Both the position numbers and the translations under genes were made by a program. This document shows, piece after piece, positions 1 to 58,684 of a stretch of 58,684 nucleotides of DNA. Source of the stretch: Octopus bimaculoides (lineage: Eukaryota); NCBI RefSeq assembly GCF_001194135.2, contig NC_068981.1:4627781-4686464 (forward strand), given 5' to 3'. The notes beneath the pieces were generated by a model. It had not been told where the DNA came from and ran no database searches. It saw only the letters and a program-made list of their open reading frames with translations. How positions within the stretch are numbered: position 1 is the first letter of the stretch; the number at the start of each line of letters is the position of its first letter.

Positions 1-28
1 CGTCTTCCTTTCTATTGGACTTTCCTCT

Positions 29-64
29 GTTTCCGAAGAAGAGCGTTTGCTCGAAATGTTAAAC
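29..64 (+). ncRNA. Minimal type I hammerhead-like motif (degenerate)
   Basis: GTTT / CCGAAGA / A GAGC gttt GCTC / GAAA / T GTT / AAAC. Stem I GTTT:AAAC; core differs from CUGANGA at position 4. Confidence 0.4.
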
Positions 65-168
65 CATCTTTGTTTCCGTCCCTGAGCGTCTGCTAATACT
101 TTACATGTACCACGTCCTCGCGTTGTTGCTTTTTTTGTGTTTGTTCTTCGAGCGTTTATTTCTGTGCT

Positions 169-206
169 TCTTTCTTTCGATGAGCGTAGGCTCGAAACGT
201 AAAAGA
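169..206 (+). ncRNA. Minimal hammerhead-like motif, variant core
   Basis: TCTTT / CTTTCGA / T GAGC gtag GCTC / GAAA / C GTA / AAAGA. Perfect 5-bp stem I, 4-bp stem II, GUA triplet. Confidence 0.45.
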
Positions 207-589
207 TTTTCTCACTTCCAGAGCATTAAACTAATACATCTGTTTGTTGTTTACACACCCGTCTTCGTCTTTTGTTTGTTTGTTTTTTTGTAAATCCGGT
301 CAGGATTTTGCATACATAAAGGCCTAACTCCATGGACAAGCTATCCATGGGGCTAGGCCCTTTATGGATGTGAAACTTTTGGTCACTCTATAACCAGACA
401 TAGACTTAACTGCACATAAATACATTGCTGCTCTATTCTTTAGAGTGTGCCATTTTTTTTGGATGTGACACACTGATGATATATAATATATGCATCATTG
501 TCATCATTTAAGGTCCGTCTTGCATGCTAGCATGGGTTGGACAGTGTCACAGGATCCCACAAACCTGAGGATTGCGTCAAGCATCAATG

Positions 590-1545
590 TTGAAAGCGCA
601 CTAACGCAGGAGGGCGAATTTGACTGTGCTGGCGTGTGTGACCTCGTTGGTTTTTCGTTCTGAATTTGCTTTAAGAAAAAAATTCCCTTCTACTAGGTTT
701 AGCCTTTACAAAGACGATGCTCTGGTCATATTGAGAGGGGTGAACGACCGCCCACTCGACAAGCTTATGAAGGATCTCACCAATATCATTGCTTCCCTTG
801 GCCTCAAGGTGGATTTCCTTGATGTGACCTCGGACTTGGAATCCGATGCCTTTAGGACTTTTAGAAAGCCAAGCGAGAAGCTGGCATACATTAACACAGC
901 GTTCTGACATCCAACCATAGTGTTCAAGGACCTGGTAAAGGAAATCAGCAGAGAAATCTCCGACCTTTTTTCAAGTAAAGAGATTCTTTACGTTGTTGCC
1001 CTTTACGACAATGAAGCTCTAGTTGCCAGCGGTTTTAAGGATAGGCTTACTTATACGCCAAGCCTTAACCCCTCCAAGAGAAAATGCCACCGGAAAGTGT
1101 TATGGGTCATACACGTCTTCTCCTTAAGCGTAAAAACTTGCGTGGGTAAGATTCTCATTAGCTTCATAGATAAATACTTTCCCTGTACGAATAGGTTCAG
1201 TAAAATTTTTAATAGGCCCACCTTAGAAGTTTCCTTTAGCTATGCACCTAATGTAAAAGAGATACTAGTTGGTCGGTACATACCTGAGACACAGGCAGTA
1301 TGCTCATGTAGAGGTAACACCACATGTTCCCTTTATGACCACTGTAACACGGAAACAGTCGTAAATGAAGCAGAGGTAACAGCAAGAGGCTTGAATGCAC
1401 AACCAAACGTGCGGATGTATGTGGGAGCGACAGAAGGTCCCTTTAGAACCAGATTCAATGACCACAAGTCTTCCTTCAATACCCCAGAGACGAAATGCCA
1501 CAGCCTAGCACAAAGTGCAATCTATGAGTAGCAAAGTGGGAAAAA
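590..1545 (+). pseudogene. 5'-truncated Penelope-like retroelement: RT C-terminal half plus GIY-YIG endonuclease, disrupted
   Basis: GEFDCAGVCDLVG (cf. GSFDGAEVCELVG), YKDDAL, VDFLDVT, FRKP..YIN, ALVASGF, KIFNRPTLEVSFS, CSCR..C..C and YVGATEGPFRTRFNDHKSSF. A frameshift near 660 and a stop at 905-907. Confidence 0.9.
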
Positions 1546-2034
1546 AAAAGTATATTAAAAACTCTCAGTACCCAGATATCTACCTAAACTTAGCCCTTGC
1601 CTACATGAAAGCAGGTATATTTTATCGTACCTACGAGCTCCATAATGATTTTCACCAGTTCCCCACCCTTGTCTATTTCACAACTATATCCTGAGAACCC
1701 TAAAATTGTTTAACCAAAACATATACAGGCGACCACACACACATATGTGCCCCAACATGGGATTAAGCGTTCGGGAGCACACGCACAAATGCATTTGATA
1801 TATGTAAAATCCTTAGAAACTAAAAATAACGCCTGTCTTTTCGTCTATATTAATGTCCGAAATTCCGTTCATATCTCGGATGTTTGGGGTATTTTTAGTT
1901 CTAACAGAGAAAATCAGTTTTATATATTATTTATTCTAAATATAACACGAAACAGTATACAACATATTAGCTACAATAACGAAAGAGTGCTGACAGTAGA
2001 TAACTTCACACACACACACACACGCATACACACA

Positions 2035-2245
2035 CACAAGCGTGTCTGTGTTGTCTCCCACCACTGTTTGACAACCCGTGTTGGTGTGTTTACGTCCCCA
2101 TAACTTAGCGGTTCGGCGAAAGTAATTGCTAGAATGTGTACCAGGTTTAAAAACAAAACAAATACAGTAGTCGATTCGTTCGACTAAAATTCTTTGAGGC
2201 GGTGCCCCAGCATGGCCGCAGTCTCACACTAACTGAAATAAGTAT
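2035..2245 (+). mobile_element. SINE family A, 3' half
   Basis: gtgtttacgtcccc.taacttagcggttcggc ... ggcggtgccccagcatggccgcagtc, shared with more than 10 other copies in the window. Confidence 0.85.
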
Positions 2246-2436
2246 GAGATAAAGTTGATGAAATATTGATTTATTATTAGCAATATTTTCGTATTTTAAG
2301 AAACCGATATAATTGATTTGTAAAGGATAAAATAATGAATACAAATCAATATATAACCTATCGTATCATTATAATAAAATTCTTAGTTAATGTAATTATA
2401 ATTTTGCCACGGGCGACTTAGATTTTTCGTTCGTAG

Positions 2437-2637
2437 CATTGTCATAGAAGACTGGGTCTTCGGATTGTTCATTCTTGGTAATAACGTTGGTTAATTCATT
2501 TATTTAACTGCAAAAGTGTTGTTAATCCTTTATTTCTTGTTTAATTACGAAAATGACACGAGTTGTAGAAATATTTTTTACTTTAAATACCAGAATATCC
2601 AGAAGACATTGCGAGTGAGAGATGTCATCTCATCTAA
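2437..2637 (+). CDS. Candidate last two small coding exons (2437-2477, 2594-2637) of an unidentified gene
   Basis: AG/GT-bounded and phase-compatible, giving IVIEDWVFGLFILEYPEDIASERCHLI*. AATAAA at 2646-2651. No homolog recognised. Confidence 0.25.
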
Positions 2638-4639
2638 TCAAGTTCAATAAAATGATTTGTGATATATGCACAGAACGTGACTTAGCCGATCATATCGTTA
2701 TCTGTACTTCGCTATGTATTTTGTTTTATTGGTCCCAGGAGCAAAGGAATGCGAGTTCGACATCAGCGAGATTTGAACCCTGACAAACTAAAGGGACATA
2801 ACCTACGATTAACTTCAACTTCAGCCAATTTTGTCCTCTGTCTAAGGAATCGATCACAATTAGTTTTAATTTAAAGAATAATACATCACTGTTATTGTTA
2901 TTTTATTTTATAATGAGCACAAGCTTAGTTATTAAACAGTATGTTGTAGCCGAAATAACTGCTCCTGTGTTGGTTCGACAAACTACATGAGGAACAGCCG
3001 TCAGTGGTTTCAGCGGATTTCACCTTAAATTTAACAGAGCAAACAACATGAAAAAAAGAAACAATCTTTTGTCGAAATTACTTTTAAGAGAATACTTAAA
3101 CCTTCTATAATAATGGTTAAAACTTCGTCGAAAGAATATAGTGGGAAAATGATATGTTGATGTAGCGCTGTTCATAGCATGTGACAGAACCAAGTGTCCC
3201 AGGGCAAAAACATTCCTTTTGATACTAACCCGTCCAAGACCGCCTTTGATTCCATGATACAAAATCCCTATTTTAAAGGGATTCAAATTAAAACTTTCCA
3301 TGTTAATTTACGTTCCAATCACCAGATTAATAATGATAAAGTTATTTTACAAAATTGAGACAAAGGCAATGTTTTTCTACAGACATCTACTATGAACTTT
3401 TTATAATTAAAACTGGATTAAAACATGGACTATGAATTGCTGGTGTAAATTGCAGTAGCATTGTTTGTTTGACGGATAGAAAATAGTTCTCTATACTCAA
3501 TAAGTTCAACCTCAACGCTCAAAATATTAACTTGTTACGTAAGTGTGAAAGGCCTTAACAGCTAAAAGAAAACTGTTCTGGTATTTATAGGGGAGGAGGA
3601 AATGGGGGAAAAAGTTGTGTAACATCCGTGTCTTCTTCCAAGGTTATTTCTGTCACAAACCTTCGTCTGTCCAGAAACCTTCTCTCTATTTTATGAGGCA
3701 TAATACTAAACTATGGAAACAAGACAGAGACAGAGATTAAACTTGATCTCTCTGACGATGTATAGAACTAAAGGAAATATCAAGTATTTATTTTTCAATT
3801 TTCATGTTTGACATGTTAAAACGATTACAGGCAGCAAACTCAGTATAATCTATTAAGGGAGAGAAGAAGATATGGCTTAAAAATTTTTGCAAATTCTTCT
3901 CTCACCTTGCTTTTTATTAATAATTTTAGCAGATCAACGACTCGAAATAGTCGCTATTATTTTATTTACTCTACACACATCAATGAGTTGTATACATCGT
4001 ATACAATAACAATAAACTGATTTTTAATTAAACTATATTATGTTTGAATGTTTAATTATTAGTTTCAAATTTTGGCTCAAGGCCTGCAGTTTTCGAGAGA
4101 GTGGGTAAGTCAATTACACCGATCCAAGTTCTCAACAGGTAATTATTTTATCGACCCCAAAAGGATGAAAGGCAAAGTCGACCTCGGTGAAATTTGAATT
4201 CAGAACGTAAAAAATGATGAAATGTCGCAAGAAATAAATATATATAAACAAAATATAATTACAATTACATTTTCCTAAGTGTCCTTGTACTAGGACAATA
4301 GGGTGTGGTTTGAGAGAGATTTCACTGCTATTTCTAGCATGTTGATCAATTATTTAGTGTTTCTCAACTATTTTTCACCTATGGACTCTTTTGATTCCCT
4401 TTTTACTCAGATGGACCCCCGTAGCCATTTGATTTTATTCTTTGTAAGCCTGGTACTTATTCCATCCTTCTCTTTTGCCGAACCGCTAGGTTACGGGGAA
4501 GCAAACACACCAGCATCGGTTGTCAAGCGATGGTGGGAGACAAACACAGACACACAAACATATACATACATACATATATATATAAACTCTGCCAAATCAG
4601 ATTGGAGCCTGGTGTGGCCTTCTGGTATATATATATATA

Positions 4640-5005
4640 TATCATCATCATCATCGTTTAACGTCCGCTTTCCATGATAGCATGGGTTGGACGATTTGAC
4701 TGAGGACTGGTGAAACCAGATGGCTACATCAGGCTCCAATCTGATTTGGCAGAGTTTCTATGGCTGGATGCCCTTTCTAACGCCAACCACTCCGAGAGTG
4801 TAGTAAGTGCTTTTATGTGCCACCGGCACGAAGGCCAGTCAGGCGGTACTGGCAACGGCCACACTCAAAATGATGTATTTTACGTGCCACCTGCACAGGA
4901 GCCAGTCCAGCGGCACTGGCAACGATCTCGCTCGAATGTCTTTACATGTGCCACCGGCACAAGTGCCAAGAAGGTGACACTGGGCACAGGTGCCATCACG
5001 ATTTC
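4640..5005 (-). mobile_element. SINE family C (RTE-type 3' end with (GAT)n tail)
   Basis: catcatcat-cgtttaacgtccgctttccatg.tagcatgggttggacg... shared with 13735, 27590-27785, 35372, 38400-38825, 40665-40995 and 45290. Confidence 0.85.
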
Positions 5006-5179
5006 GCTATATATATATATATATATATATGGCGCGCTTCTTTCAGTTTCCATCTCCCAAATCCACTCACAAGGCTTTGGTCGGCCTGAGGCTATAGTAG
5101 AAGACACTTGCTGAAGGTGCCTCGCAGTGGGACTGAACCCAGAACCATGTAGTTGAGAAGTAATCTTCTTACCACCATT

Positions 5180-5372
5180 AGGAGTTTTGTAGGAAAATGG
5201 TTAAAATGTTTTTTTGTATTGTAGAAGTACAACCAATTTATTGCAGATAAATTTTGACACCAAAATCTTATATGGACCCCCAAAAGGTCATACGAACCCC
5301 AAAAGGTCATACGAACCCCAAAAGGTCATACGAACCCCCAAAGGTCATGTGGACCCTAGTTGAGAACCACTG
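5180..5372. mobile_element. One end of a hAT (Charlie/Buster-type) MITE with a 19-20 bp subterminal tandem repeat
   Basis: Ends in gttgagaaccactg followed by ttttagag (NTNTAGAN-like target). About 4 copies of ggtcatacgaacccc(c)aaaa at about 5270-5355. The other end was not found. Confidence 0.65.
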
Positions 5373-6044
5373 TTTTAGAGTCTTAGAAGTGAACACAGTG
5401 AAGGCAAAATAGGGGCCGCACTTTTATGTTTGTTTGTTCTGTTGGCCCACCCTGGTAAAAGAGACTGCGTTCATGGCAAGTCTTCACAAATTTCTGAGAT
5501 CAGTGACCTCTTGAACAGCCACTGCCAGAACGATGCAATATTTTAGGATTTATTAGAGGAGGTTGGCAGCATTTAAGATTACAGAAGCAACAAATGTTAA
5601 TAAAGGAGACTGTGTAATTAAAATTAATTACAATAATGGAAACTGCACATTTCAGATAGCCAAACATGAGTCACTGGGTTTCACTGAGTAGGAAATTTAT
5701 AATTATAGTTTAAATCTGACTCATTAAAAGGCAACAACAACAACATCATCATCATCATCATTGTCATCAACAAAATCATCATCACCATTATTGTCATCAC
5801 CATCATCATCATTGTTTAATGACCACTTTTCCATGTTTGCATGAATCAGATGGAATTTTCTGAGACAGATCTACAACTGGATGCTCTTCCTGTCACTAAT
5901 CTTCGTCTGTTTCCAAGCAAGGTAATATTTCCCTTTGGATAGACATGTTTTCACAGAAGATTGAAAACAAAGGCTGTCACTTGTATGATGGCAAGGCTCG
6001 TATACAAACATCACATAATGTCAAGACAAGGAGACACACACATG

Positions 6045-6063
6045 CACCACCACCACCACCACC

Positions 6064-6139
<76 letters not shown>
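6045..6139. repeat. Compound (CAC)n(CAT)n microsatellite
   Basis: Read directly from the sequence. Confidence 0.98.
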
Positions 6140-6311
6140 ATGTCTGTCTCCCATGCTAGCGCGTACACACACACACATCATGGGCTTCTTTCAGTTTCCG
6201 CCAGCCAAATCCACTCACAAGTCTTTGATTGGTCCAGGGCTACAACAGAAAACACTTGCCCAAGGTGCCATGCAGTGGGGCTGAACCCAGCACCATATGG
6301 CTGAGAATTAA

Positions 6312-6684
6312 ATACCAGCAGATGACAACGTTTCCCTAAAAGAAATGGAGAAACTTTCAAAATACAAAGACCTGGAAATAGAGGTAACTTGAATGTGGAA
6401 TCTAAAAACAGAAACAATTCCTGTCATAGTAGGTGCCTTAGGTATAATAAAAAAATATTCAGACAAATACATAACAAAAACACCAGGACTTACAAATATA
6501 TATAACATACAGAAAATTGCACTACTGGGCACTGCACACATCCTACGCAAAACACTTTCAATACAGTAACCATAAGAGCACCACAGCAAACCACAGCACA
6601 TACCCAAGGCACACAGAGCTGCGCTCGGTAGTGAAGTGAAAGCACGTTATAAAAATAGAACTACTGAATAATAATAATAATAAT
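6312..6684 (+). pseudogene. R4/Dong-like non-LTR retrotransposon 3' end: restriction-like endonuclease C-terminus, 3' UTR and (TAA)n tail
   Basis: IPADDNVSLKEMEKLSKYKDLEIEVT*MWNLKTETIPVIVGALG...IQKIALLGTAHILRKTLSIQ*. One internal TGA. (TAA)n at about 6668-6684. Confidence 0.85.
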
Positions 6685-6951
6685 CTGTACTGCCCAAGAA
6701 CAAGCATTAAGAATGAATTACATCAAATACAGAATAGACAACACATCAGAAAGCGATAAGTGCAGAATTTGCGGACAAAATGGTGAAACCATATGGCATA
6801 TTACCAGTCAATGTACGCCATTAGACCAGAAAGAATATAAGAGACAACATGACAATATAGCAAGGATTGACAATTGGACACTTTGCAACAAGTACAGACT
6901 TGACAGAGCAAAAAAGTGGTACGAACATAAATCCGAAGGCATCATCGAAAA
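6685..6951 (+). pseudogene. R4/Dong-like CCHC zinc-knuckle fragment
   Basis: AQEQALRMNYIKYRID...DKCRICGQNGETIWHITSQC...EYKRQHDNIAR...KWYEHKSEGIIEN, flanked by (TAA)n on both sides. Confidence 0.85.
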
Positions 6952-7059
6952 TAATAATAATAATCCTTTCTACTATAGGCACAAGGCCTGAAATTTTGGG
7001 TGACACATGTCACGCACACATGGTTGTGATGCATGTACCTGGTGTACCCTTATCAGACG

Positions 7060-7330
7060 AGTAGTCATGCTTGAATGGTGCTTTTTACGTGCCACCAGCA
7101 CAGGAGTCAGTCAGGCGGCACTGGCAACGACCACACTCGAATGGTGCTTTTTACATGCCACTGGCATGGTACCACTCAGCCAGCAGTGGCATCAACCACA
7201 CTTGAATGGTGCTTTTTATGTGCCACTGGCATGGGAGCCAGTCAGGCGGCACTGGCAACAATCACGCTTTAATGGTGCTTTTAACGTGCCACTATCATGA
7301 GTGCCAATCAGGCAGTACTGTCATCGGCCA
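7060..7330. repeat. Internal variable tandem repeat of SINE family C
   Basis: About 4 units beginning gaatggtgctttt(t)a.gtgcca. Confidence 0.75.
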
Positions 7331-7769
7331 CGAGAACGATTTCAAATTTTGGCACAATTTCAGGGGAGGGAATAAGTCGATTACATCGACACCCAGTGCT
7401 TGATTGGTCCTTCTTTTATTGTCCCTGAAAGAATAAAAGGCNNNNNNNNNNNNNNNNNNNNNNNNNNNNNNNNNNNNNNNNNNNNNNNNNNNNNNNNNNN
7501 NNNNNNNNNNATTTCAGTCATGACCATGCTGTCATTTTAAGAATAAGAAGGACTACATTCTCTAATATATATCCATTCCTTTCCCAAGACAACAGAATGT
7601 ATGATGGAGATTTGGCTGCTATTTCTGGCAAACTAAGCAACTACACAGAGCAGTGATTCTCACCCTTTTCAATATCTGGGCCAAATCCCAAACCTGGATT
7701 TCTGGTGGGGCGAGGGGACTGCACCAGAAAATTTTGAGCTGAGTGGGGGTGCTAGATTCCCTTGTTCAA

Positions 7770-7890
7770 AAATATAAGGACACAGATCATGTCATATAGC
7801 CAGCTGGAGATGATGTCTCCTGGGGCTAAATTACAGTAACATTAGTCCTAAACCAGGACTGCAATGTTATGTTGGCAAACAAACTTTACT
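7770..7890. mobile_element. One-armed copy of the long-TIR MITE seen at 26219-26398
   Basis: gccagctggagatgatgtctcctggggctaaattacag...cctaaaccaggactgc is the reverse complement of 26240-26320. Confidence 0.75.
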
Positions 7891-8845
7891 ATAAAGTACT
7901 TTTGCTTTCCTTCATTGGACACTAAACTCCACTTGCGAAGACCTGTTGAAGCAAGTGAAATCGAAATCGAAATAAATTCGACTGGCACCCATGCCTATGT
8001 TGTCTACTTCATTGGACACGAAACTCGGCTTGCGAAGACCTGTTGGGGCATTCTTGGCACTTGTGCCGGTAGCACGTGTAAAGACATTCGAGCGAGATCG
8101 TTGCCAGTGCCGCGGGACTGACTCCTGTGCAGGTGGCACGTAAAATACACCATTTTGAGCGTGGCCGTTGCCAGTACTGCCAGACTGGCCTTCGTGCTGG
8201 TGGCACATAAAAGCACACACTACACTCTCGGAGTGGTTGATGTTAGGAAGGGCATCCAGCTGTAGAAACTCTGCCAAATCAGATTGGAGCCTGGTGCAGC
8301 CTTTAGGTTCCACCAGTCCTCAGTCAAATCGTCCAACCCATGCTNNNNNNNNNNNNNNNNNNNNNNNNNNNNNNNNNNNNNNNNNNNNNNNNNNNNNNNN
8401 NNNNNNNNNNNNNNNNNNNNNNNNNNNNNNNNNNNNNNNNNNNNNNNNNNNNNNNNNNNNNNNNNNNNNNNNNNNNNNNNNNNNNNNNNNNNNNNNNNNN
8501 NNNNNNNNNNNNNNNNNNNNNNNNNNNNNNNNNNNNNNNNNNNNNNNNNNNNNNNNNNNNNNNNNNNNNNNNNNNNNNNNNNNNNNNNNNNNNNNNNNNN
8601 NNNNNNNNNNNNNNNNNNNNNNNNNNNNNNTTTGGTTGCTTTTTCGAGAAGGTCAAGTGACCGCATACAGGCTCCCTCATTAATTTGTATCCATGGAAGT
8701 TACATTAAAATCCTAATGAACACATTTAATTAAATCTGTGAAAATGTTATATTAACTGAACATGGTAATAAAAAAAATGCAATAACTGGTTCAAGAATTG
8801 CAAAATAATGGCAGAATTTGGTAAAAATTCATTTTGTTACCACTT

Positions 8846-9135
8846 TTAACCCTTTTGTTACCATATTTCTGTTGAAACACTGCTTTTGTTTCAATTAATT
8901 TTGAAAATGAAGAAGAAACTCGTCATTATTAAACTGGTGTTTGGAATAGAACACAAAATTTTGATGGAAGGTTTTTAGATCACTTTAACCCTTTTGTTAC
9001 CATATTTCTGTTGAAATACACTGTCTTTGTTTCAATTAATGTTGAAAATAATGAAGAACTTAGGGAAACAACTTTTGTCATTATCAAGCTGGTGTTTTGA
9101 ATATATAAGCTAGCATGGATGGTTTTAATTAAGAT
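8846..9135. repeat. Two head-to-tail copies (about 139 bp) of a dispersed TTAA-CCCTTT-initiated repeat
   Basis: ttaacccttttgttaccatatttctgttgaaa at 8846 and 8985. Related copies at about 37360-37510 (reverse) and about 51870-52110. Confidence 0.75.
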
Positions 9136-9236
9136 CAACTTGTTTCAGGATAACATGAAATACATTAACTGAAAGTTTAAACACACACAATAAATAAATA
9201 ATACAAGACAGAAACAAAATAAATATTTTCGTTAAT

Positions 9237-10289
9237 TTATTTCTTTGAAAAATACTTATCCAAAGTCATTTGTGTTCCGTTTTTATTGTTTTCTTTCATT
9301 TTCTCTGCATGAATCTGTTTGTAGCAAGACAGTACATTGTCCAAGTTCTGCTGAACTTTTGTTCTTCTTTCAATGTTAGGGTCAATATCCATTATTAACT
9401 GCTTGAATTTTTCAAATTCTTGAAACATTGTATCAAGTCCTTTTACAGTAATTTCTATCTTTTGTTCTTCATCTTTATCGTCTGCTTGACCGACTGCTTT
9501 TTTGTACATACACTCTCGACTTAAATTAAGGAGTTCATCATCACTTAATCCTTTTGAATGAGGTTCAAACAAATCCTCATCGTTTCTATTGTCTTTTTCA
9601 TCAAAATCAAGCAAAGGTTGTGGTTTTTGTATATTTTCTTTCTTTATTAAAAACGTTTTCGAAGGCATTTTTACCCAATATAAGTTCATTTCATCAGTAT
9701 TAAATAATTGTTTGTCATCGTAATCTCGTTCTTCAATTATTTTTTTAAAAGTGTTTGGATCTTTGTCTCTTGTATATTTGTCTACACATCCAGCCTCCCC
9801 TGTTATACGAACATTGTGAATCCCTGTCCGAGTTTTAAACCTCTCAAACCAACCAGAACTAGCAGTAAAAGTCTCTTTCATTTCTGCTGCTGTTAGAATT
9901 TCATTTTCTTTCATTAAATTTCTTTTAATTGCAGAGAAAATATTTAAAGCTTTCATTTTAATAGTCATAGTGTTTAGAGGAATTTGCTTAAGGTTGCAAT
10001 CTTCAATCCACAAAGACAAAAGATGCTCCATTTCAATCATAATCCGACTTCTATTCCTTGTTGTTTGCAGACCCAAAGTTGACGCCACTTTACCTTTTTC
10101 CTTATAGTCATCAATTTTCTTTAGAATTGCTCTCACAGTCGACTCATTCATTCCTAAATCTCGTCCTATTTTTGCTTTACTTTCACCACGTTCATGCCTT
10201 TTTATAATTTCCAATTTACTATCCAGAGTTAACACTTTCCTCCTCCTCTTAACACCAGAATTAACCTCATCAATCTTTCTTTTATCCAT
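9237..10289 (-). CDS. Tigger/pogo (CENP-B/TIGD-like) transposase-derived protein, 350 aa, lacking the DDE core
   Basis: Uninterrupted ORF from ATG at 10289 (the ORF track starts at an upstream TTG). N-terminal HTH (RRRKVLTLDSKLEIIKRHERGES...IGRDLGMNESTVRAILK), CENP-B/Tc5 HTH (MEHLLSLWIED...KALNIF...FTASSGWFERFKTR), start of the DDE domain (LFNTDEMNLYWVKMPSKTF), then a direct jump to the Tigger C-terminal region ending QMTLDKYFSKK. Confidence 0.8.
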   Translation of the reverse strand: MDKRKIDEVNSGVKRRRKVLTLDSKLEIIKRHERGESKAKIGRDLGMNESTVRAILKKIDDYKEKGKVASTLGLQTTRNRSRIMIEMEHLLSLWIEDCNLKQIPLNTMTIKMKALNIFSAIKRNLMKENEILTAAEMKETFTASSGWFERFKTRTGIHNVRITGEAGCVDKYTRDKDPNTFKKIIEERDYDDKQLFNTDEMNLYWVKMPSKTFLIKKENIQKPQPLLDFDEKDNRNDEDLFEPHSKGLSDDELLNLSRECMYKKAVGQADDKDEEQKIEITVKGLDTMFQEFEKFKQLIMDIDPNIERRTKVQQNLDNVLSCYKQIHAEKMKENNKNGTQMTLDKYFSKK

Positions 10290-10543
10290 AATTAAGGTCA
10301 AATTACATTTAGTACTTTAATGTCTATCACTGTACAAATGGAAGTTAGAATGATTTACATAAAAACACTATAAAATGGCGACTAACCTCCACACCACACT
10401 AACAGCTAAATATATTGTTCCAATTCATAAGTCATGTGACCTTTAAGTTGTTCTCTATTACATCTACATGACAATGTATAAATATATATATACTGCATCA
10501 GTATATAAAACCGTGCAAATTCAAAGCCATGATAATTAAAGGT

Positions 10544-10913
10544 TTATTACCTCTGCCTTAGTAAAGGCAGAGGTATTGTTTGCAGTCATGTTTGTTTGTC
10601 TGTTTGTCCGTGGACAAGATATCTCAAGAACTGCTGGATGGATTCAGATGAAACTTTCAGGGATGTTTGGCCTTGTGACTGGCACAAACTGATTAGATTT
10701 TGGGATCGATCCAGTACCAGACAAGGATTCTGGATTATTTTTCCTGATTTTTACTTAAATTTTTTAGAGCAGTCGGGTTCATTTTTAGTATTCTCGTTTG
10801 TGAGAGCAGTCGAGTTTTCAGCTATTCTCATTTTAAAAATCATCTCTGGCCAATCGTTGAGAGGACGTTGGTGTTGTCTTGGCGGAGGTTTGCACTCTCT
10901 GAGTGCTCTTGTT
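10544..10913 (+). mobile_element. Non-autonomous Helentron-type element (HINE/DINE-1-like)
   Basis: 5' ttatt-ACCTCTGCC-ttagtaaa-GGCAGAGGT hairpin, then a (GTTT/GTCT) microsatellite. 3' GGCGGAGGT subterminal IR plus GCACT-ctctg-AGTGC hairpin and tcttgtt end. Confidence 0.8.
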
Positions 10914-12399
10914 ATTTCTGCATTATTGAAATATATCTGAACTATATACTAAGGGTAGATAACTTTTCAGGGTTGAAGTATTTAGGGGTTTTGTTAAGAT
11001 CACGTGAAATATTTTAGGGTTTAATTGTGGCACCAGATTCATGAACCTGTATCAAATACTTCTATTATTTCTCTCAAGAATCTGTCATCACGACATGAAA
11101 ATCTGGAAAACAAAAAGAAAAAGCAGAATAATATTAAAATATTAACCATTAATCATTTACATAAAAAATAAAAACTTATAACCTAAATTTAAACAGGCGT
11201 GGCTGTGTGGTAAGAAGTTTGCTTTCTAAACACATGGGTCCAGGTTCAATCCTACTACAAAGCACCTTGGGCAAGTGTCTTCTATTATAGCCTTGGGAGT
11301 GGATTTGGAAGATGGAAACTGAAAGAAGCCTGTCATATATCTGTATGTATGTTTCTTTGTTTGTCTCCTACTACTGTTTGACAACTGGTATTGGTGTGTT
11401 TATGTCCACATAACTTAGTGGTTTGGCAAAAGAGACCAACAGAATAGGTACTATTCTTTAAAAAAATTAGCACTGGGACTGTGTTCAACTAAAACACGTC
11501 TGGAATTAGCTAAGAAAAAGTGCCAGGTTTTGGGGTACTTATAGCAGACATTCACTTGGGACCATAATAATATGGTTCCATACTAAATCTTGGAATATGC
11601 CACATTTAATGAGTGCCAAGGAGACTATTAACCGTTTTGATACCAACCCATCTGAGACTGCCGCTGTTCTATGATAGAAACTTTCAGTTTTAAAAGGATC
11701 TAAATTAAAAGTTTGTTATAGAAGAGATTATGGAGGCCACACACAATAGGAAACAGACTGAGCCTCAACAGAAAGCCTGGAGTGATAACCCCACCTCCAT
11801 TCTACCCCACTCCCACCCTGCAACCCAAGGATCGGAAACTGTGGTATGACATCAGCAACTGGGGAGCTGACCGCTGACCGTAACCGTGAACTGACCAGAA
11901 GAGGAAGAGGGGAAGAGGGAGCCTCGATGGGGATTTCGTGCTTTTTTTCAAGCGAGGTTGTTGTGACGAGAGGACGTGCGAGGCAGCTGCTATTTCTAGC
12001 GTTTTTCGGGTCAGGCCAGGCACGAGGACAGGATCCCACAGGACAGACTCGTGTGGTGGAAGGGAAACAAGGTAAGCCGATTACTTCTACTTACTTGCAT
12101 ACACCACAGAAACAAAATAGGGAGAAAAAAGGGAACAGGGTAATATATGAACCGATATACACACACAAGACACACATACACATAGCAAAAACATAGATCC
12201 CCCACACAGATAGGAATACATACCACAGAAAGAGAAAATGGAATATGAGACAGGAGAAGACGAGAGAGAGAAGAGGAGACATGGAGATGAACAGGTAGTC
12301 ATTGAAGAGATCACAGAAGGTGTGATGGAAGAATTCTGATGGGCAAACTAATAATAATTGAAAGAAATGTTATTTAGTTTACCTATCAGAGTTCTACTA

Positions 12400-12606
12400 A
12401 AGGCAGAAACCTGAAATTTGAGGGGAGGGAGGGGCTAGTTGATTACATCGACCCTAGTATGCAACTGGTACTTAATGTATCGACCCCCAAAAGGATGAAA
12501 GGCAAAGCTGACCTTGGCGGAATTTGAACTCAGAATGTAAAGACAGGCAAAATACCACCAAGCATTTCGATAGGCCTGCTAACCACTCTGCCAGCTCATT
12601 GCCTTA

Positions 12607-12646
<40 letters not shown>

Positions 12647-12890
12647 GTAATAATAATAATATCAATAAGAATAATAATCCTTTCTACTATAGGCACAAGG
12701 CTTGAAATTTTTGGGGAAGGGACTAGCTGATAACATCGACCCCAGTGTTTTACTGGTACTTAATTTATCGACTCTGAAAGAATGAATGGCAAAGTCGACT
12801 TTGGTGGAATTTGAACTCAGAACGTAAAGACGGAAGAAATACCACTAAGAATTTTGCCCAGCATGCTAACGATTCTGCCAGCTTGCTACC

Positions 12891-12934
<44 letters not shown>

Positions 12935-12943
12935 TTATTCTTT
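12400..12943 (-). mobile_element. Two tandem SINE family B copies (tRNA-derived head) separated and flanked by (TAA)n
   Basis: Minus strand reads gctggcagaatcgttagc...gttctgagttcaaatt (A/B-box-like), body aagtaccagt...ggggtcgat, and tail ccttgtgcctatagtagaaaggattattatt. Confidence 0.85.
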
Positions 12944-12944
12944 T

Positions 12945-13600
12945 ATTAGCCACAAAGGCTCACATACTAAAACATTAAATGACATACAACAAGATAAAAT
13001 ATAAAAACAGGACAATACAATGGGTTTTCCGCACGTACACAATATAATAACAATAAAAATTAAACAAATTAAAACTTCCAATAGGGGAGGCGCTTTAAGG
13101 TCCTTGTGGAAAAACCCACAAAAATCCACAGATGCCTGATCAACAGGACAAGAGCCCTTTTCCTGAGATTCCCTTTTTACAGGTGCACACTCAGAATTGG
13201 TCCTTTCACATTGGCCATTCTTCCAGCATTCACCCACCTTTCAACAAACTTGCTACAAGGCAACACTTCCCTCTCTCCACCTTCAACTTCCTTTTCAAGT
13301 GAAATTTGAAAAAGTTGAAGAGGGCTTGGCCAAAGTGGAAAGTGTCTGTCTTTAGCCCTTTCAAACGGATCCACCATACTACCTCTTTCCCTACAGCCAT
13401 GAGACAAATAAAAATTGCCTGCTACAGCCACTAGACAAATAAAAAAAACCTAATCCTGGCTGAAAGAGGGCGGTGGGGCAATCTTCACAATGGATTCAGC
13501 TGATAGCTGGATCCGTCCTACACACGACAGCTGGTGTTCAACATAAACCCACAGGTCAATAATACTCGGGCACTGGACTAGGGCGTGCAGACCGTAATAA
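12945..13600 (-). pseudogene. Tx1-like LINE 3' end, decayed
   Basis: Across frameshifts: ...QLLSCVGRIQLSAESIVKI...VVWWIRLKGLKT...FFKFHLKRKLKVEREVLPCSKFVERWVNAGRMANV*, then an AATAAA-containing 3' UTR. Confidence 0.7.
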
Positions 13601-14082
13601 TAATAAACCACTCTGTGTGTCTAAAAGCAAAGATCAATAAATGATATTTGTGTTTACGTGTAAAATGACAGTCCCCAAATATGAAAATTAATTAAAACTG
13701 TCTTCCATCAAAATTTTATGCTAATTTCATCATCATCATCATCACCATCATTATCATTTAACGTCCGCCTGCCATGCTGGCATGGGTTGGACAATTTGAC
13801 AGAAGCTGGCAAGCCAGAGAGCTGCACCAAGTTCCAGTATCAGCTTTGGCATGATTTCAATGGCTAGATGGCCTTCCAAACCTCAACCTCTTTACAGAGT
13901 GTACAGGGTAATTTTTACGTGGTACCAGCACCAGTGGGGTTGCCAAGTAACCTGAGGCAAAAAGCCTCTCAGCTGGGAGAGGGAGTGGAACCAAGAGAAG
14001 TGACTTGTACCAGGTGAGGGGTTAGAATATAATCCTTTCTACTGGAAAGGATTATGTAGAGTTTATCCCAGCAGTGAAAAGG

Positions 14083-14191
14083 GGCGAAGGTAAAGAATAT
14101 GCACACCCGGTGGTTAGGGTTAGGCTTAGGGTTAGTTTTAGGGTTAGGTTTACACTGAAAACGGGTGGTGTATGTAATCTCTACCTCCGCC
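14083..14191. mobile_element. Small degenerate TIR element with a TTAGGG-like core
   Basis: Left arm ggcgaaggtaaagaatatgcacacccg versus reverse complement of right arm ggcggaggtagagattacatacaccacccg. Degenerate TTAGGG units at 14113-14148. No clear TSD. Confidence 0.5.
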
Positions 14192-14805
14192 AAGAAAGAA
14201 GAAAGGAAAGAGAGGAAGGTAGGAGAGACAGAGACAGTCAAAGTGAGAGAAAGTGTTGGAGCGGCATCGGGGACCTACCTACAAGGAACAATGGGAGAGG
14301 GGGATCCTTTTATATTTAAAAAGCCATTAAATATAACTGAGTCCCTTAAACCCTTTTAAATTGAGGTTTCTTCAAATGGTTTGTGGCCCCTAAATTTAAC
14401 GGGACTCTTTATTATCTCATTACGTTTAGAATCTGCAATCGTAAAAGATCCCACCCCCCAGCCAACTGGCTCAGGGGCCCCACTAGGTCTTAGTCTGGTC
14501 CTACACATATACCTGTCTATCTTCACATATACTTATCTATCTCTACATAAAATCTTATAAACACACACACACATGTACGCACAATATAAATAAATATTCT
14601 ACACGTCAAATGTTACCAATGTGATCGAAGTCAATTGCTTGACCCTTCCTGATTAAATTTATTGATTTTAAAATAGAAAGAGGAATTTAAATGTTGTGGC
14701 CTTCATTCAGCCCCCAAAGTTACTTTGAAATATTATTTCCCAAAACTTCGACAACAAAAAGAAACATTTTGTTTACATATTAATGGCACAGAAATATATA
14801 CATAC

Positions 14806-14851
<46 letters not shown>

Positions 14852-16221
14852 TTTGGCACGTATGTACATTTAACCCAGAATTGCGAGCACTTCTAACACT
14901 TATACATATACGCACATACACGGACGTAGATGTTAATCAAAACACAAATTAAAATATTTTATAAAAATTTCTGTAAATTAACTAATTAATTGATATATAA
15001 ACATAATTTTGTTGGATAATTTAGGTGAGTAAAAATCTAAAACACGAAAATGCTTTAACTCATCATTGATCAACCAAAGCATATTCATAACACAAAAAAA
15101 TAACACCCTCATCGGTTAATTATTACTAATTATTAACTAATTAATTCTGTTAGATAAAGCGAAAACACTGTTTAAATATAACTATATGAACCTTACTCAC
15201 TCACCTTAGCCTCAATCCATGTCTGTCGGAATAGATGTCCCACCGGCACTGCTGCTATGGCTAACAACATATATACAAATATATATACAATATTATACAC
15301 ACACAAGACATAGAATGGAAAGGTCCCATATAAAATACCATTTAGTTATTAATGTTGATGTTTGTTAATATCAGACCAGCCCTGGTCGACGGCTGTGATT
15401 ATAGAATATAGCTTAACGGGTTACATTATAATGGGTAGACGCGATTTCAAGACAGTAGACTGTTGTTTGAGGCTCATTTGACTGTTATTTCTAGCAGGCC
15501 ATTTCACTTGTTTGGTGTTCACAGTAAACAATAAAGGAACTCAAATAAGAACAGATTATGGATATTTAATTGGCCGTTTCAATAACCTCAACTTAGTCGT
15601 CGTATGTAATTAATTTATTGCAAAATGTAGGGCAGTTTATGACATGAATCAGTGAAGTGTTTATAATTAAATCCATTGTTGGTATTTAATTGCTTCCGTT
15701 TCAATTCTTATCTGGACTATCTTTGCTTTTCCATCCCACCGAGGCCGATCAAATAGAATGAAATAGTGGAATAAATTATATATGGTGCACAACTTTAATT
15801 AAAACTATAACAGATATCGGGGAAAAGTTTGTTTCTATAGTCACAAATTATGTGTAAAAGTCTTAAACCAAAAAGTAGAGGAATTCTTGGGTCCTCTTCC
15901 TTCGCCATAATCTCGATAATAAAAGTTTTAAATTATCTGAGATTTTTATAAAACATAGCAATTTATCTGCGCCTTTTCAATCCTCCCAGCTTATTTCGCC
16001 CACCAACACTTCCATCGGAAAGATTTGGTTTGACCATATTGTGTTGACGGCCAATGGGCTGAAACAAGTATAAAGTTATCCCTAGGATTCGAAACCTGGA
16101 AATTCGAAGTATTCTCAGTTGTATTGAATTATCTCCCTTCTCTTTAAGGATTTCTAACAATTGCCGCTAGGTTTAAATTTTCTCCAACTAAAAGGAAAAT
16201 TTCAGAATGTGAGGGCGAGAA

Positions 16222-16256
<35 letters not shown>

Positions 16257-16801
16257 AACCTCTACTCTTTTACTTGTTTCAATCATTTGACTGCGGCCAT
16301 GCTGGAGCTCCGCCTTTAGTCGAGCAAATCGACCCCAGGACTTATTCTTTGTAAGCCTAGTACTTATTCTATCGGTGTCTTTTGCCGAACCGCTAAGTTA
16401 CGGGGACGTAAACACACCAGCATCGGTTGNNNNNNNNNNGGGGGGGGGGGGACATTAACTTAATTTGTTGAATAATGATTAATTCAATTTTAAAACTAAA
16501 AAAAGCGGAATGAATAATTTACCGTCAATCAGTTGAAAATATTGCACTACATCATCATCAATCATCTTCGACATAATCGTCGTTTTCGATCAGTCACCAC
16601 CAACGCCATTTTCATCAATCATCACCATCGCTCATCACTCCCGCCACAATCATTGCCAATCAATTATCGTTGTCAATTATCATTACTCATCATCACCAAT
16701 CAATCATTAATCATCACTCATCAGCAGTGCTGACATTACTATCAGTCATCACTCCCTCCACTACTATCATCAATCAATCCTCAGCATCAACCACCGTCAC
16801 C

Positions 16802-17233
16802 AAGCATTCCTTCAGAGATGGTATCACGAAAGAGAAAATGAAAATCGTTATTTTATCGATTTGTTTGGCAATTTCCGTGAAAAAATATTTATTAAAAATT
16901 TTTTTCGACTGAACAGTGAGACAGTCACACACACACACCCCACGAGGGAGTTGAGAAAATACACTCAGACTCACTCACACGCACAAATATATATAGAACA
17001 CATAGATACATAAGCATTCGTTTTTTTTCCTGTTTTCACGAATTATCTACGTTTATGCATTTTTTGTGTATATGTATGTATGTATGTACGAGTGTGTGCG
17101 CATGTGTGTAGCTGAGTGTAAGCTGGAAAAAAGCCCTTTAAAAGATATAAAGGAATTTATGGAAATTGCCGAATAGATAAAACAGAATGATTTTCATTTT
17201 CACTTTCGTGATACTATCTCCGAAGAAATGCTC
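16802..17233. mobile_element. Unclassified long-TIR MITE, copy 1
   Basis: About 75-bp imperfect TIR gcattccttc(a/g)gagatggtatcacgaaag.gaaaatgaaaat...ggcaatttcc, microsatellite-rich interior. Confidence 0.75.
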
Positions 17234-17429
17234 CATCATTTTTACATCAACTTTTTCCGTGAGACTTTCATGAGGCTGTACTCTATAGCCAGATGCCCTT
17301 CCGAATGCCAACCTTTACTTGTTGTTCAAATAAGGGGCTTAATTCCACGTCCTTATACATCTGTGGTTGGACATTTTGTTTATGCAAGATTAATGAACCA
17401 AACAGGACATCCCTATACCTGAAGGAGAA

Positions 17430-17810
17430 TTATTAGTTTGTCCGTCAATGTTGATAATCAAGGACATCACTTGATAGAAGAAGACGGGACACGATGTGTC
17501 CAGCTGTGGCCAATCAGTCCGAATCGTGCTCGGGGGGGGGGGGCTCAGCCACAAGTCCGGCACTGTGGTCTGCTGGGACTGAAGACAAGGATTTCGCTCC
17601 AGACTTGCATGGTTTGCATTTTCTTTGTACCCCTGCAAACCTGTTCCGTTCATAGAAGGCAGCACCTCTGTCGGTGCACCTTTGCCAGGCAGGGCAGCCT
17701 TGAGCTTGCCTTTCCCAAGTGTCGGGGTAATTCTCATAGCTCTACAGTGAGGTTTTGAGTGTGTCCCTGAAGCGCTTTTTCTGTCCACCTTGGGTGTACT
17801 GCAGGAGAAT
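17430..17810 (-). pseudogene. RTE-BovB-like LINE 3' end
   Basis: TQGGQKKRFRDTLKTSL*SYENYPDTWERQAQGCPAWQRCTDRGAAFYERNRFAGVQRK, a typical RTE C-terminus. Confidence 0.8.
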
Positions 17811-18221
17811 AGGGGACAGAAAAGAAGAAAAAAAAGAGAGAAGGTGAAATAGAGGAAGCGTGATTTTAGGAAAGTTGATGAGAAGCAGTGAAGTACTCAA
17901 TACGAACAGAGTGCAGTGGCTTATTTTAACTGGTGCAGTCAGACTTGGTTGCACGCTATGGAGACTGCAGAGTAACAGACCACTGGACCAGCTTAAATGA
18001 AACTATGCACACACACACACACACTCACATACATGCATGTTTGCATGTGTTTCCAATTTGACACTTGTTATACTTAAATCTCCAGTACACAACTAAATAC
18101 CATCCGACTTTAAGCTCTAAAAACAGGAAAAGAAATTATAATATACATTTACAAGATGTTTAAGTAGTGTAGTTCACACAGAAAATTCATATAATATGGA
18201 ATACCAGCATGTAAACATGAT

Positions 18222-18456
18222 GGGCATTCCTTCGGAGATGGTATCACGAAAGTGAAAATGAAAATTGTTTTATTTATTTGTTTCGCAATTTCCTAAAGAT
18301 TTTTTTTATTTCTTAATATTTTTCCAGCTCACACACACACCTATACATACAAAAATATATATACATATATATACATACACCATATATATACATACACCAT
18401 ATATATACATAAACATAAGCGATTCGGGAAAACATTAAAAAAGATGTACGTGTATT

Positions 18457-18515
<59 letters not shown>

Positions 18516-18732
18516 GCTTGTGTGTGTGTGCTTAACTGTTCAACTCGCTCGTGGACATGAAGACAATATGTGTATGTACGTGTGTGCGTACGTACGTGTG
18601 CGATCGTGTATTTCACTGTTCAGCTGAAAAAATATGAAAGAAATATGTTTTTTACGGAAATTGCCGAACGAGCAGATCATACAGAACGATTTCCATTTTC
18701 ATATTCGTGATACCATCTCCGAGGGAATGTCC
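18222..18732. mobile_element. Unclassified long-TIR MITE, copy 2 (inverted relative to copy 1)
   Basis: GGGCATTCCTTCGGAGATGGTATCACGAA ... TTCGTGATACCATCTCCGAGGGAATGTCC. Asymmetric internal segments are reversed versus 16802-17233. Confidence 0.75.
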
Positions 18733-19844
18733 ACATTGTGTGCTTACATCGCTCATACTTACACCCCACCCCCGTGTACACACAACGATCTTGTTCATAT
18801 ACACACACATACACACAAGCGCGCCTGCACTTGACACACTCATACCACAAGACTCACACAGGCACACATACACACAGAAACACACACACACATATACGTA
18901 CAGATGAATGAGAACACCGACAATTTACAGAAGCACATAGAAGTTTAAAATACGCACGTCTATTTTGATGTTATTGTTGAGATTAACGGATAAATCACCT
19001 GTATTTTTTTTGTTTTTTGGATTTGTTTTTCGCTTCGTGTTATATTATAACTTGAAGAAGCTATCCAGAGTGAAATAACTGCCACTACACAATAAATGCA
19101 TACTTATATATGCATCTATAGCTATAGCTATCTTATTTCATATATATATACATGTGTGTGTGTGTGTGTTCTTTTTATATATTAATGTATTCTGTAGAAG
19201 GTAGCCGGATGCCCCAGCAAGCTAAACTCGAAAATGACAACAGCCTGTATTTAGTAGGCGTGGTTCCCTTTTCACTCATCCTCTACTCACAACAACGGAG
19301 CGTCATATTCGATAGTTTTAGAAATAAATCTTTTGACTTTTATAAATAGATGTTACACAGAAAAATATAACAAAATTTGACCTCGAATGAATGGGAAACA
19401 ACAAAATACAGTGCAACTCTCTCAGTCATACACACTCTCTTTTTCCCTCTTTCACACAGGCCTTCAATGAATGCGGGTGAGGTGAGGTGTTAGTCGGTTA
19501 TATCTACCCAAGTACTTTAAGAGTAATTTATTTTATTGATTCTGTAAAGTTAATCTCGATGGAATTTGAACCCAGAACGTAAAGAGTCAGAAGAAAAACG
19601 GCAAGGTATTTTGTCCAACGCTGTAACGATTCTGCCAAATCCACCGCTTTTGATCATGGCACAAGGCCAGCAATTTGAAGAGGCAAGGGTTAGCCGATAA
19701 ACCTTGATTGTTCTATTTTATCGACCACGGAAGGATGAAAGGCAAAATTGACCTCAAACTCAGAGTAAAACGCCGGAACAAATACTGCAAAGCAACTGGT
19801 CCAACACTCAATCGATTCTACCAATCTACCACACTTAGAAAGTG

Positions 19845-19958
19845 AAGAATCGACCCATTACAAGACTGATCTTGTCAAGACTGGTAGGATAAGAGGAAGA
19901 GTCGACCCATTACAAGACTGATATTGTCAAGACTGGTAGGATAAGAGGAAGAGTCGAC
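19845..19958. repeat. 52-bp tandem duplication inside a SINE B remnant
   Basis: tcgacccattacaagactgat.ttgtcaagactggtaggataagaggaagag at 19850 and 19902. Confidence 0.9.
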
Positions 19959-20062
19959 ATGAGCGGGATTTGAACTCAGAATGCAACTGCATTGCATTAT
20001 TCTGATCTTCTAACGATTTGGTCCAATAATTTATAAATAATTTGCAGGAGTACTCAGTAATT

Positions 20063-20691
20063 GGGCGGAGGTAAAGTACATGGACTGCACCCCCTTTCGG
20101 TTAGTTTTTTTTTTCTACAGAAATCCACGTTTTCGACTGCAGAAATTCCGAATCTGCAAAAAAAAAAATCGGCATTTCAAAATTTTAATCCCCCCCCCCT
20201 TTTNNNNNNNNNNNNNNNNNNNNNNNNNNNNNNNNNNNNNNNNNNNNNNNNNNNNNNNNNNNNNNNNNNNNNNNNNNNNNNNNNNNNCCATCCTACTAAA
20301 ATAGCGTAAAAAAGTATCTAAACAGAAAACTCGACTTGCTAGACATAACAGCTAAACGACGAATCACGTTTTCAAAATTTTAATTTCCCCCACCCCACTT
20401 TTTTTCTCTGCCAGAGTGGTGGTGGTGGTGGGGGGAATTAAAATTTTGAAAACGTGTTTTGGGGGTTTTCAAAATCTTTAATCTTTATGTACGCTCCAAC
20501 TGGAAAGTCCGACAAGCTAGAAACAACAGCCAAACCGAAGATCCACTTTCTAAATACGAATTACCAAAAAAGAAAAAAATTCATATTTTGAAATGCCGAT
20601 TTTTTTGTTGTTGCAGAATCGGAATCTCCGCAGTCTAAAATGTGTGTTTCTGTAGAAAAGGGGGTGCGGTCCATGTCCTTTACCTCCGCCC
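20063..20691. mobile_element. MULE/Mutator-like MITE with long TIRs
   Basis: Roughly 105-120 bp imperfect TIRs starting GGGCGGAGGTAAAG. 9-bp flanks tcagtaatt / tcaatactt (7/9). Internal hairpin at 20365-20456. Contains an N gap. Confidence 0.7.
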
Positions 20692-21364
20692 TCAATACTT
20701 GTGTAGAATGAGTATATTTATTATAAAGTCATAGAAAAGTTTTAATATTTATTACATCACACTAAATATTTTGTAGACATTTTTGTCTTTACACCGGTTT
20801 AAAGACCGGTGTTGACTGTAAATAGTGACGCTTTAGGTCTTGTTACCGATTCCTGCAACAGAAGTAATTATTGAGATCGATATAACACACTAGACACCCA
20901 ATTTATGTTGTTTAGCCGTTATAGAAGTTTCCAAATATCACGGATTCGATTCCTATATTTTACAGGCAAGCCTTGGCGCCTTTTAATAAAAAGAAATTGA
21001 AACAAAGACAGATTATTCATTTAAAAATTATATAATAATTTATTATTATAGATATTTTTGTTTTCAAAAATAATTTTTTATTAAATTTCATTTAAAGGCT
21101 CCTTATTACAGGAAACTCCGAAAAGTTTTCACTGAACCCAGTTAGTGAAGTCCTGTACTAAACCGATGGAGGCGGAGACCCAGCACGGCCGCTACTTAAC
21201 CAAAATGTACAAAGTTCTTGATTTATTGGATTTTTCCCTTACTTCCAGGGATGATAGAACAATTACTTGGTCGTGATAGGAACCAATTCCAAGTGAGGAG
21301 AGGGAATCACGGGAATCCTTCGAAATTGACAGCCAATAAGGAAAAGACTTTAGTTCAAACAAAA

Positions 21365-21745
21365 ACTGGGTTCCAGTTGATACGATCAACAGGACAGCCT
21401 GCTTGTGAAAGTAACTGGCTGAGCACTCCACAGAAACGCATACCCTCGGGGAGATTCAGCATGACACAGAATGCGACACGGCTGGCCCTTTGAAATACAG
21501 GTACAACTCATTTTTGCCAGGTGGGTGGACTGGAGCAATCTGAAATAAAGCTAAAGGAAACAACGCGTCCCTGGGAATAGAAATCGCGATCAAACGAGAG
21601 CCGAATACTTTTGGGGCATCCTTAGCTCAGTCTGGGTTACACTGAATATCCCTGAGAATTATGTAGAGTGTTCTGCAACTTGCATGTTAATTCCAAGAGC
21701 AGGCCGTTTCGTTGATCGTCGTAGAAACCGACGGAGTGCCAGTCT
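21365..21745. mobile_element. Two SINE family D remnants in opposite orientations
   Basis: ggttccagttgat.cgatcaac...gagattcagc.tgacacaga (minus copy) followed by ctgaatatccctgagaa...accgacggagtgcca (plus copy). Confidence 0.75.
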
Positions 21746-22030
21746 GATAGTTTAGAGATACGAAGACAGCTGTAGCTGTAGACACGTGTCATGTTTACAT
21801 ACATGCACACTTATATATGCACAGCATGCAACTATCTTGACTTTCTAAAGTTTCTCCCTTATTGGAAGAAAGAAAACGAAAACCTAGCGGCAGATGTTAG
21901 AAACTCTCGAAGTCAAGGGGAGGTTATCTCAACAATCTAAGAATTTTTGGTTGTGAAACAAGGTCGACAGCGATTAAAGTATATATTTTATAAATAGCGT
22001 GTTTATATTCTTTGGATGTCAACAGATTTA

Positions 22031-22162
22031 GGTAAATTTTCAGATTAACACCCGCACGATTTTCACTAGTGGGTTAAGGTTTTAGGGTTAGGGTTAGAGA
22101 CGGAATTCCCTAACCCTAACACCCTAGTGAAAATCGTGCGGGTGTTAATCTGAAAATTTACC
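22031..22162. mobile_element. Merlin-like MITE (132 bp) with internal telomeric repeats
   Basis: Perfect 39-bp TIRs (GGTAAATTTTCAGATTAACACCCGCACGATTTTCACTAG) and a perfect 8-bp TSD CAGATTTA at 22023-22030 and 22163-22170. TTAGGG and CCCTAA units inside. Confidence 0.85.
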
Positions 22163-22587
22163 CAGATTTATACTGAATTAACCAGTCACCAAATGAAGAA
22201 AATGTGTGTGCTAATAATGACTTCGAAGTTTCGGCTTATTCGCCTTCGTCAGATTGCTTAACGAAGGCGAGCAGGCAACACTTCGAAGTCACCGTTAACT
22301 CTTTTCTTATGTAAAACTTAACTTAGATAAAATATGTACTCCACTAAAAAGTATTGAGTAATCAGTTTCATGTTAGATTATTTTTATATATAAATTGACA
22401 AATATATAAACGTACAAATGTTTATTGATGTGTTTTGCGAAAACACAAACACACACATTACATTCGAAACGAATCCCTCAAAATAAAGCTCTGTTAGTAA
22501 ACTAGAATTCTTTTATATAAGTGTCACGATTGTTCAACTGTGATTAATGCAATATTCTATTTTTCTGCTGAGGTGGTCGATAAAATA

Positions 22588-22759
22588 GTGTATTTCAACG
22601 TGTATAAGGAAACCCCCTAATTCTTGGGGTTTAAAATTTGGGTAAAAGGTTTTGTAAGGGATTATAATACTATCCATGTATAAGAAACTCCCATATTTTT
22701 TAACTTAATTTTTGACAAAAAAAAAGGGGGCGGGGTCCCTTATACACGTTAAAATACGG
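22588..22759. mobile_element. Tc1/mariner-superfamily MITE
   Basis: Imperfect TIRs gtgtatttcaacgtgtataagg / ccttatacacgttaaaatacgg, with TA on both sides. Confidence 0.65.
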
Positions 22760-23952
22760 TAAGTACCAGTTAAGTACTGAATCGATGTAATCGACGTTTC
22801 GCCTCCCCCAAAATTTGAAATCAAAATTTTTGGTACACACCGTATACAAGTGAGGTTTTTTTTTTATGTCGTGTGCGACCAATTGTTGTTGAATTTATTT
22901 TTTTCCTCTTTCTTTCTTCTCTCGTGCTTGTGTTTTCTTCGATTTTGGATTTGTATTTTAATGTGGTTTTGTATTCCCCAGACAATAAAATACGTATACG
23001 TGTTATATACATAATGAAATTGTTGTATACTACGGTGTACTCCAACACAGCTGAATTGCAAAGGCAGGTGTACTTTTGCTCTTGGCGGTTTATTTAAAAT
23101 AATCTGCTGTATTTATTTAATTTACAGCGTTTTTTATTTTAATTGAAGATTATAAAATTTAAGTCGGTGATGAAAACCCCATCAGCCGTCTTTCGCTGTG
23201 GTAAGCCATTCCACATCAGTGGAGGTCATGTTAATGACTTTCGAGAAGGCATGAATGTCACTGAATCTATTCCAGCTCTTTTATAAATATAATACGTAAG
23301 AAATTATTTTCTCACGTCTCTCGACTCATAATTCAAGTATCTATATAACTGTAGAAAGAATAAAGTGTCGTGATTTGGTGATGTTCATGCCTCAACGCCG
23401 AAACAGGAAGAATAAAAACAGTTAATGTGCTGGTGTATCTCCGGCAACATAGTCGTGGTCGAGTACAGAGTGACACGTCTCTGTACCAGACCCAAAATAG
23501 TTAATGTTGCTTTGTATTGTTTGTTTAGCCCTAGGCCAGGCTGAATTCAATAGATCTTTGATCAGATGCTTACCAACCGTGATCACCCCGTCTTTTAAAG
23601 CGATATGTATCTATGATTATGTGATGCGTCCTTATTTTTTTAAACTTTTGACAGTATAGTACAATTTATTGGGGAACCTAGTTACTCTTTCTAGCAGACC
23701 CACAAACCACGTGATGACCCCACCCCCTCGGCGGATCGTTTCAACACGTATAATTTTACCGAACAACCCCAGTTAAACATTCCGTTAGCTTTATCCAACA
23801 TCAAATTTTAGATTCTCAAATAATTCATTTACGCCACAGAAAAAGTTACAATTATGGTGTAATTTGGTTTGAAATGTTTTGAGTTCAAATCCTATAAGAG
23901 TCGTCAACATTAATTTTTCTTTGATCCCGAAGAGAATGAAATATTTTATCTC

Positions 23953-24305
23953 GGCGAAGGTGTGGCTGTGTGCTTGAGAAGTTTTGCGTCCCACCCACAC
24001 GGTTCCGGGTTCAGTCCCACTGCATGGAACCGTGGGCAAATATCTTCTACTATGGCCATAGGCTAACTAAAACCTTCTGAGTGGATTTGGCAAGCGGAAA
24101 CTGAAAGAAGCCCCTCGTATGTATGTACGCGTGTGTCCTTGTGTTTGTCTCCTAACTGGTGTTGGTTTGTTTCCCTCCCTGTAATTTAAAGGATCGGCAA
24201 AAGAGGCCGATAGATTAAATTCTAGACTTAAAAATAATTACTAAAATATTCAAGGCGTTGCCCCAGCATGGCCGTAGTCTAATAACTGAAACAAATAAAA
24301 GATAA
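23953..24305 (+). mobile_element. Near full-length SINE family A (tRNA-derived head)
   Basis: Head gtggctgtgtg...ggttccgggttcagtcccactg, body ggatttgg...ggaaactgaaagaagccc, tail ggcgttgccccagcatggccgtagtc...actgaaac. Further copies at about 11195, 25055, 31815, 34860, 36620, 44230, 57550 and 58525. Confidence 0.85.
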
Positions 24306-25341
24306 GATATTGAGGTCAACAATATCGATTATATAAATTTTCCCCTTTAAAAACACAAGTATGGGTAAGATTTCAAGTTTGAATAAAAGAAATCAATATT
24401 CGAGCAATATTTCTGCAACACCGCCATTTCAACTTAGTGATTACCTCCCTTTACACAATAATGGCAGAAAATTACTTCAGTTCCTTGTGGAAAAAATAGT
24501 TGAACGGCCTCGGATATTTATTTTTAATTAATTGTATGAACTAAAACCATTATAATAAATTGTTTTTAAGATGTATATTAGATTATATTTTTTAAAAACC
24601 ATTTTATCCTGTATTCATAGTTTATATATAATCATTAATCATTGTTATTTACGCGAACAAAGCAGCTAAATAGGATACTAAATGAGGGAGTGTCGACAGG
24701 GTTACTCGGCCTGTTAGAAATAGCAGCCAAATCATACACTACCGTCTTCTTTCCTTCCGTCTTAAGGAAGGACGAAAGGAAAGAGGGACGGATACGTTGG
24801 AAAATAATGTTCTAGACACGCGGTCTGAATAAGAGGAATGAACTCGGTTGAAGCCTGTTCTCATCCTATGTTTGCTCATCTAGAATTTACCAGGGGCTAA
24901 ACAACAACAAAGAGTGTGTGTAATATATATACATACACGCATATCTACATGCATTCACACACACATTCATACACACGTACACACAGGCATAGATATATAT
25001 ATATGTATTCGTATACACACACACACAAGGACACACACGCATACATACATTTACGCGTTGCTGTGTGTAAGTAGCTTGCTTACCAACCACATGGTTCCGA
25101 GTTCAGTCCCACTGCGTGGCACCTTGGCCAAGTGTCTTCTACTATAGCCTCGGACCGACCAAAGCCTTGTGAGTGGATTTGGTAGACAGAAACTGAAAGA
25201 AGCCCGTCATATGTGTGTGTCTGTGTGTTTACGTCCCCGTAATACTAGGCTTACAAGGAATAAATCCGGGGGGCGATTTGCTCGACGAAAGGCGGTGCTC
25301 TAGCAGGGCCGCAGCCAAATGACTGAAATAAATAAAAGAAA

Positions 25342-25375
<34 letters not shown>

Positions 25376-25939
25376 ATGTTTATATGTATATATTTGTGTA
25401 TGTGCCTGTGCTTGTCCCCCCCCCCCATCGCTTGACAACCGATGTTGGTGTGTTTACGTCCCCGTAACTTAGCGGTTTGGCAAAAGTAACAGATAGAGTA
25501 AGTAATTAGCTTACAAAGAATTCACGGCTCATGTCTCACTTCCATTGTAGCATTGCTTTTCTTACAATCCGTTTCCAAAGAATAAGTCCCGAGATCGATT
25601 TGTTTGACTAAAGGCAGTGCTCCAGCATGGCTGCAGTCAAAATGACTGAAACAAACAAAAGAATAAAAGAACACATGCAACTTTTATCTTCTATCTTTTA
25701 ATTGCTTCAGTCATTTGACTGCGGCCATACTGGAGCACCAACTTGACCAAAATCTAGTTGAATGAATCAACGCCAGAACCTATATATTGGCTATTCTGTC
25801 AGTTCGTTTTGACGGAATGCTAAGTTACAGGGACATAGACACACCAGCCCTGTACCAGACTCAAAAATGAGGTGTCTGGGTCAGTTTGTTTGGCTAAACC
25901 AATCATGGACAGATTGCAGGGCACAGGTTGTCCATGACT

Positions 25940-26010
25940 GGTTTAATTGGTAACAAAAGGTCTCTCTCTGTGTCTCTCTCCCTCCTTCTCTCTCTCTCCC
26001 CCTCCTTCTC

Positions 26011-26056
<46 letters not shown>

Positions 26057-26660
26057 CCTCCCTCTCGATTTGAAAGACAGACTGTATGAAAAGCAATGCT
26101 ACATGGTAGTGATACATGAGCCATGTATGCCGAAGACATATGAATAATACTAGAGGGGAATGATGCTTGTGTGCTTTGTAGGGAGTGCAATATCTGTGCA
26201 TGTAGGACAAAGTGCAAATGGAGTAAAGATTGTTTGCCAACATAACATGGCAGTCCTGGTTTAGGATGAATGTTGCTGTAATTTAGCCCCAGGAGACATC
26301 ATCTCCAGCTGGCTATACGACACAATATGTGTCCTTATATTCATCCTAAACCAGGACTGCCATGTTATATTGGCAAACAATCTTTACTCCAAAGTACTGT
26401 TGCTGAATATCTCTTGTTGTGAGATTTACAAATAGTAATAGAGAGAAGATTATTTGTATAGTTATGCAATGTGTATGGATGAGAAGATCTTCATAAAGAA
26501 GTTTGGGTTGTTCAAAGAGGGTGTCACTTGAGAAGTACCTGAAGTGAAGTGATGAAGGTTGATCTCAAGATGTGGAGTCTTACAGAGAAGATGACAAACG
26601 GCCGAGACAATTGACAATTTGCTGTGCTTGAGGAGTCAGATCCATCGCAGCAAAAATAAA
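25940..26660 (+). pseudogene. Decayed RTE LINE 3' portion, interrupted by a (CT)n expansion and a MITE
   Basis: LVTKGLSL-[(CT)n]-LKDRLY..., then ERRLF...MDEKIFIK and VMKVDLKMWSLTEKMTNGRDN. Confidence 0.7.
26219..26398. mobile_element. Long-TIR MITE inserted in the RTE remnant
   Basis: About 52-bp IR gagtaaagattgtttgccaa(c/t)ataacatggcagtcctggtttaggatgaat with one mismatch, around a spacer of about 67 bp. Confidence 0.8.
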
Positions 26661-27129
26661 GTCCTATGAACATTTTGTCCGTGACTGTACATACTGCATC
26701 CTGCCCCTTGACCTCTTCTGGCCCCATCAAGCATTTCCAACATCTCATCTCTCTGCTACTCCCTCTTGTAACATCTTCAATGTGGTGTGCCAGAATGGCT
26801 GCAGTCTAGCAACTGGAAAGGTGTGTATTTGCATGTATGTGTGTACATGTATGTATATATGTGTGTGTGTTTAATTAAAGATATGTCTGTGTTGCAGTTT
26901 TTAAAATTTTTTATTACAGATTTTTCCTATTTCTTTTTCACTTTCTTGCAATTGGTTTGGAACAATAAATTCTTAAATCCATTTTCAATATTTCCCAGCC
27001 CTTCACTTGTTTTGTTCTCAAGAACTGAAATACATCTGGTGTCCATGTGTCTTATATACTTGGTCAAATATTTCACCAAAGGTTTTTTGGGATCATTTGG
27101 CTTCCACATCAGCAGTTATTTGTTTATTT

Positions 27130-27785
27130 GTTGCCAACAAAATTTTGGGGACCTGTGGTAGATGTAGACCCAGGAAGACATGGGATGAGGCAGTGAAGCA
27201 TGATCTCCAAACTTTGGGCCTCACAGTGACTGAGACATTTGGTGATATCCTGTGCTTGAGAAGACACATCAAGCCAAGTGCACCTGTGCTGGTGGCACGT
27301 AATAAAAACATTAACCTTCGAACGTCAGGCCTTACAGAGGTGAAGTGGCTGAATTCCTTTCAAGTGGGCCTCATGGAAGCGAAGTGGCTGAGTTCCTTTC
27401 AAATGGGCCTCATGGAGGTAAGGTAGTTGAGTTCCTTTCAAACGGGCCTCACAGAGGTAGGTGGCTGAACTCCTTTCAAGTGTTGGGGCTCACAGAGGCA
27501 ATGACCAAAACCTTTGACATTATGTCATGCTTGAGAAGACCCATCAAGCCAAGCAAAATCGCAGTCATGGCAGAGACCAGTGTCATGCAAATGGCACCCA
27601 TGCCGGTGGCACGTAAAAAGCACCGACTACACTCTCGGAGTGGTTGGTGCTAGGAAGGGCATCCAGCTGTAGAAACTCTGCCAGATCAGATTGGAGCCTG
27701 GTGCAGCCTTCTGGCTTACCAGCCCTGGTCACACTGTCCAACCCATGCCAGCATGGACAACGGATATTAAATGATGATGATGATA
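27130..27785 (+). mobile_element. RTE 3'-end / SINE C composite containing a 39-bp minisatellite
   Basis: GTCGRCRPRKTWDEAVKHDLQTLGLT. Four 39-bp units at 27326-27482. Ends ccaacccatgccagcatgga...gatgatgatgat. Confidence 0.75.
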
Positions 27786-28042
27786 ATCTGAGTAACCACA
27801 TGAGGGCAGCATGCTGGCAGATTTGTTAGCATGCCAGATAGAATGCTTGATGACATTTCATCCATCTTCACGTTTCAGGTTCAAATGTCACCATGGATCA
27901 TCTTTGTCTTTCATTCTTTTGAGGTCTATAAATTAAGTAACAGTTAAGCTCTGGGAAGTGATGTAGTCAACCAGTCCCTTACCCCAGAATTTCAGGCCCT
28001 GTACCTATGATAGAAAGGATTATCATTGCTTTGTTGCTGTTG

Positions 28043-28045
<3 letters not shown>

Positions 28046-28110
<65 letters not shown>

Positions 28111-28345
28111 GTTGTTATTATTATTATTATTGTGGAAGCGGGCTGGCAGAATCGTTAGGACGCTGGGTGAAATGCTTAGCGGTATTTCGTCTGCCGCTAT
28201 GTTCTGAGTTCAAATTCCGCTGGGGTTGACTTTACCTTTTGTCCTTTCAGGGTTGATAAATTAAGTACCAGTTAGACATTGGGGTTGATATAATCAACTT
28301 TATCCCCACCCACAAGCTGTCCTTGTGGCAAAAATTTGAAATCGT
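28046..28345 (+). mobile_element. SINE family B directly preceded by a long (TTA)n array
   Basis: (TTA)n at about 28046-28130, then gcgggctggcagaatcgttag...gttctgagttcaaattccg... Confidence 0.85.
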
Positions 28346-28839
28346 TATTGTTATTATTCTCCTTTCATACTTTCGGGGTCGATAAATTAAGCACCAGTGA
28401 AATACTGGGGTCAATGTAATCAACTGGTCCCCTTTCACCAAATTTGAGGGCTTGTGCCTCCACTAGAAAGGGTTATTGCTATTATTCTGTCGAGGTTGAC
28501 TTTGCCTTTCATCCTTTTGGGATCTATAAAATAGGCACAAGGGGCTGGCGATGTAATCAACTTACCCACTCCCTTGAAATTGCTGGCCTTGTGCCAGATC
28601 TTGAAATCCCTATTAAGTAGTCTTATGGTAATTTTTTGATGGTGGGGGGGATTGTTTGCATGATTCCTCTCATTTAATTGCAACATCAGAATACTGAAGT
28701 TAGGTGGTGGTGGTGGGGAGGGGTCAGTGATAGGGAGAAGGCTTGAGGAGGAGATTGGACAAAAGACCTGGTTGTGAGTATATATTTATTATGCTTCCAG
28801 AATCTCAGTTTTGCTAAAATGGGCAGATTTTCTTGAACA

Positions 28840-29110
28840 CTGCATATTGCCAGTCACCCTGGTTCTTTGTCCTCTCCTCTTGGGGTCAGTCATCCCTACT
28901 TTATCCCAAGCCTTCCTGGAACTCCTCTTCTCTGAGCTCCATCCACATTTAATGATTGACACTTCATCATATAACTGTCCTCATCCATCTGCATTACATC
29001 TCCATACCAGAGCAGTCATCTCTTTTGCAAAACACATTTGATTCTTCTTATGCCTAGCTTTTTCTCTCAACACATTTGTATTTTGTCATTCATGCATGCT
29101 TACATCCAAT
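28840..29110 (-). pseudogene. RTE LINE 3' remnant
   Basis: Minus strand LLWYGDVMQMDEDSYMMKCQSLNVDG. Confidence 0.7.
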
Positions 29111-29329
29111 GTACAACAGTCATTTGCTAATGGCTTATATATATATAATTCTGAAGAGTCAAACTCAGTACACGTCTTTACAATGACACCTCATGAATCA
29201 ATTGTATAATACAGCAATATTCATGAGATTGAATTCAGATGAAACAATTGTAAATTGATGGAATAAAAGGACTTGTTTACTCCATTCTTCTTGTTAATAA
29301 TTATATATATATATGGTCTCTAAGGAAGC

Positions 29330-30456
29330 TATGAGTAGGCAAAAGGCTTGCAAAGGCCACACAAGCCATGCTCAGGAGTGTTGTCAGCAAGGGTTCACTA
29401 CAATTACAGTGATAAATTAAGAGTACAGGCAGCTGTTTATCAGAGCCCAGCTCTCAGTCCCCTCCTTTTCATCCTTGTCCTCCAGGCTATAACTGAGGAA
29501 CTTAAGACTGACTGCCCCTGGAAACTACTCTATGTTGATGATCTTGTTCTCATAGCAGAATCTGTTAGAATCAGAAAGGAAATTCCAAGCGTGGAAGCAA
29601 AACCTGAAATCAAAGGTCCTTAAAGTTAACTTAGCAAAGACCAAAGTTCTATTAAGCAGGGAAACAGACAGGACTTTTCTCCATTCAGGGAAATGGCCCT
29701 GTTCATATGTAGGACATATGTGCCCAGTGCAAGCTGTGGACACACAAGAGGTGCAGTGGAATCACAGGAAGGCTAATGGAAGAAGTAATATCTATATGAG
29801 GGAGAGGCAGAGGAGTAATGAGTACTAAGGACAGAAAAAATATATTTTCTTGAATGCCCAGGTGGCTGCCTCGAGGTGAGAGCTAGTTTCTGTTGCCTGG
29901 GTGACCTAATTAACAGTTGAGGAGAATGTTCTGAAAGTATAGTTGCTAGAATAGGATGGAGAAAATTCATAGAGCTATTACCTTTGTTGGTAGGAAATAA
30001 AGTCTCTTTCTCTTTCACTCTCTCTCTCCAAATGAAAGGCAGATTGTGTGATGCTTATTTGAAAATCAATGCTCCATTGCAGTGAGACATGGGCCCTGAA
30101 TGTAGAGGACATATGATTACTAGAGGGGAATGAAGTTTGTATGTTTCACAGGATGTGCAATATCAGTGTGCATGTATGACAAAGTGCAAATGTATTGAGA
30201 TAAAAACTGGGCGTAAGAGGAATCAGTTGTGGTATGAAAGAGAGAAGACTGCATTGGTCAAGTGACGTACATGGATGAGGAGAGCTGCATAAAGTTTAGG
30301 TTGCTTAAAACAAATAAATCTTGAGGAAGAAGAAGTCCCAGAAAGACATAGAATGAACGATGAAGGCTGATCTCAAGATACTGAGCTTCATAAAGCACTG
30401 AGACAATTTGGCAATTTTCTGTGCTTGAGAGAAATCACATCCATCACAGCAAACAT
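29330..30456 (+). pseudogene. Decayed RTE LINE reverse transcriptase and 3' end
   Basis: ALSPLLFILVLQAITEELKTDCPWKLLYVDDLVLIAES, KVNLAKTKV, CAQCKLWTHKRCSGITGRL, GVRGISCGMKERRLHW. Confidence 0.85.
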
Positions 30457-30730
30457 GGTTGGTTGGCACTCCGTCGGTTGCGACGACAAGGGTTCCAGTT
30501 GATCCAATCAATGGAACAACCAGCTCGGGAAATTAACATGCAAGTGGCTGAGCACTCCACGGACACGTGTACCCTTAACGTAGTTCTCGGGGAGATTCAG
30601 CGTGACACAAAGTGTGACAAGGCTGGCCGTTTGAAATACAGGCACAACAGAAACAGGAAGTAAGAGTGAGAGAAAGTTGTGGTGAAAGAATACAGCAGGG
30701 TTCGCCACCATCCCATGCCGGAGCCTCGTC
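30457..30730 (-). mobile_element. 5'-truncated SINE D-related insertion with TSD
   Basis: 12-bp direct repeat cacagcaaacat at 30445-30456 and 30731-30742. Confidence 0.85.
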
Positions 30731-32276
30731 CACAGCAAACATAAGGTCCTATGAACATTCGGCCCATGCTTGTACATGCTGCATCCTGTCAGCCCTATCA
30801 GACCTATTCAACCCTATCAAACATTCTCCACATCTTGTTCCACTATGACCACCCCACTTCCTCCTACATCCATTCCTCTTCAGTACATATTAGTTTCAAA
30901 GTTTGGCACAGGAGCCAGCAAGTTTGGGGGTGGGAGGGCCTGAGTTGATTACATTGACCCCAGTGCATAACTGGTACTTATCTTATCGGCCTCAAAAGGA
31001 TGAAAGACAAACTGAGACTTGGCTGCATTTGAACTCAGAACCTGAACTTCTCAGCACATGTTGATTCCTTTGGTTCTTTGCACTACAAGTACACCGAGGG
31101 AACCGTTTCCCTTCTTCATTCTCATTCCCGTATCATCTTCACTGATCATCTTCCTGGATCCATTTAGATCTTACGAAACCGTCTGACCCATGCCAGCATG
31201 GGACATGAAAATGATGACAACAGCTCTACATTCCTCTGTTTCTTTATATTACATACATTTACCATTGACCATGCTACCATCCATGTTCACCATTCACTGC
31301 ATTCATTTTTATTCTCGTCTCCAACAGTCTGTCACTCCCCTTTCACAAACCCATCTATCAGCCTTCCTTGAATCTCTTATCCTCTCTTCATCCACCTCCT
31401 TGTACCTCCAGGGTATGCCCTGACTGCATCTCCATCATTCTTTTCCCATTTCCTTCTGGGGAAGTCATGTCTCCTATACAACAAGACACCTGTTCCTGTC
31501 TCTCTGTCATACTTTAACCTCTTAACACTTCCTCAATACTGTACCCCAGTCCCACTCTATGAAGGGATCTTACCGTACATGTTACTAACTTCACAAGCAA
31601 TGGTGCTTCGAAAAAAAGCACCCAGTACCCTTGGTAAAGTGGTTGGTATTATGAAGGACATCCAGGTACAGAAACGATACCAAAGTAGACATTGGCGCTC
31701 AACACAGTCGTCTGGCTTCTTAGATCCTGTCAAACCGTCCAACCCATGCCAGTATAGAAAACGGACGTGAAACGATGACGATATCTATATATTTCATTGC
31801 TTTTACGTCCTTTGTCATTTATTTGTTTCAGTCATTAGACTTGGCCATGCTGGGGCACCGCCTTGAAGAATTTTAGTCTTCTTGGGCAGAACCGCTAAGT
31901 TTATGGAGATGTAAACAAACCAACAGTTTGTCAAGCGATGGTCGTTGTGGGACAAAGCACACACAAACGTGTGTTGAGTGTGTGTGTGTTGTGTGTGTAA
32001 GTGTGTGTATATGTGTGTGTGTGTGTGTTGTGTGTGTGCGTGTGTGTGTGTGCGTGTGTGTGCGAGTGTGTACGACGGGCATCCACACAGCTTCCATCTA
32101 CCAAATTCGCTCACAAGGCATTGGTCGGCCCGGCGCTATTGCTGAGGATACCTGCTCAAGGTGACGTGTAGGGAGGCTGAACCCGAAACCATACGGTTGC
32201 AAAGAGTGTTTCATGCATAACCACACATGTATACTTTATAATGCACGCATACATACATACATATACGTATACACAT

Positions 32277-32307
<31 letters not shown>

Positions 32308-32522
32308 CACTACACGCATGCGCATACAGAATGTACATTATGAAGACAAAAGGCTCCCTCACACACATAGATAGGCTAGCTCAAACACTGACACGCTAAA
32401 CATAGGTGTGTGTACAAGTAATCTTTCTTTCACACACACGTTAATAACACACTCGTAAAATGATACCACACCATCCCACTTCACATACACATCTATCTAT
32501 ACACACACACACACACACACCC

Positions 32523-32554
<32 letters not shown>

Positions 32555-32757
32555 ATGTTCGAGACATAGTAACAGATGCAGACTCAAACGAGAAAGTACA
32601 CAAAAAAACCCTATAATGTTTGCATGTGTGTGTATGATTATGTGTGTGTATGTTTGTGTGTAGTTGTGAGTGTGTGTCTGTCTGCGCGCGCAGTCTTTAT
32701 ATTGACATTCATACATAGAGGTCCACATACAGACATCAGCAAACACGCACACGCAGC

Positions 32758-32794
<37 letters not shown>

Positions 32795-33052
32795 CTGCTA
32801 CCTACTGACATACATGTAGGGTTTTAGGCATATTAACACTGCAAACTGATAAACGTATAAGCACACACACACATAGACATAAACACTCATACACACTTAT
32901 TAAAGCGACCCTTTTTTAAAGTCTACCTGTCAATGAAATCAGTGTGTAGCTTTTGAAATTTAAAATGGTTTGATCAAACTCTAAATGTGTTATGCTATAG
33001 GGAAGGACTTTCAGTCAAAATAGGAATATATATACAGTATGTGTATATATAT

Positions 33053-33085
<33 letters not shown>

Positions 33086-33695
33086 GCGCACGCACACGTA
33101 TTGACTCATCCTAAACATGGACGCTTGTCACACATACACACACCACTTCTTCTTTATGACTATTCTTGCGAACCACGCATTCGAACGATTACGCACATAT
33201 TGGCACAAACACACTTTTTGAATAGAGTATATATACACATACATACACACACCTACGTGTTCACGTCGACTGTTTCTAATAGAAACACGCACCAACAGTA
33301 ATACTCACATTTACGCACATACACATATTACATACGTACGTACAATCATATCGTACACATACATACATATATAGACACACACACACACACACACAGAAAT
33401 GACGTTTCCCGTCATGTGTTCATATCCGTGTATAGACCAATTCCGCAGCAAAACTACCTGGTTTATTAAAAAAATATCAGTTGTTAGATAATGTAAAGTT
33501 ATTCAATAGGAAGGGTGTGGCGACATTTCAGATCTCAAACTCATCAAATATATATTTTTTCCCGCTTTCGAATTCTCTTTACATTTTCTTCTACCATCCC
33601 TGTCTCCGTCTTTCTGTGCGTATGTCTGTCCGTTAGTCTGTCTGTGTGTCTGTTTGTCTGTCTGTTTGTCATTTTCTCTCTCCTTCTCTCGCTCA

Positions 33696-33729
<34 letters not shown>

Positions 33730-36700
33730 ATTGCAAAACAATCTTCTCTTTGCCTCCATTTTGCATTCGCCATTTTGGTTTCTCCTCTTTCAAAGAGCTA
33801 CAATTCTTGTTTCTGTCATTTTATATCAAGTGTATTTTTAATTATGTACTTTGCAAATATGATATATACCATTAGTCTTTCTATATCAACATGTCTTTGT
33901 AGTTAACAGATGTTTATTTATCCAATTGCACAAGACACGGGTTCCAAAAGACAAGATTCATTTTTCAGCCAAATGTCCTCCTTTGGGAAAATATTTATGT
34001 ATATCAAAAACGCCACTGTAAAAAATGAAAACAAATGAACTCAAATCACTTGTTTCTATTCTTTCTGTGAAGTGCTGACCTTTGTTGCAGCATAAACAGT
34101 GGCTTATACAAACGAAGCGCGCCAATCATTCTTAATCTGAATTTAAACTTATAAACTAAGGTACAACTGCCACAAATATGGTATCAAATGGTAATATTCC
34201 AAAATGAATTTCACTGATTCTCGATTGAATGTTCATCAAACAACATTACTGATCTCTTCAAACATACAAACTTTCTGTTCCCATGTCTGTTTAGTTATTC
34301 TTGCAAGATAAAGGTTTTAGTTGAAATGTTTCACAAATATTCCTTGTTATCAAACAAATAGATGGATTCAAGTTTGTTGAAATACGTAGAACATGCATAA
34401 TCTTTTATCTGATGACATTCTAAATGATTCTTATCATAAGATATCTCATAAGAAGGCTCTACCATGTTACACAATCGAGACGTTATTAATGGTGTGTGTG
34501 ATATTTTCCACACGAGTTTGACAAAACCGATATCTATTCTAACAAACAAGACTGACATGCTACGATAACAGATGGATGTCTTAGTCCTGTCCGTGTGTAT
34601 AGTTTATTTTTGTTTGCTACAGATACTGTCTAATATTATTTGGAAAGACATCTTTTCTGATGCAATTTTTGACACTGTACTGGAATTAAAAAAAGAAAAC
34701 TAGACATGAAAAAATGAACGCAGGTCAGTGGGGCCAACCTTTTGTAACTTATCACCCAAACGGGGTTTTACAAACATCCTTTCCCTATCTTGCAGTCTTC
34801 ACATGAAATTGGTACATTATCTTCATCAAACAGGAGATAATTTTATCTTTTATCTTTCACTTGTTTCAGCCATCAGACTGCAGCCATGCTGGGGCACCAC
34901 CATGAAGGGTTTTATTCAAAGAGATCGACTACAGGACATATTTTCAAAGTCTGGTGCTTCCATACAGTTTCCGAGTACCAGATTCATTCACAAGGCATTT
35001 GTTGGCCTGGGGCTGTAGTAGAAGATACTTGCCCAAGATGCCACACAGTGGGACTGAACCTGAAACCATGTGGTTGCAAAGCGAGCTTCTAACCACCCAG
35101 CCATACCTGTGCCTTCTACCTTTTACCTGTAACTTATTTCAGTCATTAGATGATTCTGGAAAATGTGTTTAAGATATGTGTATTGTGCCGAGTTTCAAGA
35201 TTTTATTTCTAAGAAAAAGCAGCCCCTCTACACACCTAGCATCCCCACTGTGCTCCCTTAACATTCCCCACCACCACCACCACCAACACGGCAACCACTA
35301 CCACCATCCATGTGAGCTGATAGCACCACCATAGAGACATTACCACTCAGGTCAAGAACAGCTCATATGCACATCATCATCATCATCATCATCGTTTAAC
35401 GTCCGCTTTCCATGCTAGCATGGGTTGGACGATTTGACTGAGGAGTGGTGAACCAGATGGCTACACCAGACTCCAATCTGATCTGGCAGAGTTTCTACAG
35501 CTGGATGCCCTTCCTAACACCAACCACTCCGAGAGTGTAGTGGGGGCTTTTACGTGCCACCAGCACGAGGGCCAGTCAGGCGGTACTGGCAACGGCCATG
35601 CTCAAAATGGTGTATTTTACATGCCACCTGCACAGGAGCCAAATGCTTTACAGCGATGATCTCAATATAGGAAATATCAACACTAGGCGTGGCTTTGCAG
35701 TAAGAAGTTTACTTCCCGACCACACACACACACACACACACATGGTGCTTAATGTTGGGCAAATGAAAAAAAAGTGCTCAGCACACGTAGAGGATCGCAG
35801 TGGTGTGAAACTCGAGTCGCGAGATAAACTCTCAGCTGCAGTTTAATAACGACTATGTATGTGTGTATGTATGTATGTATGTATATATTATGTATGTATG
35901 TATGTGTGTGTGTGCATATGTGTGTGTGCATTTGCGGAGCCGCAAATGTCAAGCATAAGTTACTCCTAGAGCGCACAATGTTCCTGAAGGTCAGCAATGG
36001 TCTTCTTTGGTCACGAGTGGACGGCCATCATGTATGTATGTGTGTTTGTATGTATGTATGTGTGTGTGTGTGTTTGTATGTATGTGTGTGTGTGTGTATG
36101 TATGTATGTATATGTGTGTAGGTATACGAGTGTGTATGTATGCATGCGTGTGTGTGTATGCATGTGTGTGAATGCATGTATATATGCATATATGAGTGTG
36201 TGTGTATGTATGTGTGTATATGTTTGTGTGTGTATGTATGTATGCACTTATGTGCGTATGTGTCTTCATGTCTGTGTTTGACATGTCCACTGCTGGACAA
36301 AAAGGTGTTGGTTTGTTTATGAAACTGTAAATTAGCGATTTGGCAAAAGAAACCAACAGAATAAGTAACACACACACACACACATAATTAATAAGCAAAA
36401 TCTGTCCTGGGGTCAATTCATTCTTCAAGGCAGTGCCCCAGCATGGCCGCAGTAAAAGATAAAAAGTGAAGTCGGTTTACCCTTCAATTTTGGGGAAGGA
36501 TTTTCTTTTGGAATATTTTAGAATTATTTTGTTTTAAGTTAAATTCTTCAACAATGCAAACATTACAACTTCTTAAGGAAAATATCTCGAAATGAGAATT
36601 GTGGACATCTTTTATCTTTTATTTGTTGCACTCATTAGATTGCTGCCATGCTGGGGCACCACCTTGAAGAGTTATTTTAGTCGGACGAATCGACCCCAGT

Positions 36701-37993
36701 ACTTATTATTTTTATGTTTTTAAGCCTGATTCTTATTCTATCGGTGCCTTTTGCTGAACAACTAAGTTATAAGGATGTAAACACACCAACATCGGTTGTC
36801 AAGCAGTGGGGGTAGAGAACAAACACAGCACTAGGACATTCACTCACACACATACACACATGATGGGTTTCTTCCAGTTTCCATCTACCAAATCCATTCA
36901 CAAGGCTTTGGTCGGCCCAAGGCTATTGTAGAAGACACTTGCCCAAGGTGCCACGCAGTAGGACTGAACCTGGAACCTTGTAGTTGGGAAGCAAGCATCT
37001 TACCACACAGCCATACCTGCACCTATATGAACTAATTTTATGGAATTCCATGTTATATTACCTCTTATTACAAGACAGATTTTATTGAATTCTTGGAAAA
37101 TTCTTATTCAATTCACTAAAATTTTATCCAAATATATTTTTATATCCTTAATAGAGAAATAGAATCAGAGATTTCTAAATAAAACATGTTTTTGAGAAAA
37201 TGTATTCCTCAAAACAAATTTATTGCCATAAAAGGGATAAAAAAATTTTACATATTACGTTTCTAAGTATTAGGGATCCTTACACTGAGAAATGCACCCC
37301 GCAAAAAAGAGAAACGTATGAATTTTTTTGTGTCCTCTTATCTTCACCCATTATCATTAGTTCTATGATATAACCTTCCTGTTTTCAAGTAACCTAAATG
37401 GAAACCTTCCATCAAAACTTTGTGCTAATTTATGTTCCACACAATAGCTTGATAATGACAAAGTTATTTTACTAAATTTGTCGTTATTTTCAAAATTAAT
37501 TGAAACTGTAACGCGAATTCTGCTTAAATTTGAACCATCTCGTTCAGATTCCGAGTTTAGAAGTACTGCCTAATTACATTTCTATAAAAGGCTGGACCAG
37601 TTCCGAGAACTTGAAGATGGCATCATAAAAGGCATATTCGCTCACATGAACATTTCTTGACCAATCGTTATCGACCGGTGTATGACCAGTAAGGCAGCAG
37701 ACTTTAAAGAAAAGATGTGTAAATTGTATTTTCAAAGTTCCCAGAAGTTTTGCTTAATATTATAAAATACTGGACAACTAAGCTCCAAGAAAGAGTTACA
37801 TCAAGTGCTTCACAGAACTCTGTCGCTTGGTTCCATAAAAGGTTGCTTTCACTTCTTTTTATTTTGTCCAACATGCTTTGTATATCATATTGACAAAAGG
37901 TAATCAATGTTGTGCTGTAATACCGACACATGCACACACACACACACACACACATGCGCTCACACACACAGACACACACACATGCATACATAC

Positions 37994-38390
37994 ATGTTAC
38001 TCTACCCAGATTACAAGTTCAGGTTTGTACCTGTAATTATTGGAGCACTGGGATATGTAACATACTGCCTAAGCACCAATCTTAAAGAAATAGGCTTCTC
38101 AAAACCAGAAAGGAGAAAGCTGATTCAAAAACTATTGATCTAAGCCATCATTGCAACAATAAAAATCTGTATGTGAGCATGTCTAGACATGCAACTATAT
38201 ACATGAGCATACATAAAACAAAACATATAAATGCACATATACATTGACTCCAAATACTGCACATACACACTCATACATGCAAAAAATACCTTGTTGTTGA
38301 TGTTGAAATTCCAATGAAGGAGCCTTGGATCTAGGTTAGAAACCGGTTCTTTCTCCATTGGCAAGAAATCTTGAAATAAAACTGAAGAAT
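37994..38390 (+). pseudogene. 3' end of an RLE-type non-LTR retrotransposon (second family)
   Basis: LLYPDYKFRFVPVIIGALGYVTYCLSTNL...; 3' UTR ending ggcaagaaatcttgaaataaaactgaa, shared with 42826-43252. Confidence 0.75.
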
Positions 38391-39529
38391 GACATACATA
38401 TGTTAAAAGCACATCCGAGTGTGACCGTTGCCAGGGCCACAGATTGGCTCCTGTGCCAGTGACACGTGAAAGTATCATTTGAGCCTGATCGTTGCCAGCT
38501 TTGCCTTTCTGGCACATGTGCCAGTGGCACGTAAAAAACAACATTTAAGCGTGGTCGTTGCCAGTGCCGCCAGACTGGCTCCCATGCAGGTAGCACGTAA
38601 AAACACCTTTTCAGTGTGGTTGTTGCCAGAACCGCATGACTGGCACATAAAAAGCATCCACTACACTCTCGGAGTGGTTGGCGTTAGGAAGGGCATCCAG
38701 CTGTAGAAACTTTGCCAGATCAAATTGAGCCTGGTGCAGACTCTGGCTCTCCAGACCTAAGTCAAACAGTCCAACCCATGCCAGCATGGAAAGCGGATGT
38801 TAAACGACGACGATGATGATGATGATACACATCTACAGATATGCAAACATCTTTCCATATAATTACCTGTCTTATTCTGTTTACAATAACAACATGCAAT
38901 TATCATATTACGGGGTTAGCTAAAACGTTATTTCTCTCTTCTGCCGTATAAATGTTTCAATATGACAAGCACGATAACACTTATGTTTTCCAATACAATT
39001 AATAAATAAATACGTATGTAAAATACAACTATTCGAAAATGACAAATACATGAAAAAACAAAACAATTAATTGTTGAGTATTTCATGTTTAAGACCGCAG
39101 CTTCTTATCGCTACCTCTCACTTCTACCTAATTGCTTGGAGCAAACTAGAAAAAAAAAAGAAAAGAAAAAGAAAGAAAGAAAGAAAGAAAAGAAAGGCAG
39201 ATTATTTTGTCGTGATGGTGTCATTTGTGAATGAAAATATCTTTTTAGCTCTGCAAGTAAGAAATTATTAACAACATTCCTGAACAATTAACAGACACCT
39301 TATTTACTGCACATAGTACTTTTTGCATTGGTCTTTTGACAAAAAGTAACAGCGACAATTAGACACCGGGAGAGACATACTTCTGGGATCTATGCCAATA
39401 TAATTGGGATGTATTAATCTGTCGTTGGTCCATCACGACTGGAAAACAATAGTGCTATGTTCATGGTGACAAAATCTGCCAACGGTTGGTGAATAAAATG
39501 AGAATGGAGATGCTAGAAAGGCTGCCTCA

Positions 39530-39646
39530 TTGTTCTGCAGTTGCCACCAAAAGCGACCTTTTTATAAGGCTCATTAGAAAGTTCTAGAAAGTTGAATCAC
39601 AGGATTGCTTGACACTGATTGGCGGATTAATTGGCTGATCACGTGA
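39530..39646 (-). promoter_or_regulatory. Candidate heat-shock-type Pol II promoter
   Basis: On the minus strand in order: CACGTG (39640-39645), CCAAT (39630-39634), CCAAT (39618-39622), HSE aGAAa-gTTCt-aGAAa (39576-39590), TATAAAAA (39566-39559). Lies in non-repetitive sequence. Confidence 0.6.
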
Positions 39647-41447
39647 AACGACAGTGGTTTAGCTGTGATGTTTACTTGGCTATTCAGTGATTCAGTTTTG
39701 AATCTGCTACAGTTTCAACAGAAATATGGTAATACATGGGTTAATTGAAAAGACGCAAAAGAGTCTTCAATCAAATAATTCATCTTTCTGTTTTGGTATT
39801 GGATAAATTCAAAAAGCTCCAAAACCATTTTAATTTTATCAGACACGGCAATTTTTCGGCTCCCTATTTAATTTCACTGCTTCCCTCTTAGTGGAAACTG
39901 TCATCTGTTTACAAATTTCTGGTGAAATAATTGCTTTTAATTTAGACACAAGGCCAACCATTTTGATACTATCAGCCCCAGTGCTTAAATGGTCTTTTAT
40001 TTTATCAACCCATGGCTTAGTGGTTATGGTAGTTGGCTCATGATCGTAAGGTCATGAGTTTGATTCCTAGGCAACACATTGTGTCCTTCAGCAACATACT
40101 TTATTTCATGTTGCTCCAGTTTACTCAGCCGACAAAACTGAGTGGTACCTGTAGTTCAAAGGTAGCCATGGCACATTCTGTGTCTCGCTGAATCTCCCTG
40201 AGAACTTCATTAAGAGTACAGGTGTCTGTGGAGTGCTCAGCCACTTGCACATTAGTTTCATGAGCAGGTTGTTCCATTGATCGGATCAACAGGAATTCTC
40301 GTCATCGTAATTGACGGAGTTCCACTTTTCTTTCATTCATTCTTTCTTTCTTTCTTTCTTTAAAAATTTTATCAACCCCAAAAGGATAAATGACAAAATT
40401 AATTGTGGCGGGATATGAACTCTGAAAGAAGAGAGCAGAGAGAAATACCACTGATAATTTTCTCAACATTCTAACGATTTTGCTAATCCTCCATCCTTGG
40501 TTTTCTGGGTTTGAATGGAATGGTAATTGCGTTGAAAGGTGGGTTGTTTGGAGAAATTTTTATTGATTAAATTTGGGCTTATGTTATTGATTAGAATCTA
40601 TTCATATATATATATTGAGTCAAGTACATCAAAATCAAAATCAAATGGAAATTGTAGTTGTGATCCCCGTGCCAGTGGTGCGTAAAAGGTACCATCCGAA
40701 CATGGCCAATGCCAGAGCTGCCTTGACTGGCTTCCGTGCTGGTGGAACATAAAAAGCACCAACTGATCGGGGTCGTTGCCAGCCTCCTCTGGCCCCTGTG
40801 CCGATGGCACGTAAAAACCACCTACTACGCTCTCGAAGTGGTTGGCATTAGGAAGGGCATCCAGCTGTAGAAACACTGTCAGATCAGACTGGAGCCTGGT
40901 ACAGCCTCCTGGCTTTCTGGACCCCAGTCGAACCATCCAACCCATGCCAGCATGGAAAAACGGACGTTAAACGATGATGACAATGATGATGATGATATAT
41001 ATAGAACTTTGTAAGCCGGTGTGCTTATTTAGGTGTGTCCCTCTTGACAGGTAGGTATAGGATAGGTCATTAGTTTTAGTTGTTCCTGGTTTTAGTGGAT
41101 TTAGTCATTTGCTTTGACAATGTAAAGCTCAAAGATATAAGATATTATTAGCCATAGATGCATGTAGAACCTTAGAACTTTCATAGTGGGGGCATGTAAT
41201 CTCTAACCCAAAACTGATGACTGAGTTTCACAGTGATGATGTTGATTTGTTGGTTTCCTTATCAATTACATTAATTGAATAATGAGGTCAGATCAAATGA
41301 CAGTACCCCATACCTACCCTGTAGCCACAAAAATTTGACACATTTGGAGAACACCTCAATCCTTCACAACTCCCTGCGAATATAATGATTGTCTAACGTT
41401 ATTTTAATTTAGTGTTTCCAGCCCCCCTACCCCCACGATTTTTAATC

Positions 41448-41949
41448 CCACGAGAGTTCCGGAACCCAGCAATGAACTCATTTGCATACAGCCAACCAGA
41501 GCTCACCTTGACCTGGTTGTCATGTTAAAACCAAGTAAATTCAAGATGAAGAATAGTGTTGTAAGTTGACCGATGGCCAAGTTATGCCTGATTTTAGAAG
41601 GAGACAAGTAATTAGATTTACATCTATACCTGTTATCAGATTTTATTAGGGTCCCGTATGGTAAAGATGTGGATGGGAAAAATATGGGTAGAGGGTGATG
41701 TGCAAGTAACCACTTCCTTTACTGTTTTACAAAGTAAACAACAACACAGAGGCAAAGGTAGCCATGGTTGGAACAAGAACAAGAACAACAAGCATTCTTA
41801 AAAGAGAAAAGAAGCAATGGTCATTCCTTATCCAAGTGATCTTACCTTATCACCCATCACTTGTTATTCGCTCATAAATTAGTTTGATAGTTGAGCTCTG
41901 ATTGGCTGTATGCAAATGAGTTCATACCTGGGGTCCGGAACTCTCGTGG
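41448..41949. mobile_element. Unclassified inverted-repeat element carrying octamer and CCAAT motifs
   Basis: 58-bp arms (41448-41505, 41892-41949) with 4 mismatches. Both contain ATTTGCAT; CCAAT is intact in one arm. No TSD found. Confidence 0.65.
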
Positions 41950-42825
41950 AGGAAAAAAATTTCACATCTGGGGCTACTATGGAAGACAATTGCCCAAGGT
42001 GTCATCAGATTAACTTGAACCCAAAACCCTGTGGTTACAAAGCGAGTTTCTAATTCCTGAAGATCCGCAGTTTAAGCGTTTCCTCTCCAAATTAGCAAGA
42101 ATGCTTTAAAGAACTTATCGATTCATTTTCAGGTGAAGGTTTCGTTTCTTTGTTACAGTAATTAAGTAACGATAAGAAAGTCTATTTCTGTCTGAGGCAC
42201 ACGTCATTATCGATTAGTTTCCAATGTGCTAGAATTTTCTTAATTTAGTCAAAAATTAAAATAAATTAACAAGAGTTTATTATTTATTTGTTTTGTTTAC
42301 TGGGGGGAGGAGTGTGAGGAAATAGTCAGAAGACTTAGAGAGTCTTTCAAGCTGTGTGGGGTAAAGTAGTGATGAGAGAGACANNNNNNNNNNNNNNNNN
42401 NNNNNNNNNNNNNNNNNNNNNNNNNNNNNNNNNNNNNNNNNNNNNNNNNNNNNNNNNNNNNNNNNNNNNNNNNNNNNNNNNNNNNNNNNNNNNNNNNNNN
42501 NNNNNNNNNNNNNNNNNNNNNNNNNNNNNNNNNNNNNNNNNNNNNNNNNNNNNNNNNNNNNNNNNNNNNNNNNNGAGAGAGAGAGAAAGAGAGAGAGAAT
42601 GTGTGTATGAAGTTTGTGTTTGGGTTTTTCTGTTATATTTTCTTGAATTTGTTTCAGTCACTTGACTGCGGCCATGCTGGGGCACCACCTTGAAGGGTTT
42701 TAGTTGAGCAAATCAACTCCAGTATGTCATTTAGTCATTTCCTTGTTTCACTCATTTGATTGTGACCATGCTGGAGTACCACCTTTAAGTCGAACAAATC
42801 GACCCCAGGATTTATAAGAACCTAC

Positions 42826-43500
42826 GCTGAACTATTGAGAAATCTGCAGTTACTCGATCCAGATTACAAGTTCAGGTTTATACCTGTAATTATTTGGGCC
42901 CTGGGATATGTAACACACTGCCTAAATACCAATCTTGAGAAATTAACCTTCTCAAAACCAGAAAGGAGAAAGCTTATTCAAAGACTACAGATCCAATCCA
43001 TCACTGGAACTGTAAAAATCTATAAAACTTTCCAGAAGTTTCTCATTTAAGTATATATGAGCATGTCTAGATATGTAAGTATATGCATGAGAATACATAC
43101 ATAAAAGAAAACATACATACATACATACATACATACATACAAACAAAAGTACCCTGTTGTTGATGTTGAAATTCAAATGAAGGAACTTTGGATCCAGGTT
43201 AGAAACCAGCTCTTTCTCCATTGGCAAGAAATCTTGAAGTAAAACTGAATAATGACATTCATAGGAAAAAGATTTGTTCTGTTGTGGAAATCAGCTGCCC
43301 TCAGGATATGAATGTGGTTAGAAAAATGCAAGAGAAAGAGGACATCTATGGACCATTGATAAGAAGTTTGCAAACCCAGGACCCAAGATACACTTTCAGC
43401 CACATGCCTAGTATTATTGGAGCAACAGGATACATAGCGACCCTGCTGGAGCAAAGTATGGTTGAACTTATGCTTTGGGGGGAGAGGATGCAAATCCTTA
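42826..43500 (+). pseudogene. Two adjacent RLE-type LINE 3' fragments
   Basis: YAELLRNLQLLDPDYKFRFIPVIIWALGYV...KTFQKFLI* plus 3' UTR (to about 43252), then VVEISCPQDMNVVRKMQEKEDIYGPLIRSLQ...PSIIGATG. Confidence 0.75.
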
Positions 43501-43875
43501 ATTCATACACTACAAATGATCACAATGTCTGGGTCTATAAAAATCTGCATCCATCCATCCATCCATACATACATACATACATACATACATACATACAGTC
43601 AGCCCCAGAACCTGGAAGTATTCCCACCTTCACAACAGGCCAGATATAGTTGTACGGGGCTGGGAGCAAAAGCTATACATTGCTGTTTAGAACAGATGCC
43701 TTCAGGGAAGAGGATGCCTCTATGAAGAGGAAGAGATGATGGGAAACATACAGCTGTTACACCCATGCTCTAGATCTTTCAATTTGTTCCTATTATTATA
43801 GTTGTACTCGGTTACCTAACTATTGATCTGCACAGAAACCGAGAAATGTTTGGCCTCTCCCCACCTTACTCCACC

Positions 43876-43910
<35 letters not shown>

Positions 43911-43924
43911 TAATAATAGCATCG

Positions 43925-44096
43925 AAAAATACCTTGGGAATGAGAACCCAGGTTCGAAATTTCCCCAAGACACCTGATGAATGCTGGAGGGTATATCAGC
44001 CGAAACGTGTTAACAACAAACAAGATGAGGACAAATATCCGTCAAATGTAAATAAGGTAAATAATTCCTCATCTCTTAAATATAGAACAATATATA
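43925..44096 (+). mobile_element. Penelope-like terminal fragment with a hammerhead remnant
   Basis: GACAC-CTGATGA-at-GCTG-gagggtatat-CAGC-c-GAAA-C-GTGTT at 43969-44011, preceded by (TAA)n. Confidence 0.65.
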
Positions 44097-44428
44097 NNNN
44101 NNNNNNNNNNNNNNNNNNNNNNNNNNNNNNNNNNNNNNNNNNNNNNNNNNNNNNNNNNNNNNNNNNNNNNNNNNNNNNNNNNNNNNNNNNNNNNNNNNNN
44201 NNNNNNNNNNNNNNNNNNNNNNGCTCTTCCGATCTGTAGTTGAACAAATTGACCCCAGGACTTATTCTTTGGGAGCCTAGTACTTATTCTATTGGTCTGT
44301 TTTGACGAACTGCTAAGTAACGGGGACATAAACACACCAACATTGGTTGTCTAGCAATGGTAGGGTGACAAACACAGACACACACAAATATATATATATA
44401 TGTGTGTGTGTGTGTATATCTATATATG

Positions 44429-44471
<43 letters not shown>

Positions 44472-44771
44472 ATATTTTTTTATTTTTTTATTTTTTTTTT
44501 TTATTTATGTGTTTCAGCCAAGTGGCTGCAGATGGAATTTTTTCAGTCTCTGTCTACCAAATCCACTCACAAGTGTCTCAGTTGGCCTGAGACACTTAAC
44601 CAAGGTGCCATTCAGTGGGACTGAATCCAGAACCATGTGGTTGGGAAGTAAGCTTCTTACCACACAGACACACTTGTGCCTACAGTTGAAATTGTAGAAA
44701 ATAAAAGATGAAGACAGATGTATGAACAGCAAACAAGTGTATTACTTTGACACTCAGGAAAAATGGAAAAG

Positions 44772-44809
44772 TCTTTTACATTTCAAACCTATGCTCTTCG
44801 ACAGAAAGG
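44772..44809 (-). ncRNA. Minimal hammerhead-like motif, variant core (degenerate)
   Basis: CCTTT / CTGTCGA / A GAGC atag GTTT / GAAA / T GTA / AAAGA. Confidence 0.4.
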
Positions 44810-44852
44810 AATAAGAGGAAATAAACAAAGAGAGAATATTGAAAAAAAAAAA

Positions 44853-45125
44853 CGTGGTTAGAGCAGCGAACTTGCGGTCAAGGGATCGTGGGTTCAAATC
44901 TCAGACCAGGCAATGTGTGTGTTTATGAGCGAAATACCTAAGATCTACGCGGCTCTGGCAGAAGGTAATGGTGAACTTCTGACTCTTTCACTCTTTCCTC
45001 CTGCATCTAATCCTAACCCTGCAACAGACTGGCATCCCATCCAGATGGGGAGCATATACGCGAATGAAACCGGGAAACTGGCCCTTATGAGCCAGGTATG
45101 GTTCAAGAAGGAACAAACAACAACA
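44853..45125 (+). mobile_element. tRNA-headed SINE with a V-SINE-like central motif
   Basis: gtggttagagcagcg...gggttcaaatctc head, ccctgcaacagactggcatcccatccag motif, (CAA)n tail. Confidence 0.55.
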
Positions 45126-45289
45126 TATATGCCTACGTCGACCGACTTCAGCAAAAGAGCTTCGTTACTTTGTTAAGTGACTGGCTTGAATTCTGCAAAG
45201 CAAAGGAACCTCAAAATAAATCCCAAGGAAACATACATTCATATACACACACGCAAATACACACATGAATACACACACATAAATACATG

Positions 45290-45775
45290 CATCATCATCA
45301 TCAGCAGCATTTAACGTCCGCTTTCCATGCTGGCATGGGTTGGACGGTTTGACTGAGGACTAGTGAGCCAGAAGGCTGCACCAGGCTCCAATCTGATCTG
45401 GCAAAGTTTTTACAGCTGGATGCCCTTCCTAATGCCAACCACTCTGAGAGTGTAGTGGGTGCTTTTACATGCCACCGGCACGAGGGTCAGTCAGGCAGTT
45501 CTGGCAACAACCATGCTCAAAAGGTGTTTTTACGTGCTACCTGCACGGGAGCCAGTCTGGCGGCACTGGCAATGACCATGCTCAAATGTTGTTTTTCACG
45601 TGTCACTGGTACATGTGCCAGTAAAGCGACGCTGGCAGCAATCACACTCGAATGTTGCTTTTCACGTGTCACCGGCACGGGAGCCAATCCGTGGCCCTGG
45701 CAACGATCATGCTCGGATGTGCTTTTAATGTTCCACTGGCCTGAGCGCCAATCAGGCGGTACTGTCATCGGCCGT
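45290..45775 (-). mobile_element. Long SINE family C copy with expanded internal repeats
   Basis: Same (CAT)n-anchored consensus as 4640-5005, with several extra internal repeat units. Confidence 0.85.
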
Positions 45776-46142
45776 CCAGTCTACTTAGCTGTAAATAAGT
45801 ACCAGTCTAGTACTGGTGCAGCCATTTCCCTCCCCCTCTCTCTCTTTCTCTTATTCCCTCTCTCCTCCAGCTGTTACATTTTGCGTATTTCACTCGGTCA
45901 ATGGTGAGGTGACCGTAATGATTCCAACGTCCACCTGTGACTACATAAGAATTTGAAGCAGTTAACGAAAGTATCGTACACGTTACCAAATTATAATCGC
46001 TCGTGAGTGACAGCCATGGTTATATTTATGGGGGTTTTATAGTGTGTGAGTGTGGGGGTTTGTGCGTGTGTCTGTGCCTCTGTGTGTGTGTGTATGTGTG
46101 TGTGTGTGTGTGCGCGCGCGTGTTTGCTTGTGTAATGTAGTT

Positions 46143-46174
<32 letters not shown>

Positions 46175-46495
46175 GAAGGTTGAAAAGGAACACACGAGTT
46201 GATATGTTTAAGGAAAATAGGACAAGGTAAAAAATGCTAAAACAATTTTATCATTAAGAACATTCTAGTAGCGGTTTCAGTCTTTGTGACTTTTTCAACT
46301 TAGAGTAAAACATGAAAGACAATTAAATTGTGGAAAAATTAAATGAAATATTAAAAAAAAATATTTCCATAGCTTTCAAATGCAAAGGACATTGTTTGTC
46401 ACTTTGTCTCTCTTTTTTACTCTTCAGTAGTCATATGGCTGGTCGTATTGCACTGTTTTGTTTAATAATCTAGCATTGTTTCACATTAATTCGCT

Positions 46496-47764
46496 ATGGA
46501 AAAGCGTCGTAGTATCATCCCAGTTACTGGATCAAAGATCGTGTTGCTTCATCAGCAAAATGTACCCTTCATGAACATTAACAAGCAAAACGGCTTGTGT
46601 TCAAGCATGGAAGCTTTACCAAACCACTGACCAATACAAAGATCGGTAAAGTACAGGCGCTCCGACAAAAAAAACAAAACCCTAAACAACTGTACAGCTG
46701 GATCGGCGAATTCATAGGCTCTCTGAAGGTAACCGAATGCTAGCAGCAGTGGACATTTGCAATCTGATAAAACTGACATAAGCTTTACACCACAAACTGT
46801 CAGAAACTGCTTAAAAGAATTTGAACTGTTCTGCTGGATCGCTAGAAGGAAGCCGATAATTTCGAGACGAACCGGTGAAGCGGATCAAGTTTGCTAAAAG
46901 CCATATTGAATGGACGGCCGAAGACTGGTCAAAAGTTCTTTGGAGAGACGAAGCCTGCTTCTGCATCTTTGGATCAGACGGAAAGACTTATGTTAGACGC
47001 CGTCCAACTGAAGAATTCTATCCTAAGTGTGTCAAGAAGGCGGCGCAAGCAGGCGGTGTGTGTGTGGGAGGGGTAATGGTGTGAACCGTATTCAGCAGCT
47101 TAGGTGTTGGTTCAGTTGATGGCAAACCGAACGGTGTAGGTTATCTGCAATTAGTAAATGAAAATATGCTGCCATATTTAAATAATCAGATGCCACCGGG
47201 ATCTATTTTCCAGTAGGACAATTGCTCCGTTCATAAGGCGAGGTAAGTTTTGAAATATTTCGAGGGCAATAATATGGTGATTTTTGAGTGGCTTCCGCAG
47301 AGACTGGATTTGAATCCGATAGAAAATTTATGGAATTATGTTTCTAATAGAGTTCATGCTAAAAAAACCAATACATTTGTCCCAATTATATAATTTTATT
47401 GAAGAAATATGGCAGAACATTCCAAGCGATTTTTGTGCTCATTTGTCGAACTCCATGTCCCGCCGTTGTAAGGCCCTAATTGAAAATAATGGCTACGGAG
47501 CTTAATTTTTTGTTCATTGCTCGTTTTGTGTCATAAATTTTCAATTTAAACAAAATAATGTTGGTACGGTCTTAAACTTATTTTGACTACAACTTTTAAT
47601 CATTTGAGTTAATTGCGCATTAAAATTATTCAAATTGTCGGAAGAAATATAACGCCTGTATCGATTCGAAAGAGCGAAAAATTCTACACAAACCGTAAAA
47701 AGTAAAATAATACAGTTTTGTTAAAAATAAATTAATGAAGGTCTTAAACTTATTTTGGTCACTG
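46496..47764 (+). mobile_element. Decayed Tc1 (DD34E) transposon: transposase pseudogene 46496-47505 plus 3' IR/DR terminus
   Basis: MEKRRSI...KIVLLHQQN, LDRRIHR, TVRNCLKEF..IARRKP, WSKVLWRDEACFCIFGSDG, FQ*DN, DLNPIENLW, with several frameshifts. ggtcttaaacttatttt occurs at about 47568 and 47740, the latter ending cactg. Confidence 0.9.
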
Positions 47765-48656
47765 AGTTTTACACATTATTTTGGTCACTTATTTTGGTCA
47801 CTGAGTTTTACACATTTACACTTTTATCGCCTTCAAAGTATTCTTCATTTGAAGCAATACATTGGTCCAGGCGCGTTTTCCACAATTCGAAGCAGTGCTG
47901 CAACTCTTGGGAAGTGATGTCTTTTAACGACTCCGTCGTTTTTTTCTTCGCCTTGTCCACATCTGCAAATTCCGTAGCACCAGCTTTAATCACCAGTGAT
48001 GACCTTCGAAAAAAGATCCGGATGAACTTCCAATTGTTCTTTCAGTTCATGACACGCATTCAGTCCTGACTGCTTTTGATCTTCCGTGAGCAAGCGAAGC
48101 ATAAATTTTGCAACAACTCTTTTCATTCGCAATTCCTCGTTCAAAATTCGTTGGCAGGAGCTCCAGGACACACCAGTCATACCAATAAGTCCGTCAATTG
48201 TTCGGTAACGGTCCTCCAAAATCAGTTCACGAATTTTCATGTTTTCATTCGTTCGGGAGGTCGACGGTCGTCTTGAACGAGACTGATCGTCAAGCGACAA
48301 GTGACCATTCCTAAAGCGTGGAAACCACCCGTAAACTTGTGTTTTGCTAATGGCAGCGCCCTTGTAAGCTGTCTGAAACATGACAACTGTTTCGGCGTCC
48401 ATTTTCCCCACCAGAAAACAGAATTTCACGGAGGTACGCTGTTCCTTCGTTTCAGCCATAGCAAAAAAATCGACGAACAGGGGAGAAGCCCTGTAAAACA
48501 AATATACACCACGTGGAAGTACGACTACAGCCGAAGCCGTCGGTTGGCAGACTGATGCTTGAGGGTCGCATCAAGTGGATTCCAGAGGCGGAAGCCCGAA
48601 CTACAACGGGCTTGTCCCACAGAGAACGTTTTCGGTTACTTTTGGGTACCCCTTCG
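47765..48656 (-). mobile_element. Internally deleted mariner transposon
   Basis: 5' TIR (TA)CGAAGGGGTACCCAAAAG. ATG at 48459: EQRTSVKFCF...QVYGWFPRFRNG...RPSTS...KVITGD*SWCYG, then a jump to the C-terminal ...QCIASNEEYFEGD. 3' TIR absent. Confidence 0.9.
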
Positions 48657-48742
48657 TATACATATATATATATAATGTAATGTAATATAATGTAATGTAA
48701 ATATAATGTAATGTTATATGTGTGTGTGTGTGTGTGTAAATA

Positions 48743-48923
48743 CAGTAATCCCTCGCTATATCGCGGTTCACCTATCACGCACTCAGTACATCGCGATTCA
48801 CCTATCGCGGACTCCTCAGTATATCGCGTGTTTCTGCGGTCGATAGGTATTTATATTTTTTTAGATATGAATTATTTCTGTGGGAGGTTTCGGAACGTAG
48901 CCACGGTAGTCGAGGGATTACTG
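48743..48923. mobile_element. Tigger/pogo-type MITE (181 bp)
   Basis: Perfect 13-bp TIRs CAGTAATCCCTCG, TA TSD on both sides, subterminal atcgcg.ttcacctatc repeats. Confidence 0.9.
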
Positions 48924-48925
48924 TA

Positions 48926-48994
<69 letters not shown>

Positions 48995-49048
48995 GTCTAT
49001 ATATATATTATATTATATTATATTATATTATATTACATTATATTATAT

Positions 49049-49103
<55 letters not shown>

Positions 49104-49419
49104 CAATCTATCTTCTGATTTTGACTAATATTCAACTAGATGATATCCTGCTAACTAATCCAGATTAACTAATATATACTCACGTACACTCTGGCTCTCG
49201 TGAGATTCGTTCTTTTTAGTGAGACGAATATATTATTTAAAATCATTCCAGCGGTTTTATTTTAAACAATTAAGTCTTGGGTTGTCAACAACACAATACT
49301 GTAATAATCAAATGAGAGAAGTTTTTTTCTTTTTTCCTCTATTTGGTCTCCTTCAAGGTTGTATTTTCTTCCCAGCGTTTTTTAAGTAATGACTAAACTG
49401 TATTTAAACGGAGTCTTTC

Positions 49420-49700
49420 TTTGTGGATCATATGGTTCTCGAAGTTAACGAAAGTTCGCCTCCGTTACTTACATGAACTTAGAAGAGAATATTTCCATTT
49501 TGAATTGGAATGAACCAATTTCAAATGGGAAAAAAATCGTTGAAGTAATCTATAGAGGGGTAGAAAGATTATTTGTTACTATCAAAGGAAAAGATATTGA
49601 AGAAAACGGGCATTTTAACTACTTTGGTTGTAGTTTTGTTTCGGCCGGGAAAAGCCAAGCACAATTTCGATATGTATATTGGTTATGTCTCCAATGATTT
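49420..49700 (+). pseudogene. Highly decayed LINE RT fragment
   Basis: FVDHMVL (FADD-like) and VTIKGKDIEENGHFNYFG (cf. I.G..IE.V..F.YLG). Confidence 0.4.
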
Positions 49701-51133
49701 TCAATCAAAACTTACACTATCTCTGATGTAGACAAGAAATTCGATTTCAGAAATATGTTGTGTCTACAAAGAACTAACGGATCCTAACCTATTTTTATGT
49801 AAAACGCTTTTTATGAGAATTGCAGGTCTTCAGAGACTAGAATTCTTCTCACATTGCTGTTGAAGTATTTTCCGATTCGTGCCTGCACCAGCATCCTGCC
49901 TCTTTGTCATATTGAGGTTGTAACAAGTTCAGTCGCCAGTAAAATGGCTCGTAGCTACGATTACGCAATATTTAAGCGAATTTGTCCACGAAAATCTAGC
50001 TCAATCCGCTGCCTGCTCAAAACATGTCATTGGGTTGTTAAAACTTATTAAAAAAAACATGTGACCAGTCACCATTGTATAAAGGATGTAACTCTGGACC
50101 TCGGATGATTCGACTTAGACTAAACAGCAAAGAAACCGAACACTTCATATGATATGATCAATTAAAACCTTTCAAGAAGATGTCATAGCATGGCCACAGT
50201 TCAACGATTGACGCCATTGTAAGAGTATATATCTATCGCTTACAATTGTTGTCACCACGTTAATGATTAGCCTTGTAGTTAGTATTTTCCACTCGTGATC
50301 GTAAGATAATGGTTTCAGTTCCCGGATCGAGCAGTGCGTTGTATTCTGGAGCAAGACACCTCATGTCATGCTGCTCTGCGATGATTTCGACATCTGACAC
50401 GTGGGACACTGCGCGCCTGCGCACGCAATGTCGATTTGATGGAGAGAGTGAGCTAACATTTGATCATTATAAACAAATCATTCGTGCTGGTTGTTTACTA
50501 AGAATTTGCGGAACCGTCACCTGTCGACTGCGAGAGGAGAGTTCACCAATGATGAATCATCTGAATACATTGATCTTCATTTGAACTCTCTTATCGCAGT
50601 CTAAACGAATCTGTTATCATAGCGTAAAGATGAGAGGCAAAACCATTAAATCCATGTAGGATTATTTCAACGACTGAAGTTGAGTGTGAAGACATCAATT
50701 TAGCAGAAGAATCGATTTTCCTTGTTCTACAACAAAGTTGAATGATCTGCAACCGACCTACCATCGCTCCCCAAGTATCGTCTGTTCTTTATTCAAGAGC
50801 TCCCTGCTGAATCTACCTTCTTCATATTTGCAAACAATATTCTGTTTACATTTCAGTATTCTATCCTTTCTGTGGTGTTCAGTCATAAATTCTTCGTTTG
50901 CATTTCACAATACTTGGTAAGCTCTGTGTGAAGACAGGAATGACCAGCCGCGCTAATATCTGTTTCAGTTTTCATATAGATTAATTAACTCACATCATTT
51001 ATTTTTATGTTATATTTAAATGTGTTCATAGAAATGATTTCATGGAACATCGTACATAAAACAACAAACATCATAGGTAGGAATCTTTCGCACTACAACA
51101 TACAAGATAAGATTATCAAAGTAGTTCATAGTT

Positions 51134-51328
51134 GATTATAAATTTTGACACAAGGCCAGCAATTTCGAGGGGAAGGAGTAAGTCGATTACATCGACCCCC
51201 GTGCTCAATTGGTACTTTTTATTATCGACACCGAAGGGACGACAGGCAAAGTCGACCTCGGTGGAATTTGAACTCAGAACGTCAAGACGGACGAAGGTCG
51301 CAAAGCATTTTGCCCGCCGCCTTAAATG
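51134..51328 (-). mobile_element. SINE family B with TSD
   Basis: 10-bp direct repeat gttcatagtt at 51124-51133 and 51329-51338. Confidence 0.88.
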
Positions 51329-51536
51329 GTTCATAGTTCTTGAAGACGAAATAAGTAGAAAGACTTACATCTACTGTGTATATTCATTGTGCGCTGTTTG
51401 GAATTACAATCAAGATTGGTGCCTTTTGTCAAATACGGCCCATGAATAGGAGACAGATTCATGTGAAAGGGAGACATAGATTCATGTGGAATGCTAAGTA
51501 GTTCTAATCTGAGGTTAAATTCACTGATTTTTATAA

Positions 51537-51774
51537 CTATAAGCCAAATGTTCCAGAACCTTTGATCAAGTCATTTGGCGGTAAAACTGGCACACTTCCT
51601 TCGTAGTTTGCTGCATCAATCACAACAGGTTTGCTAGTGCTGAGTGGTCGAGCCATATTCGTGGAGACGTTGCGAAATTCTGAGAAGTATGGTTCAAAAC
51701 TCAGCAAGACATCATTACATCCCAGCCCTGTAATATTCCAGGCATTGATTGCAACCATTTGTTCTTTCAATTGA
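51537..51774 (-). CDS. Candidate terminal coding exon of an unidentified gene
   Basis: Acceptor ttgttttctaatttaaag, then 78 open codons QLKEQMVAINAWNITGLGCNDVLLSFEPYF...GSGTFGL*. Non-repetitive sequence. AATAAA about 530 nt downstream. Confidence 0.4.
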
Positions 51775-52149
51775 CTTTAAATTAGAAAACAAAGATCCTG
51801 AAATATCTATTTGCGAGTTGTCTTTCTATCTTTTCAATGACGAAAAAATCATACAATCTGCCCAACATTTTAAAAACCCTTTCGTTTCTCTATTTCTGTT
51901 AAAATAATCTGTCTTTGTTTCAAACCATTTTGAAAACAACGAAGAATTTTGTGAAATAACATCGTCATTTATTTAAGCTGCTGTTTGAAATATAAAATAA
52001 TAGATTTTGATAGAAAGTTTTAATTTAGATCACTTTAACTCTTCTGTTAACAAATTCCCAAATAGACACACTGCCTTTGTTTCAAATGGTCTTTAAAGTA
52101 GTGAAGAATATCGTGTTTGAAACACTTATATCTGTATATATATGTGGGA

Positions 52150-52440
52150 GAATATACAAATAATAACAACAGACGAGGACAGGTGGTGTAAATAACAAAA
52201 GTATATATTAGCATGACGCTCGGGAATACGGAAAGTCTTTGACGTTTCGAGCTACGCTCTTCAACAGAAAGAATACGGAGACAAGGAGAAAAACACGGAG
52301 AAAAAAATTGAATAGTGTTCAGTCAACGGTCAATCATAATAATGGCCGATCATAACAATGGCTGACCGGAAGTTGTATAATTCGATATACATTAATAAAG
52401 ATAAGTTTAACACATCAAATTAACGCGTAACATCTGCAAT
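52150..52440 (-). mobile_element. Penelope-like terminal fragment
   Basis: Reverse complement is homologous to 165-290 and contains the hammerhead-like motif. Confidence 0.65.
52236..52272 (-). ncRNA. Minimal type I hammerhead-like motif, best-preserved variant copy
   Basis: TCTTT / CTGTTGA / A GAGC gta GCTC / GAAA / C GTC / AAAGA. Perfect stems I and II, GUC triplet, palindromic ACGT stem III. Confidence 0.55.
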
Positions 52441-52639
52441 AACGCCGCCACTGAATTTAGGACGTTTCTATTACTTATGAGGCATTCTATATTTTTCAGT
52501 TAAAGTGTAGTTGGGTCTCAAGGGAGTGGTACAAACCTAACAATATGTGTTTTATAGCGAAAGCAAAATTTCCATTCAAATGGTAATTACCGGACGATTT
52601 CTGTTCGATTCTAACCGTTTTAAGTCGTAGTAGAAACGC

Positions 52640-53105
52640 GACCTATGTCTCTACAGCTAAGACTCTACTCCCTAGAGTGAAGGCGGGAGAGGTATGCAGT
52701 AATATACATCAGGAAGATTCTGGAAAGAATTGTGCCAACTTTTGGCATTGAAAGCTACACCAATGCCAGAACGTGTCAACACTGCAGAGTGCCAAAGATC
52801 CCAGCAATGCCATCAGGACCAGTTACTGCAACAGTTTGGGTTTCAAGGGCCCATAGCTTTTTAATATTCTCCCAAAGAGCCAGAGGAACCTGCACAAAGT
52901 AGATGTAGGCGTTTTAAAATCAAAGCTGGACCTCTTCCTGTCGAGAGTCCCAGATGAACCTACCTCATGGCAAGAGGTGCAAATGAGGGTAGCTACATTA
53001 AACTCCATTCTTCACCAAGTGCCACACATTAGAGGAGGCTCTCAGTAATAACAGTGTAGCAAAACGGCGGTGCTCCAGCATGGCCACAGCTCTGAGCTTA
53101 AACTA
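52640..53105 (+). pseudogene. CR1/L2-group LINE 3' end
   Basis: LYSLE*RRERYAVIYIRKIL...LFNILPKSQRNLHKVDVGVLKSKLDLFLSRVPDEP; 3' UTR ggcggtgctccagcatggccacagctctgagc. Confidence 0.85.
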
Positions 53106-53109
53106 CAAA

Positions 53110-53248
53110 AAAAAAATAGGAATATTGTATAAATTTTATAATTGAAAAATTTATATTTTGTACATACGTGTATATCGGCCTACGGGCGCAATAAAACGGG
53201 CTCGCGGGCGCAATTGCGCCTGCGAGCGGGAGTTTCCCCCCACCTCTG
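53110..53248 (-). mobile_element. Probable hAT element terminus (CpG-rich)
   Basis: Minus strand begins CAGAGGTGGGGGGAAAC followed by gcgcccg subterminal repeats. Only one end is visible. Confidence 0.45.
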
Positions 53249-53582
53249 ATCAAAGTGTTTACTGTGTCACCCTTTACAATAGTAACCGTATGCTTCCTAT
53301 AAAGAAAGGTGTTTTTTAATAGTTGTCTTCTTGTCTTTCTTCGGTGTCCATCTGTAACTCGAGAAAAAAATGATTTCGACTGAAATAAAGCATAAAATAG
53401 CGAGTAACAATAAAACCAGTGAGAATGAAGAGACAAGCAATAGAGACAACCATAGTTAAATACATTTATCGGAGACGGAGTTTTCTTCATTCCTTTCTCC
53501 CTGTGCAAGGTTTCACTTCAATACCTACGTAGGTCGCTATGACTTTAACCAAGAGACATTTTTATGCTATCAAATATCTTAA

Positions 53583-53890
53583 GGCGCGTGGCTTTGTGGT
53601 TGGAGTATTCGCCTCGCGATCGTAAGGTCGTGGGTCCGATTCCTGGCGGTGAATTGTGTCCTTTATTTTACGTTCCTCCAGTTCACTCAGCTGGCAAAAA
53701 TGAGTTGTACCAGTAATTCGGAGAAGGGCAGCTTTGTCACATTGTGTGCCACGCTGAATCTCCCTCAGAACTACGTTAAGGGCATGCGAGTCTGTGGAAT
53801 GCTCAGCCACTTTCACGTTAATTTCACGAACAGGCTATTCCGCCGATCGGATCAATTGGAACCTTTGTCTTCGTAACCGACACACTGCCA
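53583..53890 (+). mobile_element. Full-length SINE family D (tRNA-derived head)
   Basis: ggcgcgtggctttgtggttggagtattcg...gggtccgattcc head, ending cgtaaccgac...gcca. Other copies at about 40010-40325, 50290 and 56620. Confidence 0.85.
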
Positions 53891-54172
53891 GTTTATTATC
53901 TTAAACACCGTAAATATCCTCCATGGTTTGTCAGTATCGTCTGCTACTAATTTTTCATTCTGATTTATCAACGACAAATTTTCGGTTTATCTCACACAAT
54001 TCCCATTTATCCAAGACATTATTATTAGTATATTACATTCTACACCAACACTTGTCCAGCAGCCTCACATCGTGAACAAAACATGAATATAAAGCCATCC
54101 ATTACCATTTAATATCAAGTCTTCCATTCATAAACAGACGTCGATTTTAATTACTACGTACTCATTTAATGA

Positions 54173-54508
<336 letters not shown>

Positions 54509-55035
54509 TAGAAACGTCGTTATTTCAACTTTAATTTTATACTTTTCTGTTATTTGTGGTTGTTTTGTTTTGTAGGACATATTTCAACGGATTCGTAACC
54601 GAAAGATCGAAATCTCAGTCTTCACGTTCGTTTCCTTTGTTCTCTGATTGTGTATTGAAAATCCATTTGTTTAACCAGTTAAATTCGCCATCATCTTTGA
54701 TTGAACAGAGGTGACTCAAGACGAGTCCATTCAATAGTAATTTCGGTAACCTGGTTCTATTTTTACACCTGTAAACGGCAGAGCGTTCCTTCTTCAGTTA
54801 CTTTGAATTTACTTCTGTCACCTTCAGCAACTTTGCCGAGAATTATTTTCCGTGCGCAGACACAAGCACACATACAACACACACACACACACCCTACGCA
54901 ATGACACACACGCACAAACACACACACAAAACACACGCAAACACACACACACACACACACACACAACACACACACACACACACAACACACGCAAACGCAC
55001 ACACAACACACACACACATACGCACATACACAAAG

Positions 55036-55071
<36 letters not shown>

Positions 55072-55710
55072 ACACAATACACATACATACAAACAAACTC
55101 ATGCAAACACACACAAACACACATATAGACAAACTTTTTTCTCGAAAGTCTTGCTCCCTTTTTACCTTTCTACTTTCTCACACTTTGAAGCTGATTACAT
55201 AAGGACTGGACAAGCGATTTTTCCATGTAAAGACACCTTTTTTCACAATACAAACTTTCGTATTTTCTTTCAATTCGTTGAATAAATCTGTATGAAGTAT
55301 AAATTTTATTTCGTTAATTCGTTCCATTACATCCAAAAATGACTTCATTTCTTACATCTCACTTGTTACAGTTTCTCTAATACAAATATTTACTCTCATA
55401 ACAGCAACTTCGGTTGTAGGAGATTTCAGTAGAGCTATTTCCAATGGAGAATAAAAAGTTTTAACGTTTCGGATATTTTCCTCCTTCCGAACGAGTGTTT
55501 CACTATATCGATTTCTACACGCCTTTTGTTACTTGAGTGGAGATTGTTATTTCTAATGTTGGTTTCATTCGATTAGACAAAAATCAGAGAGAGGATTATT
55601 ACCCGATTGAATTGGCTAGTAAAATGCCAATGCTTATTTAATCAGCCTTAATAAGTTTTGAATTCCGAACACGAAGGTACGAAATTAAGTCCTCTGCGGA
55701 GTTAATTCAA

Positions 55711-55930
55711 CCCTTTACCATTTAAACGGGCCAAATCAGGACAAAATATTCCACCTGGTTTAAGTTCAAACTGGTCATATCCAGCCTCTCACACCTACCC
55801 TACAATGTCATTCTGGAAATAAATAATAACATCATCGAAATGTTGATGCTTTCAGATAATGCATGATTACCTCAAAGCAATATGAAAAAATAAGAATCAC
55901 ATTTGACAAAATAATCTGAAGGCTAAAGGG
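55711..55930. mobile_element. TTAA-associated (piggyBac-like) MITE, 220 bp
   Basis: Starts CCCTTTA (preceded by tcaa) and ends GCTAAAGGG followed by TTAA. Confidence 0.7.
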
Positions 55931-55942
55931 TTAAAGTCCTCA

Positions 55943-55976
55943 CCCTAACCCTAACCCTAACCCTAACCCTAACCCT
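55943..55976 (-). repeat. Interstitial telomeric repeat (TTAGGG)5.7
   Basis: Perfect CCCTAA x5 plus CCCT on the plus strand. Confidence 0.95.
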
Positions 55977-57432
55977 TTCTGCAAACTCGTCGCCATTTTT
56001 ATTATTTCTAATATTTCTTTGTTAAAACCGCAATGTTTCAATAACCTACAAACTTAACAATTTTCAAACATCTACTTTCAAGGATATTTGTATTCACAAT
56101 TTTGCGTAGAAAATTTCACACTTGAAGGATTAACTAATAAAGTTTACTTCGATCTGCTGTCTTAAGATAAACTGTCTTCAGTCTTCCACATTTCACGGAC
56201 ATTAATAAACAGCTTATTCCAGTTTCCTCCACTTGTAATCCCAGACTAAACTAACCATAAATAATACTCCACTTTAGATATCGAACCACCTGATCTGCCA
56301 TTTCATCTCTGTTAATCGAGATTCTCTTTTATTTCCTGGTTATTATCTTCCCAATTGTTTCGTATCTTTTTCATAAACCTGTTCCGAGTTTTCCCTTTGA
56401 TTTATTACATGTCCCATCTGTTTTCTTTTTCAATCAATCATCTTCTATTTCTTTTTTCGATCGATTCTGATGCACAATCGCTGTTCTTAAAGCAGCAGTC
56501 ATTTCCGTATCTTTTTGTTTAAAAACCCTTTACGTCGACATACGGTTTTTCTACTTCATGAACCCGATAGAGACTAGATCCATTGTTCTCAAATTTTTCC
56601 AGTGTAGGATCATGATGTAGTTTAGTGGTTAGGATATACGGCTGACGGTCGTCAGGCCGTGAGTTCGATTCTGGCGGTGAGTTGTGTTCTTGAGCAACAC
56701 ATTTTATTTCACGTGGCTCCAGTCCACTCAGCTGGCAAAAAATGAGCTGTACTTGTAATTCAAAGGGCCAGCCTTGTCGCATTCTGTGTCAGACAGAATA
56801 TCCCAGAGAACTACGTTACGGGTACGCGTGTCCTTCTTTCTTTAATTCAGCACAAAGCCTCAATAGAGAAGGCACAACACAAAAGCAGACGAGACAACGG
56901 GGAACATAAAACACACTTGGAATGAATTAAGGATATAATGGAAAATGAGGATGGAATGGCCTACCTGCCCCCCGTAAACAGGTAGTTCCATAAAGGTATG
57001 CATGTCCGTGGAGTGCTCAGCCACTTTCACGTTAATTTCACGAGCAGGCTGTTCCATAAAAGGTAAAAGTTGCCATAAAAGTTATTAACGTTTATATAGT
57101 TTGACCAACCAGCAATGGCTGACATATATTTAACCGAGGCGGCAACTTCCGGAAGAAATGTGCAATTTTTCCACTCTAAACACTTCTAGGTCGACGGTTA
57201 TTTAAAGGCGAGGAAATTTAACTTAGACCAAGAGTTAGCCCAGGCCTATATCGGCCATATTGCCTGTCCTCCGTCTGATAGTTTCTAACCTCTTTCACCT
57301 GTTCTTCTTCTGATAAATTCAGTCTCAGCAGTGAGCTATTTCAGGATCTGAACGAGTTGGTCGTCTTAAAACTCGCTGATCATCTTTTTTCTATTTACAG
57401 GCCTTTCCTATTCACTAGTTCATAGTCTACAC

Positions 57433-57512
57433 CAGTGGTTCGCCAACCTGGGGTCCCTGGACCCCTGGTGGTCCACAAAGGTAGTACTAGGTGTCCGTGA
57501 ACTAAATTCAAA

Positions 57513-57544
<32 letters not shown>

Positions 57545-57752
57545 CTCTTACTCTTTTACTCTTTTTCTAGTTTCAGTCTTTTGACTGTGGCCATGCTGGA
57601 GCACCACCTTTAGTCGAGCAAATCGACCCCCAGGACTTATTGTTTGGAAGCCTAGTACTTATTCTATCGGTCTCTTTTGCCGAACCGCTAAATTACGGGG
57701 ACGTAAACACACCAGCATGGGTTGTCAAGCAATGCTAAGGGGACAAACACAA

Positions 57753-57783
<31 letters not shown>

Positions 57784-58128
57784 CATATATACGACGGGCT
57801 TCTTTTCAGTTTCCGTCTACCAAATCCACTCACAAGGCTTTGGTTGGCCCAAGACTATAGTAGAAGNNNNNNNNNNNNNNNNNNNNNNNNNNNNNNNNNN
57901 NNNNNNNNNNNNNNNNNNNNNNNNNNNNNNNNNNNNNNNNNNNNNNNNNNNNNNNNNNNNNNNNNNNNNNNNNNNNNNNNNNNNNNNNNNNNNNNNNNNN
58001 NNNNNNNNNNNNNNNNNNNNNNNNNNNNNNNNNNNNNNNNNNNNNNNNNNNNNNNNNNNNNNNNNNNNNNNNNNNNNNNNNNNNNNNNNNNNNNNNNNNN
58101 NNNNNNNNNNNNNNNNNNNNNNNNNNNN

Positions 58129-58170
<42 letters not shown>

Positions 58171-58244
58171 ATAAGCATATAAAAGGAGTCCGTGGAAATA
58201 CTCATTTAAATAAAAGGGTTGGAAATCCCTGTTGGGAACCACTG
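57433..58244. mobile_element. hAT (Charlie/Buster-type) MITE with a nested SINE A and (TA)n
   Basis: TIRs cagtggttcgccaac / gttgggaaccactg. 8-bp TSD gtctacac / gtctaaac (7/8). Spans an N gap. Confidence 0.8.
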
Positions 58245-58684
58245 GTCTAAACAATCAACAACTAACACTACAATACAACTCACACAACACACACTCAATT
58301 CCAGGAATCAGCAAAGGGGTCAGTATTGGGGTTGGGCATTAATGGTGCTGAATTATCAGCGAACTGAAATCGAAAACCGCGGTAATTTGAGGCTAAAACT
58401 TACTTCTTTCCATCTAAATATCGCGGATATAATTATTATTCACCAAACACATATTTCATATTAAATATTTGGATTATATCAATATAATGTCACTGGATTT
58501 TTAATGTTCCTTATCATAGGGCACAGGACTGGCTATGTGGTAAGTAGCTCTCTTAACAACAACATGGTTCCGGGTTCAGTCCCACTGCGTGGCAACTTGA
58601 CCAAGTGTCTTCTATTATAACATCGGGGCGACCAAAGCCTCGGGAATGGATTTGGTAGACGGAAACTAGAAGAATCCCGTTATA

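Follow-up and report, generated by a model that had tools for sequence, protein, structure and literature searches.

Does the long open reading frame on the minus strand of this octopus locus still belong to a transposon, or has it become a gene of its host? The locus was taken from Octopus bimaculoides chromosome CM046601.1 (assembly GCA_001194135.2) and studied within a window of 58.7 kb, by which we mean the whole stretch of DNA analysed. A preliminary description of this stretch had pointed to an intact Tigger/CENP-B-like reading frame with a truncated catalytic domain and a C-terminal PIP box, and had proposed it as a candidate domesticated gene. We examined the frame and its flanks, its orthologs, the modules of the encoded protein, the constraint upon them, and the likeness of the gene to known transposase-derived genes.

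The reading frame, its flanks and its orthologs

The frame occupies positions 9237-10289 of the minus strand and encodes 350 aa, from an ATG at 10289-10287 to a TAA at 9239-9237, free of internal stops as described before. It is the longest ORF of the window (the runner-up has 203 aa), and with the local composition and a stop frequency of ~0.072 per codon, the probability that 350 codons remain open by chance in one species is ~4e-12. Based on the ORF, its orthologs, dN/dS and the codon-position pattern, we annotated 9237..10289 (-) as a DDE-less Tigger/pogo-derived gene with a single-exon CDS including the TAA. The stop codon is overlapped by an AATAAA hexamer (9236..9241, -), identical in all three octopod species compared, which may serve as a poly(A) signal. 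The earlier statement that all other transposon remnants of the stretch are broken was checked in part: of the ten further ORFs that reach 130 aa, one (47986-48501, -) gave a transposase-HTH match, a weak one to the HTH_48 of Mos1 (E=4.6e-5). Searches with tblastn detected neither a second Tigger-like coding remnant nor a copy of the ORF within the window.

Repeat finding, and Smith-Waterman comparison of the upstream with the reverse-complemented downstream flanks against shuffles, revealed no TIRs flanking the ORF that exceeded the shuffled background, whether flanks of 800 bp or of 2.5 kb were compared, in O. bimaculoides as well as in O. vulgaris, in agreement with the previous observation that none lie nearby. 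Candidates that were considered and discarded comprise an inverted pair of score 52 in O. vulgaris, which is a dispersed SINE-like repeat, a signal in masked O. bimaculoides sequence, which is an artefact of assembly-gap Ns, and a TACAG upstream of the ORF read as TA+CAG, i.e., a Tigger-like 5' end, for which the best 3' counterpart found by eye matched at 13/18 positions, below noise. A TA-flanked CAGT-type MITE is present in the same window; its TIR, CAGTAATCCCTCG, searched with <=2 mismatches, matched the MITE alone and nothing near the ORF.

Syntenic orthologs, named at the outset as a check on domestication, were found in two other octopods, O. vulgaris and a third species. In O. vulgaris (L001) the frame is intact at 350 aa with 96% aa identity, and lies within a collinear alignment of 21 kb, and in the third octopod (L003) it is again intact at 350 aa, with flanks that are collinear on the contig. 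The 90% protein cluster consists of three members, one per species, and no paralogous protein was found between 96% and ~59% identity in the protein collections. Judged from these collections and the window, the octopus gene is apparently single-copy. Logan contigs were rejected as transcripts, because their ends fall in microsatellites and they run collinear with genomic sequence, and are thus genomic. No orthologs were seen beyond the three fairly close octopods. With orthologs limited to these species and a maximum dS of ~0.27, the gene is therefore young, and constraint on it is documented across a limited time span only.

Protein modules and evolutionary constraint

The N-terminal part of the protein carries two HTH domains. 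HTH 1 (aa 14-58; 10116..10250, -) matched CENP-B_N (Pfam PF04218, E=4.7e-14; 52 bits vs a cutoff of 21.2), and a basic KRRRK patch, listed as preceding this domain, occupies aa 14-18. AF2 predicts helices at aa 22-68 (pLDDT ~86), with matches to the PDB entries 2elh and 1hlv; the best PDB sequence match to HTH 1 is 2elh, the CENP-B-type HTH of fly Dan. HTH 2 (aa 86-159; 9813..10034, -) matched HTH_Tnp_Tc5 (Pfam PF03221, E=1e-10; 41.8 bits vs a cutoff of 22.2), and here the predicted helices span aa 82-155 (pLDDT 74-90). The Pfam matches thus confirm that both HTH domains have been kept. Foldseek returned HTH matches only for the whole AF2 model, and its best PDB match was the CENP-B(1-129)/DNA complex (1hlv, E=5e-4).

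The DDE_1 domain gave no Pfam match in the 350-aa protein. What is left of it, as recognized by alignment to full-length transposases, is a stump of aa 190-217 (9639..9722, -) with the first catalytic Asp, D199, in FNTDE (nt 9693-9695), predicted by AF2 to be unstructured (pLDDT <50). Alignment to the full-length relatives P0005, P0007 and P0008 placed the deletion junction at ~nt 9638/9639, between K217 and E218, where '...MPSKTFLIKK' is retained and the frame resumes with 'ENIQK...'. About 235 alignment columns are absent, and with them Asp motifs two and three (LDNAxxH and QPxDQ), so that the alignment and the missing DDE_1 match uphold the in-frame cut after the first Asp motif that had been noticed before. 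Having lost the other two catalytic Asp, the protein is unable to cut or join DNA.

Downstream of the junction follow an acidic, predicted-disordered linker (aa 218-281; 9447..9638, -), homologous to the acidic region behind the DDE domain of Tigger, and a C-terminal helical hairpin with a conserved DPNxER motif (aa 282-339; 9273..9446, -). The hairpin is modelled by AF2 as two helices (aa 282-302 and 306-348, pLDDT ~82) and is kept in full-length as well as DDE-less relatives. It showed no credible match to Pfam and PDB sequences, including the CENP-B dimerisation domain, and a profile of the C-terminal module retrieved no CENP-B chain from the PDB at E<=10; the predicted fold is reminiscent of the CENP-B dimerisation domain in topology only. 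The best match to the C-terminal module, hnRNP A/B (E=0.059), was rejected as a chance DPNxxRS match. Overall, the AF2 model is confident for the two HTH domains and for the C-terminal hairpin, and disordered in between.

The C-terminus reads ...NGTQMTLDKYFSKK and includes QMTLDKYF (aa 340-347 of 350; 9249..9272, -), a PIP-box-type motif read from the sequence, which lies four residues from the end, in a tail toward which pLDDT falls. It fits Qxx[ILM]xx[FY][FY], and its earlier reading as a match to the PIP-box consensus therefore stands; the motif is canonical. The last 33 nt of the gene are without a single nucleotide change across the three octopod species, and the PIP box is invariant. Homologous tail motifs among the relatives are QTSLLKFF, QSKITDFF and QASLDRYF, and by sequence comparison the hairpin and the PIP tail are inherited from full-length Tigger transposases rather than newly acquired. 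The pogo transposase binds PCNA through its C-terminal PIP motif in the two-hybrid system (PMC5371812, citing Warbrick 1998), and the passages of that source on the motif describe it as conserved in Tigger and Lemi1, and its functional role in transposases as unresolved. By homology to the pogo transposase, we infer that the octopus protein might bind PCNA as well.

Comparison of the orthologs showed how these parts have been constrained. NG86 dN/dS values for the three species pairs were 0.155, 0.196 and 0.145 (binomial p 3e-7 to 2e-14); this range (0.145-0.196), well under 1, indicates purifying selection, and dN/dS was another check that had been named at the start. The CDS contains no indels, whereas 2-37 gap columns occur in each block of the aligned flanks, and variable CDS sites are distributed as 22/15/57 over the three codon positions. 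The dS values of 0.107 and 0.23-0.27 agree with flank divergences of ~8-10% and ~20-22%, respectively, and since dS equals flank divergence, the low divergence of the gene does not derive from transfer or conversion. Within the protein, pN/pS is ~0.06 for HTH 1 and ~0.04 for HTH 2 (the omega of the HTH domains ranges from 0.02 to 0.06), ~0.22 for the C-terminal hairpin and ~0.55 for the acidic linker, the most relaxed part; the DDE stump has almost no substitutions among the three species, synonymous or non-synonymous. Selection preserves three modules: the bipartite HTH head, the two-helix hairpin and the invariant PIP box.

A conserved block of 170 nt, recognized by cross-species identity, extends upstream of the CDS (10290..10459, -) and represents a putative 5'UTR or promoter. 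It is 97.5% identical between O. bimaculoides and O. vulgaris and 84% identical in the comparison with the third octopod (distal flank, 78-79%). The block contains TTCTAAC (10344-10350), TACAG (10330-10334) and an ATG-TAA mini-uORF, and an in-frame TAA lies 33 nt upstream of the start codon. The first two motifs, the TACAG with its AG at 10331-10330, had been interpreted as branch point and acceptor of a spliced gene. Both are indeed present; splicing, however, is unsupported, because the CDS is a single exon and the third octopod lacks the branch-point A, with TTCTAGC in place of TTCTAAC and TAAAG in place of TACAG. Since stops occur in all three frames after the proposed acceptor, any upstream exon would be 5'UTR only.

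Possible function and alternative explanations

We consider it very probable that the 350-aa ORF is a selectively maintained, non-catalytic DNA-binding gene. Its reading as a domesticated gene came through three of the four tests set for it in advance, namely those concerning TIR-flanked copies (for which the protein collections and the flanks were searched), orthologs and dN/dS. The best explanation overall, which we favour with some reserve, is that of an Octopus-lineage host gene, exapted from a Tigger/pogo DNA transposon, whose product would act as a replication-coupled adaptor; the mechanism in the stricter sense, a PCNA-coupled adaptor or repressor, is put forward tentatively. An internal in-frame deletion removed ~235 aa of the DDE core. 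The protein would enter the nucleus via its KRRRK patch and bind a specific DNA motif with its two HTH domains, most likely a terminal-repeat-like sequence of the parental Tigger family that is now scattered as relics or MITEs; we infer that the MITE of the window could be among the sites bound. The protein would dock on PCNA by means of its PIP box and its flexible acidic linker, and the hairpin could possibly mediate self-association. Such a non-catalytic, replication-coupled DNA-binding adaptor might compete for ends and PCNA with whatever Tigger transposase is active or, alternatively, might mark and protect its binding sites during replication, like the fission-yeast CENP-B homologs at LTRs.

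A domesticated gene could also encode a transcription or chromatin factor of the ordinary sequence-specific kind that has acquired new targets in the host. Q..L..YF would then be kept as part of the terminal helix or for some other interaction instead of docking on PCNA, and neither replication nor Tigger relics need be involved. Most known pogo-derived host proteins (e.g., CENP-B, POGZ, JRK, psq/dan and other DBD-only genes) work through DNA binding without PCNA (PMC7386202, PMC13548663, PMC10027918), AF2 places QMTLDKYF at the end of a long helix, and the last PIP position is degenerate in the parallel DDE-less genes discussed below. Nevertheless, we regard this explanation as rather unlikely, given that the motif is fully canonical, has the distance to the C-terminus seen in bona fide PIP degrons and tails, has not changed by a nucleotide across three species, and is homologous to the PCNA-binding motif of pogo (PMC5371812).

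It is very improbable that the ORF encodes a KP-like trans-repressor from an internally deleted, still or recently mobile non-autonomous Tigger, as a selfish or regulatory product of the transposon family, and is not a host gene. In the P-element KP repressor, an in-frame internal deletion has removed catalysis and has left a site-specific DBD together with a downstream dimerisation/interaction region; KP elements are mobile, multi-copy and TIR-bearing, and belong to another superfamily. The octopus gene may be likened to KP in its DBD-sparing deletion, but unlike KP it appears immobile, apparently single-copy and conserved between species. A retained DBD with a core deleted in frame is the expected product of abortive gap repair, and many in-frame DDE-less derivatives with different junctions exist (P0016, P0020, P0022, P0032, P0034, P0039, P0044 and P0063), as does the TA-flanked CAGT-type MITE in the same window. 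However, TIRs and TSDs are absent within 2.5 kb, the protein forms one cluster with a single member per species, no further Tigger coding remnant is found in the window, and the gene occupies the same chromosomal position in all three species, its dS matching the divergence of the flanks; moreover, purifying selection between orthologs is unexpected for a dead non-autonomous insert. Hardly credible, finally, is a neutral relic left open by luck, non-coding conservation (an enhancer or an antisense transcript) or an assembly artefact: the upstream 170 nt are conserved too, and the scarcity of synonymous and non-synonymous change in the DDE stump hints at nucleotide-level constraint, but the improbability of a chance-open frame, its identical length in three species, the lack of indels and an omega significantly <1 all argue against it, the excess at third positions effectively refutes it, and the sequence is present in independent assemblies and read sets.

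Relation to other pogo-derived genes

The domesticated octopus gene shares its superfamily and its CENP-B_N + HTH_Tnp_Tc5 head with CENPB, TIGD1-7, JRK, JRKL, POGK, POGZ and CENPBD1 of vertebrates. Like the octopus gene, the vertebrate pogo-derived genes have no TIRs but syntenic orthologs and a Ka/Ks well <1 (PMC7386202). All 12 of them still have a complete DDE domain, including those with a decayed triad (PMC7386202), whereas in the octopus gene the DDE core has been physically deleted save for the stump with the first Asp, and the gene is octopod-restricted and much younger. In Drosophila, CG4570, cag and toy, as well as pipsqueak/dan, have kept the transposase HTH and discarded catalysis, as the octopus gene has (PMC13548663). 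These fly domestications retain the DBD alone, often fused to other domains, and the octopus protein adds to it the hairpin and the PIP box of the transposase. The transposases of Drosophila pogo and human Tigger1 carry a C-terminal Qxx[ILM]xx[FY][FY] homologous to the octopus motif, but are active or consensus transposases with full DDE and TIRs, both of which the octopus gene lacks. For a replication-coupled role, the closest functional analogy may be seen in Abp1, Cbh1 and Cbh2 of fission yeast, which are pogo-derived, bind LTRs and stabilise replication forks there (PMC5371812); they differ in a retained DDE-like domain, no reported PIP box and an independent, fungal domestication.

In O. 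bimaculoides itself, Mukherjee & Moroz 2023 reported seven CENPB-type TE-derived TFs and inferred pogo domestication in the Octopus lineage (PMC10027918), and the octopus gene may be one of these seven. Their catalogue is at the level of domains, without analysis of synteny, selection, deletion junction or PIP box, and reports no homologs in the closest neighbours, whereas we found orthologs in other Octopus genomes. The gene is a real, lineage-restricted addition to the known class of pogo-derived host genes.

Its architecture has parallels. A second DDE-less Tigger gene in Octopus (CAI9724799.1) is under purifying selection (omega 0.28), and a marsupial one (Sarcophilus LOC105749892) is syntenic, with an omega of 0.167. 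Both display the layout of DBD plus C-terminal part, each with a different deletion junction, and an NJ tree of the DBD gives a weak indication (no bootstrap, deep branches) that these two and the first Octopus gene are not mutual closest relatives. The layout common to all three suggests a functional unit, made up of the N- and C-terminal modules, that can be reused. The second Octopus gene and the marsupial genes have L, I or V in place of the last PIP aromatic (QTSLLQYL, QPTLLKYI/V), and with this position degenerate, PCNA docking is not obviously needed for retaining the architecture. As a speculation to which we give little credence at present, DDE-less 'mini-transposases' could constitute a kind of host gene that has arisen repeatedly under convergent selection, with a bipartite CENP-B-type head, a hairpin and a PIP-type tail. 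They would act as sequence-specific factors tethered to PCNA, policing Tigger-type repeats, or other sites, where replication forks pass. One Tigger subfamily would have given rise to at least three of them by independent recruitment, each through a different internal deletion: two in Octopus and one in marsupials. If true, this would provide the long-unexplained PIP box of pogo/Tigger with a testable host function.

Vertebrates, fungi and flies provide well-documented cases of pogo/Tigger transposase domestication, whereas the cephalopod cases have so far been domain-level lists. The locus described here is a clean invertebrate example in which most of the classical features coincide: no TIRs, synteny, a frame intact in three species and an omega of ~0.15. 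It is architecturally informative in that selection has retained the DNA-binding head of the transposase and its hairpin plus PIP tail, with the catalytic core cut out from between them, and together with the parallel genes it offers a tractable system for the role of the pogo/Tigger PIP box.

Architecture of the window gene

The ORF of the window gene, a Tigger/pogo-derived gene, runs on the (-) strand from the ATG at 10289 to the TAA at 9239-9237. Its 350 codons lie in a single exon, and no other ORF in the 58.7-kb window comes near this length (the runner-up has 203 aa); given the local base composition, stops should appear about once in 14 codons, and 350 open codons would occur by chance with P ~4e-12. 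Pfam matched CENP-B_N (HTH1, aa 14-58, E=4.7e-14) and HTH_Tnp_Tc5 (HTH2, aa 86-159, E=1e-10) in the protein but found no match to DDE_1, and the only PDB sequence matches were the CENP-B-type HTH of fly Dan (2elh) and human CENP-B(1-129) (1hlv). In the alignment to three full-length transposase relatives (P0005, P0007 and P0008), the first catalytic motif (F196-N-T-D199-E, then ...MPSKTFLIKK) is present and ~235 aligned columns are missing, including LDNAxxH and QPxDQ, which carry the second and third Asp; past the deletion the frame picks up at ENIQK, within the acidic stretch that follows the DDE domain. The C-terminal sequence is ...NGTQMTLDKYFSKK, and QMTLDKYF (aa 340-347) fits the consensus of the PCNA-docking PIP box, Qxx[ILM]xx[FY][FY] (PMC5371812). 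Searches within 0.8 and 2.5 kb of the ORF in two species revealed no flanking inverted repeats above shuffled controls. The preliminary description had claimed a long stop-free ORF that keeps both HTH domains, a DDE domain cut in frame after the first Asp motif, a C-terminal PIP box and a lack of nearby TIRs, and all of these features are confirmed.

The AlphaFold2 model, built on a shallow alignment of 11 sequences (mean pLDDT 60.7), predicts with confidence two helical domains for DNA binding (helices 22-68 and 82-155, pLDDT 74-90) and, at the C-terminus, a helical hairpin (282-302 and 306-348, pLDDT ~82); residues 159-277, including the DDE stump, are modelled without structure, and the stump is thus no folded remnant. 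DNA-bound CENP-B(1-129) (1hlv, E=5e-4) was the sole significant Foldseek match of the model in the PDB. Pfam and PDB searches gave neither a domain model nor a sequence relative for the helical hairpin. Its motif, LT..L..F....DPNxER....Y followed by Q..L..[FY]F, is common to full-length Tigger transposases and truncated relatives, and the PIP box is therefore inherited from the parental transposase and not an innovation. The Drosophila pogo transposase binds PCNA via this motif, which human Tigger and Arabidopsis Lemi1 share and whose functional relevance is unexplained (PMC5371812, citing Warbrick et al. 1998). In silico, the protein is non-catalytic: a CENP-B-type DNA-binding head in two parts is followed by an acidic, flexible linker, the helical hairpin and, at the terminus, a canonical PIP box.

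Upstream of the ATG, the TTCTAAC (10350-10344) and the TACAG (AG at 10331-10330) that had been read as signs of splicing are both found. All three frames carry stops 3' of the putative acceptor, in TGATAGACATTAAAGTACTAAATGTAATTTGA, and a TAA in the frame of the ATG precedes it by 33 nt, so any upstream exon would be 5'UTR only. The third octopod has TTCTAGC in place of TTCTAAC, with loss of the presumed branch A, and TAAAG in place of TACAG, changes that, if anything, weaken the idea of a splice acceptor. Identity is higher in the 170 nt before the ATG (97.5% and 84%) than in the more distal flank (92% and 78%), which would fit a promoter or 5'UTR and is no proof of splicing. About 260 nt upstream of the ATG, at 10546-10570 (-), there is a DNA hairpin with a perfect 10-bp stem (CCTCTGCCTT TAC TAAGGCAGAGG, then TAAT), which occurs only once in the window, can be recognised in each of the three species and may mark the terminus of another, older TE fragment.

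Orthologs, copy number and selection

A single locus, on Octopus bimaculoides chromosome CM046601.1 (GCA_001194135.2), encodes exactly this protein. Its sole close relative in the protein search was P0001 of O. vulgaris (350 aa, 96% identical, annotated as 'transposable element-derived 1-like'), and besides O. bimaculoides and O. vulgaris the three-member 90% cluster includes only a Logan contig from SRR11869391. No relatives were found between 96% and 46% identity in an exhaustive representative search (3253 relatives) or between 96% and 59% in a word-indexed protein search, and hence no close paralogous protein is on record. Over its entire length, the 21-kb locus of O. vulgaris (L001) aligns collinearly with that of O. 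bimaculoides (L002); the non-coding blocks are 75-95% identical and broken by indels and repeats. The contig of the third octopod (L003) is collinear from ~315 nt upstream to ~160 nt downstream of the CDS and is genomic, not a transcript; its sister contigs from the same run series end at microsatellites. Intact syntenic orthologs, proposed earlier as a check of domestication, thus exist in both species.

A dispersed short repeat family starts ~180 nt downstream of the stop codon and bounds the 3' flank of the gene, with a tandem-like pair of 90% identical copies (8841-8917, 8981-9058) and further copies at 51875-52108, 37423-37506 and 39712-39744. Tandem units of ~65 nt (7074-7143, 7205-7274, 7280-7332), inverted relative to 8085-8212 (78-89% complementarity), adjoin assembly gaps at 7442-7510 and 8345-8630 and are probably a satellite or foldback repeat; because of the 286-nt gap ~600 nt downstream of the gene, part of the 3' flank is unassembled in O. 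bimaculoides. Elsewhere in the window lies a 181-bp MITE (48743-48923). Its 13-bp TIRs (CAGTAATCCCTCG) match perfectly, TA duplications flank it (48741-48742 and 48924-48925), and its terminus seems similar to the human Tigger1 TIR; ~240 bp from the MITE, an ORF at 47986-48501 (-) gave a weak Mos1-type HTH_48 match (E=4.6e-5).

Pairwise dN/dS by Nei-Gojobori was well under 1 among the three octopods, as the domestication reading had predicted: 0.155 for O. bimaculoides and O. vulgaris (20 synonymous and 14 non-synonymous changes, dS 0.107), 0.196 for O. bimaculoides and L003 (39.2 and 36.8, dS 0.23) and 0.145 for O. vulgaris and L003 (46.2 and 32.8, dS 0.27). Adjacent non-coding mismatch (~8-10% and ~20-22%) is at the level of dS, so neither gene conversion nor a recent transfer explains the low protein divergence. 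Gaps are absent from the CDS in the three-species comparison, against 2-37 gap columns per block in the aligned flanks, and codon positions 1, 2 and 3 hold 22, 15 and 57 variable sites.

Constraint is modular, and in silico each module shows selection proportionate to its likely function: pN/pS is ~0.06 in HTH1, ~0.04 in HTH2, ~0.22 in the C-terminal hairpin and ~0.55 in the acidic linker, and the last 11 codons, including the PIP box, are without change in the three species. The DDE stump (9624-9722, aa 190-222) is nearly free of substitutions of any kind among the three species (relative to the third, ~2.5 differences in 99 nt, compared with ~7.5% for the whole CDS), yet predicted to be disordered; nucleotide-level constraint, a short linear motif or chance could account for this.

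Proposed function and known systems

We infer that the protein would recognise a particular DNA motif, a TIR-like sequence of the parental Tigger family being the most plausible one, and would dock on PCNA, and that the helical hairpin may mediate self-association; its role could then be that of a replication-coupled adaptor or of a competitor of active transposase. An ordinary transcription factor, in which the unchanged tail is conserved for other reasons, is a possible but rather unlikely alternative. The usual criteria of molecular domestication are absence of TIR or TSD, synteny and purifying selection (PMC7386202, PMC13548663), and the window gene agrees with them; it also passes three of the four refutation tests set by the preliminary description. 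That it is the product of a still-mobile non-autonomous element is very unlikely. A neutral or non-coding relic is the least probable of all, neutrality being rejected for the three pairs (one-sided binomial p = 3e-7, 3e-10 and 2e-14).

In architecture, the closest analogy is the P-element KP repressor. In function, the nearest analogy is found in fission yeast, whose pogo-derived CENP-B homologs attach to LTRs and keep replication forks stable (PMC5371812). The DDE domain persists in each of the twelve vertebrate genes derived from pogo (PMC7386202), whereas the window gene is without the DDE core; in Drosophila, domestications that left only the DBD are known (PMC13548663). Seven TE-derived TFs of the CENPB type were counted in O. 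bimaculoides by a screen at domain level, whose authors inferred that pogo had been domesticated in the Octopus lineage without analysing synteny or selection (PMC10027918); our literature search returned no paper on a domesticated Tigger in octopus. Pogo-derived host genes are already known, and the window gene adds one; what is noteworthy in it is that both transposase ends are preserved and the core is cut out.

Parallel DDE-less genes

The next-best full-length matches were marsupial proteins of 323-324 aa (Sarcophilus, Antechinus, Gracilinanus, Trichosurus), 42-46% identical to the window protein across 99% of the query and also DDE-less, with a different junction (...ASADKD|VWKHI...). 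The single-exon gene, LOC105749892 and its orthologs (L005/L006:6001-6972 in Sarcophilus, L007:6001-6975 in Gracilinanus), is collinear between the Australian Sarcophilus and the American Gracilinanus, with dN/dS 0.167 at dS 0.234. It appears to be an undescribed parallel domestication; the twelve vertebrate pogo-derived genes surveyed in PMC7386202 all retain DDE. A second Octopus gene, CAI9724799.1 (270 aa; L008:3001-3813 on O. vulgaris OX597819.1, ~109.21 Mb), is 45% identical to the window protein and has HTH-HTH fused to the same C-terminal module at a third distinct junction, ending in KQTSLLQYLKK; its ortholog in the third octopod (L009:115-924) has collinear flanks (dN/dS 0.28, p=2e-4). 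Where the PIP box would have its last aromatic, the marsupial and second Octopus genes carry L, I or V, and the canonical motif is therefore peculiar to the window gene among the selected cases. An NJ tree of the DBD, without bootstrap support, gives a weak indication that the two Octopus genes and the marsupial gene are not each other's nearest relatives.

Many more in-frame DDE-less derivatives with differing junctions were found, including Anolis TIGD1 isoform X2 and Logan and metagenome proteins; gene callers have a bias towards reporting survivors that stayed in frame. Among these derivatives, proteins of ~185-380 aa from diverse sources (P0016, P0020, P0022, P0032, P0034, P0039, P0044, P0053, P0056, P0063 and P0146) have an N-terminal DBD and a C-terminal tail with the DDE core partly or wholly gone at different junctions; they may be genes, artefacts of gene models or dead elements. 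The parallel DDE-less genes hint at a possibly general pattern, in which both ends of the transposase are kept and the core is excised.

What the first reader, a model, noticed from the sequence alone, without database searches (positions are those of the whole stretch)
39375..39646. Textbook heat-shock promoter architecture with no annotated gene
Seen: within 90 bp on one strand, E-box TCACGTGA, two CCAAT boxes 12 bp apart, three perfect alternating nGAAn pentamers plus a near-match fourth, and TATAAAAA 10 bp further. Downstream lie a Kozak-like accATG (39464, 16-aa ORF), a second ATG (39433) and a donor AA|GTATGT (39380). Known: HSF binds inverted nGAAn arrays, and HSE+CCAAT+TATA is typical of hsp promoters. 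Inference: a stress-inducible transcript starting near 39535, encoding a small protein or a lncRNA.
Basis: partly seen in the sequence, partly recalled or inferred. Interest (0 to 1): 0.7.

Follow-up and report, generated by a model that had tools for sequence, protein, structure and literature searches.

The report
Orphan heat-shock-type promoter in octopus
A stretch of Octopus bimaculoides intergenic DNA really does carry every sequence motif of a classic heat-shock gene promoter, in the right order, but no heat-shock or small-protein gene follows it, so it is an untested orphan promoter candidate.

Summary
On the minus strand lie TCACGTGA (39646-39639), two CCAAT boxes (39634, 39622; the second is CCAATCAG), a perfect three-unit HSE (39589-39577; 11/12 over four units) and TATAAAAA (39566-39559).

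Measured from an inferred start near 39536, these sit at about -110/-103, -98, -86, -53/-41 and -30. By chance I expect about 0.002 such clusters per window, or 5e-5 with the E-box. That still allows about 2-80 across a 2.3 Gb genome.

The segment is single-copy within the window, which is O. bimaculoides CM046601.1 at about 4.667 Mb.

- No HSP remnant, Pfam domain, protein homologue or Rfam family lies downstream.
- The exon-1 peptides match no database protein.
- The donor is ordinary (6/9 consensus), three upstream ATGs precede any open frame, and there is no poly(A) signal for 1.67 kb.
- There is no CpG enrichment and only one HSE.
- No expression or conservation data could be reached.

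One new lead emerged. The next gene on the same strand, 29 kb downstream, is a conserved single-copy Tigger-derived DNA-binding gene. An O. vulgaris gene model reaches more than 9 kb upstream of its orthologue on that strand.

Best reading: an evolved, possibly stress-responsive orphan promoter making a non-coding RNA or leader (about 0.4). Rivals are chance (about 0.3) and a transposon-derived relic (about 0.2).

The parts
39639..39646 (-). Palindromic E-box TCACGTGA (USF/MITF-TFE type), about -110 to -103 from the inferred start
   Evidence: It is one of only two TCACGTGA sites in the window. The other, at 11000, is not kept in O. vulgaris.
39630..39634 (-). CCAAT box 1 (cagCCAATtaa), about -98
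39615..39622 (-). CCAAT box 2 in the extended NF-Y form CCAATCAG, about -86
   Evidence: The NF-Y flank consensus is from my own knowledge.
39576..39595 (-). Heat-shock element: perfect trimer nTTCnnGAAnnTTCn at 39589-39577, plus an upstream 2/3 unit (11/12 core matches over four units), about -59 to -41
39559..39566 (-). TATA box TATAAAAA, -30 to -23 from the inferred start
39381..39536 (-). Inferred first exon or leader. The start is placed at the CA at 39537/39536, 30 nt after the first T of the TATA box (inference only). It holds ATGs at 39530 (5 codons), 39464 (16 codons) and 39433 (open to the donor).
   Evidence: No transcript data were available.
39375..39380 (-). Candidate splice donor GAA|GTATGT (6 of 9 consensus positions)
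   Evidence: It is not distinctive.
39713..39744 (-). 32-nt repeated motif TTAACCCaTgTaTTACCATATTTCTGTTGAAA, 66 nt upstream of the E-box. It also occurs in inverted orientation at 8846 and 8985.
   Evidence: 0 matches expected by chance, and the similarity ends after about 35-45 nt.
11039..11102 (-). Exon behind a strong acceptor (ttttccAG| at 11103). It is orthologous to the last coding exon of an 84-aa O. vulgaris gene model. It shows 5 nucleotide differences, which I read by hand as all non-synonymous, so it is probably a non-coding leader exon.
9237..10289 (-). Tigger-derived 350-aa ORF (CENP-B_N + HTH_Tnp_Tc5, no DDE domain). It is single-copy, conserved in three octopods, and is the next called gene downstream on the promoter's strand. 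An acceptor tacAG| at 10329 and a donor GAG|GTAATA at about 10556 lie upstream of it.
8846..9016 (+). Two tandem copies (8846-8877 and 8985-9016) of the same 32-nt motif, in inverted orientation, just after the Tigger-derived ORF
   Evidence: One copy is kept in O. vulgaris with 1 mismatch.

Best explanation
The cluster is an evolved RNA polymerase II promoter module rather than a chance arrangement.

Proposed mechanism (inferred from motif positions, not shown):
- TBP/TFIID would bind TATAAAAA and set a start about 30 nt downstream, near 39536 on the minus strand.
- NF-Y would bind the two CCAAT boxes at about -86 and -98.
- A USF or TFE-type bHLH-ZIP factor would bind TCACGTGA at about -105. 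Together with NF-Y this would keep the promoter accessible and provide basal activity.
- A trimer of heat-shock factor would bind the three perfect inverted nGAAn units at -41 to -53 during proteotoxic stress and boost initiation.

The RNA it makes does not encode a protein. It is either a stand-alone non-coding transcript or the 5' leader of a downstream gene.

The only concrete candidate target is the conserved Tigger-derived DNA-binding gene 29 kb downstream on the same strand. It would be reached through leader exons such as 11102-10556.

Shown: motif presence, order, spacing, non-randomness, single-copy status within the window, absence of coding potential, and the same-strand gene arrangement.
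Inferred: factor binding, start site, heat induction, splicing and target.
For: Motifs and statistics:
- All five motifs are present in the canonical order and spacing.
- Several match extended consensus forms: TCACGTGA palindrome, CCAATCAG and an 8-nt TATA box.
- The oriented cluster occurred in 0 of 300 simulations. The empirical expectation is 0.002 per window, or 5e-5 with the E-box.
- The 39197-40012 block has no other copy in the 58.7 kb window and is not related to the adjacent SINE.

Downstream context:
- The next gene on the same strand is a real, constrained, single-copy gene: 96% protein identity to O. vulgaris, a third octopod copy, and only 10 homologues in the database.
- That gene has a splice acceptor 40 nt before its ATG and an upstream donor, both kept in three species.
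- In O. vulgaris a same-strand gene model ends 780 nt upstream of the orthologue and extends more than 9.2 kb further upstream, past the fetched locus.
- My reading from the sequences, not a tool output: the frame of ATG-39433, spliced at the 39380 donor, matches the annotated frame of that model's last exon. This has a 1 in 3 chance of happening anyway.
Against: - No transcript, CAGE or heat-stress data could be consulted.
- No orthologous sequence of the promoter itself could be fetched, so conservation is unknown.
- There is only one HSE array, whereas mollusc and insect hsp70 promoters usually carry several (PMC6337134).
- HSE-like arrays are common in this DNA: three 11/12 arrays in 58 kb, two of them at sites with no promoter context.
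- The initiator match at the inferred start is weak.
- CpG observed/expected is average: 0.56 against a window mean of 0.69.
- There is no AATAAA or ATTAAA for 1.67 kb, and the donor is ordinary.
- Downstream non-repeat ORFs have no Pfam domain and no homologue.
- The link to the Tigger-derived gene is positional only. That gene also has TATA-like sequence about 190 nt upstream of its own ATG.
- Genome-wide, 2-80 comparable clusters are expected by chance.
- A repeat-family motif abuts the block, so a transposon origin is possible.
Confidence: 0.4

Rival explanations
1. Chance cluster. AT-rich, HSE-rich intergenic octopus DNA happens to juxtapose short motifs. Nothing is transcribed from it and no factor uses it.
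For: - HSE-like arrays are frequent: 4 perfect trimers and three 11/12 four-unit arrays in 58.7 kb.
- About 2-80 equivalent clusters are expected genome-wide, and the motif list was defined after seeing the sequence.
- No gene, ORF homologue, RNA family, poly(A) signal or CpG signature accompanies it.
Against: - The per-window expectation is 0.002 to 5e-5.
- Several motifs match extended consensus forms.
- Order, orientation and distances all fit one start site.
Confidence: 0.3
2. Transposon-derived relic. The block is the 5' end of a low- or medium-copy mobile element (a solo LTR, or the inner side of a terminal repeat) that brought its own stress-responsive promoter. It is now inactive or only cryptically active.
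For: - The window is dense in transposon fragments. At least 27% is repeated within itself, and there are RT, DDE_3 and Mos1 HTH fragments.
- A 32-nt repeat-family motif beginning TTAACCC lies 66 nt upstream of the E-box, with inward orientation like a terminal repeat followed by a promoter.
- The block is bounded by a SINE at 40013 and a microsatellite at 39148-39196.
Against: - There is no second copy of the motif cluster in 58.7 kb, nor in 21 kb of O. vulgaris.
- The similarity to the other motif copies stops after about 35-45 nt.
- No transposase or RT remnant adjoins it.
- A related full-length pogo-type element has TA-CAGT... terminal repeats, not TTAACCC.
Confidence: 0.2
3. Promoter of an unannotated small-protein gene: the 16-aa ORF, or an ORF starting at ATG 39433 and continued by splicing.
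For: ATG 39464 and ATG 39433 both have a purine at -3, and the ATG-39433 frame stays open to a GT.
Against: - A 5-codon upstream ORF at 39530 comes first.
- No database protein shares three 5-mers with these peptides.
- Exact look-ups of spliced and unspliced products were negative.
- The only annotated coding exon it could join has 5 nucleotide differences between species, which I read by hand as all non-synonymous with none synonymous. That indicates no coding constraint.
Confidence: 0.03
4. Relic promoter of a decayed or displaced heat-shock protein gene.
For: The architecture is that of hsp70-type promoters (my own knowledge; PMC6337134).
Against: - tblastn with HSP70, HSPB1, DNAJB1, ubiquitin, HSP90 and HSPE1 finds nothing in the window.
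- Downstream ORFs have no Pfam domain.
Confidence: 0.03

Closest known systems
hsp70-type heat-shock promoters (Drosophila hsp70, vertebrate HSPA1A and Xenopus hsp70, mollusc HSP70 such as Haliotis diversicolor, PMC6337134)
   Same: - A proximal HSE of at least 3 inverted nGAAn units lies 10-20 nt upstream of a TATA box, which sits about 30 nt before the start.
- CCAAT (NF-Y) boxes lie at about -60 to -100.
- It is a TATA-type, CpG-poor, inducible design.
   Different: - No chaperone gene, and no coding exon at all, follows it.
- It has a single HSE array instead of the usual several; the Haliotis promoter has five HSEs and no CCAAT box (PMC6337134).
- It has an added palindromic E-box.
- Binding and induction are untested.
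Heat-inducible non-coding RNA genes (Drosophila hsr-omega, human satellite III transcripts; my own knowledge)
   Same: An HSF-driven Pol II promoter whose product has no conserved ORF.
   Different: - There is no sequence similarity: Rfam finds nothing.
- There is no tandem-repeat body downstream.
- Expression is unknown.
Stress-responsive transposon promoters (for example the HSE-bearing LTR of Arabidopsis ONSEN; my own knowledge)
   Same: A promoter with an HSE sits next to a repeat-family terminus in transposon-rich DNA.
   Different: - No second copy was seen.
- There is no LTR pair, target-site duplication or internal coding remnant.
Distal alternative promoters with long first introns feeding domesticated transposase genes (TIGD and CENP-B-like genes)
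   Same: It lies on the same strand as, and upstream of, a conserved Tigger-derived HTH gene that has leader-exon splice sites.
   Different: The 29 kb separation is bridged by no demonstrated splice junction.

Membership tests
HSF-dependent heat-shock promoter | At least three contiguous, alternately inverted nGAAn units | tested here: met
   TTCtaGAActTTC at 39589-39577, and 11/12 core matches over four units.
HSF-dependent heat-shock promoter | HSE placed proximally upstream of a core promoter (TATA box or start site) | tested here: met
   TATAAAAA begins 10 nt after the HSE. The start site itself is inferred.
HSF-dependent heat-shock promoter | HSF occupancy and heat-induced transcription | not testable with these tools
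   No ChIP, CAGE or RNA-seq data are accessible.
HSF-dependent heat-shock promoter | Drives a chaperone or stress gene | tested here: not met
   No HSP homologue or Pfam domain lies downstream or anywhere in the window.
HSF-dependent heat-shock promoter | Several HSEs within a few hundred bp (typical, not strictly defining) | tested here: not met
   The only other HSE-like site within 39 kb +/- 700 bp is a two-unit one at 39277, downstream of the start.
NF-Y (CCAAT) promoter | CCAAT pentamer with a favourable flank at about -60 to -100 | tested here: met
   CCAATCAG at -86 and CCAAT at -98. Binding is untested.
Interspersed repeat or transposon promoter | Multiple genomic copies of the segment | tested here: inconclusive
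   It is single-copy in 58.7 kb and absent from 21 kb of O. vulgaris. The whole genome was not searchable. A 32-nt flanking motif is repeated three times.
Small-protein (micropeptide) gene | An ORF with homologues or coding constraint | tested here: not met
   No homologue, no exact record, and the candidate joined exon changes 5 of 20 residues between species (my own comparison).
Known structured or annotated RNA family | A match to an Rfam covariance model | tested here: not met
   No hits at gathering threshold over the whole window, and only microsatellite artefacts at E<=1. No tRNA genes.

The most novel reading that the evidence does not exclude
The heat-shock-type promoter is the distal promoter of the conserved, domesticated Tigger-derived DNA-binding gene 29 kb downstream. 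It would be spliced across a transposon-filled leader intron. The inverted 32-nt TTAACCC... motif just upstream of the promoter and just after the ORF would mark relic ends or binding sites of the ancestral element. This would make it a stress-inducible, possibly self-regulating domesticated transposase-derived regulator in cephalopods.
Probability: 0.1. Interest if true: 0.55.

Novelty: new member of a known kind. Interest (0 to 1): 0.3.

Why it matters
If active, this would be an unannotated stress-responsive transcription unit in a cephalopod genome, where promoter architecture and the heat-shock regulon are barely characterised.

It would also be a compact (about 120 bp) native inducible promoter candidate for octopus reporter constructs.

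If it feeds the Tigger-derived gene, it would link a domesticated transposase DNA-binding protein to the stress response.

If it turns out to be chance or a transposon relic, it is a useful calibration point. A textbook-perfect motif array can sit in gene-free DNA, and HSE-like arrays occur about once per 20 kb in this genome.

Tried and rejected
1. Intronless or nearby HSP gene. No long ORF, and tblastn with six HSP-class proteins written from memory found nothing.
2. Coding exons downstream. 67 non-repeat minus-strand ORFs from 20000-39560 gave no Pfam hit and no database protein.
3. Exon-1 peptides. No shared words with any database protein, and exact look-ups of spliced products were negative.
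4. Structured RNA, snoRNA or miRNA host gene. Rfam and tRNA scans were empty.
5. Repeat within the window. None found for the motif cluster.
6. Retroposon sharing the neighbouring SINE's 3' region and (TTTC)n tail. The 21-nt similarity is not significant (45 of 300 shuffles reach it), and other SINE copies lack that tail.
7. Homology between this E-box and the only other TCACGTGA, at 11000. That site is CACATG in O. vulgaris and is not constrained.
8. The TTAACCC motif as a pogo/Tigger terminal repeat. A related full-length element has TA-CAGTCATCCC... terminal repeats instead.
9. CpG-island signature. Absent.
10. Fetching orthologous promoter DNA:
   - Metagenome pattern scans found nothing.
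   - Exact look-ups of 10 ORFs around the promoter were all absent.
   - The O. vulgaris locus reaches only to window position of about 20006.
   - The representative search using the leader-exon peptide found only an irrelevant tandem-repeat ORF.
11. Reconstructing the O. vulgaris 84-aa model. There is no two-exon solution in L002 or in the window, and only microsatellite junk turned up.
12. A mariner-fragment ORF as a handle on gene calls near the promoter. It is not on record.

Full report
**Source and setting**

The window is Octopus bimaculoides assembly GCA_001194135.2, chromosome CM046601.1. It has the same orientation as the record, and record position = window position + 4,627,780. 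The inferred start at 39536 is therefore about 4,667,316.

The window is AT-rich (39% GC), contains seven assembly gaps and is dense in repeats. At least 27% of it is repeated within itself. It holds many microsatellites, tRNA-derived SINE copies, and weak RT, DDE_3 and Mos1-HTH fragments.

**The observation**

Reading the minus strand and scanning for motifs confirms each element:

| Element | Position | Distance from inferred start at 39536 |
|---|---|---|
| E-box TCACGTGA | 39646-39639 | -110 to -103 |
| CCAAT 1 | 39634-39630 | -98 |
| CCAAT 2 (CCAATCAG) | 39622-39618 | -86 |
| HSE TTCtaGAActTTC | 39589-39577 | -53 to -41 |
| TATAAAAA | 39566-39559 | -30 to -23 |

The start is placed at the CA at 39537/39536, 30 nt after the first T of the TATA box. 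This geometry is what a TATA-type NF-Y/HSF promoter looks like.

Three corrections apply:
- The fourth HSE unit is the upstream tCAAc (11/12 core matches over four units). It is not the out-of-register downstream GAg.
- The donor GAA|GTATGT matches only 6 of 9 consensus positions. Two other GT sites within 670 nt score 7 or 8 of 9.

**Chance**

Three-unit HSEs are common here, with four sites against about 0.84 expected. There are three 11/12 four-unit arrays. One of these lies in a transposon ORF at 43024 and one at 52707. A perfect trimer also sits inside a mariner ORF at 48226.

The oriented combination HSE + TATAAA + at least 2 CCAAT never arose in 300 simulated windows. From the window's own motif frequencies it is expected 0.002 times per window, and 5e-5 times with CACGTG.

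Scaled to 2.3 Gb, that is about 80 and about 2 chance cases. The cluster is clearly non-random for one window. Chance is not excluded genome-wide, the more so because the motif list was chosen post hoc.

**Is it a repeat?**

The block 39197-40012 has no other copy in the window, even with sensitive settings. It is bounded by a microsatellite (39148-39196) and a SINE starting at 40013. A suspected relationship to that SINE's 3' region is not significant.

There is one exception. A 32-nt motif, TTAACCC.T.T.TTACCATATTTCTGTTGAAA, lies 66 nt upstream of the E-box (39744-39713, minus strand). It recurs twice in inverted orientation at 8846 and 8985, with none expected by chance. Similarity stops after about 35-45 nt. 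Genome-wide copy number could not be measured with the collections available.

**What lies downstream**

There is no long ORF of HSP type and no tblastn match to HSP70, HSPB1, DNAJB1, ubiquitin, HSP90 or HSPE1.

I concatenated all 67 non-repeat, non-low-complexity minus-strand ORFs of at least 28 aa between 20000 and 39560. They gave no Pfam family at E<=1 and no protein at E<=0.01 among 5.8 billion clusters.

The candidate exon-1 peptides share no three 5-mers with any database protein. Rfam and tRNA scans are empty.

No AATAAA or ATTAAA occurs for 1.67 kb after the inferred start. CpG observed/expected is 0.56, which is average for the window.

The 'small protein' reading is therefore unsupported. 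If there is a product, it is non-coding RNA or a leader.

The only gene on record in window -763..20289 is a 350-aa ORF at 10289-9237, on the same minus strand. It carries CENP-B_N and HTH_Tnp_Tc5 domains and no DDE domain.

It is not a multicopy transposon:
- Only 10 database proteins match it.
- One is a 96%-identical O. vulgaris orthologue, CAI9715745.1.
- A copy from a third octopod is about 87% identical at the DNA level.
- There are 42%-identical 323-aa proteins in marsupials.

The O. vulgaris locus L002 is colinear with the window.

Upstream of the ATG lie an acceptor (tacAG| at 10329) and a donor (GAG|GTAATA at about 10556), both kept in three species.

In O. vulgaris, a same-strand 84-aa gene model ends 780 nt upstream and runs more than 9.2 kb further, past the fetched locus. 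Its last coding exon uses the strong acceptor at window 11103. Between the species that exon differs at 5 nucleotides. I read all five by hand as amino-acid changing (5 of 20 residues), with none synonymous. Meanwhile the flanks are 96% identical. It is therefore probably a leader exon rather than a real CDS.

This means a spliced transcript on this strand plausibly originates upstream of window position 20006, and the motif cluster at 39.5 kb is a candidate origin. By my own reading of the sequences, the frame of ATG-39433 spliced at 39380 matches the annotated frame of that exon; this has a 1 in 3 prior.

I could not retrieve the 84-aa protein or the O. vulgaris sequence further upstream, so the link remains positional.

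**Interpretation**

I commit to an evolved Pol II promoter module with a functional-looking HSF site that makes a non-coding RNA or leader (confidence about 0.4). About a quarter of that weight goes to the link with the Tigger-derived gene.

The rivals are:
- a chance cluster (about 0.3);
- a transposon-borne relic promoter (about 0.2), favoured by the abutting repeat motif and the transposon-rich setting;
- a micropeptide gene or a relic hsp promoter (about 0.03 each).

The idea that the 32-nt motif is a pogo-type terminal repeat is not supported. A related full-length element has TA-CAGTCATCCC... termini.

**Comparison with known systems**

The cluster works like an hsp70-type promoter. It fails the membership feature 'drives a chaperone gene', and it has one HSE rather than several. 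For comparison, Haliotis HSP70 has a TATA box at -27 to -32, five HSEs and no CCAAT box (PMC6337134).

It is at most a new member of a known kind, and it is unvalidated.

**Verdict**

Interest is modest (0.3). The decisive data are transcript 5' ends with and without heat, genome-wide copy number, and cross-octopod alignment. All are cheap to obtain but outside these tools.

Noticed in passing
window 9237-10289 (-); L002 10001-11053; L003 381-1433: A 350-aa Tigger/pogo-derived ORF has CENP-B_N and HTH_Tnp_Tc5 domains but no DDE domain. It is single-copy and conserved: 96% identity to O. vulgaris CAI9715745.1, plus a third octopod from SRR11869391. Its next-closest relatives are 42%-identical 323-aa proteins in marsupials (Antechinus, Sarcophilus, Gracilinanus). 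It looks like a domesticated transposase DNA-binding gene with an odd phyletic distribution.
   Followed up: partly
window 39713-39744 (-), 8846-8877 (+), 8985-9016 (+); L002 11272-11303 (-): The 32-nt motif TTAACCC.T.T.TTACCATATTTCTGTTGAAA occurs three times in the window, with none expected by chance. The copies are in inverted orientation on either side of the promoter-to-Tigger-gene interval. One copy is kept in O. vulgaris with 1 mismatch. TTAA+CCC resembles a piggyBac-type terminus, but no partner end or transposase was found.
   Followed up: partly
L002 1-9223 (+), orthologous to window 11039 up to beyond 20006 (-): An O. vulgaris 84-aa multi-exon gene model lies upstream of the Tigger-derived gene. 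Its last exon differs from O. bimaculoides at 5 nucleotides, all amino-acid changing by my own comparison, with no synonymous change, while flanking non-coding DNA is 96% identical. The CDS is therefore probably spurious and the exon a non-coding leader.
   Followed up: partly
window 43024-43043, 48226-48238, 52707-52726: Other perfect or 11/12 HSE arrays have no promoter context. One encodes TFQKFL at the end of a retroelement-like ORF, one lies inside a mariner ORF, and one is in unique DNA. HSE-like arrays occur about once per 20 kb here.
   Followed up: yes
window 4411-5176, 7771-8344, 27592-28606, 35371-35642, 37920-38827, 40666-41038, 45247-45773: An abundant repeat family has 65-66-bp internal tandem sub-repeats (7070-7320, 38426-38648, 45458-45714) and a recurrent pseudo-ORF (...GCTRLQSDLAEFLQLDALPN...). 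At least seven copies lie in 58.7 kb, and two of them flank the promoter block in the same orientation.
   Followed up: no
window 40013-40328 (+), 53589-53861 (+), 56622-56832 (+), 30493-30648 (-), 21371-21550 (-): Copies of a tRNA-derived SINE. Only the copy next to the promoter block is followed by a (TTTC)n tract (40327-40361). That tract forms an inverted pair with the (AGAA)n at 39148-39196.
   Followed up: partly
window 14112-14152 and 55938-55976: Short interstitial telomere-like hexamer arrays: (GGTTAG)n and (CCTAAC)n.
   Followed up: no
window 46860-47502 (+) and 47811-48570 (-); 29339-29620 (+); 6713-6988 (+): Degenerate Tc1-like (weak DDE_3) and mariner (Mos1 HTH_48) transposase fragments lie back to back. 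Weak LINE-type RT and zf-RVT fragments lie elsewhere. All score below the Pfam gathering thresholds.
   Followed up: partly
window 7442-7510, 8345-8630, 16430-16439, 20204-20287, 42384-42574, 44097-44222, 57867-58128: Seven runs of N (assembly gaps). None lies between 20288 and 42383, so the promoter block and its 19 kb downstream are gap-free.
   Followed up: yes
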